A stretch of 64,000 nt of DNA from the NCBI GenBank assembly GCA_035626435.1, contig DASPNQ010000122.1, positions 108 to 64,107 on the forward strand, given 5' to 3'. The translations under genes were made by a program, and so were the position numbers. This document shows, piece after piece, positions 1 to 64,000 of the stretch. The notes below the pieces were generated by a model. That model saw only the letters and a list, made by a program, of their open reading frames with translations. It was not told the origin of the DNA and did not search any database. Numbering within the stretch: position 1 is the first letter of the stretch; each line of letters opens with the position of its first letter. Origin of the DNA: Vicinamibacterales bacterium. GTDB lineage: Bacteria; Acidobacteriota; Vicinamibacteria; Vicinamibacterales; UBA2999.

Positions 1-1
1 A

Positions 2-1552
2 ATGGTGAGCGCGCTGCTCGCGGCGCCTAGCTACGCACAGGTGCCAGAGGTGCCAGAGGTGCCAAGGGTGCCGGGGGTGCCAAGGGTGCTACAGGTGCCA
101 ATGGTGCCAGAAGTGCCAATGGTGCCAATGGTGCCGATGATTGCGGACTTCGATTTCGGGATGCCGCAACCGCCGCAGATGCCGATCATGCCGGTGATGC
201 CGATGTTGCCGCCTATGCCACCGATGGCGGATGTCAGCATGGCGCTGGCCGCGGCGGAACATGGGGCTGTAACTGTGCGCACGGCGATCGATGCGGCGCG
301 TGCCCGCGGCGCGCTGTCGTTCGCATTCGGCGATGGCCAGCGCTCGCGCGAAGACGAGCAGCGCCAGCGCGAAGACGAGGCGCGGCAGCGTGAAGAGGAA
401 GCACGTCAGCGTGAGGCGGAGCGCCGCCAGCGCGTCGATGAGTACTACCAGCGCGGCCAGGAATCGCTCGAGCGCCGGTCGTGGGCGCGTGCCGTTGATT
501 CGTTCACCCGGGTCATCGATTCGCAGAATTCGAACCGCGTCGATGCCGCGTTGTACTGGAAGGCCTACGCGCTGGACAAACTCAATCAGCAGGCGGACGC
601 GCTGGCCGCGGTCCAGGATCTGATCAAGCGGTTTCCCCAGAGCCGCTGGATCAGCGACGCCAAGGCGCTCGAGCTGCAAGTGCGGCAGAACGCGGGTCAG
701 GCGCCGCGCCCGGAAGCGGAATCCGACGAAGAGTTGAAACTGCTGGCGATCCAGGGGCTGCAGCATTCCGATCCGGAGCAGGCGATCCCGATGCTCGAGA
801 AGATCATCCAGGGCACCGCGTCACCGCAATTGAAGTCGCGGGCGCTGTTCGTGCTCGCGCAGAGCAACTCGCCGCGGGCGCGGCAGGTGCTGACCGCGGT
901 CGCGAAAGGCGGCGGCAACCCGGACGTGCAGCGCCGCGCCATCCAATACCTCGGCGTCCACGGCTCGCAGGAGAACCGCGCCATCCTCGCGGAGATCTAC
1001 GCCGCCACCGGCGATCTCGACATCAAGCGGCAAATCCTTCGCTCGTTTCACGTCGCCGGCGACCGCGCGCGGCTGGTGACGGCGGCCACTACCGAGAAAG
1101 CTCCGGAGCTGCGCCAGGAAGCGGTGCGTCAGCTCGGGTCGATGGGCGCACGTGACGAGCTCTGGAACATGTATCAAAAGGAGAGCACGCCGGAAGTGAA
1201 ACGCCAGATTCTGCAGGCGCTGTTCGTCAGCGGCGACGCGCAGCGGCTGATCGAGGTCGCCAACAGCGAGCAGAATCCCGAGCTGCGCCGGCGCGCCGTG
1301 CAACACCTCGGCACGATGAGCCGGACCCGTACCGGGGATGCGCTGGCCGGCATCTATGCGAAGGAAAAGGACGCCGACATCAAACGCATCGTGATCAACG
1401 CGTTGTTCACGCAAGGCAACGCCGACGCGCTGGTCGCCATTGCCCGCAAGGAAACCGATCCCGCGGCCAAGCGCGAGGTCGTGTCGAAGCTCTCGGTGAT
1501 GACGAAGTCGAAGGTCGCGATGGATTACTTGATGGAGATCCTGAACAAATGA
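2..1552 (+). CDS. Secreted HEAT-repeat protein; N-terminal (Val-Pro-X)n tract, Arg/Glu-rich coiled coil, TPR-like segment, then about 8 HEAT/PBS-lyase-like repeats. Possibly 5' partial, since the ORF begins at the window edge.
   Basis: Long ORF. MVSALLAAPSYAQ looks like the end of a signal peptide. REDEQRQREDEARQREEEARQREAERRQR coiled coil. Recurrent motifs such as NPELRRRAVQHLG, PEVKRQILQALF and DADIKRIVINALF are typical of HEAT repeats. Confidence 0.75.
   Translation: MVSALLAAPSYAQVPEVPEVPRVPGVPRVLQVPMVPEVPMVPMVPMIADFDFGMPQPPQMPIMPVMPMLPPMPPMADVSMALAAAEHGAVTVRTAIDAARARGALSFAFGDGQRSREDEQRQREDEARQREEEARQREAERRQRVDEYYQRGQESLERRSWARAVDSFTRVIDSQNSNRVDAALYWKAYALDKLNQQADALAAVQDLIKRFPQSRWISDAKALELQVRQNAGQAPRPEAESDEELKLLAIQGLQHSDPEQAIPMLEKIIQGTASPQLKSRALFVLAQSNSPRARQVLTAVAKGGGNPDVQRRAIQYLGVHGSQENRAILAEIYAATGDLDIKRQILRSFHVAGDRARLVTAATTEKAPELRQEAVRQLGSMGARDELWNMYQKESTPEVKRQILQALFVSGDAQRLIEVANSEQNPELRRRAVQHLGTMSRTRTGDALAGIYAKEKDADIKRIVINALFTQGNADALVAIARKETDPAAKREVVSKLSVMTKSKVAMDYLMEILNK
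40..138 (+). repeat. 11 tandem 9-bp units with core GGTGCCA (GGTGCCAGA/GGTGCCAAG/GGTGCCAAT...), in frame and translated as (V-P-X)11
   Basis: Direct reading: ggtgccaga ggtgccaga ggtgccaag ggtgccggg ggtgccaag ggtgctaca ggtgccaat ggtgccaga agtgccaat ggtgccaat ggtgccgat. Confidence 0.9.
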
Positions 1553-2451
1553 CGGCGACCGCGCCCGCCTTCGCTCGCGGGAAATCGAGCGAGTCGCTCC
1601 GGCGTGACCTCGCCGGACGGTCACGCCTGAGCGGCTTCCTGGTGACCCTGCTGGCGGCAATCGCCGTGCACTGGAGCGCGGCCGCCGCCGTCGCCCAGAC
1701 GCCGCGGCTCTCGAACGGGCGCCTCGAGACGCATCCGACGACGAATATTTCGCGCGATGTGCCGGCGCTGGCACGCACGCTGACCGAACCGATGTGGATC
1801 GGCTATGCGCAGCCGCTGATCGACGGCAATCACGAGATGTGCGACTACTGGAACAACGGCGCGCGTTTCACCCAGTCGACCGACCCGATTCGGCTCGAAC
1901 CCGCGGACTTCTTCTTCGTGATGTTCCGCGTCGAGAATCGCGAGATCACCCGCATCCGCACCTACTCGGCGAACTGCCCGCTCGACGCCGGCGGCAAACC
2001 GGTGCATTGGTTCAGCAACGTCGCGGTGAACGACAGCATCAGTTACATGAAGTCGTTCATCGCCGCCAACGCGACACGACGGCTGATGGACTCGGCCGTC
2101 ACCGTGATCGCGCTGACCGAAGGGCAGCAGGCACTGAACGAGCTGCTGACCATCGCGCGCGATGGAATGACCACGAACATCAAGGGTAACGCGTTGTTCT
2201 GGCTGGCGCAGCGCGCCGGCGACAAGGCGATCGGCACCATCACCGCGGCGATCGAGAACGATCCGGACACCGAGGTCAAGAAGAAGGCGGTGTTCGCGCT
2301 CAGTCAGCTGCCGAAAGACCAGGGCGTACCGCTGCTGATCGAGCAGGCTCGCACCAACAAGAACCCGGCGGTACGGAAACAGGCGATGTTCTGGCTCGGC
2401 CAATCGAAGGATCCGCGCGCGCTGAAGTTTTTCGAAGAAATCCTGAAGTAA
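1549..2451 (+). CDS. HEAT-repeat protein with an N-terminal hydrophobic anchor/signal
   Basis: ATGA start/stop overlap with the upstream HEAT gene. C-terminal KKKAVFALSQLPKDQGVPLLIEQARTNKNPAVRKQAMFWLGQSKDPRALKFFEEIL is a classic HEAT/PBS-lyase repeat pattern. Confidence 0.75.
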   Translation: MTATAPAFARGKSSESLRRDLAGRSRLSGFLVTLLAAIAVHWSAAAAVAQTPRLSNGRLETHPTTNISRDVPALARTLTEPMWIGYAQPLIDGNHEMCDYWNNGARFTQSTDPIRLEPADFFFVMFRVENREITRIRTYSANCPLDAGGKPVHWFSNVAVNDSISYMKSFIAANATRRLMDSAVTVIALTEGQQALNELLTIARDGMTTNIKGNALFWLAQRAGDKAIGTITAAIENDPDTEVKKKAVFALSQLPKDQGVPLLIEQARTNKNPAVRKQAMFWLGQSKDPRALKFFEEILK

Positions 2452-2532
2452 CCCTTGTCCGCCGTCGCCTTGCGAAGGCGGATTCCAACCATCCGGCGGC
2501 CTCGATCCATCCAAGGATACGAGGTCGCCGAA

Positions 2533-3627
2533 ATGCCGAAAGTCCTTGCCCTAGCCTTGTTGGTTTTCGCTGGTCCGGTGGGCCTGAGAGCATCGTCGTC
2601 TGCGCTTCCCGTCGCAGCCGGCGAGCAGGCGGTGGCGCAAGCGTATCAAGGCGAATGGACGGCCGACACGCGCAGCACCTGGACGGATGCTGACGGCGAG
2701 CCGCGCGTCCAATTCAACCTGCGCACGGGCGCGGGTGACAGTCGATGGGGGTTCGGCGTCCGCATCCGCGATCTCGCCGGCCTGCCGCCCGCGGCGGTGG
2801 CCAACATGGCGGACAACGTGCAGTTCTCGTGGACGCGAGAGGCCGGCACGTTCCGCTTCAGCGGGTCGTTCGACCAGGGCCGCGGCAGCGGCACTTATGC
2901 CTTCACGCCCGACCAGGCGTTCGTGACCAATATGGGCGCCGCCGGTTACCGCAACCTTTCCAACGATGACATCGTGAGGATGGCGGTGATCGACCTGACC
3001 ACCGCGCACGTTCGCGGGCTCGCGCAGGCCGGATATGCGAACCTGCCGCTCGACGATCTCATTCGCACGCGTCTGCATCGCGTCACGCCGGAGTTCATTC
3101 GCGACCTGGCGTCGTTGGGCTACAAGGGCATCGCCATCGACGATCTCGTGCGAATGGGTATCCATCGCGCGACGCCGGACAACATTCGCGCGCTGCAGGC
3201 GCAGGGCATTCGCGGCTTGAGTGTCGACGAGCTGATTAAATTTCGCATCCACAAGGTCACTCCCGAGTTCATCCGCGCGCTGGAACAGCGAGGCTACCGG
3301 CAGCTGACGACAGACAGCCTGGTCAAGATGCGTATCCACAAGGTATTGCCAGAGGAGATCGACCAGTTGAAGGCCCTGGGCTTCGCCGGGATGTCCGTCG
3401 ACGAGTTGGTCAAGTTCCGCATCCACAAGGTGACGCCGGACTATATCCGCGCGATGCGCGAAGTCGGGTTCACGTCGGCGACCGAAGATCAACTGGTCCG
3501 GATGCGCATTCACAAGGTCGACGCGACGTTCGTCCGCCATGCCCGCGAAGACGGGCTGACCGTGGCCACGCCTGGCGACGCCATCGATCTCGCGATCCAC
3601 GGTCCGCGCTGGCGCCGTCGCCGATAG
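2533..3627 (+). CDS. Secreted protein of unknown function with about 7.5 tandem 29-aa repeats (consensus x-L-x-x-D-D-L-V-R-M-R-I-H-K-V-T-P-E-F-I-R-A-L-x-x-x-G-Y-x)
   Basis: Start chosen at MPKVLALALLVFAGPVGLRASSS (signal peptide), in frame within track ORF 2455..3627. Repeats are read directly from the translation. Confidence 0.7.
   Translation: MPKVLALALLVFAGPVGLRASSSALPVAAGEQAVAQAYQGEWTADTRSTWTDADGEPRVQFNLRTGAGDSRWGFGVRIRDLAGLPPAAVANMADNVQFSWTREAGTFRFSGSFDQGRGSGTYAFTPDQAFVTNMGAAGYRNLSNDDIVRMAVIDLTTAHVRGLAQAGYANLPLDDLIRTRLHRVTPEFIRDLASLGYKGIAIDDLVRMGIHRATPDNIRALQAQGIRGLSVDELIKFRIHKVTPEFIRALEQRGYRQLTTDSLVKMRIHKVLPEEIDQLKALGFAGMSVDELVKFRIHKVTPDYIRAMREVGFTSATEDQLVRMRIHKVDATFVRHAREDGLTVATPGDAIDLAIHGPRWRRRR
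2953..3603 (+). repeat. In-frame tandem 87-bp (29-codon) repeat array inside the CDS at 2533..3627
   Basis: Units: NLSNDDIVRMAVIDLTTAHVRGLAQAGYA / NLPLDDLIRTRLHRVTPEFIRDLASLGYK / GIAIDDLVRMGIHRATPDNIRALQAQGIR / GLSVDELIKFRIHKVTPEFIRALEQRGYR / QLTTDSLVKMRIHKVLPEEIDQLKALGFA / GMSVDELVKFRIHKVTPDYIRAMREVGFT / SATEDQLVRMRIHKVDATFVRHAREDGLT / partial unit. Confidence 0.85.
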
Positions 3628-3726
3628 TACCTCTGGGCCGCGTCGTCTTTCCGCTGCCGCTTCCGTGACCCCACCGCAACACCGTTGCTGACGCGGCCGC
3701 CCTGGTCCGCGGGTTAGAATCCGCGG

Positions 3727-5148
3727 ATGCGTAATATTCGACTGGCTGCCGGATGTTCCCGGCAGGCCCTCTATCTCCCGATCAAACATCTGCTCCCGGC
3801 CGCGCTGGTGTTGCTGCTGTCAGTCACGGCGGCTGCGCAATCCGCGCCACGGCCCGATGCCGATCCGCGCATCGAGAAGATCGTCGCGGCGATCTCGCAA
3901 GAGCGGCTGCAAGAGTTACTGACGAAGCTGGTGAGCTTCGGCACCCGCAACACGCTGTCCGATCAGGACTCGCCGACGCGCGGCATTGGCGCGGCGCGCA
4001 ACTGGATTCTCGAAGAGATGCGGCGGTCGAGCGAAAAGCTGCGCGTGACGTTCGACACCCACCAGATTGCGCCGCAGGGCCGTATCACGCGCGCGGTCGA
4101 CTTGCGCAACGTCATGGCGGTACTGCCGGGCCGATCGCCGAGGCGCATCTACGTCAGCGGTCATTACGACACCGTCAACATCGGCGGCCAGAATGTCTCG
4201 AATGCCTCCGCGCCGGGCGGCGCCGCCGCGGGAGGTGATCGGCAGACTCGGCCTGGATTCGATCCCAACGTCGACGCCAACGGCGCCAACGATGATGGCA
4301 GCGGCACGGTGCTGACGATGGAGCTGGCACGAGTGTTCGCGGAAAGCGGGATCCAGTTCGACGCGACGCTGGTGTTCATCGCCTGGGCCGGAGAAGAACA
4401 GGGGCTGGTCGGGTCGGCGGTGCACGCGGAGGACCTGCGAAAGAACAAGGTCGCCGTCGACGCCGTCTTCAACAACGACATCGTCGGCAACTCGCTCGGC
4501 GGCAACGGCATTCGCGACGCCGAGTCGGTCAAGGTCTATGCGATCGGTCCGGAAGATTCACCGGCCCGCTCGCTGGCCCGTTATATCCGCAAGACCGCGG
4601 CCATTTATGTGCCGTCGCACCGCGTCCGCCTGATGGCCCGCGAAGACCGCTTCGGCCGCGGCAGCGATCAATCGTCGTTCTCGCAGAACGGCTATCCGGC
4701 AATCGTGTTCCGCGAAGCCAATGAGAATTTCGAACGGCAGCACGGCGAGAACGACAAGATCGACGGCGTGGATTTCGGATACCTGGCGCAGAACGCGCGC
4801 GTCAACGCCGCGGGCGTCGCGGCGCTTGCGCTGGCGCCGCCGGCGCCAACTGTCACCAACGAGCGCGGCGGCAACATGCTTTCTCGCGATCCATCCGGCT
4901 ACGACGCGACGATGCGGTGGGTGGCGTCGCCGGGCGCGGTGGCCTACCGCATCTACTGGCGCGACACCTGGACCAACGACTGGGAGCACACGCAGACGAT
5001 CGGCAACGTCACTCAGTTCACGTTGAAGAACGTCAACATCGACGACTTCGTCTTCGGCGTCTCGGCGATCGGCGCCGACGGGCAGGAGAGCCTGGTCAGT
5101 GCGTACGTGTCGCCGGTGCGGCAAAGTACGCCGATCAAACGTCAATGA
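3727..5148 (+). CDS. M28-family metallo-aminopeptidase with a C-terminal fibronectin-III-like domain
   Basis: VSGHYDTVN, NDDGSGTVLTMELARVF and FIAWAGEEQGLVGS are M28 metal-ligand blocks. Signal-like N-terminus. C-terminal YRIYWRDTWTNDWEHTQ...FTLKNVNIDDFVFGVSAIG is Fn3-like. Confidence 0.85.
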   Translation: MRNIRLAAGCSRQALYLPIKHLLPAALVLLLSVTAAAQSAPRPDADPRIEKIVAAISQERLQELLTKLVSFGTRNTLSDQDSPTRGIGAARNWILEEMRRSSEKLRVTFDTHQIAPQGRITRAVDLRNVMAVLPGRSPRRIYVSGHYDTVNIGGQNVSNASAPGGAAAGGDRQTRPGFDPNVDANGANDDGSGTVLTMELARVFAESGIQFDATLVFIAWAGEEQGLVGSAVHAEDLRKNKVAVDAVFNNDIVGNSLGGNGIRDAESVKVYAIGPEDSPARSLARYIRKTAAIYVPSHRVRLMAREDRFGRGSDQSSFSQNGYPAIVFREANENFERQHGENDKIDGVDFGYLAQNARVNAAGVAALALAPPAPTVTNERGGNMLSRDPSGYDATMRWVASPGAVAYRIYWRDTWTNDWEHTQTIGNVTQFTLKNVNIDDFVFGVSAIGADGQESLVSAYVSPVRQSTPIKRQ

Positions 5149-5179
5149 TTGCGCCGGCGATCCGATCGATCGCGCAACC

Positions 5180-5833
5180 TTGACTGATGTCGTGGCGCGG
5201 CTGCGTGTCGCGTTGTCGAGGCCGCTGCCCGGGCTCACGGCGCAGCTGCGGATGTCACCCGAGCCGAGGCTGGGCTGGGACCCGCTGAAATTCCCGGAAG
5301 GCGCGCGGGACGGGGCGGGCCTGCTGCTCCTCTACCCTTCGGCGGAGGCGTCGGGCGGCGGCGCGTACGACGATTCGCTGCAGATGGCGTTGACCGTGCG
5401 TGGCTCGGAGCTGCGCAACCACACCGGTCAGGTGTCGCTGCCCGGCGGGCGGGTCGACGCGGGGGAAACCGTGGAACAGGCCGCGCTCCGCGAAGCCCAT
5501 GAGGAAATCGGTGTCGACCCATCGGTGGTCGATATTCTCGGGCGCCTGACACCACTGCACATTCCCGTCAGCGGCTACCTGCTGCATCCAGTCGTTGGAT
5601 TTACCTCGATGCGGCCGGCGTTTCAGCGGGCCGAGTGGGAAGTGGCGCGGATTATCGAGGCGCCAGTGTCGATGCTGGCCGATCCGGCAATCATCAAGCG
5701 CGAGAGACGCACGCGCGTCGTCAATGGACAGGCCATCGATATCGACGTGCCGTACTACGACATCGACGGTGAAAAAGTGTGGGGCGCCACCGCCATGGTG
5801 TTGGCGGAGTTCTGCGCTATTCTCCAGCCGTGA
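5180..5833 (+). CDS. NUDIX hydrolase (CoA pyrophosphatase-like)
   Basis: Nudix box GGRVDAGETVEQAALREAHEEIGV. The track ORF starts at 5099, which overlaps the M28 3' end. An in-frame TTG at 5180 is a more plausible start, but the start remains uncertain. Confidence 0.8.
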   Translation: MTDVVARLRVALSRPLPGLTAQLRMSPEPRLGWDPLKFPEGARDGAGLLLLYPSAEASGGGAYDDSLQMALTVRGSELRNHTGQVSLPGGRVDAGETVEQAALREAHEEIGVDPSVVDILGRLTPLHIPVSGYLLHPVVGFTSMRPAFQRAEWEVARIIEAPVSMLADPAIIKRERRTRVVNGQAIDIDVPYYDIDGEKVWGATAMVLAEFCAILQP

Positions 5834-7110
5834 AAACCATCGCCGTTGCTCTGACCGTCGCGTTCGGGCTGACGACTGCGGTGAATCAACGCAGGCCGTC
5901 TGACGCGCTGATCGACAGGTTTTTTGCCGCCGAATCGGGGGCGGACGCGGCAGCGATGGCCGCGGAGTCGCTCGCGTTCGACTTCGACCAGCTGTACGGA
6001 CGGTTGCAGCAGGGCCGAACCTACCTCGATGAAAAGCGCGGTGAGTACTCGCTGCGATGGAAGTCGAAGTCCGGCCCCTACTTCAACAACGTCGTGGACG
6101 TGCCGGATGACTACGACCCGTCACGAAAGTGGATGTTGCGCGTGCAGCTGCATGGCGGGGTGGGGCGGCCGTCGCCGAACGCATCGCAGCCGGGGCGCCA
6201 GCCGGGCCGTGCCAACAATCGCATCGCCGGCGAGAAACAGATTTACCTGCACCCCAGCGGGTGGATCGCCGCGCAGTGGTGGGATGAAGAGCAGGTCGAT
6301 AACATCCTGCGCGCAGTCGACACCCTGAAGCGCCGCTACAACATCGACGAATCAAGAATTTACCTGACCGGCATTTCGGATGGCGGCACCGGCGTGTACT
6401 ACCTGGCGCTCAAGGAACCGAATCCATGGTCGTCGTACCTGCCCCTGAACGGCAGCCTGGCGGTGCTCCGCAATCCCGACAACGGCGCCGATGGCGAGCT
6501 GCACGGCAACAACTTGATCAACGCGCCGCTGTATGTCGTCAACGGCGAGCACGATCCGCTGTACCCCGTCGCACAAGTCGAGCCGCATATCGCGTGGTTG
6601 AACCGCATGGGGGTCACGGTCGTGTTCCGGCCGCAGCCAGGCGCCGTGCACAACACCGCTTGGTGGCCGACCGAACGCGCCCCGTTCGAGCAATTCGTCA
6701 AGGATCACCCGCGCGTGGCACACCCGGCGGCGCTGACCTGGGAGACGGAGCGCGTCGATCGCTTCAACCGTAACCGGTGGCTGGTGATCACCGAGCTTCG
6801 CACCGACGCGTCGCGGACGACGCCCCTGACCGATGCCGGTTTCTTCCGCCATACCAAGCGTTCCGGCCGCGTCGACATTCGCCGCAACGGCAATCGATTC
6901 GATGCGGTGACGCGGGATGTGGCTGCGTTCACAGTGCTGCTGTCTCCCGACGTGATCGATTTCTCGACGCCGGTCAGCGTCGCCGTCAACGGCGCCGTGG
7001 TGCATAACGCGGCGGTCGCCAAGGATCAGGCGACGCTGCTGCGATGGGCCGCGCAGGACAACGATCGTACGGCGCTGTACGCCGCCGAACTGAAGGTCGT
7101 CGTTCCGTGA
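5830..7110 (+). CDS. Secreted alpha/beta-hydrolase (esterase/peptidase-like)
   Basis: A GTG at 5830 overlaps the upstream stop (GTGA) and gives the signal peptide VKTIAVALTVAFGLTTAV. Nucleophile elbow YLTGISDGGTGVYYLAL (GxSxG). Confidence 0.7.
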   Translation: MKTIAVALTVAFGLTTAVNQRRPSDALIDRFFAAESGADAAAMAAESLAFDFDQLYGRLQQGRTYLDEKRGEYSLRWKSKSGPYFNNVVDVPDDYDPSRKWMLRVQLHGGVGRPSPNASQPGRQPGRANNRIAGEKQIYLHPSGWIAAQWWDEEQVDNILRAVDTLKRRYNIDESRIYLTGISDGGTGVYYLALKEPNPWSSYLPLNGSLAVLRNPDNGADGELHGNNLINAPLYVVNGEHDPLYPVAQVEPHIAWLNRMGVTVVFRPQPGAVHNTAWWPTERAPFEQFVKDHPRVAHPAALTWETERVDRFNRNRWLVITELRTDASRTTPLTDAGFFRHTKRSGRVDIRRNGNRFDAVTRDVAAFTVLLSPDVIDFSTPVSVAVNGAVVHNAAVAKDQATLLRWAAQDNDRTALYAAELKVVVP

Positions 7111-7856
7111 TGCGGCCGGTCATCCTGATTACGGGCGCGAGCCGCGGCATCGGCGCGGCGACCGCGCGGCTGGCGGCGGCAAACGGCTACGACGTCTGCG
7201 TCAACTACCGCGCCAATGCCGATGCCGCTGCGGCGGTGGCCGGAGCGGCCGTTGCCTGCGGCGCCCGCGCCATCGCCGTACAGGCGGATGTCGCGATCGA
7301 AGCCGAAGTGATACGGCTGTTCGGCGAGTGCGATCGCACGCTCGGTCCGATGCGGGCGCTCGTCAACAACGCGGGCATCCTCGAATCGCAGTCGCGCGTT
7401 GAACGGATTACGGCCGAGCGTCTGCAGCGCATTTTCGCCACCAATGTCACGGGCGTGTTCCTGTGCGCACGCGAAGCCGTCAGGCGCATGTCGACGAGCC
7501 ATGGCGGTCATGGCGGCGCCATCGTCAACGTCTCCTCGCGCGCGTCGGTGCTGGGCGCGCCGAATGAATATGTCGATTACGCTGCGTCGAAGGCCGCCGT
7601 CGATACGTTGACGATCGGCCTCGCGCAGGAGGTTGCGCAGGAAGGCATCCGCGTCAACGCCGTCCGCGCCGGCATCATCGACACCGAGATTCACGCCAGC
7701 GGCGGCGAACCCGGCCGCGTCGATCGGATGAAGGCCTCCGTGCCGATGAGGCGCGGCGGTACGGCCGAGGAAGTCGCGCGCGCCATCCTCTGGCTGCTGT
7801 CGGACGAGGCCTCGTTCACCACCGGGTCGTTTCTCGATGTCAGCGGTGGCCGCTGA
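7110..7856 (+). CDS. SDR-family oxidoreductase
   Basis: MRPVILITGASRGIG Rossmann motif, NNAG, and YAASKAAV (YxxxK). The ATG overlaps the upstream stop (TGATG). Confidence 0.9.
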   Translation: MRPVILITGASRGIGAATARLAAANGYDVCVNYRANADAAAAVAGAAVACGARAIAVQADVAIEAEVIRLFGECDRTLGPMRALVNNAGILESQSRVERITAERLQRIFATNVTGVFLCAREAVRRMSTSHGGHGGAIVNVSSRASVLGAPNEYVDYAASKAAVDTLTIGLAQEVAQEGIRVNAVRAGIIDTEIHASGGEPGRVDRMKASVPMRRGGTAEEVARAILWLLSDEASFTTGSFLDVSGGR

Positions 7857-7886
7857 TCTGCTGGAATCTGTGCATACACTCTTGAC

Positions 7887-8444
7887 GTGAAGCCGACGTT
7901 CTTCGAAACAGCGGCGCAGTTCCGCGCCTGGCTCGAGAAGCATCACCAGACCGCCGACGAGATCATCGTCGGCTTTTACCGCAAGGACAGCGGCAAGCCG
8001 AGCATCACCTGGTCGGAAGCCGTGGACGAGGCATTGTGTTTCGGCTGGATCGACGGCATTCGGCGGAAGCACAGCGACATCGCGTATTCGAACCGGTTCA
8101 CGCCCAGGCGGCCGAACAGCAACTGGAGCGCGATCAACATCGCCAAGGTCGAGCAACTGACCAGGGAGGGCCGCATGCGACCGGCCGGCCTGGCTGCTTT
8201 CGAAAAGCGCAAAGCCAGCCGGTCGCGCGTCTACAGTTACGAACAGAAGGACGACCCGGAGTGGTTGCCGCATCTCCTGAAGAAGTTCAAGGCGAACAAG
8301 CGGGCATGGACATTCTTTCAGGGCCTGCCGCCGTATTACCGGCGCGGCGAAACACGCTGGATCAACAGCGCGAAGCAGGAGGAGACACGCCTCCGGCGGC
8401 TGGACAAGGTGATGGCGGCGTGCGAGAGTGGCAGGCGCCGATAA
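7887..8444 (+). CDS. YdeI/OmpD-associated family protein
   Basis: N-terminal FFETAAQFRAWLEKHH...GFYRKDSGKPSITWSEAVDEALCFGWIDGIRRK is the characteristic YdeI pattern. GTG start. Confidence 0.8.
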   Translation: MKPTFFETAAQFRAWLEKHHQTADEIIVGFYRKDSGKPSITWSEAVDEALCFGWIDGIRRKHSDIAYSNRFTPRRPNSNWSAINIAKVEQLTREGRMRPAGLAAFEKRKASRSRVYSYEQKDDPEWLPHLLKKFKANKRAWTFFQGLPPYYRRGETRWINSAKQEETRLRRLDKVMAACESGRRR

Positions 8445-8448
8445 CGCG

Positions 8449-9069
8449 ATGGGGTCCAACTACAGCGCCTCCGACTACGTTTTTCAATTCATCATCATCA
8501 CGACCGGTGTCCTCATCGCGATGCTCGCGAACGGGTTCGTCGAGCGCACCAAGGACCGCCGGCTGGTGGCGCAGGCGCGCTCGACGATTCAGCGCGAGAT
8601 CGCCGACAACAGCAAGGACCTCGCAGCGACGCTCTCAAGCTTTCCTAAGGATCGCGAGGCCCTTGATGGGGCGATCCAATTCGCGGACGACATGCTGACC
8701 ACGGGCAAGACCAGCGTGACGTCGATTCAGATCCACTACAACATGGCCGATCTGTTCGATACCAGCTGGCGTACCGCCGAACGAACCGGCGCCCTGAGCC
8801 ATATGGACTATGCCGAGGTGCAGCGTTACTCGAAGCTGTACGACTTCCAGGATTTCTTCATCACGCAACAGCGCGCGGCCGTCTCTCAACTGTCCCTGAC
8901 CTCGTCGCTGCTTGGGCCCGGCTTCAACCCCGACAAGCCCAACCCAGACGATCTGCGGACCTTCCGCCAGCGCGCGCACGAACTGCGCGCGGCTCTTGGC
9001 CTGCAGGAAGACTTCGCGAAGCGGCTTGCGGAGTTTTACGCGGCTGCGTTGAAGAACGACGCACAGTAA
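8449..9069 (+). CDS. Hypothetical single-pass membrane protein
   Basis: ORF with an N-terminal TM segment (YVFQFIIITTGVLIAMLANGFV) and ordinary coding composition. No recognisable family. Confidence 0.55.
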   Translation: MGSNYSASDYVFQFIIITTGVLIAMLANGFVERTKDRRLVAQARSTIQREIADNSKDLAATLSSFPKDREALDGAIQFADDMLTTGKTSVTSIQIHYNMADLFDTSWRTAERTGALSHMDYAEVQRYSKLYDFQDFFITQQRAAVSQLSLTSSLLGPGFNPDKPNPDDLRTFRQRAHELRAALGLQEDFAKRLAEFYAAALKNDAQ

Positions 9070-9071
9070 TA

Positions 9072-9125
9072 GGTGCCACGGTGCCAACGGGTGCCAAGGG
9101 TGTGCCAAGGTGCCGGGGGTGCGGC
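9072..9125 (+). repeat. Non-coding array of GGTGCCA-core short repeats with irregular 8-10 bp period
   Basis: ggtgccac ggtgccaac gggtgccaag ggtgtgccaa ggtgccggg ggtgcggc, read directly. Confidence 0.85.
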
Positions 9126-9249
9126 AAATTTTGCGATGCCGGTCGGTGACGATGGTTGCGCGAATTGCGACATCGGGTCGCGGCGGTTCTTCGATCCCGA
9201 AGGAAATTAAGTAATCGCATTCGGCAACGGCGTTGCAGGTCCGCCGGTC

Positions 9250-9675
9250 ATGGCAGGATTCCGCGACTTCCGAGAGATCGCCGCGTGGCGGCTTGCGAAC
9301 GAGCTCAAACTTCGTGTCGATCTGTTTTTGTTGTCACCGCCGTTCAGGCGTCATTTCAAGTTGTGCGATCAGTTGAGCGACGCCGTCCGGTCGGGGCCGC
9401 GCAACATCGCGGAGGGTTTCGAACGGTATCGTCACAAAGAGTTTGCGCAGTTTGTACGGATAGCCAGGGGGTCGGAAGTCGAGGTCCTGAATCACCTCGT
9501 CGACGCCCGCGATCAGCGGCTGATCACGGACGATGAATTTCTGATCACGGAACACCTCGCGAAGCGAGCGATCAAAGCGGCCGTGGGTCTAATCCGCTAT
9601 CTCGAATCGACGCCGGATCGCCGCCGTAGCACTAATTGGCACCAATGGCACCCTTGGCACCCTTGGCACCTTTAG
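9250..9675 (+). CDS. Four-helix-bundle protein (23S rRNA intervening-sequence / Avd-like family)
   Basis: FRDFREIAAWRLANEL...GPRNIAEGFERYRHKEFAQFVRIARGSEVEVLNHL matches the family signature. Visibly lower GC than its neighbours. The C-terminal NWHQWHPWHPWHL is encoded by the flanking repeat array. Confidence 0.8.
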   Translation: MAGFRDFREIAAWRLANELKLRVDLFLLSPPFRRHFKLCDQLSDAVRSGPRNIAEGFERYRHKEFAQFVRIARGSEVEVLNHLVDARDQRLITDDEFLITEHLAKRAIKAAVGLIRYLESTPDRRRSTNWHQWHPWHPWHL

Positions 9676-11071
9676 GACCCTGGGCACCCAGAGAGAGCGA
9701 AACGGCGAAGCCGGCGAGCGACCCGATCAGCCCCCACAAGCTCGGGTCCCACCAGCCGCGGGCGGCCGTCGTGAAATACACGGTCAGCAGCATGGCGACA
9801 CCGGCGATGATAGCGGCCATCGCGTCGCGTGCGCTGGCGCGGCGAAACAGCAATGCACCCGCGACCGGCACGAACAGCGTCGCCCCCATCAGCGAGTAGA
9901 AGATCCTCAGCGCGTCGACGACCGTGGCCAGCTGGATGGCGAGAAACATGCCGGCGATACCGCCAGTCACCGCGGCCATCCGCGCCACCAGCACCACTTG
10001 CGTCGACGTCGCCGACGGGTTGACGAAGCGCTTGTAGAGATCCTTCGACGAGCTCGTCGACAGCATGAACAGGATGGCGTCGCAGGTGCTGACCTCGGCG
10101 GAGAAGACCGCTGCCAAGGCGAGCGCGCCAATCAACATCGGCAGCTCGTTGAGCAGAACGGTCGGCAGGACGAGGTTCGGGCTCGCGATGTCGGGATGGT
10201 GCACGCGTGCGGCCATCCCGAGCAGTACGGGCAGGAACGAAAACGCCAGTTGCATCACGCCGGCGATGCCGATTCCGAGCTTCACCGACCGCGCACTGTC
10301 GGCGGCGTAGGCCTTCTGCACCAGACCCGGAGAAATAATGAAACTCGGCGTCAGCAGGATCAGCATCGTCCAGCCGGACGAAGCGCCGGCGGAGTACATA
10401 AAGTCCCAGAATCTCGGCGGGACCTCGGGTGCGGCGGCAATGGCCGCGAGTCCGCCGACGCGGCTCAACACCATCGGCACGGCAATCAGGAAGCCGCCGA
10501 GCAGCACCGTCAGTTGTAGCGCGTTGACCCATGCCGAGCTCAGCAAACCTCCGGCCGTGAAGTACACCGTCATCGCGACGCCGCCAATCGCGACGCCTTG
10601 CCATCGTGGCAATCCGGCCACGACCTCAAGCACCGCCGCGCCGGCAATGAGTTGCGCAGCCAGGATGGCGAGCGTGCCCAACAGCAGCAGCGATGCCACG
10701 ACGCCACGCACTTTGACGTCGTATCGATCCTCGAGAAAATCACCGACGGTCAGATACTGGCGTTCAGTTGCCAGCGCCCAGAGTTTCGGGCCCACCCAGA
10801 ATGCCAGCACCAGCGTGCCGATCCCGACCGCGCCGTTCCACCACCACGCGCTGATGCCGTCGTGATAGGCAAGCCCCGCCGCACCTACGGTGGTCCCCGC
10901 CCCGACATTGGCGGCGAGCACCGTGCCGCCGAGGAGCGGCCAGGACAGGTTGCGCCCGGCCACGAAAAAATCGGCGGTGCCGCGTACTCGTCGTCCCATC
11001 CACACGCCAAAGGCGGTTATGGCGACCGTATAGAGGAGCAGCAATAACAGCGGTGTAGTCACGGTGGCCAC
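9632..11071 (-). CDS. Sodium:solute symporter (SSS) family transporter
   Basis: N-terminal FFVAGRNLSWPLLGGTVLAANVGAGTTVGAAGLAY signature and multi-TM character throughout. Confidence 0.9.
   Translation of the reverse strand: MATVTTPLLLLLLYTVAITAFGVWMGRRVRGTADFFVAGRNLSWPLLGGTVLAANVGAGTTVGAAGLAYHDGISAWWWNGAVGIGTLVLAFWVGPKLWALATERQYLTVGDFLEDRYDVKVRGVVASLLLLGTLAILAAQLIAGAAVLEVVAGLPRWQGVAIGGVAMTVYFTAGGLLSSAWVNALQLTVLLGGFLIAVPMVLSRVGGLAAIAAAPEVPPRFWDFMYSAGASSGWTMLILLTPSFIISPGLVQKAYAADSARSVKLGIGIAGVMQLAFSFLPVLLGMAARVHHPDIASPNLVLPTVLLNELPMLIGALALAAVFSAEVSTCDAILFMLSTSSSKDLYKRFVNPSATSTQVVLVARMAAVTGGIAGMFLAIQLATVVDALRIFYSLMGATLFVPVAGALLFRRASARDAMAAIIAGVAMLLTVYFTTAARGWWDPSLWGLIGSLAGFAVSLSLGAQGPKGAKGAKGAIGAN
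9636..9689 (-). repeat. Six tandem 9-bp units, core TGGCACC on the + strand (GGTGCCA on the - strand), inverted relative to the arrays at 9072-9125 and 40-138
   Basis: ttggcacca atggcaccc ttggcaccc ttggcacct ttaggaccc tgggcaccc. Both convergent genes read through it (WHQWHPWHPWHL on +, GAQGPKGAKGAKGAIGAN on -). Confidence 0.85.
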
Positions 11072-11138
11072 AGCTTACCTCCAAGCCGGTGCGCACAAAT
11101 CTGGTAGCGGCCGGCCCTCGCTGCAGGTATCAACAGGC

Positions 11139-11702
11139 ATGTTGTTGATCGCCGCTGTCGCCGCGGTGCTTCAGGCCTCTCAGGCCGGCGCGCCCACGCC
11201 GCCGCCATTTGACTGCAGCGCCGCCGAATATCGCCAATTCGATTTCTGGGTGGGAGACTGGGACGTGGTCCCGAACCCCGAGACCATGCCGAAACCAGTA
11301 GCTCCGGCATCGCCGCGGGCGGATCGCAAGCCGGCCCGCAACGTCATTTCGAAAATCCAGAGCGGCTGCGTGATCCACGAAAACTGGGACGATGGCGCCG
11401 GCGGAACGGGCGAAAGCTATAACATCTTCGATCGCGTGCAGCGCCAGTGGCACCAGACCTGGGTCGCGAACAACGGTGGCCTGCATCGATACTGGGGCGA
11501 GCTGAAGAACGGCAGCATGGTTTATGTTGGCGAGGTGCCGCTGGGGCCGACGCAGCGCGTCCAGGGCCGCCGTACGGTGCGCGTCACGTTCACGCCGCTC
11601 GGGCCGGACCGGGTTCGGCAGTTTTCCGAATCGCTGAATACGGATGGCACGTGGAGCATCAACTACGACCTGATCTACACACGCCGGGCGAAGACGAAAT
11701 AA
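11139..11702 (+). CDS. Hypothetical secreted protein
   Basis: Start chosen at MLLIAAVAAVLQASQAGA (signal peptide). Coding-like composition. No family recognised with certainty. Confidence 0.6.
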   Translation: MLLIAAVAAVLQASQAGAPTPPPFDCSAAEYRQFDFWVGDWDVVPNPETMPKPVAPASPRADRKPARNVISKIQSGCVIHENWDDGAGGTGESYNIFDRVQRQWHQTWVANNGGLHRYWGELKNGSMVYVGEVPLGPTQRVQGRRTVRVTFTPLGPDRVRQFSESLNTDGTWSINYDLIYTRRAKTK

Positions 11703-11737
11703 CCATCACGCCGGACAGCCCGCGTCATCACGTCAGC

Positions 11738-12571
11738 GTGGCAGTGTTCGAATCGCCGCTGGTGCGCCTCGGACGCTGGCGTTGTCCCGCCGATCACCCC
11801 GTGTTCCTCGACTCTGGGCCGACGCAGGAAGCGTTCTTCGTGTTTCCGCGCGAGGCCGTCTGGATTCAACACGAAGGGCAGGCGCCCTTCGTCGCCGACG
11901 CCAATACCGTTACCTATTACAACAAGGGCCAGGTCTATACGCGTCACAAGCTGAGCGCGCACGGCGACCGGTGCGAATGGTTTGCGGTGTCGCCGGACGC
12001 GATCGCCGCCACGCTGGCGACCCATGAGCCCGCGGCCGCTGGGCGGCCGGATGTGCCCTTCCCGTTTACGCATGGTCCGAGCGACGCCGAGAGTTACCTG
12101 CGACAGCGCATGGTCTTCAACCACGTATCGAAAGAGCGCAGGCACGATCGCTTGTTCGTGGAAGAGACCGTGTTGTCGATTCTTGCCGACGTGACAAGGC
12201 TCGCGTATCTGCACCGCGGCGTCGACAGCCGGCCGCGGCCGCGCCGGCGCCGCGGTGTGGACGCCGTCGAGGCGGCGCGCGACACTATCGCTCGGCGTTT
12301 CACCGAGAACCTGTCGCTGTCAGACGTCGCGGCGGAGGCCGGCGCCTCGGTATTTCATCTGGCGCGCATGTTCCGGATGCGAACAGGATTCTCGATGCAT
12401 GCATATCGAAACCAGCTGCGGCTGCGTGCCGCGCTGCCGCGGTTGCACGATGCGGTGGGCGACTTGACCGGCCTCGCGCTCGAGCTCGGGTTCTCCAGCC
12501 ACAGTCACTTCACCGAAGCGTTCCGCCGTGCGTTTGGCAAACCGCCGTCGTTGATCCGCGAAACTCTGTAA
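11738..12571 (+). CDS. AraC-family transcriptional regulator (cupin-like N-domain plus HTH)
   Basis: C-terminal LSLSDVAAEAGASVFHLARMFRMRTGFSMHAYRNQLRLRAAL...GFSSHSHFTEAFRRAFGKPPS. The track ORF (11447) overlaps the upstream gene. A GTG at 11738/11744 is a more likely start, but the start remains uncertain. Confidence 0.8.
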   Translation: MAVFESPLVRLGRWRCPADHPVFLDSGPTQEAFFVFPREAVWIQHEGQAPFVADANTVTYYNKGQVYTRHKLSAHGDRCEWFAVSPDAIAATLATHEPAAAGRPDVPFPFTHGPSDAESYLRQRMVFNHVSKERRHDRLFVEETVLSILADVTRLAYLHRGVDSRPRPRRRRGVDAVEAARDTIARRFTENLSLSDVAAEAGASVFHLARMFRMRTGFSMHAYRNQLRLRAALPRLHDAVGDLTGLALELGFSSHSHFTEAFRRAFGKPPSLIRETL

Positions 12572-12580
12572 GATCCGCTG

Positions 12581-15049
12581 ATGCGGATGCTGAAAGCGGC
12601 GGGAGCCGCAATGCTGGTCGCGTCGATGGCGATCCTCGATGTCGCCGCGATAACCCGAGTGCCGTCAGCGGACGGCCAGTTCTGGGACATCCAGGACACC
12701 AGCCCATGGTCGCAAGACAGCGGCGGCATCGCGACCGGCGGGCGCGCGAACCCATTCAACGGTTTCGGTTATCTCAAGCTGCAGGTGGCGCGCCCGGACA
12801 ATACCGTGCTCGTGCGCAATCACTACCTGCGCGGTTTCGGATTGCACCACGACGGCAACGGCCGCTTCGATTCCATTACGCCGGTGCTCGCGCATGACAT
12901 CCTGATCTCGAGATCGATCACGACGTCCAAGGACACGCACTACCTCCGATATTTCGACGCATTCACCAACACCTCCGGCGAAGAGCGAATCGTGCGGGTG
13001 GCCTGGGGTGGCGCGGCCGGCGCGTATGACGACGGGGGCCGCGTGGCAGTGGCGGCGACCGGCAGCGGCGATCGGCGGATCGATCCCGCAGACGGCTTCG
13101 TGACCGTGATGCAGAACGCCAGAAACATTGCCGATCCGTCGATGGGCCCATCCGGTCACGGGCCTTCCTCGCACGTGCTCGGCAATCGCTCGGGCGTGCT
13201 CAAGGCCATTGGCGACATGTACGCCGACCCGTTCACCGATGAGTGGCCGGGTTTCGATCCCGCGCATCTCGGCTACGTCTTCGAACTGCGGCTGCGGCCT
13301 GACGAAACGCGCGCGCTGTTGACGTTTGTCGCCAAAGGTTTGAGCGAGGTCTACGATCCTCGGGGCGGCTACCCGATTCCGTTCAAGGACGCGCTGATCA
13401 CCGGCGAAGCCGTCTACTCCGGGCCCGACGCGAAAATTCCCGCCGCCGGTACGGAGATAGCACGCGTCACCGCGATCGCGACGGCGCTGCTCAAAGAACC
13501 TGACGTTCGAGGATTGACGCCGCGTCAGCGCTCGCAGATCGCCAATTGGACTAGCTCGCCAGGCGCGCCGCCGGCGTTCACGGTCTTCGAGAAAACCGTG
13601 CCGGACCTGCAGCAGGCGATGAGCACAGGCGTGGTGACGGCCGAAGACATCACGCGCGAATATCTCGGCAGGCTGACGCTTTACGATCGCAATGGACCAA
13701 CGTTCCGATCGGTGCTGTCGATCAATCCTCGAGCGATCGCCGATGCCCGCGACCGTGACGCCGAGCGCGCCGGCGGGCACGTCCGTAGCCCGTTTCACGG
13801 CGTTCCGATCGTGCTGAAAGACAACATCGACGCAACCGAACTGCCGACCACCGGCGGCTCTCGGGCGTTGGCCGACCATCGGCCTCGAATCGATTCGCGC
13901 GTCGCGGCCGGCATGAAGCACGGTGGCGCGGTGATTCTCGGAAAAGCGAACCTCGATGAATTTCCGTTCGGCGACTTCGGCATCAGCACGGTAGGCGGCA
14001 CGGTCGGCAACGCCTACGATCCGTCGTTGAGCACGTCCGGCTCGAGCGGAGGCAGTGCCACCGCGGTCGCGGCGAGTCTCGCGGCGCTGGCATTTGGCAG
14101 CGATACGTGCAACTCGCTGTCGAATCCGAGCGGGTTCGCATCGCTGGCCACGATTCGTGCGACGCGCGGGTTGGTCAGCCGGTCAGGCGTGATGCCGCTC
14201 AATACCTACAACGACGCGGTCGGGCCCATGGCGAAATCCGTACGCGAAGTCGCGCTCGCGCTTGATTTGGTGACCGGTCCCGACGCCGAGGATCCGGTGA
14301 CGGCGGATGCGGCGAGACACCTCACCGGTTCGTTCGCGGCTGGACTCGACGCCGCCACGCTCAAAGGAAAACGCATCGGCGCGTTCCGGCAACGCTTCGT
14401 CGGTTTTACCGGTGAACGTGAAGTCGCCGCCAACATGGAGCGCGTCATCAACGAATTGCGATCGGCGGGTGCGGTCGTGATCGATGTCGCCGTCGCCGAC
14501 TACGATGCGAAGTACGCCGCTGCGAGAGGCGCGGCGCCAGGCTCGTTACGAGCCGGCTGGACGGCGTACCTGAGTCGAGGATCGAAGGCCGGCGACAAGG
14601 TGTTGACGATCGAGGACCTGCTGGCGAGCAACAAGCTGGCGCCGGGCAGCGCGCGCCGGTTCGAGGCCGCGCTGGCGCCGACGCCAACCGGCGCGGTGCT
14701 CGAAGCCGCCATCGCGGACTTCCACACGCGCCGCGAAGCCTTCCGCCAGGTGCTGGTCGATGTGATGGATCGAGAAAAGCTCGACGCGATGCTGTATCCC
14801 GCCAATCACGCGCGCCCGCACACCCACGAAGGCGGCCTCGAGCGCTACGGATCGGAGCCGGGTACCTGCGAGGAAAGCGCGGCCACCGGACTGCCGCAGG
14901 TCACCGTTCCGGCTGGATTTATCGGCGGCCGCTATCCTGCGGGAATTTCGTTTCTCGGACGGATGTGGGACGACCAGCGGCTGCTGGCGATGGCGGCGGC
15001 CTACGAGCAGGCGACGCGCCATCGCCGTCCGCCGGCAACTGTCAGGTAG
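12581..15049 (+). CDS. Amidase-signature family enzyme with an N-terminal extension of about 340 aa of unknown function
   Basis: GGSSGGSA-type block SGSSGGSATAVAASLAALAFGSDTCNS and KDNIDATELPTTGGS. Signal-like N-terminus. Confidence 0.85.
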   Translation: MRMLKAAGAAMLVASMAILDVAAITRVPSADGQFWDIQDTSPWSQDSGGIATGGRANPFNGFGYLKLQVARPDNTVLVRNHYLRGFGLHHDGNGRFDSITPVLAHDILISRSITTSKDTHYLRYFDAFTNTSGEERIVRVAWGGAAGAYDDGGRVAVAATGSGDRRIDPADGFVTVMQNARNIADPSMGPSGHGPSSHVLGNRSGVLKAIGDMYADPFTDEWPGFDPAHLGYVFELRLRPDETRALLTFVAKGLSEVYDPRGGYPIPFKDALITGEAVYSGPDAKIPAAGTEIARVTAIATALLKEPDVRGLTPRQRSQIANWTSSPGAPPAFTVFEKTVPDLQQAMSTGVVTAEDITREYLGRLTLYDRNGPTFRSVLSINPRAIADARDRDAERAGGHVRSPFHGVPIVLKDNIDATELPTTGGSRALADHRPRIDSRVAAGMKHGGAVILGKANLDEFPFGDFGISTVGGTVGNAYDPSLSTSGSSGGSATAVAASLAALAFGSDTCNSLSNPSGFASLATIRATRGLVSRSGVMPLNTYNDAVGPMAKSVREVALALDLVTGPDAEDPVTADAARHLTGSFAAGLDAATLKGKRIGAFRQRFVGFTGEREVAANMERVINELRSAGAVVIDVAVADYDAKYAAARGAAPGSLRAGWTAYLSRGSKAGDKVLTIEDLLASNKLAPGSARRFEAALAPTPTGAVLEAAIADFHTRREAFRQVLVDVMDREKLDAMLYPANHARPHTHEGGLERYGSEPGTCEESAATGLPQVTVPAGFIGGRYPAGISFLGRMWDDQRLLAMAAAYEQATRHRRPPATVR

Positions 15050-15055
15050 CGCGAG

Positions 15056-15892
15056 CTACTTGTAGATCTTGGTGAAGTTGAGCGACGCGCCGCTCTTCTG
15101 CGGCTGCACGCCCACCGCGAATTGCGAGCTGCCGAAGTTCATCGTCACTGTCTTCGCCGCCGCGATGCCGAAGCCGGCCCCCATCACGACGTCGGTCGCG
15201 TGATGGCGGTTCCACGCCATCCGAGCGAGGGACACGTAGCTGCCGAGCGCGTACGCAGGCAGTCCCATCTTCCACCCGTAATAACGCTGGACGATCGTCG
15301 CCGTCGCGAACGCGCTGGCGGCGTGACCCGACGGGAACGACTTGTTGTTGCTGAAGTCGGGCCGGTCGCGGCGAACCGAGAACTTCAGCCCTTGCACGAT
15401 GACCTGCGAGAGTACCTGCGCGCGGACGATGTCGCGGCCGACCGCCGCGGCCTTGGCATTCCCGAACGCTCTGCCGAGACCGTACGTCGCAAAGCCGGCG
15501 CCAGCCTGGAATACGAAATTACCGATCAAGTTCCCCGACTGGAACAACGTCGTCGGAATATTGAAGCCGTTGTTGACGCCTTCACGATCCCAGGGGGCCA
15601 TCGCGACCGCGACAATGCCCACCGTGCTGAGCGTCTTGAGCGTGTCGTGGCGCCAGAAATTCCGGAAATCGCCGGCACTCAGCTTGAGCGCGTTGGTTTC
15701 GGGAACCGGCGACACGCGCGCGAGCTGCGGCACGCCGGAAGCCGGAAGCTGTTCTGTCGACTCGGTCGCCCCCTCAGGCGTAGCGACGGCGTCGCCGGGG
15801 CCCTCGGTTGGATCCGGCGCCTGGGCGGACGCCGGCACAGCAAGCGCAAGCGCGAAGAGGGCAATCGCAATACGAACTGAAAACATCATCAA
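15056..15892 (-). CDS. PAP2-family phosphatase (secreted/membrane)
   Basis: KFSVRRDRP ... PSGHAASAF ... RHHATDVVMG are the three PAP2 motifs. Signal peptide present. Confidence 0.85.
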   Translation of the reverse strand: MMMFSVRIAIALFALALAVPASAQAPDPTEGPGDAVATPEGATESTEQLPASGVPQLARVSPVPETNALKLSAGDFRNFWRHDTLKTLSTVGIVAVAMAPWDREGVNNGFNIPTTLFQSGNLIGNFVFQAGAGFATYGLGRAFGNAKAAAVGRDIVRAQVLSQVIVQGLKFSVRRDRPDFSNNKSFPSGHAASAFATATIVQRYYGWKMGLPAYALGSYVSLARMAWNRHHATDVVMGAGFGIAAAKTVTMNFGSSQFAVGVQPQKSGASLNFTKIYK

Positions 15893-16055
15893 CTCTATTT
15901 ATTAATTGTTGGTAAGCGCCGGCAAGCGCGCGTTCCAGTATCGCACGACGGAGCGGACCTGCACGCGATTTACGGAACGCGTAATTCTCTGATGAGGTTG
16001 TGTCACGGCAACCGGTCGAAACCAACCGCGCACCAGGATCCGGCGGCGAGACGCA

Positions 16056-16862
16056 TCATGCGTCGAGCTGCCACTTGGTGCGCGTATAGGCGATCCGGAA
16101 GCCTTGCCGCTCGGCGTTGCGTTGGGACGGGCTGCCCGGTGCGGCCACCATCATGGCCAGATCGCAACCCTTCGACGCCGCATGCCGGAGCCGGGCGTCG
16201 AGCAGCGCGTTTTGCGCGCCTTGCCGTCGTCCTAACGGCACGGTGCTGGCGCCGGCGAGCAATGCGGTGCCCTCGTGCATGAACAGCGCGGCGGTGGCAA
16301 TTGCCTCGCCGGCTCGCTCGGCGACAAAGCAGGTGGCGGACGACAGGCTCAACCGCGCGAAGCCTTCGATGTAAGGCATCACCTCCGGATGTTCGCTCCA
16401 ACCCTGCGAGGCGACGCGTGCGTAGTGGTCGACTTCACCGGGCTCCGCGATCCGCACGCGCAACGTCTCGTTCGCCGTGCTCGCTGCCGCGGGATCGATC
16501 GGACGAAACAGGACGGTCGAGAGCTCGCACGGCTTATATCCGCGTTGGGTCAATGTTGCGAACAGCTCGACGCCCGCGAGCGGACAGGTCTCGTGAAACA
16601 CCGCCGAACCGCGCGACGTGAAGAACCGCTCGACAGCGGCGAGCTCACTCTCGGATGGCCGCTCGAACAGGCCGAGACAGAACGTCTGGGTGAGCGGCGA
16701 GCCGACGCCCGCAAACATCAGCAGGGTGTGGCCGCTATGTTTCCAGATGGCGCCGGAGTTCGGATCGAGGCGCGCCTGCGCCTCGACGAACGCGGCGTTG
16801 CCGCGGCCCTCGGTCGATTCGAGGCGTTGCGCGAGCGCGAGGTCGGAGAAATGCTGGCTCAT
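16056..16862 (-). CDS. GNAT-family N-acetyltransferase
   Basis: RRQGAQNALLDARLRHAASKGCDLAMMVAAPGSPSQRNAERQGF is GNAT motif A/B-like. Confidence 0.75.
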   Translation of the reverse strand: MSQHFSDLALAQRLESTEGRGNAAFVEAQARLDPNSGAIWKHSGHTLLMFAGVGSPLTQTFCLGLFERPSESELAAVERFFTSRGSAVFHETCPLAGVELFATLTQRGYKPCELSTVLFRPIDPAAASTANETLRVRIAEPGEVDHYARVASQGWSEHPEVMPYIEGFARLSLSSATCFVAERAGEAIATAALFMHEGTALLAGASTVPLGRRQGAQNALLDARLRHAASKGCDLAMMVAAPGSPSQRNAERQGFRIAYTRTKWQLDA

Positions 16863-16903
16863 CGGCAGTGCCGGGCATGTTACCCCGCCGCTCCGACAGC
16901 CGC

Positions 16904-17221
16904 TTACTTGCGGTATACGCGCATGGTCTTGCCCTCGATCGAATACGCCAAGCCCTTCCGATTGACAATCAACGTCAACGCCTCTTCGAACGTCACGCCG
17001 TGCAGCTTGAGCGTGTCATCCGTGAGCGGTTCGCGCCGCGTTGCCACGGTGACGCTCTCATCGATCTCGACGGTCATGCCGGCTGCCCTCGCCAGGAACG
17101 ACAGCGCGTCTTCGACAGTCGACTTGACGAAGGTGATAGTGATTGGCTGCGCGGCCGTGGGCGCTTGCGCAGGTGCGCCGGCGGTCATTACGTATACGCC
17201 GAGGACGAGAATCAATTGCAT
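16904..17221 (-). CDS. Small secreted protein with an STN / secretin-N0-like fold (tentative)
   Basis: Signal peptide, then ITITFVKSTVEDALSFLARAAGMTVEIDESV...VTFEEALTLIVNRKGLAYSIEGKTMRVY. This resembles the alternating pattern of STN/N0 domains. Confidence 0.5.
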   Translation of the reverse strand: MQLILVLGVYVMTAGAPAQAPTAAQPITITFVKSTVEDALSFLARAAGMTVEIDESVTVATRREPLTDDTLKLHGVTFEEALTLIVNRKGLAYSIEGKTMRVYRK

Positions 17222-17335
17222 TTCGGCCCCCTCAGGTCAGTTGCTGATGCGATCTTACAGTAGACGGCGCGGATTTTGGTGGGTACCGCAACCCTACGCG
17301 CGAGCATCGAGCGCGGCAAAGCGATCCGCGGTCTG

Positions 17336-18739
17336 CTATTTCAGGGCGGTGAGCACCGCGTCGATCATCTTCTTTGCGTCGCCGAACAGCATGCGGGTGT
17401 TGTCTTTGTAGAACAGCGGGTTGTCGACGCCGGCATAGCCGCTGGCCATGCCCCGTTTCATCACGATGCAGTGCTTCGCCTTCCACACCTCGAGGATGGG
17501 CATGCCGTAGATCGGGCTCGACGGATCGTCGAGCGCACCCGGATTGACGATGTCGTTGGCGCCAATCACGAGCACGACGTCGGTGTCGGGAAATTCGTGA
17601 TTGATCTCTTCCATCTCGAGCACGATGTCGTACGGCACTTTCGCTTCGGCGAGCAGGACATTCATGTGGCCGGGCAGACGGCCGGCGACCGGGTGAATCG
17701 CGAACCGGACGTTGGCGCCCTTGTCGCGCAGGATTTTCGTGACTTCGTACAACGGGTACTGCGCCTGCGCGACCGCCATGCCATAGCCTGGAACGACGAT
17801 CACGGTCTTGGCATCTCGCAGCAGCTCCGCCGTGTCTTCCGCGGTAATCGACTTCACTTCACCCGCGGGCTGAGCGGCGGCGCCGGCCGCTGGCGCGGCG
17901 CCTTCGTCGGCGCCGAAGCCGCCGAGGATCACGCTGAGGAACGAGCGGTTCATCGCGTGACACATGATGTAGCTCAGGATCGCGCCGCTCGAACCGACCA
18001 GCGCGCCGGTGATGATCAGCAGGTCGTTCTCGAGCATGAAGCCGGCCGCGGCCGCCGCCCATCCCGAATACGAATTCAGCATCGACACGACCACCGGCAT
18101 GTCCGCGCCGCCAATCGCCATCACCAGGTGGATGCCGAGCAGGCTCGCCACCGCGGTACAGGCCAGCAGCGGCCACAACGGCGCGAAGTAATCCCCGTGG
18201 TTGATGAAGAAGTAACCAAAGACGATACAGGCCAGCAGCATCACCAGGTTGAGGACGTGCCGGCCGGGCAGCAGCAGCGGCTTGCTGCCGATCAAGCCCT
18301 GCAACTTGCCATACGCGATCACCGAGCCCGTGAAGGTCACCGCGCCGACGAACACACCGACGAAGATCTCGGTTTCGTGGATGCGCGCCTCGATCCCGCC
18401 AAGCACTTGCGTGTGGTTGATGGCGGTCGCGATGCCGACCAGCACCGCCGCGGCCCCGACAAAGCTGTGGAGAATCGCGACCAGCTGCGGCATCGACGTC
18501 ATCTCGACCCGCGCGGCGAGCGTCGCGCCGATCGCCCCGCCGATCAACAGCGCCGCGGTCAGGACCGCGTAGCTATCCACCCGGGGCCCGAACGCGGTGA
18601 CGAGGACCGCAATCACCATCCCGAGCATGCCGAAGACATTGCCGCGGCGCGCCGACTCCTGCGCCGACAACCCGCCAAGGCTGAAGATGAAGAGGATCCC
18701 GGCGGCGAGATACGCGATGGTGACGAGGGTCTCAGGCAT
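17336..18739 (-). CDS. pntB: NAD(P) transhydrogenase subunit beta
   Basis: Full-length collinear PntB pattern: multi-TM N-half, then C-terminal dIII domain with [11 protein letters not shown] and [16 protein letters not shown]. Confidence 0.95.
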
Positions 18740-18742
18740 GCG

Positions 18743-20299
18743 CTAGCGGCGGAACATGCGCAGCATGCGCTGCGTGACGAGGAAGCCGCCGGCGATGTTG
18801 ATCGTCGCCAGCAGAATCGCGGCGGCGCCGAGGAGCACGATTGGCGAGGTCGGCGGCCCGCTGACCTGCAGCATGCCGCCAATGACAATGATGCCGCTGA
18901 TCGCGTTCGTGACGCTCATCAGCGGCGTGTGCAGCGCCGGCGTCACGTTCCACACCACCTGCCAGCCGACGATGCACGCCAGCGCGAAGACGGTGAGATG
19001 GGAGAGAAATGCCGGCGGCGCGATCGTACCGAACGCAATCAATGCCGCGGCGGCGACGATCGCGAAGACCGGCCCGGCGGCGCTGCGCTTTTTTTCGACC
19101 CTGACGGCCTGCGCCGCGGGCAGCTTCGGAGCCGCCTTCGGATCCGGCGGCAGTACTGCGGGTGGCCGCGCCGGAGGCGGCCACAGTAATTCGCCTTCGC
19201 GCAATACCAGCGCGCCGCGCACGACCTCGTCGGCGAGATCGAGATGGAAGTGGCTGGCGCCGCCGAGGTCGGCCAGCAGATGCGTCAGGTTGTTGCCGAA
19301 CAGCAGGCTCGCGGTCGGCGCCAGGCGGCTCGGCAGATCGGTGTAGCCCAGGATGTGGACGCCGTAGCGATCGACGACTTGTCCGGGAACCGTCAGCGCG
19401 CAGTTGCCGCCGTTTTCCGCCGCGAGGTCGACGATCACCGACCCCTTCTTCATCGACTTGACCATCTCCTCGGTGATCAAGATCGGCGCGGGACGGTTCG
19501 GGATCAGCGCGGTGGTGATGATGATGTCGACGTCCTTCGCCTGCGCGGCGAACATCTCCATCTCCGCCTTGATGAACGCCGGGCTCATCTCCTTGGCGTA
19601 GCCGCCCGCACCCTCGCCGTCTTCTTCGACGTTGAGCTCGATGAACTCGGCGCCCATGCTCTTGACTTGCTCTTTGACGGTCGGACGGGTGTCGAAGGCG
19701 CGCACGATGGCGCCCATTCCGCGCGCGGCGCCGATCGCCGCAAGGCCGGCAACGCCCGCGCCAATCACCAGAATCTTCGCGGGAGGCACGCGCCCCGCCG
19801 CCGTCATCTGGCCGGTGAAAAAACGTCCGTAGAAGCTTGCCGCTTCGACGACGGCGCGATAGCCGGCAATGTTGGCCATCGAGGACAGCGCGTCCATTTT
19901 CTGAGCGCGCGTGATGCGGGGAATCTGGTCGATTGCAATCGCGGTCGCCTTGCGCGCCGCCAGCTTGTCGATGATCTCTTTGTTCTTGCCGGGGTACAGG
20001 AACGAGATGATCGTGCCGCCCTCGCGCAACAGCTCGGCCTCGTGCACGCCGAGCGACGGGTGCACGGACGGCGGCTGCACTTTGAGGACGATATCCCCGG
20101 TCTGCCAGATCGCCCGTGTATCACCGATGATTTCAGCCCCTGCCGCGGCGTAGTCATCGTCGCCAAACGACGCGCCCTCGCCGGCGCCGGTTTCGACCGC
20201 GACCGCAAAGCCCATCTTGATCAACCGCGCGACGTTCTCGGGGGTGACCGCAACCCGGCGTTCTCCAGGGCGGCATTCTTTCGGGACGGCGAGCTTCAC
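18743..20299 (-). CDS. pntA: NAD(P) transhydrogenase subunit alpha (dI plus dII membrane part fused)
   Basis: Alanine-dehydrogenase-like dI domain ([20 protein letters not shown]), a Pro-rich linker and C-terminal TM helices. GTG start. 4-bp gap to pntB. Confidence 0.95.
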
Positions 20300-20316
20300 T
20301 CGGAGGGAATTATATG

Positions 20317-20372
20317 CAGCTTTCAGCTTTCGGCGATCAGCTATCAGCTATCGGCGGTCAGCTATCAGCCGG
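20317..20372 (+). repeat. Eight tandem heptamers of the TCAGC family (cagcttt cagcttt cggcgat cagctat cagctat cggcggt cagctat cagccgg)
   Basis: Read directly. Fills most of the spacer between the pntA start and the MATE gene stop. Confidence 0.9.
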
Positions 20373-20379
20373 CCGTAGC

Positions 20380-21714
20380 TCAAGCGAGCTTCAACCGGAA
20401 CTCGCGCTGTAGCATCAGCAGGTTGACGGTCATCTGCAGCAGCACGGCGAAAACGCCGAGGTACCAGATCCACGTCAGATGAAAGCCGGCCATTCGCGAG
20501 AGCATGATCGCGGGTATCACGCTGATCAGCAGCCGCAGCGCAGAGGTCACCAGCGACGGAATCGTATTGCCGAGCGCCTGAAACATGCTCGAGCTGACGA
20601 AGGTGATGCCCGACGCGACGAACGTGAACGCGACGATGCGGAGGTACTCGACGCCGACGCCGATGACGTCGGGATCGTTCGTGAAGACGGCCATCATCGG
20701 CCGGGCCGCGGCAAACGCGCCAATCGCCGCGATCAGCATCGCACCAGCCGCCATCGCCGCCGCCGTCCTGAAGGCCGCGCGCACGCGGTCGCCCTTCTTC
20801 GCGGCAAAGTTCTGTCCGGCGACCGGAGCGACGGCGAAACCGAGCGCGACCACCGGCAGGAATGCGGACTGCACGATTCGCAAACCGATCGTGAAGCCGC
20901 CCTGCGCCGCCGCCCCGAACGGTTTGGTGATCGCGTAGACCACGGCCAGATAGACACCCATCAACGCGAATTCCAGGCCCGCCGGTAGCCCGATTTTCAG
21001 CATCTGCCACCACACCTTCACTTGCGGCGACCAGTGCCCGAAGTGAAACCGCAGATACGCTTTCGCGTCGATGAAGTAAATCGAGATCCACGCGACGCCG
21101 ATGGCGATCGCCACGAGGGTCGAGACCGCCGCACCCGCGACGCCCCACGCCGGAAACGGCCCCCAGCCAAAAATCAGAAACGGCGCGAGCACGATGTTGA
21201 TGATCACGGTACCGGTCTGCACCAGCATGCCGGGTTTGAAATTGCCTGTACCCCGCAGCGCTGCGCCCATCGCGACCATCGCAAACTGCAGCGCCATCGC
21301 CGGAATGAACCAGAGCAGGTACTCCTCGGTTGCGAGCCGCATCCCTTCGCTCGCGCTCTGGCTAGCCGCGTAGTGATGGCGGAACAGCATCGCCACCGCC
21401 AGGAAGATCACCGCGACGACCATCGACAGCACCTGCGACTGGTTGAACAGGAAGATCGCGTGTTCCTGATCCTTGCGGCCCGACGCATGCGAAACGAGCG
21501 TCGTCGCGCCGACGCCGAGCACCTGCGTAATCGCCATGACGATGAACGAGAGATTGCCGGCCAGTCCGACGGCTGCAATCGCGTCGGTGCCGAGACGGCC
21601 GACCCAGAACAGATCGACCAGGATGTAGAGCGTCTGGAAGACCATGCTGACCAGCATGAAGCCGGTAGTTTTGAGGAGGTGGTTCGTGAGGGAACCGGTG
21701 GTGAGGTCCTGCAC
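20380..21714 (-). CDS. MATE-family efflux transporter
   Basis: 12-TM profile and an N-terminal LLKTTGFMLVSMVFQTLYILVDLFWVGRLG pattern typical of NorM/MATE. Confidence 0.9.
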   Translation of the reverse strand: MQDLTTGSLTNHLLKTTGFMLVSMVFQTLYILVDLFWVGRLGTDAIAAVGLAGNLSFIVMAITQVLGVGATTLVSHASGRKDQEHAIFLFNQSQVLSMVVAVIFLAVAMLFRHHYAASQSASEGMRLATEEYLLWFIPAMALQFAMVAMGAALRGTGNFKPGMLVQTGTVIINIVLAPFLIFGWGPFPAWGVAGAAVSTLVAIAIGVAWISIYFIDAKAYLRFHFGHWSPQVKVWWQMLKIGLPAGLEFALMGVYLAVVYAITKPFGAAAQGGFTIGLRIVQSAFLPVVALGFAVAPVAGQNFAAKKGDRVRAAFRTAAAMAAGAMLIAAIGAFAAARPMMAVFTNDPDVIGVGVEYLRIVAFTFVASGITFVSSSMFQALGNTIPSLVTSALRLLISVIPAIMLSRMAGFHLTWIWYLGVFAVLLQMTVNLLMLQREFRLKLA

Positions 21715-21830
21715 GACGGCAGTCTAGCTGAACACTACGACAGGCGTGGGAGAATCTGCTGCGACATCAGTGTTATGGTGCCCCTCCCTGTGCCACAGAC
21801 GCGGCTCGTGACAATCTAGCAGGTGCGATT

Positions 21831-23630
21831 TTGATTCGAGATTTGCGTGCGGTGCTCGGGTGGCTGCCAGGACGAGAGCGGTGGCGGTGGCTGGCGCTGC
21901 TGCCGATCGCCGGCGCTGCGGCGGTCGTCGAGGCGGCAGGCGCGCTCGCCGTGTTCGGGTTGCTGCGGCTGGTCGTCGATCCCGATCAGGTGCGCACCGC
22001 ACCGGTAGTGTCGCGGCTCTGGACGATGTGGCCCGCCGACGATCCGCGAGTGATCGTCGCCGCGCTGGCGCTGGGCGTCGGCGTATTCTATCTGCTGCGC
22101 GGAGCGTTTCTCGCGTGGGTCGAATGGCTGCGGCTCGGCACCGTCTACCGGTCGGCCGCGGTCGCCGCGGAACGTCTGCTGGCGAGATACCTGGCTGCTG
22201 ATTACCTGTTTCACGTCAGACGCCGGTCGGCGTCGCTGATTGAGCCGATGGCCCGGGCGGCGGATATCGCGTACGAACTGTCGGCCGGATCGGCTGTGGC
22301 GATCTTCGCCGAAGCGGTGATCATCGCCGCGCTCGTCGCGGTACTGATGGTCTCCGCGCCGCCAATCACCCTCGTCACCGTCGCCATCATCCTGGCAATC
22401 GTCGCCGTGCCGATTGCGGTGATGCGGCGATCGTGGGAAACCATCGGCGAGACCGAGCGGCAGCTGTATCAACAGCAATTACATTTGCTGCAGCAGAGTC
22501 TGGGCGCCATCAAGGACGTCAAGGTGACCGGCCGGCAAACGTTCTTCGAGACGCAATTCCGTCACCTCAAGCGCGAGCTTGGGTCCACGAAGCAGCGGCG
22601 CGGGTGGGCGGCGACGGTGGCGCGTCTCGGCGTCGAAGCGACGCTGATCCTCGGCATGTTGCTCGTGGTGTTCCTGGTGATGCGACAAAGCGTGTCGAGC
22701 GGCGAGACCATTTCGATTCTCGCGTTGTTTGCCTATACCGGCTTCCGCGTCGTGCCGTCGGCAAACCGCATCATGCTGCACGCCGGTTACATGCGCGAGG
22801 CCCAGCCGTGGATTCGCGCGATGGATGACGACATGCGTCATCTGCGAGTGCCGCCGGCGCGGCCCTACGACCACGATCGGCCGATGCTCCAGCGGACGCT
22901 CTCGTGTGATGGCGTCTCGTATCGTTATGACGACACGGCGTCGTCGGCGCTCGAGGACGTATCGTTCACGATCGCCCGAGGCCAGTCGGTCGGCATCGTC
23001 GGACCGACGGGCGCAGGGAAAAGCACGCTGGTCGACGTGCTGCTCGGGCTGCTGCCGCCGACCCGCGGCAGCGTGCTGATCGACGGCGAGCCGCTGGAGG
23101 GACGCGAGCGCGCGTGGCAGCGGCAGATCGGTTACGTGCCGCAGGAGGTCTACCTGCTCGACGATACGCTGCGCCGCAATATCGCGTTCGGATTGCCCGA
23201 CGCGTCGATCGATGAAGCACGGCTCGCCAAAGCGGTGTCGCAGGCACGGCTCGACGAAGTGGTGGCGTTGCTGCCATCGCGTCTCGATACGATCGTTGGC
23301 GAGAACGGCGTTCGCTTGTCAGGAGGACAGCGGCAAAGGGTGGCGATTGCGCGCGCCTTGTATCATGACCCGCCCGTACTGTTTTTCGATGAAGCAACGG
23401 CTGCGCTCGACAATCAGACCGAGCGGGAAGTCACCGACGCGATCGCCCATCTTCGCCAGAGCGAAGGCGGCAGCGACGGACACGGCCCACGCACGGTCAT
23501 TGCGATCGCGCATCGCCTGTCCACGGTCAAGCACTGCGATCAGTTGATCTATCTGCGAGACGGGCGCGTCGCAGGCCTCGGCACCTATCAGGCGCTGATC
23601 AGCGATCCCGAATTTCGGCGTCTGACGTGA
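21831..23630 (+). CDS. ABC exporter, fused permease and ATPase (MsbA/PglK-like type I exporter)
   Basis: 6-TM N-half, Walker A GPTGAGKST, signature LSGGQRQRVAIARAL, Walker B LFFDEATAALD. Confidence 0.9.
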   Translation: MIRDLRAVLGWLPGRERWRWLALLPIAGAAAVVEAAGALAVFGLLRLVVDPDQVRTAPVVSRLWTMWPADDPRVIVAALALGVGVFYLLRGAFLAWVEWLRLGTVYRSAAVAAERLLARYLAADYLFHVRRRSASLIEPMARAADIAYELSAGSAVAIFAEAVIIAALVAVLMVSAPPITLVTVAIILAIVAVPIAVMRRSWETIGETERQLYQQQLHLLQQSLGAIKDVKVTGRQTFFETQFRHLKRELGSTKQRRGWAATVARLGVEATLILGMLLVVFLVMRQSVSSGETISILALFAYTGFRVVPSANRIMLHAGYMREAQPWIRAMDDDMRHLRVPPARPYDHDRPMLQRTLSCDGVSYRYDDTASSALEDVSFTIARGQSVGIVGPTGAGKSTLVDVLLGLLPPTRGSVLIDGEPLEGRERAWQRQIGYVPQEVYLLDDTLRRNIAFGLPDASIDEARLAKAVSQARLDEVVALLPSRLDTIVGENGVRLSGGQRQRVAIARALYHDPPVLFFDEATAALDNQTEREVTDAIAHLRQSEGGSDGHGPRTVIAIAHRLSTVKHCDQLIYLRDGRVAGLGTYQALISDPEFRRLT

Positions 23631-23645
23631 GGCCGCACGCCCCCG

Positions 23646-24629
23646 CTAACGGGCGCCGACGTCGGCGGTCGCGAGGGCGATCAGCGACAGCAGCAACGTG
23701 ATCCCGTACAAGATGATCACCGTGCGTCGTACCGACCAGCCAAGCGCTAGCAAGCGGTGATGGATGTGATGCCGGTCGGGCTCCGCGATTCTGCGCAAGG
23801 TGGCCACGAGCGTGCGCCCATGCGGCGGCGTCGGCACGCTGCGCCGCAACAGCGCCAACGCGCTGTCGGCGATTGGCAATGCGAAGATCATCAACGGCAC
23901 ACCCGCCGCGAGTGCGGTCGCCCCTTTTTGCCACCCCGTGATGGCGGTGGCGGCGAGCAGGAAGCCGGCGACCAGGCTGCCGCTGTCCCCCAGGAAAATC
24001 GACGCCGGCTCGAAGTTGTAGACCAGGAAGCCCAGCGCCGCACCGACCAGCGCCACCAGCAAAATGGCTTCGGCGCTGTGGCCACGTGCGATCAAGATCG
24101 CGGCACAGGCGGAGCCGGCAAGGACGACGACGCCCGCGGCCAGGCCGTCCACGCCGTCGATCAGGTTGAACGCGTTGGTCAGTCCGATCAGCCAGAGCGC
24201 CGTAACCGGCCACGCCAGCCAGCCCAGCGACCAGGTGTCGCCGAACAGCGTCACCCGCTCGATCAAGAGGCCGGACGACATCATCACGACCGCCGCCGCG
24301 GTTTCGAACAGCAGCTTCGGCGCCGGTCCCAACCCTCGCACGTCGTCGATTACGCCGGCCAGGAAGATCAGCGCGCCGGCGAGAAGAAAGGGACGCATCG
24401 CGTCCGACTGATCGGGCGTCAACGGGAAAAACACACCGGCCAGCAGCACGGCGAGCATCGCCGACCCGATGACCGCGACGCCGCCGAGGCGGGGTAGCGA
24501 TTGCAGATGAACCTTCCGGCCGCCTGGGGCGTCTACCAATCCAAGCACGGTCGAGATCCGTCCAATCAGCGGGGTTAGCATCAGGGCCAGGACGGCGCCA
24601 CTGACGCCAAGCAGCAGGTACACAGTCAC
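23646..24629 (-). CDS. WecA/MraY-superfamily polyprenyl-phosphate HexNAc-1-phosphate transferase
   Basis: NAFNLIDGVDGLAAG motif, LGDSGS block and multi-TM character. The track start (24689) would overlap the divergent gene by 60 bp. A GTG at 24629 (VTVYLLLGV...) abuts it exactly. Start uncertain. Confidence 0.85.
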   Translation of the reverse strand: MTVYLLLGVSGAVLALMLTPLIGRISTVLGLVDAPGGRKVHLQSLPRLGGVAVIGSAMLAVLLAGVFFPLTPDQSDAMRPFLLAGALIFLAGVIDDVRGLGPAPKLLFETAAAVVMMSSGLLIERVTLFGDTWSLGWLAWPVTALWLIGLTNAFNLIDGVDGLAAGVVVLAGSACAAILIARGHSAEAILLVALVGAALGFLVYNFEPASIFLGDSGSLVAGFLLAATAITGWQKGATALAAGVPLMIFALPIADSALALLRRSVPTPPHGRTLVATLRRIAEPDRHHIHHRLLALGWSVRRTVIILYGITLLLSLIALATADVGAR

Positions 24630-25859
24630 ATGCGAACCGCCGTTATCGTAGTCGGAGATCTGGGTCGCAGCCCACGGATGCAGTATCACGCCGCATCGCT
24701 GGCCGCCGCCGGCAGCGATGTCGACCTGATCGGTCTCGAAGGCGCGGCGGTGATGCGGATGTTGGCCTCAGACCCCCGGATTCGCGTGCACCGAATCCGA
24801 GACCGCGCGTTCGCCGGGCGTGCCCGCGGCGGAGTACGACGATTCGTGTACGGATCGGCCGCGCGCGGTATTCAGCAAGCCATCACCATCTTCGTGACAT
24901 CGATGCGCATCGCCAGGCCCGACGTGATCCTGGTCCAGAACCCGCCGGCGTTTCCGACGCTGTTCGTCGGCTGGCTGGTGGCGCGTCTGCGCGGCGCGCG
25001 CTTCATCATCGACTGGCACAACCTCTCGCACACGATCGCCGCGGTCAAGGTCGGGATCCATCATCGCGCGGTCAAGGCGCTGGCACGCAGCGAACGGCGT
25101 TGGGCGAGGCGCGCCGACGCACATCTGACGGTCTCGAAGACGTTTGCCGAATGGCTGAAGCGCGAGTACGGCGTCGTCGCGACGGTTGTCTACGATCGGC
25201 CCTCGTCGGCATTCGTACGGCCGACGCCCGAAGCCGCATCTGCGCTGTGGCAAAAGCTGGTGCGCGAGGCGCAACTGCCCGATGCGCGGTTGCCGATTGT
25301 GGTCTGTCCCACGAGCTGGACGCCCGATGAAGACTTCGATTTGCTCCTCGAGGCGCTCGAGCGTGCCGAGCGCACACTGACGCGGCAGCATGGTGACGCG
25401 CCGGCGCTGGCCGTGCTCCTGACCGGTCGTGGCCCGCTACGCGAGACGTTCGAGACCCGGCTGGCGCGCCGCAATCTGAAGGCGATCGTCGTCCGGATGT
25501 TGTGGCTGGAGCCCGAAGACTATCCGACGCTGGTCGGCATGGCCGATCTTGGGTTGTGCCTGCACCAGTCGTCGTCCGGCCTCGATTTGCCGATGAAGCT
25601 CGCCGATCTGAGCGGGGCCGGCATCCCGGTCGCGGTCTATGACTACTCGCCGGTGCTCGGCGAAGTGATGACCGCAGGGCAGCACGGCACGCTGTTCCGC
25701 GACCCGGGCGACCTCGCCGCGCTGTTGGTGGCCGCGGCAACCGGCACGGTGACACCGGATTCGCCGGTGGCGAAGTCGCGTGTGTGGCTGGCACAGCATC
25801 CGCCCGAGCGATGGTCCGAGCAGTGGGATGCGACGGCCCGCGCGGTGCTGGTGCGATAG
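24630..25859 (+). CDS. ALG1-like (CAZy GT33-type) beta-1,4-mannosyltransferase homologue lacking an N-terminal TM anchor
   Basis: Collinear conserved blocks recalled from eukaryotic ALG1: GDLGRSPRMQYHA, ILVQNPPAFP, IIDWHNL, YDRP, TSWTPDEDF, LTGRGPLRE, WLEPEDYP, LHQSSSGLDLPMK. Confidence 0.85.
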   Translation: MRTAVIVVGDLGRSPRMQYHAASLAAAGSDVDLIGLEGAAVMRMLASDPRIRVHRIRDRAFAGRARGGVRRFVYGSAARGIQQAITIFVTSMRIARPDVILVQNPPAFPTLFVGWLVARLRGARFIIDWHNLSHTIAAVKVGIHHRAVKALARSERRWARRADAHLTVSKTFAEWLKREYGVVATVVYDRPSSAFVRPTPEAASALWQKLVREAQLPDARLPIVVCPTSWTPDEDFDLLLEALERAERTLTRQHGDAPALAVLLTGRGPLRETFETRLARRNLKAIVVRMLWLEPEDYPTLVGMADLGLCLHQSSSGLDLPMKLADLSGAGIPVAVYDYSPVLGEVMTAGQHGTLFRDPGDLAALLVAAATGTVTPDSPVAKSRVWLAQHPPERWSEQWDATARAVLVR

Positions 25860-25912
25860 CGCATACGACGCGATCGCTCGCGGATGCGCGACGTGCCTGG
25901 CAGCCGAGTAGA

Positions 25913-27541
25913 ATGACTCGGTTCATGATGCTCCCCATCTCCGACGTTGCCGCCCGGCTTGGACTCACGCCTGATCTGCTCGAACCTTACGGACATGCCA
26001 TCGCCAAGATCAAGCTCGAAGCGCTCGAACGCTTTCCGGCTCGGCGCGGCAAGCTGATCCTCGTCACGGCGATCACGCCGACGACCAGCGGTGAAGGCAA
26101 GACCGTTAATACCATCGGTCTCACCCAGGGGCTGGTGAAGCTTGGCCACAATGCCGTCGCCGCGTTGCGCGAGCCGTCGCTGGGTCCGGTGTTCGGCATG
26201 AAGGGCGGCGCGACCGGTGGCGGCAAGGCGTCACTCTCGCCAATCGATCGCATCAACCTGCATTTCACCGGCGACTTTCACGCGATCACCTCGGCGCATA
26301 ACCTGCTCGCCGCGCTGATCGACACGCACCTGCACTTCGGAAACGACCTGCGGCTCGATGCCAAAGAGATTCTGTGGCCGCGATGCATGGACATGAACGA
26401 TCGTGCGCTGCGGCGCATCGCCACCGGCCTCGGCGGCCGCGAAAGCGGTCCGGCGCGGGAGACCGGCTTTGTGATCACGGCCGCATCCGAGATCATGGCG
26501 ATCCTCGCACTTGCCGACGGCCGCGCCGATTTGCGCCAGCGGCTCGGACGAATCGTGGTCGGCTTCAATTACGACGGCAAGCCGGTGACGGCCGCGGATC
26601 TGAAGGCGGTCGGCCCGATGATGCTGCTGCTCAACGATGCCTTGATGCCGAACCTGGTGCAGACCACCGAGGGCGCGCCGGCGATCGTGCATTGCGGTCC
26701 GTTCGCGAACATCGCGCACGGCACGAGCAGCGTGCTCGCGCAACGGATCGGCCTGCACCTCGCCGACTTCGTCGTCAACGAAACGGGCTTCGCCGCCGAT
26801 CTTGGGGCGGAAAAGTTTTTCGATCTGGTGATGCCGATGTGCGGACACGTGCCGGCCGCGGCGGCGGTGATCGTGACGTTGAAGGCTCTGCGCACGCAGG
26901 GCGGCTCGCCCGACGGACCGGTCGATCTGGGATTTCCAAACCTCGCACGGCATTTCGACAACCTGAAACGGTGGGGTGTGCAGCCGGTCATCGCCTTGAA
27001 TCGGTTCCCTGGCGACAAGGATGACGACCTCGATCAAGTGCTGAAGTATTGCCGCACCCTCGGTGCGGACGCGGCGATTTGCGAAGGCTACACCAAGGGC
27101 GGCGAAGGGATGCAGGACCTGGCCGCAAAGATCGTGGCGGTCGCGTCGACGGCGGACCCGTCGAAGGTGAAGCCGATTTACGCTCGTGAGCAGTCGTTGA
27201 CCGAGAAGATCGCCGCCGTTGCCACGCAGGTCTATGGCGCCGAGCGGGTGTCGTTCAAGCCCGCTGCAAAATCGCGCCTCGAAAAGTTCGAGCAGCTTGG
27301 CTACGGCAAGTTGCCGGTCTGTATCGCCAAGACGCAGTACTCGTTCACCGACGATCCCAAGCAGGCCGGCGCGCCGATCGGCTGGCCGTTGACGATCAGC
27401 GACGTCACGCTGTCAGCCGGTGCCGGGTTCGTGGTGGCGATCGCTGGAGCGATGATGCTGATGCCAGGCCTGGGCAAAGTACCGCAGGCCCAGAAGCTGG
27501 ACGTCGACGATCAGGGACGAGCGATCGGGATGGAATACTGA
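25913..27541 (+). CDS. fhs: Formate--tetrahydrofolate ligase
   Basis: PTTSGEGKTVNTIGL P-loop block and full-length collinear FTHFS pattern. Start chosen at MTRFMMLPISD, in frame within track ORF 25784. Confidence 0.95.
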   Translation: MTRFMMLPISDVAARLGLTPDLLEPYGHAIAKIKLEALERFPARRGKLILVTAITPTTSGEGKTVNTIGLTQGLVKLGHNAVAALREPSLGPVFGMKGGATGGGKASLSPIDRINLHFTGDFHAITSAHNLLAALIDTHLHFGNDLRLDAKEILWPRCMDMNDRALRRIATGLGGRESGPARETGFVITAASEIMAILALADGRADLRQRLGRIVVGFNYDGKPVTAADLKAVGPMMLLLNDALMPNLVQTTEGAPAIVHCGPFANIAHGTSSVLAQRIGLHLADFVVNETGFAADLGAEKFFDLVMPMCGHVPAAAAVIVTLKALRTQGGSPDGPVDLGFPNLARHFDNLKRWGVQPVIALNRFPGDKDDDLDQVLKYCRTLGADAAICEGYTKGGEGMQDLAAKIVAVASTADPSKVKPIYAREQSLTEKIAAVATQVYGAERVSFKPAAKSRLEKFEQLGYGKLPVCIAKTQYSFTDDPKQAGAPIGWPLTISDVTLSAGAGFVVAIAGAMMLMPGLGKVPQAQKLDVDDQGRAIGMEY

Positions 27542-27542
27542 T

Positions 27543-27584
27543 CCGGGAGCCGGGAGCCGGGAGCCGGGAGCGGGGAGCCGGTGG
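27543..27584 (+). repeat. Six tandem heptamers CCGGGAG (ccgggag x4, cggggag, ccggtgg)
   Basis: Read directly, starting immediately after the fhs stop codon. Confidence 0.9.
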
Positions 27585-27712
27585 GTAGGTAGAAGCGGGC
27601 GGCGGGAGCCCATACTGTCGATTTTCAACTCGCTGATACGTCATTGAGCAGAAGCGGATTCGCGGCTGTGCGCGGTGCGCGGCGCGTCAATCCCGACAAG
27701 GAGCAGTGTTCA

Positions 27713-28060
27713 ATGGCTCAATTCATCCTGTTGCTGCACGACGCCGGCCGGTGGGACGCGGACATGAGCCCGGATCAGATGCAGGCGATCATCCAGCGCT
27801 ACATTGCATGGCGCGCCAAGGTGCAGCAGAACGGACGCGCGATCGAGGGCCACAAGTTGTACGACGGCCAAGGCCGCGTCATGCGCGGATCCGGTGGGGC
27901 GCTGAAAGTGACCGACGGTCCGTACGCGGAATCCCGCGAGGTGATTGGCGGGTTGTTCCTGATCGAAGCCGACAGTTACGACGAAGTGCTGGAGCTGGCG
28001 AAAGATTGCCCTCACCTTGACTTCGGCTCGATCGAAATCCGACAGGTTCAGCCGACGTAG
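27713..28060 (+). CDS. YciI-family (DGPF-domain) protein
   Basis: MAQFILLLH..., TDGPYAESREVIGGLFLIEADSYDEVLELAKDCP. Strong AAGGAG Shine-Dalgarno about 9 nt upstream. Confidence 0.85.
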   Translation: MAQFILLLHDAGRWDADMSPDQMQAIIQRYIAWRAKVQQNGRAIEGHKLYDGQGRVMRGSGGALKVTDGPYAESREVIGGLFLIEADSYDEVLELAKDCPHLDFGSIEIRQVQPT

Positions 28061-28112
28061 CCACGCGGCAACGCCGGCCTGACGTATCCACGCGTATTTG
28101 GCGGCTCCTGCC

Positions 28113-29375
28113 ATGTCGTCTGATCCGATTGCGCTCGTTGACCACTTGTTCCGCAGACAGGCGGGGCAGATGGTCGCGACCCTGACGCGGGTACTCGGTC
28201 CATCGCATCTCGAACTCGCCGAGGATGCGGTGCAAGACGCGCTGATCGCCGCGATGCAGCAATGGCCGTTTCGCGGCGTGCCCGACCATCCCGAAGGGTG
28301 GCTGTTCCAGGTCGCGCGCAATCGCGCACTCGACCGGCTGCGCCACAGCAAGATGGCCGTCGACAAGCAGCCGGTGCTTGCGTACGGCTCGCCAACCATC
28401 GAGCCGCCGCCGGCGGCGCCGCTGTTGCGCCATGAACTGCCGCCCGTGGACGACGATCAACTCGGGTTGCTGTTCTTGACCTGTCATCCCGATTTGCCCG
28501 CTGAATCCCGAGTCGCGCTTGCGCTCAAACTCGTAGGCGGCTTCAGCGTCGGTGAGATCGCGCGGGCATTGCTGGCACAGGAACCGGCGATCGCGCAGCG
28601 CCTGGTTCGGGCCAAGCGTCAGTTGCGCGATGTTCAAGCGCCCTTCGGAATGCCCGAGCCTGCCGAATTGCCGGCTCGCGTCGATTCGGTGATCGACGCG
28701 CTGTACCTGATGTTCAACGAAGGGTACGCGGCCACGGCTGGTGAGTTCCTGATTCGTGACGATGTGGCTGCGGAAGCGATCCGGCTGGCGCGAATGGTCG
28801 CTGGACATCCCGCGACGAACAGGCCGCGTGCCTGGGCACTGCTGTCGCTGATGTTGCTCCACGGGGCCCGCTTTCCCGCGCGCGTCGACGGCGCCGGCGC
28901 GTTATTGCTGCTGTGCGACCAGGACCGCCGCCTATGGAACCACGCGATGATTGCTGAAGGGATGCGGGCGCTGGATCGCGCCTCGGACGGCGCCACGGTG
29001 ACCGCGTTGCATCTCGAGGCGGGCATTGCGGCCTGTCATGCCTGCGCGCCATCCTGGGAGGCGACCGATTGGCGGCAGATCGTCGACCTCTACGACGAAC
29101 TGCTGGCGCGGACGAAGTCGCCGGTGGTCGCGATGAATCGCGCGGTCGCACTGTCACGCGTTGAAGGCCCACTGTCCGGGCTGGCCGCCCTCGACGCCAT
29201 CGACCATCGTGGCACGCTCGACCGTCACCCTTTGTTCAAGGCGATTGAGGCGGAGCTGTGGCGCGAAGCCGGCGACGCGACTCGGGCCATCGACTGCTAC
29301 CGCGCGGCTGTCGGCCTCGCGCGTTCGGCGCCCGAGCACCGCTGGCTGACCGGGAGGTTATCGCTTCTCGTATAA
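28113..29375 (+). CDS. ECF-type sigma-70 family RNA polymerase sigma factor with a long C-terminal extension
   Basis: Region 2 (AEDAVQDALIAAMQQWPFRGVPDHPEGWLFQVARNRALDRLR) and region 4 (RVALALKLVGGFSVGEIARALLAQEPAIAQRLVRAKRQL). The YciI-sigma gene pairing is a well-known arrangement. Confidence 0.85.
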   Translation: MSSDPIALVDHLFRRQAGQMVATLTRVLGPSHLELAEDAVQDALIAAMQQWPFRGVPDHPEGWLFQVARNRALDRLRHSKMAVDKQPVLAYGSPTIEPPPAAPLLRHELPPVDDDQLGLLFLTCHPDLPAESRVALALKLVGGFSVGEIARALLAQEPAIAQRLVRAKRQLRDVQAPFGMPEPAELPARVDSVIDALYLMFNEGYAATAGEFLIRDDVAAEAIRLARMVAGHPATNRPRAWALLSLMLLHGARFPARVDGAGALLLLCDQDRRLWNHAMIAEGMRALDRASDGATVTALHLEAGIAACHACAPSWEATDWRQIVDLYDELLARTKSPVVAMNRAVALSRVEGPLSGLAALDAIDHRGTLDRHPLFKAIEAELWREAGDATRAIDCYRAAVGLARSAPEHRWLTGRLSLLV

Positions 29376-29384
29376 TCGACCCGC

Positions 29385-29981
29385 GTGGAGTACCTGATCA
29401 AACAGTACGCGCTCGAACCCGGCGCCTGGGAGATCCAGTACATCGAGGAATACTTCGGCGAATTTCCGCGCCGCAAGACCGCCGCGGAAATCATCGAGCG
29501 CCTGCGCGACCGCGAGTCTTTGATCCTGATGGCCGAAGCGCCGCTGCCGGACGATCCATCCGGTGCCCTGGTGCCGGTGTCCTACAAGATCGTCCACGAG
29601 ATTCGTGCCGACGAAAACGTCCCCAAGCTGCGCGACCTGGTGGCGCGGCTGCACGGCTCGGTGAACTTCGAAGGCCGGCGCATTCTCTATTCGTGGATTG
29701 GCGGCACCCGCCGGGACTGGCGCGGCCAGGGCCACTTCCGCGCGCTCACCGAGGAGTCGGAGGTCTGGGCCATCGGCGCTGGTTTCGAAGAAGTCGTCGT
29801 CAAGACCAAGAACCGCTACTACGACATGCGCGCCGTCCTCGCGCAGCTGCAGTTCAACATCGTCAAGGTCGAGCCGAACGCCCGCGACATCGCGGAATCG
29901 AAGGTCTACTTCAGCAAGTTGCTGCCCGCCGAGCTCGCGCGCAACCATCGCAGCGTGCGGACCGTCGTCTACGCAGAGTAA
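29385..29981 (+). CDS. GNAT-like acetyltransferase (tentative)
   Basis: RDWRGQGHFRAL resembles GNAT motif A. GTG start. Otherwise no strong family signature. Confidence 0.55.
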   Translation: MEYLIKQYALEPGAWEIQYIEEYFGEFPRRKTAAEIIERLRDRESLILMAEAPLPDDPSGALVPVSYKIVHEIRADENVPKLRDLVARLHGSVNFEGRRILYSWIGGTRRDWRGQGHFRALTEESEVWAIGAGFEEVVVKTKNRYYDMRAVLAQLQFNIVKVEPNARDIAESKVYFSKLLPAELARNHRSVRTVVYAE

Positions 29982-30006
29982 CAGCACGTCCACGCGTCGC
30001 GGCCGC

Positions 30007-32424
30007 CTACTCGGATTTCAGCGTCACGACCGGATCGATCTGCGTGCCGCGCCTGGCGGGCAGGTACGCCGCGACGATCGCGACCGCGGTCAGCATCACG
30101 CCGATGGCCACAAACGTCGTGGGATCGTTCGGGCCGACCTGATAGAGCAAGCCGCGCAGCAACCGCGTTGCCGGCACCGCCGCCAGCAGACCGAGCGCCA
30201 GGCCGAGCGCGACGATGCGCAGGTTCTGGCCGACCACCATCCGGATAATCTGAGAGGGCTTGGCGCCAAGGGCGACGCGAATGCCGAACTCGCGGGAGCG
30301 CTGCGACACGGAATAGGCGACGATGCCGTAGACGCCGAGCGCGGCGAGCAACAACGCGGCGCCGCCGAAAATGCTCATGGCGACCGCTGTCAGCCGCGGC
30401 CGCGCGATCGATTCCGCGAACACGTCGTCGAGCGGCCTTACCGCCGACACCGGCAGCAGCGGATCGATCTCGCGGATGATCCGCACGGCCGACGGGCCGA
30501 GGCGCGCCGGATCGCCGGTCGTCCGCACGACGAAATTCATCAGGCCGAACGCATATTGCCGTGACGACAGGTATACCGTCGGGCGAATGTCGCCCTCGAG
30601 CGTCGCCAGCCTGACGTCGCCCACCACGCCGATGATCTCGTGCGGCTTCGTGTTACCGAGATTGAGGATGAATTTGCGGCCGAGCGGATTGTCGCTGGGA
30701 TAAATCTGGCGGGCGAACGTTTCGTTGATGACCGCCACTGGATCCTTGTCGGCGGTATCACCATCGTTGACGTCCCGGCCGGCGAGCAGTGGAATGTTCA
30801 TGGCCGCAAAATAGCCGGGCGTTACCGGCCGCGCGTCGGCGACGGGCCGTTCGTTCGGCGCGGGCTGCGGCGCATCGGCGCGCCAGAACGACGTCGCCGG
30901 CCCGACCCCGGCGAGCGGCAGGAACGAGGTGCCGCCGACGTGCGTGACTTGCGGGAGCGCGCGCAGGCCGTTGATGACCCGCGTATAGAAGCCGTGCTGA
31001 AGATCGCTGTTGCCGTAGGTGCGCTGAGGCAGCGTGACGCGCAACGACAAAGCGGAGTCAGGCGTGAACCCAGGGTCGACGCGTTGCAACTGCATCAGGC
31101 TCCTGCCGAGCAGACCGGCGCCGCACAGGACCGTCAGCGCCAGCGCGATTTCCGCCATCACCAGTCCCTGACGCAGCAGGCTGCCGCGCCGTGATGCCGA
31201 GAGATGCTGCGCGCCTTCGCGAAGCGCGCCGATCAGCGATCCGCCGGTTGCGCCGATCGCCGGCGCGAGCCCGCACAGCGTCGTCGTCAGCATCGTCGCG
31301 ATTGCGGCGAACGCCAGGACGGCTGGGTCGACAGTGACTTGCGAGAGTAACGGAAGCGGCAGTCGCGATCCGAGCCATGTCGCGAGGCCGTCGAGTAACC
31401 ACGCCGCCAGCAGCACGCCGGCGACACCACCGGCGATCGACAGCAGCAGCGATTCGCAGATCAACTGGGTCAACAGCCGTCCGGTGCCGGCGCCGATCGC
31501 GGATCGAATCGCCAGCTCACGCCGCCGCGCGGACGCGCGCGTCAGCATCAGGCTGCCGATGTTGGCGCAGGCGATCAACAGCACCGCGCCGACCGCGCCG
31601 AACAGCACCAGTACCGCGAGCCGCACGTCGCCGACCAGCTGCTCTCGGAGGGGAACGAGGTTGATCGTCCACCCGGTGTTGAAATCGCTCCACTCGCGGG
31701 TGAGCGCCGCCATGACGCCCTCCATCTCGGCCTGCGCTTGATCGCGCGTGACCCCTGGCTTCAGCCGTCCGATGCCGACGAGACTCCGTCCGGTTGGCCG
31801 GCTCGTGGCAGGCGTCATCCGAAACGGCAAGTACACATCGGCTGGTAAACCGAAGATCTCGAACGTCCGCGGCATGACCGCGATCACCGTGACCGGCTCA
31901 CCGTTGATCGACACGTCGCGGCCGACGACAGTTGGATCACCGCCGAACTGCCGCTGCCAAAGCGCATGCGACAGTGCTACTGTGCGCGGGGCACCATCTT
32001 GATCTTCGCCGGCGGCAAATGGCCGGCCAAGGGCCGGCGCGACGCCAAGCACGTCGAAGATGTTCGCGGTGGCGATGATCGTCGCGAGTTCCTGCGGCTC
32101 GCCGCTGCCGGTCAGCGTGACGCGATTCTGCGTGAATGCCGCCATGCTGTCGAACGACTGGCTGCGCTCGCGCCACGCCAGGAAATTCGCGGGACTCACC
32201 ACATTCCGCGGCCGATTGCGCGCCAGGTGGTGTTCCCACATCACGACCAGCGAGTCCGCGTCCCCGTATGGCAGCGGCTTCATCAGCAGTGCATAGACGA
32301 CGCTGAACAGGGCGGTCGTCGAGCCAATCCCGATCGCGAGAGCCGCGATCGTGCAGATCGTGAACAGCGGTGTCCTGAACAACACGCGAACGCCGTGCTT
32401 GAGGTCCGAAACGACACTGGTCAT
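30007..32424 (-). CDS. ADOP-type (acidobacterial duplicated orphan permease) MacB/FtsX-like permease
   Basis: About 800 aa with two MacB-periplasmic plus FtsX 4-TM modules. N-terminal DLKHGVRVLFRTPLFTICTIAALAIGIG is the typical ADOP start. Confidence 0.9.
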   Translation of the reverse strand: MTSVVSDLKHGVRVLFRTPLFTICTIAALAIGIGSTTALFSVVYALLMKPLPYGDADSLVVMWEHHLARNRPRNVVSPANFLAWRERSQSFDSMAAFTQNRVTLTGSGEPQELATIIATANIFDVLGVAPALGRPFAAGEDQDGAPRTVALSHALWQRQFGGDPTVVGRDVSINGEPVTVIAVMPRTFEIFGLPADVYLPFRMTPATSRPTGRSLVGIGRLKPGVTRDQAQAEMEGVMAALTREWSDFNTGWTINLVPLREQLVGDVRLAVLVLFGAVGAVLLIACANIGSLMLTRASARRRELAIRSAIGAGTGRLLTQLICESLLLSIAGGVAGVLLAAWLLDGLATWLGSRLPLPLLSQVTVDPAVLAFAAIATMLTTTLCGLAPAIGATGGSLIGALREGAQHLSASRRGSLLRQGLVMAEIALALTVLCGAGLLGRSLMQLQRVDPGFTPDSALSLRVTLPQRTYGNSDLQHGFYTRVINGLRALPQVTHVGGTSFLPLAGVGPATSFWRADAPQPAPNERPVADARPVTPGYFAAMNIPLLAGRDVNDGDTADKDPVAVINETFARQIYPSDNPLGRKFILNLGNTKPHEIIGVVGDVRLATLEGDIRPTVYLSSRQYAFGLMNFVVRTTGDPARLGPSAVRIIREIDPLLPVSAVRPLDDVFAESIARPRLTAVAMSIFGGAALLLAALGVYGIVAYSVSQRSREFGIRVALGAKPSQIIRMVVGQNLRIVALGLALGLLAAVPATRLLRGLLYQVGPNDPTTFVAIGVMLTAVAIVAAYLPARRGTQIDPVVTLKSE

Positions 32425-33833
32425 GGCTGCGTTCCTGGCATGACAAAGGGCGGTGCGGCGGGTTCTGCCGCGCAGCGTTGATCAAGGCCTCGAGGCGTGG
32501 CGTTGTCGAGGAACTGCCGCACCATGCGGCCGATGCACGCCTCGGCATTGCCAATCGGGTGACCGTTATTGCGAATGACGACATGCACGCCGTTCGGCAG
32601 CCCGCGCACGACCTCGTCGCCGAATGCCGGCGGGGTCACCGGGTCCCATTCGCCTGAGAGAAGCAGTGTCGGAATCGCCGAGCGCGTGGGCTGGCGATGC
32701 TGCCTCGAGACGCGGCCACGCGGCCATTCGCGGCACGCGGCCCGTTGCTGCTCGAGCCGGTAGGCGCCGCCAAACGTCGGTGCGGCCGCCGCGTCGGCGC
32801 GCTTCGACAGGTACGGCACATCTTCCGTGCACGATACCGACAGGAAGAAGCCTGCGGCGAGACGTTCGCCTCCGAGCACGGTGCGCCCCGACAACGCGAT
32901 TGCGGCGAGTCGGAGTCGATCGCCATCCAACAGCTGCCGCACCAACGCCGGCGCCTGCGCCGAACCTTCGGGCGTGTACAACACATTGCGAAACGCCTCG
33001 GCAAACAACCCGCGCGTCACGGTGATCCGCGCCGCGGGCTGCTCGCCGCTGGCCGGCACGGAGAGTACCGGGGTGTTTTCGAGTTGCGTCAGCAGCTGCC
33101 GGAAGTCCGCGTCGAGTGTGGGATATGCCGCAGCGCATGCTGCGTCGGCGCGGCACCGTGCAACCAGTGATTGCCACGCGTGCTCGCCAGACGGCGCATG
33201 CATTTCGGGAGACGCGCCAGATGGCGGCACAATCCCTTTCATCGTTACGGCGCGAAGACTTTGCGGGTAACGGCGCATGTAGACCTGCGCGACACGGCTT
33301 CCGTACGAGGTGCCGTACAAGTTGATCCGTCCATATCCGAGGCGCTGCCGGACCTCCTCGAGATCGTCGACCGCGATCTCGGTGGTGTATTGACGGAGAT
33401 CCGCGGTCTTCTCGAGTCGCTTGCGGCACGCTCGGATCGCGGCCACGCTCAGCAAATCCGAGTCGTAGACGCCGTCGTCACCGGGCTTGGCGAGCTCGGG
33501 GCACAACAGCGGCGACGATCTGCCGGTGCCGCGCAGATCGACGAGCACCAGATCGCGGGTTCGACGGGCGTCCTGAAAGGCGCGGCTGAAAAAGCGAGCG
33601 TTGAACGAGGGTGCGTCTCCGGGCCCGCCCGACAACAGGAAGAACGGATCCGGCGCGCGGTTCGCCGTATCGAGTGCGGGTAAGACGATGATGGACAGAT
33701 CGATCTGACGGCCTTTCCTGGCGGCGCGATCCTCCCAGACGCGATAGGTCCCGCACCTGGCGTCGCCCGCGACACCCTCCAGCGTGCATGGGGCCAGCGC
33801 GATCTGTAGCGACAACGCCGCCGCGAGCATCAC
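32421..33833 (-). CDS. Secreted S33-type alpha/beta hydrolase (tripeptidyl/prolyl aminopeptidase-like)
   Basis: GGPGDAP oxyanion block and LYGTSYGSRVAQ nucleophile elbow. 4-bp overlaps with both neighbouring genes. Confidence 0.8.
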   Translation of the reverse strand: MMLAAALSLQIALAPCTLEGVAGDARCGTYRVWEDRAARKGRQIDLSIIVLPALDTANRAPDPFFLLSGGPGDAPSFNARFFSRAFQDARRTRDLVLVDLRGTGRSSPLLCPELAKPGDDGVYDSDLLSVAAIRACRKRLEKTADLRQYTTEIAVDDLEEVRQRLGYGRINLYGTSYGSRVAQVYMRRYPQSLRAVTMKGIVPPSGASPEMHAPSGEHAWQSLVARCRADAACAAAYPTLDADFRQLLTQLENTPVLSVPASGEQPAARITVTRGLFAEAFRNVLYTPEGSAQAPALVRQLLDGDRLRLAAIALSGRTVLGGERLAAGFFLSVSCTEDVPYLSKRADAAAAPTFGGAYRLEQQRAACREWPRGRVSRQHRQPTRSAIPTLLLSGEWDPVTPPAFGDEVVRGLPNGVHVVIRNNGHPIGNAEACIGRMVRQFLDNATPRGLDQRCAAEPAAPPFVMPGTQP

Positions 33834-35236
33834 TGCAGCCGCCCCAGCAGGAACAGGCCGGCGACCGCCTTCTCGCGCACCTGCGGGTCCGGATCTTTCG
33901 CGGCTCTGGTCAATGCGGGAATGGCCCGTGGATCACCGCTCGCGCCGAGCGCGATGGCCGCTTTCTCACGTACTTGCGAATCCGTATCTTCAATGGCGGT
34001 GAGCAGTGGAGCGATGATCCGCGGATCGCGTCGGAATGCCAGGCCAATCGCCGCTTTCTCGCGCACCTGTGCGTCGGCATCCTGCAGCGCGCCGAGCAGC
34101 GCTTCCACCACACCCGCGCCAGGCGTCAGCGCGAGTCCGATTGCCGCCTGTTCGCGCACCTGCCGATTGCCGTCACGGAGGGCGTCGACCAGCGCGCCGA
34201 TGACGGGGGTCGAAGACTTGTCCGCGTCCAAGCCCATCACTTCCTGCGCTTTGATGAGCGGCTTTGGCGATGCGATCGGTGCTGGCCGGTCGGCCTGGGC
34301 TCCGAGGATCGCGGTGGTGATGCCGAGCACGCCGGCCGCCACGAGCCAGCGCGTCGATCGACGAGGCGTGCGAACGGCATCCGCGAGGATCGCGATCAGC
34401 CGGCCTTCCATCGTGGAGGGCCGGGCCATGCTGAGCGCAGCGGCCGGCGTCCATGAGTGACGAGCGGACCTGGCAAGATTCAGCAACAGCGACGCGTACT
34501 CCGAGGGCCTCGCGCCAAATCGCAACACCGCGTCGTCGCACGCCCGCTCGCGCTCGCGCGCGAGTCCGGCGGCGGCCCGCCACACCAGCGGATTGAACCA
34601 GTAGATCGCGCACGCGGCGTGCGCAATCGCCTGAGTCAGTCGATCGCGGCGCCGGATGTGCGTCAGTTCGTGCACCAGTGCGGACTGCCGTAGTTCGACA
34701 CTCCACCCGGTCGCCGAAGGTGGCAGCATCACCACGGAGCCGAACAGCCCGGCGACATGCGGACTACCCTCGCGCCGCATTTGCCTGACGGTGACGATGC
34801 TCGTCACGCCCAGCCGCCTGGCGAGTGCTCGTGCCTCGTTCAGCCACTGCTCAGGAGCGGCAACGGAGCCGCGCCACACCGACAGGCCGCTCAACAGCCA
34901 GCACAGCAGGAACCACGCCGCCGTTAGCGCTGTGCCCAGCGCGCCAATGGCCGCAGCCGTTTCTCTCGCGCTGTTTTGCCCGGATTCGGTGTTCAATGGC
35001 AGCAGCGTCAGCGGCGTCTCGTCAAACGAGGCTACCGGTACATCTGCGACGACCGGCCCTATCGGTACGGTGAACGACGGCGCAACCGCCATCAGCACCG
35101 GCGCCAGCAACACCACCACGATCGAGATGTGCCAGACGAGATGCCGCGTCGACGGCGCGGCGCGACGCAACAGCGCGGCGACCATCGACCCCGACATCAA
35201 CACCGCGCTGGTCTTGACGATCAGTTCCAGATCCAT
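33830..35236 (-). CDS. BlaR1-type M56 metallopeptidase signal transducer with a C-terminal HEAT-repeat domain
   Basis: HELTHIRRRD zinc motif within a multi-TM N-half. C-terminal VREQAAIGLA / VREKAAIGLA / VREKAAIALG / VREKAVAGL repeats. Confidence 0.85.
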   Translation of the reverse strand: MDLELIVKTSAVLMSGSMVAALLRRAAPSTRHLVWHISIVVVLLAPVLMAVAPSFTVPIGPVVADVPVASFDETPLTLLPLNTESGQNSARETAAAIGALGTALTAAWFLLCWLLSGLSVWRGSVAAPEQWLNEARALARRLGVTSIVTVRQMRREGSPHVAGLFGSVVMLPPSATGWSVELRQSALVHELTHIRRRDRLTQAIAHAACAIYWFNPLVWRAAAGLARERERACDDAVLRFGARPSEYASLLLNLARSARHSWTPAAALSMARPSTMEGRLIAILADAVRTPRRSTRWLVAAGVLGITTAILGAQADRPAPIASPKPLIKAQEVMGLDADKSSTPVIGALVDALRDGNRQVREQAAIGLALTPGAGVVEALLGALQDADAQVREKAAIGLAFRRDPRIIAPLLTAIEDTDSQVREKAAIALGASGDPRAIPALTRAAKDPDPQVREKAVAGLFLLGRLQ

Positions 35237-35658
35237 CAGCGGCCTTCCTTTCGGGCGCGATCGATCAAGGCGGACAACCGCGAGAGCTCCTCGTCCGATA
35301 ACGATCCCGAATCGACCAGCGCCGCCGCGGCCTGCGCGGCAGAGCCGTCGAAAAACGTCTGCACGATCCGCGTCAGCGCGGAGTCGCGCGCGCTCTCACG
35401 GGGCACGGACGGGACGTAGACGTAGCGGGTGCCCTGACTTTCGTGACGTGCGTGGCCCTTGTCTTCGAGGATGCGCAGCAACGCGCGAACCGCCGAGTAG
35501 CTTGGCGGATCGGGCAGCGCCTCCCGCACTTCCGCAGCTGTCGCCGAGCCCTTGGCGTAGAGGATGTCGAGAATCTGCCGCTCGCGACGCGACAGCATTT
35601 CGCCGGCGGTCATCGGCGATCTCCGTTGACGCGGGCGAGGAGAATGAGTTGCCGCCAA
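35236..35658 (-). CDS. BlaI/MecI/CopY-family transcriptional repressor
   Basis: LSRRERQILDILYAKGSATAAEVREAL...YSAVRALLRILEDKGH is a winged-helix penicillinase-repressor pattern. Its stop overlaps the blaR1-like start. Confidence 0.9.
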   Translation of the reverse strand: MAATHSPRPRQRRSPMTAGEMLSRRERQILDILYAKGSATAAEVREALPDPPSYSAVRALLRILEDKGHARHESQGTRYVYVPSVPRESARDSALTRIVQTFFDGSAAQAAAALVDSGSLSDEELSRLSALIDRARKEGR

Positions 35659-35662
35659 ATTT

Positions 35663-35686
35663 TTAGCATCTGCTAATTATTTAGCA
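35663..35686. promoter_or_regulatory. Candidate BlaI operator: perfect 6-2-6 palindrome TTAGCA-TC-TGCTAA followed 4 bp later by a third TTAGCA half-site
   Basis: Read directly, 5-28 bp upstream of the blaI-like start codon in an AT-rich patch. Function is inferred from position only. Confidence 0.4.
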
Positions 35687-35810
35687 TTACGAGCGATCGC
35701 ATGCAAGGGTTCCCGACAAATCAATTACTTGCCGACGACCAGATTGGTCGGATATGCTGAACCTCTCGAACTGAGACTGATTCTCATTTCCCACGCCGAG
35801 TTCGCACCGT

Positions 35811-36593
35811 ATGTTGCAAGCATTCGTCATCACGCTCCGAGAAGGTCTCGAAGCCTTCCTCATCATTGCCATCAGCCTCGCTTACCTGCGCAAGAGCGGC
35901 CGCCGCGAACTGATCCCGGCCGTGCATTGGGGCATTGGCTTGTCGGTGCTGCTCAGCGTCGGCGCCGCGTACCTGTTCCAGCAGGCCTCGAATCAGGCGT
36001 TGTGGGAGGGCATCCTCGCGCTGGTCGCTGCGGTATCGGTCGCGTCGTTGACGGTGCACATGTGGCGGACCGCGAAGAAGATCAAGAGCGAGATTGAGGG
36101 ACATCTGCGGCAGGAAGCAGCGAAAAGCGGCACGGCCGCGTGGATCGGCGTGTTCCTGTTCACGCTGCTGATGATTTCCCGCGAAGGCATGGAGACGGCG
36201 TTGTTGATGGGCACGCTACTCACGCAGATCCAGGCTTACTCGATCATCCTCGGCGCTGTCGCCGGCACGCTTGCCGCCGCCGCCGTTGCCGCGTTGTGGT
36301 CGCGCTACGGCCACCGCGTCAATCTCGCGTTGTTCTTTCAGGTGACCGCGGTGTTCCTGCTGATTTTCGTCGCGCAGTTGCTGATCTACGGCTTCCACGA
36401 GCTCACCGAAGCGAACCTCTTTCCCGGCAGCGAGGCGCTGCATTGGGCGACGGAACCGTACGGTCCGGACGGCATTTATGGTCAATACCTGACCTATCTC
36501 CTCGTCGCCGGACCCCTCGCGTGGCTGTTGTTCGCCATGGCCACCGGCACCGGCAAGGCGCCGTCGCGCCACACGGCCGGACGCGCGGCCTGA
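35811..36593 (+). CDS. FTR1/EfeU-family iron permease
   Basis: Two REXXE motifs (REGLEAF and REGMETAL) in a multi-TM protein. Confidence 0.85.
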   Translation: MLQAFVITLREGLEAFLIIAISLAYLRKSGRRELIPAVHWGIGLSVLLSVGAAYLFQQASNQALWEGILALVAAVSVASLTVHMWRTAKKIKSEIEGHLRQEAAKSGTAAWIGVFLFTLLMISREGMETALLMGTLLTQIQAYSIILGAVAGTLAAAAVAALWSRYGHRVNLALFFQVTAVFLLIFVAQLLIYGFHELTEANLFPGSEALHWATEPYGPDGIYGQYLTYLLVAGPLAWLLFAMATGTGKAPSRHTAGRAA

Positions 36594-36648
36594 GCCGATC
36601 CGCCGTCGTGCCGAAGGCGCGAAGCCGGACGGCGATCGCTGCTACGCT

Positions 36649-37062
36649 GTGGCGGTGACCAAGCCGCCGATCACGGCGACGCTGACTTGGCAGGGCGGGC
36701 TGAAGTTCCGCGCGGCCACGACGCGATCCGCAATCACTCTCGACAGCGACGGCCGCGACGGTCCCTCGCCACCCGAAGCGGTGGCGATGGCGCTGGCAGG
36801 CTGCATGGCGATCGATCTCGCCGACATCATCGTCAAGGGCCGCCATCCGCTGACCTCGCTGGAAGCCCGGGTCAGCGGCAACCGCCAAGAGGACCCGCCG
36901 CGGCACTTTCTGCGTTTCACGTTGGTGTTCATCGTTGGCGGCGACGTGCCGCCGCACGCCATTCAACGCGCCATCGACCTGTCGCGCGAGAAGTACTGCT
37001 CGGTCTGGCATTCGCTGCGGCGTGACATCGACCTCGAGACCAGCTTCGAGGTCCACGCCTGA
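36649..37062 (+). CDS. OsmC-family peroxiredoxin-like protein
   Basis: GPSPPEAVAMALAGCMAIDL and REKYCSVWHSL contain the two conserved Cys blocks. Confidence 0.85.
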   Translation: MAVTKPPITATLTWQGGLKFRAATTRSAITLDSDGRDGPSPPEAVAMALAGCMAIDLADIIVKGRHPLTSLEARVSGNRQEDPPRHFLRFTLVFIVGGDVPPHAIQRAIDLSREKYCSVWHSLRRDIDLETSFEVHA

Positions 37063-37100
37063 GCACCGCCGCGCCGCCGCGGAAGGCCTACCTCGATTGG

Positions 37101-38171
37101 TTGCGTGGCATCGCGGTGGTGGTGATGGTCGGCGCACACGTGATCGACGCGTGGACACGACCGGAGGATCGCAGCCGCACGCTCTACATGTACACGGTGT
37201 TCGTTGCCGGTCTGGCGTCGCCGTTGTTCCTGTTCCTTGCTGGGCTGACTCTGGCGATGGCCGCATCGGCGCGCGCGACGAAGCTCGGACACGCCGCGGC
37301 GGCGTCGACGGCACGCTGGCGCGGCTTGCAGATCTTCGCGCTGGCCTTCCTGTTCCGCCTGCAATCGCAACTGCTTGGCTGGGGCTCGCTCAGCAACTTT
37401 CTCAAGGTCGACATCCTCAACGTGATGGGGGTCGCGATGATGCTGGCGGCGCTGCTCTGGGGGCTCTCGCAACAGCGTGGCCTGCGCATCCTGCTGTTTG
37501 CGGTGGCCGCCGTGGTCGTGACGATGACGACGCCGTTGATTCGCGAATGGGGCGCGCTGTCGGCATTGCCCGACGCGATCGAGGCCTACCTTCGTCCGCT
37601 TCCGGGCCGGACCAACTTCGCGCTCTTTCCATGGATGGGATTCCTGTTGGCCGGCGCCGTCGCCGGTGAGCTGGTCTATGCCGCGCGGTCGGCGCGCAGC
37701 GAGCGGCGCCTGCACATTGCGTTGCTGTTCGCCGGAGTGGCCGGCGCGATCCTGGCCCACGAAGCGTCGTTTCGGCCGTCGATTTACCCGGTCTCGAATT
37801 TCTGGACCAGCTCGCCGACGTTCTTCTTCATTCGGCTCGGCATCTGTACGGCGATGCTGCCCATCGCGAAGATGGTCGATGCATTGCACGGTCTGATCCG
37901 CGCGTGGATCCGCGACCTGCCTCCCGGCGCGCCGGGTGTCGTCATCACGACGCTCGGACGATCGTCGCTGTTCGTGTACTGGATTCACGTCGAGATGGCC
38001 TACGGAGCCATCGCGACCCCGCTCAAGCGGGCGCTGCCCCTCGAAGCGGCGCTGGTTGCGACGGTGTTGCTGTGCGGCGCGCTCTACGCCATCACGCGCT
38101 GGAAGGACCGGAAGATGCAGGACGTGGAGCTGACGGGCGCGCTCCGCATTCTCGCGCCCGTTTTGAAATAG
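37101..38171 (+). CDS. DUF1624 / heparan-alpha-glucosaminide N-acetyltransferase-like membrane acyltransferase
   Basis: The LDWLRGIAVVVMVGAHV start motif and multi-TM character. The true start may be a non-canonical codon slightly upstream of the TTG at 37101. Confidence 0.7.
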   Translation: MRGIAVVVMVGAHVIDAWTRPEDRSRTLYMYTVFVAGLASPLFLFLAGLTLAMAASARATKLGHAAAASTARWRGLQIFALAFLFRLQSQLLGWGSLSNFLKVDILNVMGVAMMLAALLWGLSQQRGLRILLFAVAAVVVTMTTPLIREWGALSALPDAIEAYLRPLPGRTNFALFPWMGFLLAGAVAGELVYAARSARSERRLHIALLFAGVAGAILAHEASFRPSIYPVSNFWTSSPTFFFIRLGICTAMLPIAKMVDALHGLIRAWIRDLPPGAPGVVITTLGRSSLFVYWIHVEMAYGAIATPLKRALPLEAALVATVLLCGALYAITRWKDRKMQDVELTGALRILAPVLK

Positions 38172-38231
38172 CTGACAACTAACCTGACGGCTGATACTGA
38201 AAGCTGATAGCTGACAGCTGATAGCTGATCA
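38171..38231 (-). repeat. About nine tandem heptamers, GCTGA on the + strand (TCAGC family, inverted orientation)
   Basis: gctgaca actaac ctgacgg ctgatac tgaaag ctgatag ctgacag ctgatag ctgatca. Occupies the entire spacer between two convergent stop codons. Confidence 0.9.
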
Positions 38232-40496
38232 GAACGCCATCAGATAGGTCATCTTCGCGATCACCGCTCGCGAGATCAGCGCACCGCTGCGGGAGTCGTG
38301 ACGCTCGTTGTAGACCAGGTAAATATCGCTGAGCGGGCGGTGGATGATGTCGAGCCGCACGTTCGAGCTCCATTGATTGGTGTCGGTGTTGTACTGGACC
38401 AGCGCGTTTACGAACATCTTGGTGGTGAAATAGACGTTGAAGCGGCCGGTCAGCAGGTGCGTCACGTACGAACCCGAGGCGAGGTCGATGTCGTTGATCT
38501 GGTCGCTCAACGACACGTTGAAGTGCTGATTCATGCGGAACGTGCCGCCGATCGTGTAGTTGCGCCGATAGCCGTCGTAGAAATCGCCCGTGCCGGCCCG
38601 CAGATTCATCGAGAACGGCGCGGCGGAGTTGGTATTGGCGAGGATGAAGTGCTCCTTGAACTCGTAACGGCCCGGATCGACGTAGATGTTGCGGCGGCTG
38701 TTGATGGTAAAGCGCTCGTCGATCACTTCGATGTTCGGGTTGGTGCCGATCTCGATGAAGGTGCTGTTCTGGAAGTTCACTGGCCAATGCCAGTCCATAT
38801 AGCGCGACTCGAGACCGCCGCCGTTGCGCCTCGTAAAGTTCTCGAACTGGATGTGCGGAAACGTTTCCCGCATCCACCGCTGGAACTTCCGCGGGCGGAA
38901 CCGGCGGCCGAGATAGAACTCGGAGTTGTCGACGCCGCGCCGCGGCACGAAGCCCATCTCGTCGTTGAAGCGGCCGCCGATCGTCTGGTACATGCCGCGC
39001 GCTTCCCACTTGTTGTCGCGGTAGCCGACGCCGCTTTTCGAATACCAGTCGTCGCCCTCGCCGGGCACGCGCGTCACCGGTGAGTCGCTCTTGGCGATGG
39101 CCACGTTGGCGGTCAGGTCGCCGAGAAAGCGGAAATTGGCGTCAGCCCCGAAGCCGCGATTGTGATCGGCGCCCCGTGGATCCTTGTTGAGAAACATCAC
39201 GCCGATGTCGGAGTTGGCGAGGATGTTGCGGCGCAGTCGCAGCGCGGTGAAGTTGGTGGACGGGCTCGGTCCCTGCTCGCGCTGCTGGATGTTGAGCGCG
39301 CCGACCGACCAGCCACCGACCCGCCCGGTGAGGCGCGAGCCGGCGAGCAGCGGAATCGCATCGCCGCTGGGCGACAAGCCGATCTGGCGGCTGAAGAAGA
39401 AGATCATGTCCTGCGATGCGTTCTGGCGGCCACCACCGCCCCCGCCGCCGCCGCCCCCGCCACCGCCGCCGGTATTGCCCGAGCCGAACTGGAACACGCC
39501 GGAGTTCTCGAGGAAGAAATCGCGCTTCTCCGGGAAGAACAGACTGAAGCGCGTCAGGTTGACCTGCTGCTCGTCGGCTTCGACCTGCGAAAAGTCCGTG
39601 TTCACCGTGAAGTCCCAGGTGAGCCCGGTGGTGACGCCGTACTTGACGTCGATGCCGGCGTCGAAATCGCGGTCGACCGCAACGTGTGGCAGCTGGTTGA
39701 AGTTGGCCAGCGCATACGGCTTGACGCGCACGTTCGCGCCCGGGCGCAGACCCTGCAGGCCTTCGAAGCGGCCGGCCATCGATACGCGCGACAACTGATG
39801 GATGCGGCGCAGCGGCGCCCAGTAGCTGTTTTCGTTTTTTCGCCGCAGGCGGCGCTGGAAGTTGATGCCCCAGGTCTGCATCGCCTCGGGTCCGAACTTC
39901 AGCGTCTTGAACGGAATTTCGATTTCCGCATACCAGCCGTCTTCGCCGATCCGCGTCGCGACGTCCCAGATGCCGTCCCAGTTCGAGTTCTGCTCGCGGC
40001 CTTCGTTCGACATCTGCGAGTCCCATTTCGCGCCGGCCGGATTGATTGCGAACTGGTAGCCGTTGCGCTCGTCATGGAACGTGTCGATGACGACCTGGAA
40101 GCCGTCGGCGGATCCCGTGTTGAAGTCCTTGCGCAGCTCGTTGACGATGATCTCGCCGGGCGATGGATCCTTCGCGAACACGCCGATGTACAGCGCGCGC
40201 TGATCGTAGAGCAGCCGCACTTCGGTGTCGTAGGTCGCCGGGGCGCCCTCGTTCGGATCGTTCTGCACGAAGTTGGTGGCCAGCGGCGCCGAGCCCCACG
40301 ACGCTTCATCGAGGCGGCCGTCGAGCACGATTGGTCCCGCGGTCTGCGTCGCCGTCAGGCGGCGGCTGGTGCGCGCCGTGTCGTAGTTGATCGTCTTCGA
40401 CTCGGCATTTTGCGCCGCCGCGGTCGTGCCCGACACCACTGCTGCAAAAATGAGCGCACCCGTTACGACACGGGCGTGTAGCATGTGCAAATTCAT
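38229..40496 (-). CDS. CBM9-like plus DUF5916 outer-membrane beta-barrel-type protein
   Basis: IVLDGRLDEASWGSAPLATNFVQNDPNEGAPATYDTEVRLLYDQRALYIGVFA...FQVVIDTFHDERNGYQFAINPAGAKWD matches the CBM9/DUF5916 N-terminal pattern. Start chosen at MNLHMLHARVV (signal peptide). Confidence 0.75.
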   Translation of the reverse strand: MNLHMLHARVVTGALIFAAVVSGTTAAAQNAESKTINYDTARTSRRLTATQTAGPIVLDGRLDEASWGSAPLATNFVQNDPNEGAPATYDTEVRLLYDQRALYIGVFAKDPSPGEIIVNELRKDFNTGSADGFQVVIDTFHDERNGYQFAINPAGAKWDSQMSNEGREQNSNWDGIWDVATRIGEDGWYAEIEIPFKTLKFGPEAMQTWGINFQRRLRRKNENSYWAPLRRIHQLSRVSMAGRFEGLQGLRPGANVRVKPYALANFNQLPHVAVDRDFDAGIDVKYGVTTGLTWDFTVNTDFSQVEADEQQVNLTRFSLFFPEKRDFFLENSGVFQFGSGNTGGGGGGGGGGGGGGRQNASQDMIFFFSRQIGLSPSGDAIPLLAGSRLTGRVGGWSVGALNIQQREQGPSPSTNFTALRLRRNILANSDIGVMFLNKDPRGADHNRGFGADANFRFLGDLTANVAIAKSDSPVTRVPGEGDDWYSKSGVGYRDNKWEARGMYQTIGGRFNDEMGFVPRRGVDNSEFYLGRRFRPRKFQRWMRETFPHIQFENFTRRNGGGLESRYMDWHWPVNFQNSTFIEIGTNPNIEVIDERFTINSRRNIYVDPGRYEFKEHFILANTNSAAPFSMNLRAGTGDFYDGYRRNYTIGGTFRMNQHFNVSLSDQINDIDLASGSYVTHLLTGRFNVYFTTKMFVNALVQYNTDTNQWSSNVRLDIIHRPLSDIYLVYNERHDSRSGALISRAVIAKMTYLMAF
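39427..39468 (-). repeat. Run of 14 consecutive Gly codons (mixed GGC/GGT/GGG) inside the DUF5916 CDS
   Basis: Reverse complement reads ggc ggc ggt ggc ggg ggc ggc ggc ggc ggg ggc ggt ggt ggc. Confidence 0.9.
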
Positions 40497-40616
40497 GGGT
40501 GTTGTTGATGCCCCGACGGGCGTTTGACGACAGAATATCGTCGCCCGAAACGGGCGAGGGGATGCAACCGATTGTAAATCTTCACGGGGACTGCCCGTGG
40601 GCATACGAGGACGGCG

Positions 40617-41915
40617 ATGAAGTTAGCGATCACGCTCGGTGTGCTGGCGATGCTGAATCTGCCAGTCCAGGCCCAGGAGGCGCGGCGCCGCTGGGAAATG
40701 CAGCGCCAGATCCGGCTCGACAAGTTCGAGCAGGTGCTGCCGCGCGCGATGCGCGACAACCAGATCGACATGTGGATTGTCGCCGTCAAGGAAAACCACT
40801 ACGACCCGCTGTGGAACGATCTCGGTCGCGGCTACGTCACCGGCATGGGCTACTACGTGTTCACCGATCGCGGCGGCGACCGCATCGAGCGCGCCGCGCT
40901 GGGCCCCGGCGGCTACATGCTCAGCGAGTCCGGCGCCTACGACATCATCGCGCCCGCGGCGACGCTCGCGGAACACGTCAAAGCGCGCAACCCCAGACGC
41001 ATCGGCCTGAACATGTCCGACGAGATCGGCCCCGCCGACGGCCTGTCGGTGACGATGCTCGCGCACTTGCGCAAGACACTGGGCGAGACCCTGGCATCAC
41101 GATTCGTGTCCGCCGAAAAGCTCGTCGCCGATTTCCGATCGCACCGCGTCGCCGCCGAGATCGTCGCGTTCGGCGAAGCCGCCGGCATCGCCATCGAGCT
41201 CGCAGAGCGCGCGCTGTCCAACGAGGTGATCACGCCCGGCAAGACCACTCTCGAGGACGTCGCATGGTGGATGCAGGATCAATTGCTGGCACGCGCGCTC
41301 GGCTCCGAGTTCGACATGCCCTCCGTCTACATCACCGGTCCAACCGGGATCGCGGCCACCTCCAATGCGCGCATCATCCAGCCCGGTGACGTGCTGATGA
41401 TCGACTGGGGCGTGCAGTTGATGAATTTCGGCACCGACGTCAAGCGCGTCGCCTACGTGCTGAAGCCGGGCGAAACGGCGCCGCCAAAGAGCATCCAGCA
41501 CGCCTTCGACAAGGCGATCTCCGTGCGTGACGTGTTCAAAAAGGCAATCAAGGTCGGTGTTCGCGCCGACGCGACGATGAAGGCGATGGACGCTGCGCTG
41601 CAGGCGGCCGGTTTCGGCGTGATCGAATTCAATCGCCCCAACAAGGACGACAAGACCGACGTCGTCTACGGCTTCCACCCGGTCGGCAACACCGGGCACG
41701 ACATCGGTCCGTCATTGACGACCTGGCAGCCGCTGCAGACGACGTTCGTCATGCACGACAACCACATGTTTTCGTTCGAATACTTCGCCTACACCCCAAT
41801 CCCCGAATGGGGTGGCGCGAAACTGCGCATCCCCATCGAAGACGATGCGATCCTGACCGACGCCGGCATTCAGTTTCTTCACCCGGCCAACTATCGGTTG
41901 TTGGTGATCAAATGA
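40617..41915 (+). CDS. Secreted M24-family metallopeptidase (Xaa-Pro aminopeptidase-like)
   Basis: Signal peptide. Pita-bread metal-ligand pattern GDVLMIDWG...GTDVKR...HPVGNTGHDIG...FSFEY. Confidence 0.85.
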   Translation: MKLAITLGVLAMLNLPVQAQEARRRWEMQRQIRLDKFEQVLPRAMRDNQIDMWIVAVKENHYDPLWNDLGRGYVTGMGYYVFTDRGGDRIERAALGPGGYMLSESGAYDIIAPAATLAEHVKARNPRRIGLNMSDEIGPADGLSVTMLAHLRKTLGETLASRFVSAEKLVADFRSHRVAAEIVAFGEAAGIAIELAERALSNEVITPGKTTLEDVAWWMQDQLLARALGSEFDMPSVYITGPTGIAATSNARIIQPGDVLMIDWGVQLMNFGTDVKRVAYVLKPGETAPPKSIQHAFDKAISVRDVFKKAIKVGVRADATMKAMDAALQAAGFGVIEFNRPNKDDKTDVVYGFHPVGNTGHDIGPSLTTWQPLQTTFVMHDNHMFSFEYFAYTPIPEWGGAKLRIPIEDDAILTDAGIQFLHPANYRLLVIK

Positions 41916-41937
41916 ACGCACCGCGGAAGGACGGCCT

Positions 41938-42360
41938 CTACGTTTCGGTGTACAGATAACCGCCGACCGCCGACGCGACCATCATCTCGATCGCGGACCA
42001 CACGACGGTCAGCAGGACCAGGCCGAGCGACTGCGTGCCGATCATGTAGAAGAACACCGACGAATACAGGTAGGTGAGCGCCCAGACGATTAACCCCGCG
42101 GCCATCGCCGTCTTCGGACCGGCACCGAACCGCGGGCGGATGGCGGCATACAGCCAGACCGTCGCGATTCCAACGAGCAGCGTGACGATGGTGAAGACGG
42201 TGATTGCGGGCGGGCCGACCGGCGGCAGGTTCAGCGCGCGCAATTCGGCATCCATCTGCGCGCCGGCGATCGGCACGTTGAGGATGAACTCGCTGATCAC
42301 CATGATCACGCCAGCCGCCAAGCCACCTTTTAGTACGCCGCCGACATTGATCCGGTTCAT
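41938..42360 (-). CDS. Hypothetical 4-TM membrane protein
   Basis: Start chosen at MNRINVGGVLKGGLAAGVIMV. Hydrophobic throughout. No family recognised. Confidence 0.5.
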   Translation of the reverse strand: MNRINVGGVLKGGLAAGVIMVISEFILNVPIAGAQMDAELRALNLPPVGPPAITVFTIVTLLVGIATVWLYAAIRPRFGAGPKTAMAAGLIVWALTYLYSSVFFYMIGTQSLGLVLLTVVWSAIEMMVASAVGGYLYTET

Positions 42361-42456
42361 GTGTGCTCCCGCCTTCGCAAGACAGCTGTCTTGCGTCAGT
42401 GCTGCCGCGCGATGCATTCGTCGTCGTGGATTGCACGCAGAGCATAAACTACGGTC

Positions 42457-43305
42457 GTGCTCTACCGGTTCGGTTTTTTCGAGTTCGACAGTGACAACCA
42501 CGAGTTACGCAAGCGGGGACGCGCCGTCGCGATCGAGCCCCAGCCGGCCCGGGCGCTCGCGCTGCTCTTGTCACGCGCCGGAAACATCGTCACGCGCGAG
42601 GAATTGCGCGACGCGGTGTGGGGCAAGCACACCCACGTCGATTTCGATCGCGGCTTGGCGTACTGCATCTCGCAGGTGCGCGGTGCGCTGGGCGATAGCG
42701 GCGATAACCCGCGGTTTGTCCAGACCGTGCCTCGGCGCGGGTTCAAGTTCATCGCGCCGGTCGCGGTCGCGGACGCTCCTCGGGAGACGGGACCCGCTGG
42801 GCGGCCTGAGCGTTGGAAAGCGGCGTTCGCCGTCGCGGTACTGCTGCTCGGCGCTGCCGCGACGTGGCTGGCGGTCAGCGGCTCGCGCACGCGCGATCGG
42901 GTGGTGATTGCGGTCTCTGTCTTCGACAACGAGACGGGGGAGACGCACCACGATCGGCCGATTGCCGCGCTCTCCGATGCGGTCGTCGAACATCTGACGA
43001 GGGTCGCACCCGATCGTATTGCGGTGATCGGCAACGCAGCGATTCTGCGTCAGCCCAGGAATATACGGAACCTGAAAGCGGTTGCCGACCACCTTGATGC
43101 CGATTACGTGCTGCTCGGCCAGTTGCAGCGTGGCGAGTCCGGGTTGCGGTTCATCACGCACTTCATCCGGCTGGCGGACGAAGCCCACCTGAAGGCCAAT
43201 CGACTGATCGTTGCCAGCGACACGCTCGCCGGTCTCGAGGCCGCCGTGGTCGCGGAATTCGACCGCGCGGTCCGCGCGCACGTCCTGACCTCAGGCGCTA
43301 ACTGA
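42457..43305 (+). CDS. CadC-like membrane-anchored transcriptional regulator (OmpR/PhoB-type winged helix, one TM, periplasmic domain)
   Basis: YRFGFFEFDSDNHELRKRGRAVAIEPQPARALALLLSRAGNIVTREELRDAVWG...RFVQTVPRRGFKF, followed by the TM segment AAFAVAVLLLGAAATWLAV. Confidence 0.75.
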   Translation: MLYRFGFFEFDSDNHELRKRGRAVAIEPQPARALALLLSRAGNIVTREELRDAVWGKHTHVDFDRGLAYCISQVRGALGDSGDNPRFVQTVPRRGFKFIAPVAVADAPRETGPAGRPERWKAAFAVAVLLLGAAATWLAVSGSRTRDRVVIAVSVFDNETGETHHDRPIAALSDAVVEHLTRVAPDRIAVIGNAAILRQPRNIRNLKAVADHLDADYVLLGQLQRGESGLRFITHFIRLADEAHLKANRLIVASDTLAGLEAAVVAEFDRAVRAHVLTSGAN

Positions 43306-43389
43306 TTCTTCGATCAGCGGTTATGTCCTGAAGCGAACTTCGCTTGCCCTTGGTGCCAATGCCTCGTCATAACGTGCCCGGAGGTAGCG

Positions 43390-44202
43390 ATGTTCATGTC
43401 ACGGCGCAATTTCTTGTCGGTTTCGAGTGGGCTGCCAGCACTGGGCGTGTTCGCCTCGTCGGCGCGAGCTTGGGGACAGGTGCCCCCGAGTGCGTACGCC
43501 ATTAAGGGCGCCGACGCCTTTCCGCAACAGGATCCTGCCCTCGTCAAGGATGCAATAAGTGCGTCACACGGCAACTTCGCGCGGATTCGCGAGCTCGTCG
43601 AACACCAGCCGGCGATGGCCGGTGCCTCGATTGATTGGGGATTCGGTGACTGGGAGACGTGTCTCGATGCCGCTTCGCACGTCGGCAACAAGCCGATCGC
43701 CGACTTTCTGCTCGCGCACGGCGCTCGGCCGACAATCTTTTCGGCGGCGATGATGGGGCAACTCGACGTCGTCAAGGCGCTGATTGCGGCGCGGCCCGGC
43801 ATCCAGAGGACCCGCGGACCGCACGGCATCACGCTGCTGGCGCATGCGAAGGCCGGCGGCGCCGATGCAATGGCCGTCGTGGAGTACCTGACGGCGGTCG
43901 GGGACGCGGATCTGGCGATGCCGGTGCAACCGCTGGCCGCTGCCGATCGCGACATGCTGGTGGGCAAATATGTGTACGGAGCGGGGCCGCGCGATTTTTT
44001 TACGATCGACGTGCAACAGGATCGACTGGGGATCGATCGGCCGGGGAGTCCCGCCCGCCGCTTTCTGATGCATGTTGGCAACCTCGTGTTTTTCCCGATC
44101 GGCGTGCCGCACGCCAAGATCGCCTTTGCGCGTGAGGACGGCAAGGTCACGCACTTCACCATCGCCGACCCCGATCTGCTGCTGACGGCCCGGCGCACCT
44201 GA
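43390..44202 (+). CDS. Ankyrin-repeat protein with a twin-arginine (Tat) signal peptide
   Basis: MFMSRRNFLSVSSGLPALGVFASSARA is Tat-like (SRRNFL). Ankyrin units include NKPIADFLLAHGARPT, GQLDVVKALIAARPGI and GITLLAHAKAGG. Confidence 0.8.
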   Translation: MFMSRRNFLSVSSGLPALGVFASSARAWGQVPPSAYAIKGADAFPQQDPALVKDAISASHGNFARIRELVEHQPAMAGASIDWGFGDWETCLDAASHVGNKPIADFLLAHGARPTIFSAAMMGQLDVVKALIAARPGIQRTRGPHGITLLAHAKAGGADAMAVVEYLTAVGDADLAMPVQPLAAADRDMLVGKYVYGAGPRDFFTIDVQQDRLGIDRPGSPARRFLMHVGNLVFFPIGVPHAKIAFAREDGKVTHFTIADPDLLLTARRT

Positions 44203-44265
44203 TCCGGTCCCGCTGGCGCGTCATCGCGCTGGCCCGAACACGGCCGGCCTGCTAGCCTGCTAGGG

Positions 44266-44823
44266 ATGTTCGAGACCGTGCTGTTGTGGCTCGCGGCCAT
44301 TTCCGCGATCGTGCTCGCGGTCGCGGTGGCGGGTTACTTCGCGCTGCGCTGGGCGTTCATGCGCGCGGCGGAGCGGATGGCGGCGATGATCGATCGGCGC
44401 ATCGGCGGTGCCGCGGCGCACGCCTTCACCGGCCTGGCGCGTTTCGCCGCAGCGCGCGGCATCTCGATCGACGACGCGAATCGGCTGTTTGGCAGGAACA
44501 TCGACCACCTCGCCAAGATCATGGACAGCGCGATCACGCTGCCGATCCTCGGCCGGGTCGGCCTCGATGCGGTGCTCGACCTGATTCCCGGCGTCGGCAA
44601 CCTGGCCGGCGCGGCGATTTCGCTGACGCTCATCGCGCGCACGCTTCAGTACGGTCCGCCGCCGTCGCTGGTGTCGAAAATGCTGTCGAATGTGCTGGTC
44701 GACGTCATGCTCGGGGCGATCCCGCTGATCGGCCCGCTCGTCGACGTGTGGTTCAAGGCCAACGAGAGGAACTCGCTGTTGATGCGCGAATTCCTCTCGT
44801 CCGGACCGAAAGCCGAAGGCTGA
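44266..44823 (+). CDS. DUF4112-domain membrane protein
   Basis: GLDAVLDLIPGVGNLAGAAISLTLI...NVLVDVMLGAIPLIGPLVDVWFKANERN is the DUF4112 signature. Confidence 0.8.
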   Translation: MFETVLLWLAAISAIVLAVAVAGYFALRWAFMRAAERMAAMIDRRIGGAAAHAFTGLARFAAARGISIDDANRLFGRNIDHLAKIMDSAITLPILGRVGLDAVLDLIPGVGNLAGAAISLTLIARTLQYGPPPSLVSKMLSNVLVDVMLGAIPLIGPLVDVWFKANERNSLLMREFLSSGPKAEG

Positions 44824-44839
44824 ACGCCGCAGGGCGGCG

Positions 44840-47623
44840 CTACTGCTGCGCGGCGGTCGTCGTTTTTGCCGGTGCGGCGGCGCCCATGTCGTTCCAGAAC
44901 AGCAAGGCGTTGAACACCATCGCGTGCTCGCCGAACGTCTGCCAGCGATAGATCGGGTTGTTCGCGAACAGGATGACGCGCCCCTTGCCGGACGGCGCGT
45001 CGACGACCATCGGGCGGTTGCGAATCTGATCGGGGTTGCGCATCAGGCCGCTCAACACGCCGGCCTCGCCGCCGGTGTAGCGTGCGACGATCTGCGGCCG
45101 CTCGGGCGACGAGCCCGCGAACTGTTCGAAGCCCGGCTGCGGGCCGGCCTGCAACAGCGGGCCGCCGTTGAAGCGCACCGGCAGCGTCTTCTGCTGGTAG
45201 CCGTACATCACCGGGTGCGTGGGCATCAGGATCTCGCTCTGGACGTAGGGGCCAGGCGCGTAGAAACCGGGCGCCGGGTTTTGCGCCTCGACGCCCTTGG
45301 CGATCCCGAACTCCGCCGGGAACGCGCTCGCCACGCCAAGCGTCACCAGCACGCCGCCGTCGTCGACGAACTTCTGGAATTCGGCCGCCCCGGCCAGCCC
45401 CATGCCGCCGCGCACGTCGTCGGTCTCCGCATACATGCCGAAGGACTTGAACGTGTCGTGCTTCTTGTAGGGGAGCGGCTTTGAAAGCTTCGGCTGCTCG
45501 TAGACGATCGCCTTGCCGTTGTTGGTCTGATGCGGCATCAGGATGAGGTCGTATTTGGCTTTCAGGTTCGCGCCGCTTTGCACATGATCCTTGTGAATCA
45601 GGTCGAACGGAATCTCGAAGCGATCGAACGCCAATCGTACCCAGCCGACTTTCTCGGTGTTCGCCCACGTCGTGTAAATGGCAAGGCGGGGCAGATCGAC
45701 ATCAACCGCGGCGACCGCCGGCGTCGCCGCGACCGCGGTCGCGACCAACCCGAGACGCTCGATCTCCTGGCGCGCGCGATCGGATGCCGGCAGCATCAAC
45801 GCCCCGGCCGGATACTCTTCGTCACCGATCTTGAAGGCGGCGGAGGCGCCCTTCATGGCCACGTCCTTCAGGCGGTAACGCAACGTCACCAGGCCCAGCG
45901 CGCCGTTGTGTTTGACGACGTAGGTCGTGCCGGTGCCGGTGATCGTACCGGGGGTGTGGGCCTTCGCGGTCACCAGCGTCGCCGGCGAGTCGAGGATCGA
46001 TCTGTCCTCGATGGTCTTGACATCGACGTTGTTCGCCATCCCCATCGTCCACGCGCTGTCGTCGTAGGTGTTCAGCGACGCGTCAGGGTAGGTCTGCTTC
46101 TCGAGCAAGGTCTTCGCGAGCGGTCCGTACGGCTGGTTGAGCCTGACGATGTACGAACCAGCGGGGAAAGTGCCTTCCTTGACCTTGATCTCTCGATCGG
46201 CGCGGTGCACTTCGATGGCCTGGGTGCGCAGCAGGTCGGCGACGCGATCGACCTTGCTCTGGTCGCCTTGACCTGCCGGAATCACGAACGCATGTGGCGG
46301 TTTGTCGGCGCCCTTTTTGACGGCGTTTGCCGACTTCCTGTAGAAGTTCTCGACGACCATCGACGGAAACTTCGACGTCAATTCGAGGGCGGTCAGCAGG
46401 CCGGTCTGCGCGTAATTGATCGAGTTGCGGATCGACCAGTCGACTTCACCGGCGGCGGCGGGGTTCGGGCGATACCACTGCCGCGTCAACTGGTTACCCT
46501 GTAGTCGCGCCTTTTTCGTGTTCGCGCCGCCCTGGTTGAACACTTCGTACATCCGCAGCATGCCGTTGTGATTCGCGGCGGCAAAGCCGAGATATCCCGG
46601 CGACCACATGTCGACAAAGCCGAAATGCCAGACCCCGGGCATCCCGTACGAGGTTAGCTTGTTGACTTCATAGGTGGCGAAGAACGGCAGCTCGGTATAC
46701 AGAATCGGATCGAGGTTCGGGTTCTGGGGCGGCTGTCCGCTGAACGTGTAGAGCAGTGTCTGCGCTTCATGAACGTCGTGCCAGATCGGCGGCACCCAGT
46801 TCAGATACCAGTTCAGGTGGATGCGCAGCGAGTCGACGCCGTAGTTGATGTCGCGGTTGTTGTCGTGGAAGACGTACTTGCCCCAGTACGGAGGGCCGCC
46901 GAAATTCTCGCCGCCATCGTACGGCTCGTCGATCTTATAGGCGTAGTACCAGTCGACGTAGCGATCGCGGCCGTCGACATCCGTCGCGCCGGTGATGCTG
47001 ACGATGACGTTGTCGCGGATGGATCTGATGTAGGGTTCCTCGCTCGCCGACAGCCGGTAGGCGAGCTCGATCACCGCTTCGGGCGGATTGGTCTCGCCGC
47101 TGTGCAGGCCGGCGGTGATGTGATAGTGCGGCTTCGTTGCCGCGATCACCTGCTGCGCCTGCGCCTCGGTCAAGCCGCGCGGATCGGCGAGCTTCTTCAG
47201 GTTCTGACGGTTGCTTTCGAGGTTCTTGAGGTTCGCCTCCGACGAGATGTAGACGACCATCACGTCACGGCCCTCCTCCGTTTTGCCGATCACTTCGGTC
47301 TTGACGCGGCCGGGGAGCGCTTTTTCCAGCGCCCGGAAGTAGCGCTGTTGGTCGGCGACATACGTGAGTTTTTTCTCCGTGCCGATGTGGTAGCCGAGCA
47401 CGTCCTTCGGGGTGGGCACGCCCGGTTTCTTGGGCAAATGATCGACCAGCGGCGACAGGAATTCCGGCTTCGTCGTCGCCTTCTTGACGAACTCCGCAAA
47501 GTCCGGGTCATCTTGGGCAGTTGACGAAACGGGCTTCTGGGCCTGGCCGAGAGTCGATACGGTCGAGCTCAAAAACAGAGCAAGGACGAGCAACAGGCCC
47601 GATCGGCGCATCTTTTTGGTCAT
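44840..47623 (-). CDS. Large secreted M14-family zinc carboxypeptidase-like protein
   Basis: Signal peptide. HxxE zinc motif in ITAGLHSGETNPPEAVIELAYRL. About 930 aa with long C-terminal extensions. Confidence 0.85.
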   Translation of the reverse strand: MTKKMRRSGLLLVLALFLSSTVSTLGQAQKPVSSTAQDDPDFAEFVKKATTKPEFLSPLVDHLPKKPGVPTPKDVLGYHIGTEKKLTYVADQQRYFRALEKALPGRVKTEVIGKTEEGRDVMVVYISSEANLKNLESNRQNLKKLADPRGLTEAQAQQVIAATKPHYHITAGLHSGETNPPEAVIELAYRLSASEEPYIRSIRDNVIVSITGATDVDGRDRYVDWYYAYKIDEPYDGGENFGGPPYWGKYVFHDNNRDINYGVDSLRIHLNWYLNWVPPIWHDVHEAQTLLYTFSGQPPQNPNLDPILYTELPFFATYEVNKLTSYGMPGVWHFGFVDMWSPGYLGFAAANHNGMLRMYEVFNQGGANTKKARLQGNQLTRQWYRPNPAAAGEVDWSIRNSINYAQTGLLTALELTSKFPSMVVENFYRKSANAVKKGADKPPHAFVIPAGQGDQSKVDRVADLLRTQAIEVHRADREIKVKEGTFPAGSYIVRLNQPYGPLAKTLLEKQTYPDASLNTYDDSAWTMGMANNVDVKTIEDRSILDSPATLVTAKAHTPGTITGTGTTYVVKHNGALGLVTLRYRLKDVAMKGASAAFKIGDEEYPAGALMLPASDRARQEIERLGLVATAVAATPAVAAVDVDLPRLAIYTTWANTEKVGWVRLAFDRFEIPFDLIHKDHVQSGANLKAKYDLILMPHQTNNGKAIVYEQPKLSKPLPYKKHDTFKSFGMYAETDDVRGGMGLAGAAEFQKFVDDGGVLVTLGVASAFPAEFGIAKGVEAQNPAPGFYAPGPYVQSEILMPTHPVMYGYQQKTLPVRFNGGPLLQAGPQPGFEQFAGSSPERPQIVARYTGGEAGVLSGLMRNPDQIRNRPMVVDAPSGKGRVILFANNPIYRWQTFGEHAMVFNALLFWNDMGAAAPAKTTTAAQQ

Positions 47624-47710
47624 TGCAATAAGTCCTTTAACCCCAGTTGTTTGCGACGTGTTTTTGGCCCATTACTGAATCAGCAGCTGCGGGATTTCGG
47701 GCAAAAACCG

Positions 47711-47739
47711 TTGAGCGTGCGCGGGCGCAAAGATAGAAT
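47711..47739 (+). promoter_or_regulatory. Candidate sigma-70-type promoter TTGAGC-17 nt-TAGAAT upstream of the DGQHR gene
   Basis: Hexamers and 17-nt spacing read directly, in a lower-GC intergenic patch about 44 nt upstream of the ATG at 47783. Confidence 0.3.
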
Positions 47740-47782
47740 CCACCTCTTTGACGGCCCACTAGTTCCCGTCAGACGGACTCAT

Positions 47783-48922
47783 ATGATCAGCGTAGCCGCT
47801 ATCCGGATGCAGCAGTTCGGCGTGCAATTCTATCAGGCCTCCCTGACGGCCAGTGACATCGACAAGCTCGTGCGTTTTGAAGTGCTGAGCTACCAGGACC
47901 AGGCGCAGGCCGGACTCCGCGGCAAGAAGAAAGGCGGCCAGCAGTCCAAGATCAACTGGGATCTGCTGGAGCGCCGCATCGCCTCCAACGAGAAGGCCTA
48001 CCAGCGCCAGATCATCCGCAAGAAGATCGACGAGCTCGTCGCCTACTACGAGCAGTGCCGGCAGGCCCGCGATCTGCCGTCGATCCCCGGCGCGGTGATC
48101 ATCTCGTGCGACGAAAAACTGTCCTTCGAACCCTCGGAAAGCGGATCGTGGGTCGGACGCTTGAAGGTGCCCGAGCGCGAAGGCATCCTCCGCGCGATTG
48201 ACGGCCAGCATCGGCTGCTGGCGCTGCATGCCGACATCGATCGGTTTGGCGACGAGCCCTTCACCGTGCCGGCGATCATCTTCGACCGCGTCCCGGAAGA
48301 TCACATCGTTCAGATGTTCGTCACGATCAATGCCAAGCACACGCGGCTGAACGCCTCGCACCTGGTGTCGCTGTCCGGACGCCAGCTGTATCGCGACGAA
48401 GCGCTGGCCGCGGCGCATGACGTCGTGCGCGCGCTGAACGATCGCGAAGAGTCGCCGCTCTACGGCGAGATCAAGCTGCTCGGCGTCGGCAAGGGCCGCG
48501 TCGGACAGGCGCCGCTGGCGCAGGAATTGAAAAAACTGTTTGCCGACGAGGCCGCGCTCGGCGGCGCCCGGAAGAGCGAGCAGTTCCGCGAGGACTCGAA
48601 GAAATTCTTCGTGAATTACCTGAAGCAGATCGCCAGCATTTTCGAATCCGCCTGGCAAGGCCGGAAGTACTCGATCAAGTCGGCGACCGCGTTGCGGGCG
48701 TTCATCCGCGTCGCGCCGGACGTCATTCAGAAGATCGATCAGCATCACGCCGATCGCACGGACTATCGCGCCATCGGCCGGGTCATCTCGCCGTGGGGAC
48801 GCCGCATTGGCGCGCTGCGCTTCGAGACCGACGGCGCGTGGAAGCGGCAGGGAACGACGGTCGACAACCTCGCGAAGGAACTGCGACTGGCGCTGCAGTA
48901 CCCCGAGGGCGCGGCGGGGTAA
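47783..48922 (+). CDS. DGQHR-domain protein (DndB-like, ParB/Srx-fold)
   Basis: ILRAIDGQHRLLAL motif, downstream FVTINAKHTRLNASHL block and upstream PGAVIISCD block, as in DndB/DpdB-type proteins. Start chosen at MISVAAIRMQQFG. Confidence 0.85.
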   Translation: MISVAAIRMQQFGVQFYQASLTASDIDKLVRFEVLSYQDQAQAGLRGKKKGGQQSKINWDLLERRIASNEKAYQRQIIRKKIDELVAYYEQCRQARDLPSIPGAVIISCDEKLSFEPSESGSWVGRLKVPEREGILRAIDGQHRLLALHADIDRFGDEPFTVPAIIFDRVPEDHIVQMFVTINAKHTRLNASHLVSLSGRQLYRDEALAAAHDVVRALNDREESPLYGEIKLLGVGKGRVGQAPLAQELKKLFADEAALGGARKSEQFREDSKKFFVNYLKQIASIFESAWQGRKYSIKSATALRAFIRVAPDVIQKIDQHHADRTDYRAIGRVISPWGRRIGALRFETDGAWKRQGTTVDNLAKELRLALQYPEGAAG

Positions 48923-49106
48923 CTGCAAGTTTCGTTATCGCACCGATCAATTTCGTATGGGCCGTGCAACGGCTTGTGCGGAAAACCTCGGAAACAGGCC
49001 TGAAACGTCGTGGCATGGACATTGGAGTGCTGGACGCGTCGCCAGTCTGTTTACTACGGCAGTAGTGCTGTAGTAGCTGGGGGGAGCCAGGTTGGCGGCA
49101 ACTTTT

Positions 49107-49134
49107 GGGCGGCGGTCCTTCGGGATCGCCGCCC
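49107..49134 (+). terminator. Very stable hairpin: 12-bp stem (one G-U pair) closed by a UUCG tetraloop. Possible terminator or RNA structural element.
   Basis: GGGCGGCGGUCC-UUCG-GGAUCGCCGCCC read directly. There is no canonical U-tract after it (UUAGUCAUUCUGG), so a terminator role is uncertain. Confidence 0.35.
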
Positions 49135-49153
49135 TTAGTCATTCTGGGGCGGG

Positions 49154-49265
49154 GATCAGCGATCAGCTGTCAGCGATCAGCTATCAGCTGTCAGCGATCA
49201 GCGATCAGCTGTCAGCCTTCAGCCTTCGGCCTTCGGCCTTCGCGCAGTCTGCAGTCTTCAGTGGT
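49154..49265 (+). repeat. Sixteen tandem heptamers of the TCAGC family, the largest array in the window
   Basis: gatcagc gatcagc tgtcagc gatcagc tatcagc tgtcagc gatcagc gatcagc tgtcagc cttcagc cttcggc cttcggc cttcgcg cagtctg cagtctt cagtggt. Confidence 0.9.
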
Positions 49266-49394
49266 GCGAAAAACGTGATTTTGGTTACAAATTCGTCTGC
49301 CCCGGACGGGGAATTGCCGCTAACTTCAGGCCTGATTTCCAATGATATGTGCGGCATTGCCCTTGAAGTGTGTTGCTGGCAGTTAGAGTCTTTA

Positions 49395-49423
49395 TTGACG
49401 CTCGCGACTACCGACCCTACGAT
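49395..49423 (+). promoter_or_regulatory. Candidate sigma-70-type promoter TTGACG-17 nt-TACGAT upstream of the kinase operon
   Basis: Read directly in the lower-GC segment. Lies about 75 nt upstream of the ATG at 49498. Confidence 0.3.
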
Positions 49424-49497
49424 TCCGATGTCGCTCTCACGGAACTGATCGAGTCTAATGGCCGCAGCACCCGCGCAGAGCGCAGAAGGCAACAACC

Positions 49498-51465
49498 ATG
49501 GCTCGCCTGACACCGCCGCCTGAATCAATCGGACGCTTCAAGATCCTCGAGGTCCTCGGACGTGGAGGCATGGGCGAGGTCTATAAGGCCTTCGACCCGA
49601 CACTGCAACGGACCATTGCCGTCAAGACGGTGCGGCCGGACATCGATCGTCCTGAATACCTCGAGCGAATGATGCGCGAGGCGCAGGCCTGCGCCCGGCT
49701 GTCGCATCCCAACATCGTCACGGTGTACGAAGCCGGCCAGTTCGACGGTGTCGTCTTCATCGCGATGGAGTATCTGCAGGGCGAAAACCTCGCCGACGTC
49801 CTCGAGAAGTCCGCGATGACGCTCGATCAGAAGATTCACGTGCTGGCGAAGGTGCTCGAGGCGCTGCATCACGCGCATAACCTGGATGTCGTTCACCGCG
49901 ATATCAAGCCGAGCAACATTCACGTCTGCGGCGATGGCGTCATCAAGCTGATGGACTTCGGCCTGGCGCGCGTGCTCGTCGCCGATACGCTCACCGCATC
50001 GGGCAACGTGCTCGGCACCCCGCATTACGCGTCACCCGAGCAGTTGAAAGGCGAAACCGTCGATCGTCGTACCGACATCTATTCGACCGGCGTGATGGCG
50101 TACGAGATGTTGTCGGGCCGCCGCCCGTTCGAGCCGGACAACGACACGATCTCGTCGGTGATTCTCAAAGTCATCCAGCAGCCGCCGGCGCCAATGGATA
50201 CGCCGATGAGCCGCCTGTTGCCGGAGATCGAAACCATCGTCGCGCGCGCGATGGCCAAGCGCCCCGACGAACGTTTTCAGACGGCGGACGAAATGCGGTG
50301 CGCGCTGCTGGCTTTTCTCGAGCACTCGCGCGCCCGCCTCTCCGCGATTGACTCCCCCAGCGACGCGACGATTATCGTCACGCCGCCGGCGGCTGGCCAG
50401 CCGGCCGCGGCGGCATCGTCAGCGGCGATGGTGACTCAACCGGTCGCGGCGGGCACCGCGCAACCCTTTACCCCTCCGGTGTCGCAGCCATCGCTCGCGA
50501 CGCAAGCGTCGTCCGCTGCGACGCCCGACACCGCCCCGGCGGCCGCAACTACGGCGCTGCCGCCACCGTCACCCAACCGCGCGTGGATGTGGGCGGGTGG
50601 CGCCGCGGCAGCTGTCGTTGTCGGCGCATTGCTCATCGCGGCGCCATCGCGGGACATGACCGCCCCGCCCGCGGAGTCGACGTCGACCGCCGCCGCGCCG
50701 GCTCCGCCACTCGCGACTCCGCCCGCTTCGAATGCCGCGAATCCCGGGGCGGACGACACGAAAGTGGCCGCGGCGCCCGCCGGAAACGCCGTGGCATCCA
50801 CGGCGGCGTCACTGACGGCTGCGGAGAAGCGCACGACGCCGGCGCCGGCACCCGCGGATTCGCCTGCCGTAACGGGCACGACGGCCGCGGTGCCGGCCAA
50901 GGAGATGACCGCCAAGGAGATGTTCTCCGCCAGGACGAACATCGCGCCGGGACTGCGGTTCCGGTTGATCCAGGCCGGCGTGAACGACGCGCCAATGGAC
51001 GTCGATCCCTCGAAGGAGTTCCGCACCGGCGATCGCATCCGCTTTGCGTTCGAGTCGAATATCGACGGCTACCTGTACGTCGCGCAGCAGGGCACCAGCG
51101 GCAATTGGACCGTGTTGTTCCCGAACCCGCAAATCAACGGCGGACGCAATAAAGTGCAACGCTTCGAGGAATACGAGGTCCCCAGCGGCGACTGGTTCCA
51201 GATGGCTGGGGAACCCGGGAGCGAACAGATTTTCGTGTTTCTCAGCCGCGAGCCGTTGGCGACGTTGCCCGGCTTCGACCAACCGGTGAAATCATTCGAG
51301 CGTGGCAACGGCACCATGATCGCGTCGCTGCAGAACAGCATTCAATCGCGCGATCTGGTGTTCACCAAGGATCCCAGCTCGTCGAAGACGCAATCGACGT
51401 ACATTGTCAACAAGGCGGAGCTTGGCAAGGCCGTTACCGCGAGGTTCAGTCTCACTCACCGATAG
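49498..51465 (+). CDS. Transmembrane Ser/Thr protein kinase with an extracytoplasmic C-terminal DUF4384 domain
   Basis: GRGGMGEVYKA (G-loop), AVK, HRDIKPSN, DFG and SPE motifs. Pro/Ala-rich linker, then TM segment WMWAGGAAAAVVVGALLIAAP. C-terminal DRIRFAFESNIDGYLYVAQQGTSGNWTVLFPN is typical of DUF4384. Confidence 0.9.
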   Translation: MARLTPPPESIGRFKILEVLGRGGMGEVYKAFDPTLQRTIAVKTVRPDIDRPEYLERMMREAQACARLSHPNIVTVYEAGQFDGVVFIAMEYLQGENLADVLEKSAMTLDQKIHVLAKVLEALHHAHNLDVVHRDIKPSNIHVCGDGVIKLMDFGLARVLVADTLTASGNVLGTPHYASPEQLKGETVDRRTDIYSTGVMAYEMLSGRRPFEPDNDTISSVILKVIQQPPAPMDTPMSRLLPEIETIVARAMAKRPDERFQTADEMRCALLAFLEHSRARLSAIDSPSDATIIVTPPAAGQPAAAASSAAMVTQPVAAGTAQPFTPPVSQPSLATQASSAATPDTAPAAATTALPPPSPNRAWMWAGGAAAAVVVGALLIAAPSRDMTAPPAESTSTAAAPAPPLATPPASNAANPGADDTKVAAAPAGNAVASTAASLTAAEKRTTPAPAPADSPAVTGTTAAVPAKEMTAKEMFSARTNIAPGLRFRLIQAGVNDAPMDVDPSKEFRTGDRIRFAFESNIDGYLYVAQQGTSGNWTVLFPNPQINGGRNKVQRFEEYEVPSGDWFQMAGEPGSEQIFVFLSREPLATLPGFDQPVKSFERGNGTMIASLQNSIQSRDLVFTKDPSSSKTQSTYIVNKAELGKAVTARFSLTHR

Positions 51466-51473
51466 CACGTGTT

Positions 51474-53633
51474 ATGTCACGCTTTCTGATTCTCATCTTG
51501 TTGGTGCTGGCGTCGTCGGCGACGCAGGCGATCGACTTCGCTCAGCAGGCGCCGCGCGATTTGATTCTGGCGCCGAAGAACACGCCGTTGGCAGTGAAGA
51601 ACGCGGTGCCGCGCGGCTACGCGCTGATTGTCGGCATCTCCGAGTACAAGAATCTCGACGCCTCGAAGCAGCTCCGCTTCCCGGAGAGCGATGCCGACGC
51701 GTTGTATCGGGTGTTGATCAACCACGAAGGCGGGGCGTTTCCGGCGGAGAACGTGCACTTTCTGAAGGGATCACAGGCCACGCTGGCGAACATTCGACAT
51801 GAGCTCGAGACCTGGCTGCCGTCGGTGGCGCAGCCGGCCGACCGGGTCGTGGTGTATTTCGCCGGCCACGGTTTTGTGCAGAACGGGCGCGGCTACCTGG
51901 CGCCGTACGATGTCGACCCCGACAAGCTCGACGCCACCGCCTATCCGATGTCGTCGCTCGGCGACGTCCTGGCGAACAAGGTCGGCGCGGGCTGGAAGGT
52001 GTTGCTCACCGACGCGTGCCACTCTGGAAAGATCAACGGCGAGACCACCAATGAAGCGCTCGAACAGCAATTCAAGTCGCTGCCCGCGAGCTTCTTGACG
52101 CTGACCGCCACCACCGAGCGCGAGCAGAGCTTCGAGGATCCCAACCTCGGTACCGGCTTCGGCTTTTTCACCTACTACCTCGTGCAGGCGTTCAGCGGTT
52201 ACGCGGACAACGATCCATGCGACGGCCGTATCACCGCCGATGAATTGATCGAGTACGTGCGCACCAACGTGCGCCGCTACGCGCGGGAGCGGCAGCTGTC
52301 GCAGACGCCGACGGCGCGCGGCGACTACGAACCCGAGATGCTGTTGGGCGTCGCGCAAGGGTGCTTATCCGACGGCAACGGCGACGCGCCGTCGATGCTC
52401 GGCACCGCCGTCATCGAGTCGAACATGGACGACGTCGATCTGTATCTCGACGGCAAACTGATCGGCAGGCTGTCGAAAGACAAGCCGATGACGCTGCCCG
52501 GCCTGTCGAGCGGGATGCATGAATTCCGCGGCGTCCGCGAAGGCTACGAGCCCGAGCGCAAGGAAGTGATGATTCCGCCCGGACAGGAAGTGGCGGTGAG
52601 CCTGCGCATCCGCTACGTCCGGCAGATCAAGAAGCCGGCCCAGGATCTCAACGAGCAAGGCGAAAAGCTGCTGTTCACACGGCGCTCGTCCATGAGCCTG
52701 CTCAACCTGGTGCCGATGGAGCGGAAGCAGAGCGAGTCCGACCTGCATCGCGCGGCTGCATATTTCGAGAAGGCGCTCGACATCGACCCGGGCTTCGCCA
52801 CGGCGGCCTATCACCTGGGTCAGGTCAAGCAGCTGCTGATGAAGCACGACGAATCGGTGGCGGCCTTCCGCCGCGCCATCGCCATCGATCAGACCCACAT
52901 CGACGCGCGCATCGAGTGCGCGGCGGTGCTGATCGAACAGGGCGATCCCGACGAGGCGATTCGCGAGCTGACCGAGGCGCTGCGCCTCGAAGCCGACAAC
53001 GACGTCGCGCACTCGATGCTGGCGCGCGCCTACTGGGACAAGGGCGTCTGGGCCCGCGCCATCGACAGCGCCGATCAGGCCATCAAACTCAAGCCGTCGA
53101 ATGCGCAAGCGCACCTCTGGCGCGCCGATTCGTTGCGGCAGCTGGCCGCCGCGAGCACCGATCCGAAGGTGCAACTCAGCCTCTATGCCGACGCGCGCAG
53201 CGGCTACCGCACCTTCCTCGACCTCACGAATTTTTCGACCGGCCTCGGCTCGAAGCTCGCCTTTCATTTCATCGGTCTCGGCATCGGCGCTCGCCGCCAC
53301 GCCGATCGCCAGGTCGCGTACGACAGCTTGCGCAGCGCCGGCTTTCTCGGGTTATGCCTGTCGGAGCAGAAGGTCGGCAATCCCTTGAAGGCGCGCGATT
53401 ACTGTAAGCGCGCGCTGAAGCACTCGCCCTCCGATCCGATCGGCTACTTCCTGCTTGGCAACGTCAATCGCGACCTGTTCAACGCGCGGCAGTCCTGCAG
53501 CTTCTTGAAGGACGCGCGCACCAGCTACACGAAGATGCTGGAGATCAATCCGCATCTGTCGGAATCGCGAAACGCGCGCAACTACGTCGGCCAGATCGAT
53601 GGGTTCCTGCCACAGTTGAAGTGCGGGTCGTAA
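51474..53633 (+). CDS. Exported caspase-family (peptidase C14) protein with PEGA-like and TPR domains
   Basis: Signal peptide MSRFLILILLVLASSATQA. YALIVGISEYKN, catalytic His in YFAGHGF and catalytic Cys in LLTDACHSGK. PEGA-like DLYLDGKLIG...GVREGYEPERKEV. Multiple TPR units at the C-terminus. Confidence 0.9.
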   Translation: MSRFLILILLVLASSATQAIDFAQQAPRDLILAPKNTPLAVKNAVPRGYALIVGISEYKNLDASKQLRFPESDADALYRVLINHEGGAFPAENVHFLKGSQATLANIRHELETWLPSVAQPADRVVVYFAGHGFVQNGRGYLAPYDVDPDKLDATAYPMSSLGDVLANKVGAGWKVLLTDACHSGKINGETTNEALEQQFKSLPASFLTLTATTEREQSFEDPNLGTGFGFFTYYLVQAFSGYADNDPCDGRITADELIEYVRTNVRRYARERQLSQTPTARGDYEPEMLLGVAQGCLSDGNGDAPSMLGTAVIESNMDDVDLYLDGKLIGRLSKDKPMTLPGLSSGMHEFRGVREGYEPERKEVMIPPGQEVAVSLRIRYVRQIKKPAQDLNEQGEKLLFTRRSSMSLLNLVPMERKQSESDLHRAAAYFEKALDIDPGFATAAYHLGQVKQLLMKHDESVAAFRRAIAIDQTHIDARIECAAVLIEQGDPDEAIRELTEALRLEADNDVAHSMLARAYWDKGVWARAIDSADQAIKLKPSNAQAHLWRADSLRQLAAASTDPKVQLSLYADARSGYRTFLDLTNFSTGLGSKLAFHFIGLGIGARRHADRQVAYDSLRSAGFLGLCLSEQKVGNPLKARDYCKRALKHSPSDPIGYFLLGNVNRDLFNARQSCSFLKDARTSYTKMLEINPHLSESRNARNYVGQIDGFLPQLKCGS

Positions 53634-53664
53634 TGCCGCTCGGCGCCCACGCTGCACGTCAGTC

Positions 53665-54732
53665 ATGAACACGATCGCGCGGGCACTGCCATTGCTCCTG
53701 CTGCTGTCGGCCGCCGTCGCCGCCCAGTCGCAAGGCGGCTTGACGATCGTCGTCATCGAAGGTGAAGACGGCGTCAACATCATCCAACAGAAAACCGCGG
53801 TGCGCCCGATCGTCGAAGTGCGCGACCGCAACAACCTGCCGGTCCCTGGCGCGATTGTCACCTTCTCGATCGAGGGCGGCACGGCCGCATCGTTCGGTGG
53901 CGCGTCGACCGTGACCGTCGCCACTAACGCCGCCGGCCAGGCCGCGGTGACGAGCCTGACGCCCTCGGCTGCCGGCGCATTTCAGATTCAGGTGTCAGCG
54001 GCGTTCCAGGGCCAGGTGGCGTCCGCGACGATCGCGCAAACCAATGTGATGACAGCCGCGCAGGCGGCTGCCGCAAGTGCCGCCGGAGGATCCGGTGGTG
54101 CGGGATCCGGCAGCGCCGGTGGTTCCGCAGGCGCGGCAGGCGGCGCCGGTGGCGGCCTGTCGGCAACGACCGTCGCCGTTGTTGGCGCCGGCATCGCGGG
54201 CGGCGCGCTGGCAGCCACGAAGGCCGCCGGCGGCGACGAAGGCGCAAACGGGGGACCTGGTAATGCGTTCACCGGCCCGTTCAGCGGCAGCCTTGTCAGC
54301 ACCATCGTGAGCCGCGTGTCCGGTAACACCTGTACGATCACGCGCGTCATCACCGGGACCGCCAAAGTGGCACTCGACGTCAACACGACGTCCGCTGTCA
54401 GCGGACGGCTCGAAGTAACTGGCAGCGACACGATTGCGAGCGCGACGTGCGTGACACCCGCCAATCCGCCGACGCAGTTCGATCGCACCGCGGCGCTGAG
54501 CGGCACCCCCGCGGCGATTCGCGGCAGCGACACCAGGAATGACTCACGCACGCAGGCCGGCGGAGAGACCATCAACGCCACCCTGACATTTGCTTTCGAC
54601 GGGTCTCTTATCGGCAACACCATCACCGGCACGATGCGATACGAGGAAGTCAGCGTGGCAACCGGCGGAGGCGGGGGGCCGGTCGATCAGAAAGCGTCCG
54701 GAACCTTCCCCGTGACTTTGACGCGATCATGA
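53665..54732 (+). CDS. Secreted Ig-like (Big_1/invasin-type) domain protein, paralogue 1: Ig domain, Ala/Gly-rich linker, variable C-terminal domain
   Basis: Signal peptide. RPIVEVRDRNNLPVPGAIVTFSIEGGTAASFGGASTVTVATNAAGQAAVTSLTPSAAGAFQIQVSA is a Big_1-like pattern. Confidence 0.8.
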   Translation: MNTIARALPLLLLLSAAVAAQSQGGLTIVVIEGEDGVNIIQQKTAVRPIVEVRDRNNLPVPGAIVTFSIEGGTAASFGGASTVTVATNAAGQAAVTSLTPSAAGAFQIQVSAAFQGQVASATIAQTNVMTAAQAAAASAAGGSGGAGSGSAGGSAGAAGGAGGGLSATTVAVVGAGIAGGALAATKAAGGDEGANGGPGNAFTGPFSGSLVSTIVSRVSGNTCTITRVITGTAKVALDVNTTSAVSGRLEVTGSDTIASATCVTPANPPTQFDRTAALSGTPAAIRGSDTRNDSRTQAGGETINATLTFAFDGSLIGNTITGTMRYEEVSVATGGGGGPVDQKASGTFPVTLTRS

Positions 54733-55775
54733 GAACTATCTGCACATTGCTGCTGGCGGCAGTACTTGCCGGCGTTGAAACCAGCGGACAATCGCCGGCC
54801 ACGCCATTGAGAATCGTCGTCGTCCAGGGCGAAGACGGCGTCAACATCATTCAGCAGAAAACCGCCGTGCGGCCGATCGTCGAAGTGCGCGATCGCAACA
54901 ACCTGCCGGTCTCCGGCGCGATCGTCACCTTTTCGATCGAAGGCGGCACCGCGTCGTTCGGCGGCGCCTCGACCCTGACCGTCGCGACCAATGCCGCGGG
55001 CCAAGCCGCGGTTTCAAGCCTTACGCCGTCAGCGGCGGGCGCGTTTCAGATCCAGGTCTCGGCAGCGTTTCAGGGCCAGGTCGCGACCGCGACCATCGCG
55101 CAGACGAACGTAATGACCGCCGCGCAAGCGGCGGCTGCCGGTGCGGCCAGCGGAGGGACATCCGGTTCGTCCGCAGGCAGCAGCGGCGGGGCGGCCGGCG
55201 GTGGTGGCGGCTTGTCCGGAACGACACTCGCCGTGGCCGGTGCCGCCGTCGCTGGCGGCGCGCTGGCCGCGGTGAAGGTCGCTGAGAACGTCGACGCTGA
55301 CGAAATCTTCACGGGGACCGTCAGCGGTCAGACTTTCTTCACCAGCGTCAATCGCACGAACGGTCTGCGTTGTACGACGACGCGCATGTTTACCGGCACT
55401 GTCCACTTCGAAATCGACGACCCGCGCGGTGACAGGGTCGAAGGGCACATGGAAATAAACGGAACTGAACGGTTTGTCTCAAGCACCTGCACGGGTGGGG
55501 ACACCTCGGACCAGCCGAGGCAGTACGGGGTTTTGTTCAGTGGCACAGACTCGTCGATCCGCGGACGCGAACAGCACCTGTTCACCGGTACGGCGCCGAA
55601 TGGCCACGCCGTTCAGAACACTCTGATCACGACGTTTGAAGGCGCCCGCAGCGGCGACACCATCGTAGGCACCTTCAGCTTCGACAGCCAGGGCACGTCC
55701 ACGTCACCCGACGGGGTCATTTTCGACACGTCGTCGTCGGCGAGTTTTCCGATGACGCTGACGAAAACCCAGTAA
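54729..55775 (+). CDS. Secreted Ig-like domain protein, paralogue 2
   Basis: ATGA overlap with paralogue 1. The N-terminal 110 aa are nearly identical to paralogue 1 at protein level, with many synonymous nucleotide differences. Confidence 0.8.
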   Translation: MRTICTLLLAAVLAGVETSGQSPATPLRIVVVQGEDGVNIIQQKTAVRPIVEVRDRNNLPVSGAIVTFSIEGGTASFGGASTLTVATNAAGQAAVSSLTPSAAGAFQIQVSAAFQGQVATATIAQTNVMTAAQAAAAGAASGGTSGSSAGSSGGAAGGGGGLSGTTLAVAGAAVAGGALAAVKVAENVDADEIFTGTVSGQTFFTSVNRTNGLRCTTTRMFTGTVHFEIDDPRGDRVEGHMEINGTERFVSSTCTGGDTSDQPRQYGVLFSGTDSSIRGREQHLFTGTAPNGHAVQNTLITTFEGARSGDTIVGTFSFDSQGTSTSPDGVIFDTSSSASFPMTLTKTQ

Positions 55776-55874
55776 CGGCGTACCGCCAACGGGGTTAATG
55801 ACAGCCCGCACGCGCCGCGATATGCTCGCACCTCATCCGTCGGGCGGCAACCGCCGGATATCCCCCGAGGCGTT

Positions 55875-57065
55875 ATGAGAACGACTCGCACCCTGGTTTG
55901 TGTGGCTGCGTTGCTCTGCAATTCCGTCGTGTACGCGCAAAACAATGCCGGCCTGAAGATCGTCGTGATCCAAGGTGAAGATGCCGTCAACATCATTCAG
56001 CAGAAAACCGCGGTTGCCCCGATCGTCGAGATCCGCGACCGCAACAACCTGCCCGTGCCGGGCGCGACGGTGACCTTTTCGATTGGCGGCCAGGGTGCAT
56101 CCTTCGGCGGCGCCCCATCGTTGACGGTCGTGACCAACGCGGCCGGCCAGGCGACCGCGACGGGGCTGACGCCGATCAGCAGTGGCGTCGTGAACATCTC
56201 GACGACGGCGACGTTCCAGGGACAGACGGTGGCCGCCACAATCGTGCAGTCGAACGTGATGACGGCCGCCGAGGCGGCTGGAGCGGGTGCGAGTACCACA
56301 GCAAACACCGGCAGCGGTGCCACGACGCCGTCGACATCGAGCGCTGCTGTGGGTGGCAGCGCCGGAATGTCAGGCATGACACTGGGGATCATCGGCGGCG
56401 TAGCGGCTGCCGGAGCCGGCGGCCTAGCGGCCGCGGCCGGTGGCGGTGGCGATTCGCCGGCGACGACTTCAGCCGGTCCGGGCACTGCGACAAGCGCGAC
56501 GGCATCGACGCCCACCACGCCGTCAACCGCTGCTCCGGCGCCACCGGGGACGACGCCGCCATCGACATCGAGCAGCGCGACCTACTCAGGACCGCTCGAC
56601 GGCAACATCAACTTCAATTGGAGCAGCACATCGGATGGCGTGACGCTCAATTGCGTCGCGACCATCCGCCGAAACGAAACGCTGCGAGTGACGATGCAAA
56701 CCGCCAGTACTGGCGTCGTCAGCGGCATGGCCGACATCAACGGCACGCAGCTGCTGACGTCGGAACGGTGTGACGGCATTGGCAACATCCCGCTGACCGG
56801 TGTGGTGCCGCAAACGGTGGCCTTCAGCGCGCCGTTGACCGGCACGTCGAGCGGCGGGGCGATGCGCTTTACCTACGAAGCGCGCCAGTCGGGTGCCGCC
56901 GAAGGTTTCAACTGGACATTTTCAGATGCGTTCACGTTCGTCGGCACGCTGTCGGGCTCGAGCATCATCGGCACGGTCACCTACAGCGGGCAGTTCACGA
57001 TGGGCGGTCAGGGGTTGACCATGCGCGGCAACATGTCGGGCGCTTTCCCTGTCACGCTGCGATGA
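55875..57065 (+). CDS. Secreted Ig-like domain protein, paralogue 3 (more divergent, longer Thr/Ser/Pro/Ala linker)
   Basis: LKIVVIQGEDAVNIIQQKTAVAPIVEIRDRNNLPVPGATVTFSIGGQGASFGG... has the same architecture. The C-terminus ends in the shared SG-FPVTL-R motif. Confidence 0.8.
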   Translation: MRTTRTLVCVAALLCNSVVYAQNNAGLKIVVIQGEDAVNIIQQKTAVAPIVEIRDRNNLPVPGATVTFSIGGQGASFGGAPSLTVVTNAAGQATATGLTPISSGVVNISTTATFQGQTVAATIVQSNVMTAAEAAGAGASTTANTGSGATTPSTSSAAVGGSAGMSGMTLGIIGGVAAAGAGGLAAAAGGGGDSPATTSAGPGTATSATASTPTTPSTAAPAPPGTTPPSTSSSATYSGPLDGNINFNWSSTSDGVTLNCVATIRRNETLRVTMQTASTGVVSGMADINGTQLLTSERCDGIGNIPLTGVVPQTVAFSAPLTGTSSGGAMRFTYEARQSGAAEGFNWTFSDAFTFVGTLSGSSIIGTVTYSGQFTMGGQGLTMRGNMSGAFPVTLR

Positions 57066-57075
57066 GGTATTAGCA

Positions 57076-58539
57076 ATGCATCGACTCCTACGAATCGTCC
57101 TGGTAACGGGCGCCGTGGCCGCGGCGGCAAACGCCGCCGCCCAGGCGCCGCCGCGGCTGACGCTCGCCGACGCCGTCGGCGAGGCGCTCGCGAAAAACGA
57201 GCGCATCGTCAATCAGGCCGACACCATCGCGCAAGCGGAACTCGGTTTGCGGCTTGCGCGCAACACGTTCAAGCCCAAGGTCACGCCGAACATGTTCGGG
57301 TCGTTCGGCCGCACCGACGTCAGCAGCCAGACCTATCGCATCGACGTCTCGCAGAAGCTGGTCACCGGCACGGAGCTGCGGTTATCGACCGGTACCGCGT
57401 CCGCACAGATTCCCGGCCAACTCGGCGAGTCGTCGACCGACGTGTTCTTCTACAACGCCGACACGACGTTGACGCTGACGCAGCCGCTGCTGCGCGGATT
57501 CGGGCGTGGCGTCGCCCGGCGATCGCTGAACTCCGCGGAGTTGCGGCGTGAGGATGCCGAACGTCTGCAATCGCTCTCCGAACAACAAGTCGCCGTCGAC
57601 GTCGCCGCCGCGTACTACCGCGTCGTGTCGCAGCAGGCCTTCGTCGAGGTGGCGCGGCAGAGCCTGCTTCGGGCACGGCGGCTGCGCGATGCGTCTGAGG
57701 CAAAGCTCGATGCGGGCCTGGTTTCGCAGCTCGATGTCCTGCGGTCGCAACAGCTCGTCGCGCAGGCCGAAATGCAGCTGTTTGATTCGCAGTCGGCCGT
57801 CGACGATGCGCGCGATCAACTGACGTTCTTGATGGGGCGGCCTACCACCGAGCCATTCGAAGTGGAGGCGGCGATTCCGCGTCCGAGCACCGAGCCCATC
57901 GACGTGGCGTCGGCGACAAAAATCGCGCTGGCCAATCGCGTCGACTTGAAGAGTCGCATCGCGGCGCGCGACGACGCCGACAACCAGATTCGGTTTTCGC
58001 GAAACCAGCTGTTGCCGCAAGTCGACGTCAATCTGGCGTTGACGCGCCGGGAAACCGCGCCGACTTTCCGCGACAGCTTCGGACTCGACGGCTACAAGTT
58101 CGCTACGTTCTTCACCATCGCCATGCCAGTGGACCGCACCGCGCAACAGGTCGAATATCAGGGCGCGTTGATCGATCGCGCGCGGCGCCGCCGTGAGGCG
58201 GACACGCTCGAGCGCCAGATCGCCGACAACGTGAAGCAAATCATTCGCGAGCGCGATCGGTTGCTGCGCGGTGTGCTGGCAGCGGAGACCAGCGTCGAGC
58301 TGAGCAAGCGGGAGGTCGAGGTCGCGCAGCTGCGATATCAGAACGGCCTCTCGAACAATCTCGACGTCGTGACGGCGGAGGCCGGGCTGCTGCAGGCCGA
58401 GAGCCGCCGCATCCAGGCGCTCGCCGATTCGGTGGTGTCGAGCCTGCGCCTGCGTGCGGTGCTCGGCGTGTTCAACCCGCGGCTGGACATGTCTGGACCG
58501 GCGGCCGTGCTGTCGTCGCCTGCGGCATTGGCGCAATGA
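57076..58539 (+). CDS. TolC-family outer-membrane efflux protein
   Basis: Signal peptide. Duplicated coiled-coil/beta pattern with LTLADAVGEALAKNERI and LDVLRSQQ / LDVVTAEA repeats. Confidence 0.9.
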   Translation: MHRLLRIVLVTGAVAAAANAAAQAPPRLTLADAVGEALAKNERIVNQADTIAQAELGLRLARNTFKPKVTPNMFGSFGRTDVSSQTYRIDVSQKLVTGTELRLSTGTASAQIPGQLGESSTDVFFYNADTTLTLTQPLLRGFGRGVARRSLNSAELRREDAERLQSLSEQQVAVDVAAAYYRVVSQQAFVEVARQSLLRARRLRDASEAKLDAGLVSQLDVLRSQQLVAQAEMQLFDSQSAVDDARDQLTFLMGRPTTEPFEVEAAIPRPSTEPIDVASATKIALANRVDLKSRIAARDDADNQIRFSRNQLLPQVDVNLALTRRETAPTFRDSFGLDGYKFATFFTIAMPVDRTAQQVEYQGALIDRARRRREADTLERQIADNVKQIIRERDRLLRGVLAAETSVELSKREVEVAQLRYQNGLSNNLDVVTAEAGLLQAESRRIQALADSVVSSLRLRAVLGVFNPRLDMSGPAAVLSSPAALAQ

Positions 58540-59933
58540 ACGTCACACGCTGGTTACCGTCCTTGATGCACTCGCGACGGACGCTGATCGCGGCGAGCGC
58601 AGTTGTATGCGCGACGACCGGGTTTGCCTATTGGGCGCGCGCCGGCGGCGATGACTCGATGATCGCGACCGTGTCGCGCGGCGAGCTGGTGGCGCGCCTG
58701 ACGTCGAGCGGTACCTTGAAGCCACTGCAGTCCATCACCTACCGATCACCGGTTCCCGGGCGCGACGTCGAGATTCGGGATCTCGCGCCCGAAGGCTCGC
58801 GAGTCAATGCCGGAGATGTCGTGGTCCGCCTCGATACCACCGACCTCGAGCTCGAGCTGGCACGCGTCAGAAACGAGCTTCGCCAGTCGCAAATGGACTT
58901 GCAGGTCGCGGCCGGGGAATGGGACGAAGCCGGCGCCGAGGTGAAACAGGTCACGGAAGGCGAAGGCGCGCTGACCGTCGAGGAAGCCCGTTCCGCCTTG
59001 CAGCGTGCGCAGAAGAAGACGGAGCGGTTGCGCCAGGAATACGACCATCTGAAACCGTTGCTCGAGAAGGGCTACATCACGCGCGACGAGCTGGCGCGCA
59101 CCGAGGATCAGCTCGAAGAGGCGGAAGAAGAGCTCGTGCTGGCACGGCGTCGCACCGACATCGTCGTGCAGTTGTCGCATCCGCGCGAACAGAAGCGCGC
59201 GGCGCTGGCCCTGGCGCAGAAAACGGCGCAGCTCGGCCACGCCCGCCAGCGCGTGGCGGAGCTCGAGCTGCGGGTCAACACGTTGATGGCGCTGATTGAA
59301 GGCTGCACGATTCGCGCCCGCACGCCCGGCCTGGTGGTCTACGAGGAAAATCTCAGCGCCAATCCACGACGCAAGCTGCGCATCGGCGACCGCGTGTTCG
59401 CGACCCAGGGCATCATCACCATTCCCGAAGTCAACCGGATGCAGGTGGAAGCGTCGGTCAGCGAGAGCGAAGTGCATCGGGTGCGCCCCGGGCAGGCGGC
59501 GGAAGTGCGGGTCGAAGCGTTTCCAGACGTGACCTTGACCGGAAAGGTCACACGCGTCGGCACGCTGGCGAGTGCCTCGGCGACGCGGCCGTTCGACGAC
59601 AAACGCTTCGATCTGATCATCACGCTTGATCCGACCAGCGTCGACCTCCGTCCCGAGATGAGCATTCGCGCCGACGTCGTCGTCGGTTCCCGCACAGACG
59701 TCCTGATGGCGCCGGTCACGGCGATCTTCAACAACCAGGGCACGCGCGTCGCCTACGTCGTCGGACCGACCGGCCGAACCGAGATGCGCCGCGTCGACCT
59801 CGGCGAGTCCAACGACCGCATGGTCGAGATCCTGGCCGGCCTGAATGAAGGCGACCGCCTGTCACTACTCCCACCCGCGCTGGCAACCTCGCCGGCGCCG
59901 GCGGCTCGACCCAATGCACTTCAGCCTCGCTGA
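58536..59933 (+). CDS. HlyD/MacA-type periplasmic membrane-fusion (adaptor) protein
   Basis: ATGA overlap with the TolC gene. N-terminal TM anchor, lipoyl-like GDVVVRLD, long coiled-coil hairpin, and beta-barrel region IRARTPGLVVY...RIGDRV. Confidence 0.9.
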   Translation: MNVTRWLPSLMHSRRTLIAASAVVCATTGFAYWARAGGDDSMIATVSRGELVARLTSSGTLKPLQSITYRSPVPGRDVEIRDLAPEGSRVNAGDVVVRLDTTDLELELARVRNELRQSQMDLQVAAGEWDEAGAEVKQVTEGEGALTVEEARSALQRAQKKTERLRQEYDHLKPLLEKGYITRDELARTEDQLEEAEEELVLARRRTDIVVQLSHPREQKRAALALAQKTAQLGHARQRVAELELRVNTLMALIEGCTIRARTPGLVVYEENLSANPRRKLRIGDRVFATQGIITIPEVNRMQVEASVSESEVHRVRPGQAAEVRVEAFPDVTLTGKVTRVGTLASASATRPFDDKRFDLIITLDPTSVDLRPEMSIRADVVVGSRTDVLMAPVTAIFNNQGTRVAYVVGPTGRTEMRRVDLGESNDRMVEILAGLNEGDRLSLLPPALATSPAPAARPNALQPR

Positions 59934-61146
59934 GCTGGGCGAATACCTGCGCATCGCCGTCGAAGCGCTCGGCCGCTACCGGCTGCGGACGGCGTTGAGT
60001 GTTCTCGGCGTGGTCCTTGGCGTCGCCGCGGTGATTGCCATGATGTCGGTCAGCGAGGGCGCAGCCCGCGAAGCGCTTGCGCAGGTCGACGCCCTCGGCC
60101 TGGACAACATCGTCGTGCAGAGCGCGGGCGGGTTGAACGCGCGCGGCACGCTGCGTCGCGGGCTGACCGCGAATGACGCGCAGCGCGCGTTGGAGATGGT
60201 GCCGTCGGCGACCATCGCGGCGCCGGTCGTGTCCCGATACGTGCGCATCGGCCGAGCCGATCGCGTGAACCCGCACCAGGTGCTCGCGGCACCGCCGGCG
60301 TTTCAATACATTCTGCGCCTGCATGCTGAGCGCGGGCGTCTACTCGCACAGACCGACCAGGACACCGCCGCGCGGGTCTGTGTCATCGGCGCGTTGCTGG
60401 CGCAGCAGCTGTTCGGGTATCGCGATCCGGTGGGTGAAACGATCCGCATTGGCGAGGATCACTACCGCGTCGTAGGCGTGCTGAGAGAACAGGGCGGCGA
60501 TCCCCAGGCCGGCACGACCATGGCGTGGCACAACGTCAATCGCGCGGCGATCGCACCGCTGCCGTCGATCACCGGCAAGACGCTGGAGGTCGCGCCGAAT
60601 CAGCCGGTCGACGAGGTCTGGGTGCAGGTCAAGGACGCCGAGCGGTCAGTCGAGCTCGGCGAAGTACTTCGCCGCTTGATGCTCCAGACACGGGAGGCGG
60701 ACGAATTCCACATCGTCGTGCCGCGCGAGCTGCTTGCGCAGCGGTATCGCACACAACGCACTTTCAGCGTTGTAGTCGGCAGCGTTGCCGCACTGGCCCT
60801 GCTGGTCGGCGGCATCGGCATCATGAACATCATGTTGACCTCCGTCGTCGAACGCACACGGGAGATCGGCGTACGTCGAACCGCCGGCGCGCGCAAGCGC
60901 GATGTGACGATGCAGTTTCTGATCGAGACGCTGCTGATGACCGTTGGCGGCGGCATTGCCGGTATTGGCATCGGCGCCGTGGTGTCCTTCGGCATTTCGG
61001 CGTATGCGGGGTGGGCCACACACGTCTCGCCGACGGCGATCGGGCTTGGATTCGTCGTGTCGTTCCTCGTCGGGCTGGTGTTCGGCTTGTATCCGGCGAT
61101 GAAAGCCGCGGCGCTGCAGCCCGTCGACGCGATGCGGTATGAATAG
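59914..61146 (+). CDS. MacB/FtsX-type ABC-transporter permease with no ATPase domain
   Basis: Start chosen at MHFSLAELGEYLRIAVEALGRYRLRTALSVLGVVLGVAAVIAM, overlapping the adaptor gene by 20 bp. Large periplasmic domain, then an FtsX 3-TM C-terminus with REIGVRRTAGARKRDV. Confidence 0.9.
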   Translation: MHFSLAELGEYLRIAVEALGRYRLRTALSVLGVVLGVAAVIAMMSVSEGAAREALAQVDALGLDNIVVQSAGGLNARGTLRRGLTANDAQRALEMVPSATIAAPVVSRYVRIGRADRVNPHQVLAAPPAFQYILRLHAERGRLLAQTDQDTAARVCVIGALLAQQLFGYRDPVGETIRIGEDHYRVVGVLREQGGDPQAGTTMAWHNVNRAAIAPLPSITGKTLEVAPNQPVDEVWVQVKDAERSVELGEVLRRLMLQTREADEFHIVVPRELLAQRYRTQRTFSVVVGSVAALALLVGGIGIMNIMLTSVVERTREIGVRRTAGARKRDVTMQFLIETLLMTVGGGIAGIGIGAVVSFGISAYAGWATHVSPTAIGLGFVVSFLVGLVFGLYPAMKAAALQPVDAMRYE

Positions 61147-61170
61147 CGATCAGCGATCAGCTTTCAGTGT
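61147..61170 (+). repeat. Short TCAGC-family heptamer array (cgatcag cgatcag ctttcag ...) spanning the 3-bp convergent spacer and the last codons of pxpA
   Basis: Read directly. The pxpA C-terminus ...TLKADR is encoded on the opposite strand of this array. Confidence 0.8.
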
Positions 61171-61926
61171 TGGCGTCAGGCTCTGAACTGAAATTCCCGC
61201 GGCTTCGAGTCCACGTCTCACCGCGCGTGCGTGTTCCGCGGCGCCGGGCGTGTCTCCATGCAGGCAAATCGTGTCGGCCTTCAGGTGGACGATCGACCCA
61301 TCGATCGCGATGACTTCACCGTCCTTCACCATGCGCACGGCGCGGGCGACGACGAGCGGCGTGTCGTGGATGACGCTGCCCGGTTTCGCCCGTGCCGTCA
61401 GCGTGCCGTCCGGATCGTAGGCGCGGTCGGCAAAGACTTCCGCCGCGACGGGTAAGCCGGCTGCCTCGCCCGCGCGCAGCAACTCCGAATTCGGCAACCC
61501 GAACAGGATGAGCGAGCGGTCGAGAGCCGCGACGGCCTTGGCGATGGCATCGGCGAGCGAGCGGCTTTTGCACGCCATGTTGTACAGCGCCCCGTGCGGC
61601 TTGACGTGCTGCAGGCGGACGCCCTGCGCGGCCGCAATCCCTGCCAGCGCCGCGACCTGATAGAGGACGAGATCCTCGACCTCCGCGGCTGACGCGTTGA
61701 GTTCGCGGCGGCCGAAGCCGACCAGGTCGGGAAACCCCGGATGCGCCCCGATGGCGACGCCTTTTTTCCGCGCCAGTTCGACGGTCCTGCGCATCGTAGC
61801 GGGGTCACCCGCATGGAAGCCGCAGGCGACGTTTGCCGAGGAAATACTGTCCATCAAGGCATCGTCCTGACCCATGGGCCAGGGTCCGAAGGACTCGCCG
61901 AGGTCGGAATTGAGATCAATTCTCAT
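61150..61926 (-). CDS. pxpA: 5-oxoprolinase subunit A (LamB/YcsF family)
   Basis: MRIDLNSDLGESFGPW...NVACGFHAGDP...IGAHPGFPD is the family signature. Start chosen at the internal Met of track ORF 61150..62037. Confidence 0.9.
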   Translation of the reverse strand: MRIDLNSDLGESFGPWPMGQDDALMDSISSANVACGFHAGDPATMRRTVELARKKGVAIGAHPGFPDLVGFGRRELNASAAEVEDLVLYQVAALAGIAAAQGVRLQHVKPHGALYNMACKSRSLADAIAKAVAALDRSLILFGLPNSELLRAGEAAGLPVAAEVFADRAYDPDGTLTARAKPGSVIHDTPLVVARAVRMVKDGEVIAIDGSIVHLKADTICLHGDTPGAAEHARAVRRGLEAAGISVQSLTPTLKADR

Positions 61927-62001
61927 TTTGTACTTGACCGACCTTTTTGGTCGGCAATACGCTGGGTTCCAAAGTTGAGACCAGTTCTCAACACCAAATC
62001 C

Positions 62002-62163
62002 ATGAAGAGTGTCCGCAACGTTTTGTTCTGGGCCCACCTGTCCTGCGGCGCCGCCGCCGGCGTGGTCATCCTCATTATGTCCGTCACCGGTGTCGCGCTC
62101 ACCTACGGGCAGCAGATGCTCGTCAATCCTAGCCTCCCGCTGTGGGTATCTACTTCACGTTGA
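62002..62163 (+). pseudogene. 53-codon ORF resembling only the first TM helix of a PepSY-associated TM protein. Possible gene remnant.
   Basis: MKSVRNVLFWAHLSCGAAAGVVILIMSVTGVALTYGQQM resembles the R-x-x-h-x-W-h-G-x-x-x-G-x-x-L-x-x-x-x-x-TG N-terminal pattern of PepSY-TM proteins, but the ORF stops after 53 aa. Confidence 0.3.
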
Positions 62164-62195
62164 CCGCAGTGATTCGTCGAAAGGTTCGTTGCGTT

Positions 62196-64000
62196 ATGTT
62201 CGTTCGCGTTGTGACTCTCCTCGTCGGTCTCTCGTTTGCGACCGCTGCCGCCGCGCAGCAGTCGCTGGCCGGCATCGTCCGCGATGGCAGCGGTGCCGTC
62301 GTGCCCGGCAGCACGGTTATCGTCCGGCAGGAAGGAGACGCCTTCGAGCGCATCGTCGAAAGCGGACGCGATGGCCGGTTCAGTGTCGCGCCGATTGCCG
62401 AGGGCGAGTTCTCAATCGAGGTGATCGCGCCAGGGTTCGCGATCGCGACGGCCACCGCGCGAGTGCCGCTGGCGCAGCCAGTCGAGATCGCGCTCACTCC
62501 GGCGGCGGTGATCGAGGCCGTCCAGGTCATTTCCGCGTCGCGTCAGGACGAACTGCGGGAAACGCTGAATACCAACGTCAACGTGGTGTCGCGCCGGCAG
62601 ATCGAAGAAAGCGGCTCGCAGACGGTCGCGGAGTTGCTCCGCGAAGTGCCGGGCGTGATGTCACGGCGCGGTTCGGAGACCGCGGGTGCGGCTGGCGAGC
62701 AGATTCAGGGCATCGACTCACGCCAGGTGCTGGTGCTGCTCGACGGGCAGCCGCTGGCCGGCGCCCGGGGCGTCAAGCGTGGCGGTGTGATCAACCTCGA
62801 TCGCCAGTCGGTCGGCCGTCTCGAACAGGTCGAGGTGGTGAAAGGCGCGTCGTCCGCCCTGTATGGGTCCGATGCGATCGGCGGCGTCATCAACATCATC
62901 ACGCGTGACGCTACCGCGCCGTTCGACACTACCGGTGAGCTGTCGGGCGGCAGCCTGGGAGAGATGAACGCCGTTGCGGCCGCGGGGTTCCGTCGCAATC
63001 GGTGGTCGGGTCTGTTCAATGTCGAGCGTCATCAGAACGACGGATTTGACCTGACGCCGACGACATTCGACACGACGGGTGCCCCATTCGAGCGCGTGGA
63101 TTTCATGGGCCGCGTGCGCGTGATGCCCACGACGACGTTCTCAGTGGGCGTGCTGACGACCGGCTACGACAATCGCACGACCGGCCGTTCGAACGGCGAG
63201 CTCGGCCCGCAAGAAGACGACATCGACGAGGCCACGTTCAACACCAACGTCCGGGCCGAATGGCTGCCGCGCGCGAGCACGGCCATCCAGGCGCGCGCGT
63301 ATGTCGCGCGTTTCGATGAGAGCTCCCGCGCGACCCTGGCACCACCGGCATCGACGGTGCTCGAGCCGGGGGCGCTCGACGAGCGGCTGCTCAAGATCGA
63401 CGCCTCGTTCTCGCAGATTCTCGGCGGCTCTCAGCAGCTGCAGGGGGGCGCCGAGTACTGGCGCGATGAATACACCGGCATCAACCGGCTCCGCCGTGAC
63501 GCCGGCGAGCAGGCGAGCATCGGCACGGCGTGGCTGCAGCATCGCATGAGCATCGCCGATCGGCTGACGACGACGCTGGGCGTGCGCACGGATTCGCATT
63601 CCGAGTTCGGCAGCGCGGTGTCGCCGAAGATCGCCGCCAACGCGCGGCTCGGCGGCGGCGTGTCGGCGCGCGCCTCCTACGGACGCGGCTTCCGTGCGCC
63701 CGATATCGGCCAGCTGTATTACCGCTTCCTCAACCCGTCGAGCATCTATCAGGTCCTCGGCAACATGAACCTGCAGCCCGAGTACGCGAACTCGTTGCAG
63801 ATTGGCGGCGAATATGCGACGCCCGGCCGCCGCGCCCGATTCGGCGTGAATCTGTTCAGAAACAACGTGCGCGACCTCATCGAATCGGTGAATCTCGGCT
63901 TCGCGGCGACACCTGCGCAGGTGGCGGCGATCATGACGCGCGAAGGGCTCGATATGTCGTTCCGTCCGGTCGCGGGCCGGTTGCTGCTGACCTACAAGAA
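62196..64000 (+). CDS. TonB-dependent receptor with an N-terminal carboxypeptidase-regulatory-like domain; 3' partial (runs off the window)
   Basis: This ORF is missing from the supplied track because it has no stop inside the window. My own translation from the ATG at 62196: MFVRVVTLLVGLSFATAAAAQQSLAGIVRDGSGAVVPGSTVIV... (CarbopepD_reg-like), then the plug DSRQVLVLLDGQPL, VEVVKGASSALYGSDAIGGVINIIT and barrel strands LQPEYANSLQIGGEY. Confidence 0.9.
   Translation, partial: MFVRVVTLLVGLSFATAAAAQQSLAGIVRDGSGAVVPGSTVIVRQEGDAFERIVESGRDGRFSVAPIAEGEFSIEVIAPGFAIATATARVPLAQPVEIALTPAAVIEAVQVISASRQDELRETLNTNVNVVSRRQIEESGSQTVAELLREVPGVMSRRGSETAGAAGEQIQGIDSRQVLVLLDGQPLAGARGVKRGGVINLDRQSVGRLEQVEVVKGASSALYGSDAIGGVINIITRDATAPFDTTGELSGGSLGEMNAVAAAGFRRNRWSGLFNVERHQNDGFDLTPTTFDTTGAPFERVDFMGRVRVMPTTTFSVGVLTTGYDNRTTGRSNGELGPQEDDIDEATFNTNVRAEWLPRASTAIQARAYVARFDESSRATLAPPASTVLEPGALDERLLKIDASFSQILGGSQQLQGGAEYWRDEYTGINRLRRDAGEQASIGTAWLQHRMSIADRLTTTLGVRTDSHSEFGSAVSPKIAANARLGGGVSARASYGRGFRAPDIGQLYYRFLNPSSIYQVLGNMNLQPEYANSLQIGGEYATPGRRARFGVNLFRNNVRDLIESVNLGFAATPAQVAAIMTREGLDMSFRPVAGRLLLTYK

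Follow-up and report, generated by a model that had tools for sequence, protein, structure and literature searches.

Genes at the locus

The locus lies in a 64,000-nucleotide stretch of DNA from a Vicinamibacterales bacterium (the window, by which we mean the whole stretch that was analysed). An intact open reading frame on the forward strand (24630..25859) encodes a 409-amino-acid ALG1-like glycosyltransferase with a GT-B architecture of the CAZy GT33 type, without an N-terminal transmembrane (TM) anchor. Divergent from it, on the reverse strand (23646..24629), is a gene for a 327-amino-acid polyprenyl-phosphate HexNAc-1-phosphate transferase of the PNPT/GPT superfamily, WecA-like and referred to here as GPT, which starts with GTG at 24629. 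A third gene (21831..23630, forward strand) encodes a 599-amino-acid ABC exporter with fused TMD and NBD (ABCB/type IV fold, PglK/MsbA-like; PF00664 and PF00005), and this gene is adjoined by a MATE (MatE) efflux gene. The sequence-only reading had rightly put the exporter nearby and in convergent orientation; its convergent partner is GPT, with 15 nt between the two stop codons (23631..23645), and not the ALG1-like gene.

The GPT and ALG1-like genes meet at their start codons, the reverse-strand GTG (CAC on the forward strand) being followed directly by the forward-strand ATG (24627..24632), so that the intergenic distance is zero. The GPT start was set by homology to the orthologues at loci L001 and L003, together with an independent 327-amino-acid gene call in contig L085. 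The divergent genes therefore abut, and the 60-nt overlap that had been deduced from a longer GPT frame (23646–24689, reverse strand) is withdrawn. In nearly all orthologous loci the two starts are 0–10 nt apart or overlap slightly. A promoter scan of positions 23400–26000 found no sigma-70 consensus.

A bacterial relative of eukaryotic ALG1

The 409-amino-acid protein was first singled out for matching the conserved blocks of eukaryotic ALG1 in order, and the match holds throughout. All eight blocks are present (GDLGRSPRMQYHA, ILVQNPP, IIDWHNL, YDRP, PTSWTPDEDF, TGRGPLRE, WLEPEDYP and LHQSSSGLDLPMK), and in the alignment they follow the same order as in fungal and insect proteins named ALG1 or ‘glycosyltransferase family 33’. 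The blocks tested across the ALG1 family (GD.GRSPRM.YHA, VQNPP, IDWHN, YDRP, TSWT.DEDF, TG.GP, WL..EDYP and H.SSSGLDLPMK) are all kept, as are 17 of 17 invariant and 26 of 26 near-invariant alignment columns. Eukaryotic ALG1 proteins are collinear with the protein over its full length at 31–37% identity; the Lipomyces ALG1, relatives of which bear the names ALG1/GT33, aligns full length with an E value of 9e-66 and 35% identity. At E≤1e-3 the protein has just 3437 matches among 1.84 billion library representatives, and the best 150 of these include fungal and choanoflagellate ALG1 at 35–40% identity over the full length.

Pfam and NCBIfam, which contain no GT33-specific model and in which GT33 and GT4 are not separable, returned generic GT-B domains and one irrelevant 23-bit match. 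We used as a stand-in for a GT33 model a profile made from 121 ALG1 search matches, mostly named fungal and insect ALG1 (the ALG1-hit profile). The protein scores 353 bits against it (E 1e-108), compared with at most 3.5 bits for GT4 controls (the GT4a and GT4b proteins of related loci and ALG2-like proteins), which supports a specific affinity to GT33 over an ordinary GT4 assignment. Other bacterial ALG1-like clades reach 390–426 bits on the same profile. In the ALG1 tree the protein sits inside a Vicinamibacterales clade with 100% support, a separate lineage on a long (stem) branch.

The bacterial sequence opens directly with the first conserved block, upstream of which eukaryotic ALG1 has 30–75 extra hydrophobic residues; the TM anchor is thus absent, as the sequence-only reading had it. 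An AlphaFold2 model (pLDDT 93.6, pTM 0.91) has a GT-B fold with two Rossmann-like domains. The best Foldseek matches to this model are GT-B enzymes of families GT4 and GT5 (TM 0.6–0.7, 12–18% identity), a likeness that is generic to the GT-B fold. Compared by sequence with the PDB, the protein had no relevant match, and the PDB copy searched contains no GT33 structure. The JGI label for the protein family is ‘beta-1,4-mannosyltransferase’. Judged by these comparisons, the protein is a true relative of eukaryotic ALG1 with GT33 affinity and not an ordinary GT4 enzyme, and its predicted activity is that of a GDP-Man-dependent beta-1,4-mannosyltransferase with a lipid-PP-HexNAc acceptor. Such homologues are uncommon in bacteria, as had been supposed: we found 267 matching stretches in 185,579 species genomes.

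Initiating transferase and exporter

The divergent neighbour had been placed in the GPT/WecA superfamily, and the matches support a role as a putative initiating transferase of that superfamily. PF00953 is matched at E 3.5e-40, the protein carries the motifs DDVR, NAFNLIDGVDGL, GDSGS and HIHH, and the PNPT motif classes DD, N..N..DG.DGL, GD.GS and HIHH lie at residues 95, 152, 214 and 288. On NCBIfam, WecA (114 bits) and MraY (82–92 bits) models are matched, all under their cut-offs; with 114 bits against a cut-off of 326 for the WecA equivalog TIGR02380, GPT is WecA-like and, by that criterion, not a WecA orthologue. Its PDB matches include MraY (46 bits) and human DPAGT1 (32 bits), and a GPT orthologue bears the JGI label ‘UDP-GlcNAc:undecaprenyl-phosphate GlcNAc-1-phosphate transferase’.

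The description of the ABC exporter as PglK/MsbA-like is consistent with its matches. Its NCBIfam scores are 270 bits for MsbA (cut-off 602), 249 for HepA and 226 for PglK (cut-off 1000), all below cut-off, and PglK is its best half-transporter match in the PDB (203 bits, full length, residues 76–580). The exporter adjoins the GPT/ALG1-like module in about 45 orthologous loci. It is also 38–44% identical (356–407 bits) to ABC exporters encoded beside ALG1-like or ALG2-like genes of other groups, namely Binatia, delta-type/‘proteobacterium’, Verrucomicrobia and other Vicinamibacteria metagenome-assembled genomes (MAGs). In the Binatia, delta-type and Verrucomicrobia genomes the exporter gene is co-directional with, and directly downstream of, the ALG1-like (and ALG2-like) genes, at loci that share no other synteny with the window. 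We regard the exporter as a candidate flippase for a lipid-linked glycan. In the clade of the window it lies on the strand opposite to the GPT operon, so the putative role is drawn from synteny.

A reduced version of a conserved gene cluster

The gene order ABC, GT4b (where present), GT4a, GPT and ALG1-like is kept in about 45 species-level Vicinamibacterales-type genomes. One or two GT4 genes (GT4a and GT4b) stand between ABC and GPT at loci L001–L003 and at most orthologous loci and are absent from the window. Because the relatives carry these genes exactly there, the spacer at 23631..23645 marks a clean deletion. Locus L019 retains a GT4a remnant with an internal deletion, and contig L085, from an independent metagenome, has the same GT4-less arrangement as the window, intact. 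From the gene orders of its relatives, the three-gene module of the window is a derived, reduced state. The sequence-only reading had called it a minimal lipid-linked HexNAc–Man module: the linkage of the three genes is upheld by about 45 genomes, but the minimal form is secondary, GT4 gene(s) having been deleted.

GT4a and GT4b are variable partners that lack specific annotation. The homologues retrieved with GT4a are described no more closely than as ‘glycosyltransferase involved in cell wall biosynthesis’, no specific name occurs among the members of its cluster, and its best PDB match is a weak WbaZ fragment. Its motifs GGGN..W, YVHYP and EEHFG recall ALG11, which we take to be a candidate resemblance; the Pfam model ALG11_N gave no match to GT4a even at E≤1.

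Fuller clusters occur in other phyla. In MAGs of Binatia (whose homologues are 42–47% identical to the window ALG1-like protein), ‘deltaproteobacterial’ lineages and Verrucomicrobia, the ALG1-like gene is accompanied by a homologous ABC exporter, an ALG2-like GT4, a MurG-like GT28 and an STT3-type oligosaccharyltransferase (OST). The STT3-type OST was found only in such other-phyla clusters (L059, L060, L067, L070, L073 and L081), and the GPT, GT4a-like and ABC families also accompany ALG1-like genes in the OST-containing clusters. The search that had been suggested for OST or ALG13/14-like genes returned none near the module: STT3, GT28 (ALG13/14-type) and ALG2-like genes are absent from the 64-kb window, and GT28, ALG2-like and OST genes from the 10 kb around the orthologous Vicinamibacterales loci. 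The chitobiose acceptor of ALG1 is therefore not supplied locally.

Proposed pathway and alternative readings

We lean towards reading the locus as a reduced, Vicinamibacterales-type pathway for lipid-linked oligosaccharides in which an ALG1-family (GT33) enzyme takes part. Its most likely function would be the assembly and flipping of Man-beta-1,4-GlcNAc(1–2)-PP-undecaprenol, for which we infer the activity, the acceptor and the destination. Such a HexNAc–Man assembly-and-flip module is the best reading because the three genes are linked in about 45 genomes and the pairing of ALG1-like and ABC genes recurs in other phyla. By its family membership, GPT would transfer HexNAc-1-phosphate (most likely GlcNAc-1-phosphate) from a UDP-sugar to undecaprenyl phosphate at the cytoplasmic face. 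The soluble or peripheral ALG1-like enzyme would then add beta-1,4-mannose from GDP-Man, as homology to ALG1 and the assayed bacterial homologues suggest, either directly to Und-PP-GlcNAc or, if an unlinked GlcNAc transferase is encoded elsewhere in the genome, to Und-PP-GlcNAc2. Conserved linkage suggests that the PglK-like exporter would flip this short lipid-linked glycan over to the periplasmic side, and an enzyme encoded outside the window would there pass it on to an acceptor, be that a protein, a lipid or a polymer. In the relatives, one or two GT4 enzymes would extend the glycan; the organism of the window would make the HexNAc–Man core only.

A broader interpretation, which we put forward tentatively, derives the module by reduction from an N-glycan pathway that is native to bacteria and resembles that of eukaryotes. 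That pathway would comprise GPT, GT28, ALG1, ALG2, a further GT4, an ABC flippase and an STT3-type OST, with complete clusters in the Binatia, ‘deltaproteobacterial’ and Verrucomicrobia MAGs, and Vicinamibacterales would still make the Man-beta-1,4-GlcNAc(2) core on undecaprenyl pyrophosphate for envelope proteins or lipids.

Two alternatives deserve weight, each of them rather unlikely. The first is that the ALG1-like enzyme of this clade has changed specificity, with another donor or a non-HexNAc acceptor, and builds the linkage unit of a glycolipid or an envelope polymer, analogous to the GlcNAc–ManNAc unit of TagO/TagA, and no N-glycan-like Man–GlcNAc core. Altered donor or acceptor specificity is possible because the stem branch of the clade is long and its scores on the ALG1-hit profile are lower (353 versus 390–426 bits); the loss from the neighbourhood of the GT28, ALG2-like and OST genes that other phyla possess, and the variability of the poorly annotated GT4a and GT4b partners, point the same way. 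However, every motif block and every invariant column common to eukaryotic and bacterial ALG1 is kept, and the occurrence of the same GPT, GT4a-like and ABC families in OST-containing clusters implies continuity of the pathway.

The second alternative separates the exporter from the pathway. The ABC protein would have no functional tie to the glycosyltransferases (it might export drugs or lipids, in the manner of the neighbouring MatE pump) and would stand next to their genes through inherited synteny only; the glycan would then depend on an unlinked Wzx-type flippase, or would stay unflipped. This would fit its convergent orientation, in which it is not co-transcribed with the GPT operon, its MATE neighbour and its sub-cut-off top NCBIfam match to MsbA. 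We nevertheless doubt it, given that exporters with 38–44% identity over the full length stand beside ALG1-like or ALG2-like genes in loci that are otherwise non-syntenic, and that PglK is the closest solved half-transporter.

The loss of GT4a in the window could reflect pathway decay, and the module might then be a remnant in which the ALG1-like gene has no current function, after the loss of GT4a and GT4b and, in the lineage, of OST, GT28 and ALG2. The clean deletion in the window, the independent decay of GT4a in L019 and the lack of downstream enzymes in the 64-kb window are compatible with this. We consider it improbable, as the GPT, ALG1-like and ABC frames are all intact with all catalytic and invariant residues kept, the codon-position GC pattern is that of a normal coding gene, and the same intact arrangement recurs in the independent contig L085.

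A recent transfer from a eukaryote, or contamination of the assembly with eukaryotic DNA, draws on the 35–40% identity to fungal, choanoflagellate and insect ALG1 and has next to no chance of being correct, because the gene has the GC content of its flanks (0.67) and neither intron nor TM anchor, bacterial synteny around it is kept across dozens of MAGs, and the bacterial sequences are set apart from the eukaryotic ones with 100% bootstrap support. Composition, synteny and tree together rule this origin out and answer the question of vertical or horizontal inheritance raised at the outset: on these grounds the ALG1-like gene is vertically descended within Acidobacteriota, with no recent eukaryotic transfer.

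Implications

The locus, from soil-type Acidobacteria, adds a new, stripped-down example to a kind of system that is already known. Its novelty is weakened because a 2025 preprint reports bacterial ALG1 homologues with proven activity and because the JGI family label is already ‘beta-1,4-mannosyltransferase’; the individual importance of the window copy is limited, since it is an ordinary, reduced member of its family. What the locus and its relatives supply is genomic context. They place bacterial ALG1 homologues in lipid-linked-glycan clusters with a WecA/ALG7-superfamily initiator and a PglK-like exporter and, in some phyla, with ALG2-like, MurG/ALG13-14-like and STT3-like genes as well. 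This context speaks for a role in physiology and indicates where a natural bacterial Man-GlcNAc2 glycan might be sought.

If the tentative descent from a native N-glycan pathway were true, bacteria would assemble the conserved eukaryotic N-glycan core as part of their own physiology, and the bacterial origin proposed for ALG1 and ALG2 would gain a concrete pathway as its donor. An anchor-less bacterial GT33 enzyme with a high-confidence model is also an attractive structural target, one that could yield the first GT33 structure, as none is in the PDB copy searched. The ALG1-like enzyme may further be of use for glyco-engineering eukaryote-type N-glycan cores in bacteria.

Comparison with known systems

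A 2016 phylogenomic survey of N-glycosylation (PMC4973528) called the origin of ALG1 unknown. Not until 2025 was this origin proposed to be bacterial, on the strength of sequences and enzyme assays without genomic context (Xu et al., bioRxiv 10.1101/2025.10.15.682550). As described there, three of five bacterial ALG1 homologues are active beta-1,4-mannosyltransferases on GlcNAc2-PP-phytanyl and two are inactive. The active enzymes (GaALG1, PoALG1 and BiALG1, from Gammaproteobacteria, Polyangia and Binatia) complement yeast alg1, and their Man-GlcNAc2-PP-phytanyl product is extended by human ALG2. The text of the preprint counts 204 bacterial homologues and mentions neither Acidobacteriota nor gene context; beyond this source, we found no gene-cluster descriptions of bacterial ALG1 in the literature. 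The window protein belongs to the same bacterial family (Binatia relatives, 42–47% identity), but its clade forms a Vicinamibacterales lineage of its own, on a long branch and with a different, reduced gene neighbourhood.

With eukaryotic ALG1 (chitobiosyldiphosphodolichol beta-1,4-mannosyltransferase), the window protein shares full-length collinearity, all motif blocks and the GT-B fold, and it is likewise predicted to act on polyprenol-PP-HexNAc at the cytoplasmic face. It differs in lacking the N-terminal TM anchor and nearby ALG13/14-, ALG2- and ALG11-type partners or an OST, and it would use undecaprenol in place of the dolichol carrier.

The Campylobacter jejuni pgl system (PglC/A/J/H/I, PglK and PglB) likewise combines a phosphoglycosyl transferase, cytoplasmic GT-B enzymes and an ABC-type flippase for lipid-linked oligosaccharides, and its OST, PglB, is matched by the STT3/PglB-family OST of the related clusters in other phyla. 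Its initiator is PglC, whereas that of the window is of the polytopic PNPT (WecA/ALG7) type; its first elongating enzyme is the GT4 protein PglA and not a GT33 enzyme. The window has no OST, and its ABC exporter scores 226 bits against the PglK cut-off of 1000.

WecA-initiated Und-PP-GlcNAc pathways (enterobacterial common antigen (ECA)/O-antigen and the TagO–TagA teichoic-acid linkage unit) are comparable to the proposed core pathway in that a WecA-like GPT acts before a single inverting transferase, which in TagO/TagA attaches a manno-configured sugar to GlcNAc-PP-Und through a beta-1,4 linkage. TagA, however, is a GT26 enzyme with a UDP-ManNAc donor, and on the WecA model the window GPT reaches no more than 114 bits, short of the cut-off of 326. 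ECA, O-antigen and teichoic acid systems export through Wzx or ABC-2 transporters (TagGH, Wzm/Wzt), whereas the window pairs its two transferases with a fused ABCB-type exporter.

Identity of the 409-residue protein

The GT-B protein encoded at 24630–25859 (+) was proposed from its motifs to be a homologue of ALG1, the eukaryotic N-glycan beta-1,4-mannosyltransferase (CAZy family GT33). Pfam and NCBIfam return generic GT-B domains alone for this protein and, as neither holds a GT33 model, do not separate GT33 from GT4. When 1.84 billion representative proteins were searched exhaustively with phmmer, only 3437 matched at E ≤ 1e-3, of which 872 reached E ≤ 1e-30; the family is thus small and distinct. 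Among the top 150 matches are full-length proteins of Pneumocystis, Lipomyces and Salpingoeca (35–40% identity), and a search with the Lipomyces protein recovered proteins of fungi and insects that bear the names chitobiosyldiphosphodolichol beta-mannosyltransferase, ALG1, ‘glycosyltransferase family 33’ or ‘CAZyme family GT33’.

All eight motif blocks listed in the sequence-only reading are present and align with those of named ALG1 proteins (37-sequence alignment). The first block forms the very start of the window protein, whereas the eukaryotic proteins have an additional hydrophobic N-terminus, which bears out the proposed absence of the N-terminal transmembrane anchor. The 121 proteins returned by the ALG1 search, chiefly named ALG1 of fungi and insects together with unnamed metagenome sequences of comparable length, were built into a profile. 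It scores the window protein at 353 bits (E 1e-108), against 390–426 bits for other ALG1-like proteins from bacteria and ≤3.5 bits for GT4 enzymes of related clusters. These scores and the eight aligned blocks rule out an ordinary GT4 enzyme with merely generic motifs, and the homology to ALG1 holds. The AlphaFold2 model has a GT-B fold (pLDDT 93.6); its closest solved structures are GT4 and GT5 enzymes at 12–18% identity, the PDB copy searched containing no GT33 structure.

Some bacterial relatives (P0121–P0124; 47–51% identity) have altered DLPxx motifs and a degenerate first motif (columns 76–100 of the ALG1 alignment; for example, ‘AAPVCSHRTERHA’ versus ‘GDLGRSPRMQYHA’), and may be paralogues that have lost activity or taken on a new function.

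A conserved locus reduced by gene loss

The ALG1-like gene adjoins a PF00953 phosphoglycosyl transferase gene (GPT; 23646–24629 (−), 327 aa; E 3.5e-40), on whose far side lies an ABC exporter gene (21831–23630 (+), 599 aa). All three are intact, with the codon-position GC pattern of true coding sequence, and the GC content of the region (0.66–0.67) is that of its flanks. GPT carries the motifs DDxx, NxxNxxDGxDGL, GDxGS and HIHH. It is WecA-like, scoring 114 bits against the WecA equivalog model (cut-off, 326), and by sequence is closer to the solved structure of MraY (46 bits) than to that of human DPAGT1 (32 bits); JGI labels an orthologue UDP-GlcNAc:undecaprenyl-phosphate GlcNAc-1-P transferase. 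The exporter is a fused TMD–NBD protein with NCBIfam scores below cut-off for MsbA (270 bits), HepA (249 bits) and PglK (226 bits). Its best solved half-transporter is the Campylobacter lipid-linked oligosaccharide flippase PglK (203 bits, full length).

The longest minus-strand open reading frame begins at 24689 and overlaps the ALG1-like gene by 60 nt. GPT orthologues start at residues corresponding to ‘VTVYLLLG’, and a protein of 327 aa is likewise called, independently, on the metagenome contig L085; both place the GPT start at the GTG at 24629. No nucleotide separates this codon from the ATG of the divergent ALG1-like gene (CAC|ATG, 24627–24632), and L001, L003, L006, L013–L036 and L085 have the same junction; spacing is 0–10 nt, or an overlap of a few nucleotides, in nearly all of the approximately 45 orthologous loci. 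Unless the mRNAs are leaderless, the promoter and ribosome-binding signals of each gene must be located within its neighbour; a promoter scan of 23400–26000 found no sigma-70 consensus near the junction. The ABC and GPT stop codons are 15 nt apart (23631–23645).

Gene order in these loci is PntB–PntA–MatE, ABC (+), GT4b (in some loci), GT4a and GPT (all −), ALG1-like (+) and Fhs. The one or two GT4 genes lie between ABC and GPT in nearly all of them and are cleanly deleted from the window at 23631–23645. The same arrangement in L085 shows that this is not an assembly artefact, and an internally deleted GT4a remnant (L019:8559–9015; residues 5–27 and 237–384) indicates that GT4 loss has recurred. 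No other locus seen is more reduced than that of the window. Thus, the three-gene state read earlier as a ‘minimal’ module is real, but its minimality is the product of secondary loss.

Proposed pathway and alternatives

In different phyla, a PNPT-type initiating transferase and one particular ABC exporter family recur alongside the ALG1-like gene. This recurrence supports a lipid-linked glycan assembly-and-flip pathway, as the sequence-only reading had suggested. The most economical mechanism for the window would have GPT form Und-PP-GlcNAc, the GT33 enzyme add beta-1,4-mannose from GDP-Man to this lipid (or to Und-PP-GlcNAc2, should the genome encode an unlinked GlcNAc transferase) and the exporter flip the mannosylated product. 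Its sole experimental support is by analogy to three bacterial ALG1 homologues that, according to a preprint, complement yeast alg1 and make Man-GlcNAc2-PP-phytanyl (Xu et al., bioRxiv 10.1101/2025.10.15.682550).

Alternatively, the enzyme may have altered specificity in this clade, the pathway may be decaying or the exporter may be functionally unrelated. The long branch of the clade, the loss of GT4a and the lack of GT28, ALG2-like or oligosaccharyltransferase genes nearby leave room for all three; the conserved gene company across phyla favours the assembly-and-flip pathway.

Richer clusters outside the clade

In Binatia, ‘delta proteobacterium’/‘proteobacterium’ and Verrucomicrobiia MAGs, the ALG1-like gene occurs among several partner genes (L073:5447–14325; L067:4402–15632; L070:1825–13092; L081:4427–14303 and 17623–20651; L060:2279–14286; also L057 and L059 on short contigs). 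Partners include a fused MurG-like GT28 (PF03033 and PF04101), GT28 being the family of ALG13/14; an ABC exporter with 38–44% identity to that of the window; GT4a-like genes; a homologous GPT; and an approximately 1,000-aa STT3/PglB/AglB protein (PF02516/PF21436), with the WWDYG motif in three of six such open reading frames (L067, L070 and L073). A further partner is a GT4 enzyme with GIGGAER and EHFG[IY]VPLE, the ALG2 signatures as defined by Xu et al. (bioRxiv 10.1101/2025.10.15.682550). Together, these genes make up a bacterial lipid-linked-oligosaccharide set that resembles the eukaryotic one.

One Vicinamibacteria MAG (L082) unites ALG2-like, ABC, GT4a-like, GPT, GT28 and ALG1-like genes, with no oligosaccharyltransferase gene within 21 kb. 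The suggested search for ALG13/14-like or oligosaccharyltransferase genes, run on the window and the orthologous loci, detected no oligosaccharyltransferase, GT28 or ALG2-like sequence.

ALG1-like genes also form a second clade in Vicinamibacteria (L054, L055, L063, L064, L077 and others; 43–45% identity to that of the window), whose surroundings are quite different: unannotated gene families that look metabolic. An ALG2-like GT4 sometimes adjoins, and GPT and ABC genes are usually absent; the gene next to the ALG1-like gene (10001–11245) lies at L054:11277–12602 (−) and L063:11137–12627 (−).

Distribution and descent

Close homologues (70–75% identity), already named ‘beta-1,4-mannosyltransferase’ by JGI, abound in metagenomes from soil and freshwater, and likewise in MAGs that carry a Vicinamibacterales or Acidobacteriota label. 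Relatives are encoded in 267 stretches from 185,579 species-representative genomes; most of the best 80 come from Vicinamibacterales/Acidobacteriota and some from MAGs labelled Binatia, ‘delta proteobacterium’, ‘proteobacterium’ or Verrucomicrobiia. In a neighbour-joining tree (401 columns, 100 bootstraps), bacterial and eukaryotic sequences are split with 100% support, and the window protein is nested in a Vicinamibacterales clade that has 100% support and a long stem. This topology fits vertical inheritance in bacteria rather than recent transfer from a eukaryote.

Several MAGs labelled Acidimicrobiia, Cyanobacteriota, Bifidobacteriaceae or Microthrixaceae (L005, L006, L007, L009, L010, L031, L046, L050 and L053) share the PntAB–MatE–ABC–GT4–GPT–ALG1–Fhs synteny at 60–75% identity. 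These bins are probably mislabelled and belong to Acidobacteriota of the Vicinamibacterales type.

Other genes in the window

Pfam annotation revealed no other glycosylation genes in the rest of the 64-kb window. Upstream of the module, at a distance of approximately 8 kb, lies a gene for a PAP2-superfamily phosphatase (15059–15898 (−)) that could act on undecaprenyl pyrophosphate. An HGSNAT/acyltransferase-3 family membrane acyltransferase (37026–38168) and a CBM9/DUF5916 protein (38232–40622), both syntenic with the relatives’ loci L001 and L003, could act on envelope glycans. The stretch 46000–53633 has lower GC (0.60–0.62 versus approximately 0.65 elsewhere) and encodes a DndB-like protein (47525–48919), a Ser/Thr kinase with DUF4384 (49459–51462) and a caspase-domain/TPR protein (51153–53630); these genes may form an islet for defence or signalling.

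Relation to known bacterial homologues

A 2016 phylogenomic survey of N-glycosylation was unable to find relatives of Alg1 in prokaryotes and described the origin of Alg1 as unknown (PMC4973528). In October 2025, Xu et al. (bioRxiv 10.1101/2025.10.15.682550) reported 204 bacterial ALG1 homologues and activity for three of five; the text of that preprint mentions neither Acidobacteriota nor gene neighbourhoods. The novelty read into a bacterial ALG1 homologue was overstated. In the searchable literature no description of these gene clusters turned up, and the head-to-head placement of GPT and ALG1, the ABC exporter family linked to them and the oligosaccharyltransferase-containing clusters of other phyla appear to be undescribed there; the most interesting of these features are located outside the window. 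The window protein itself is a further member of the bacterial ALG1/GT33 homologues already known.
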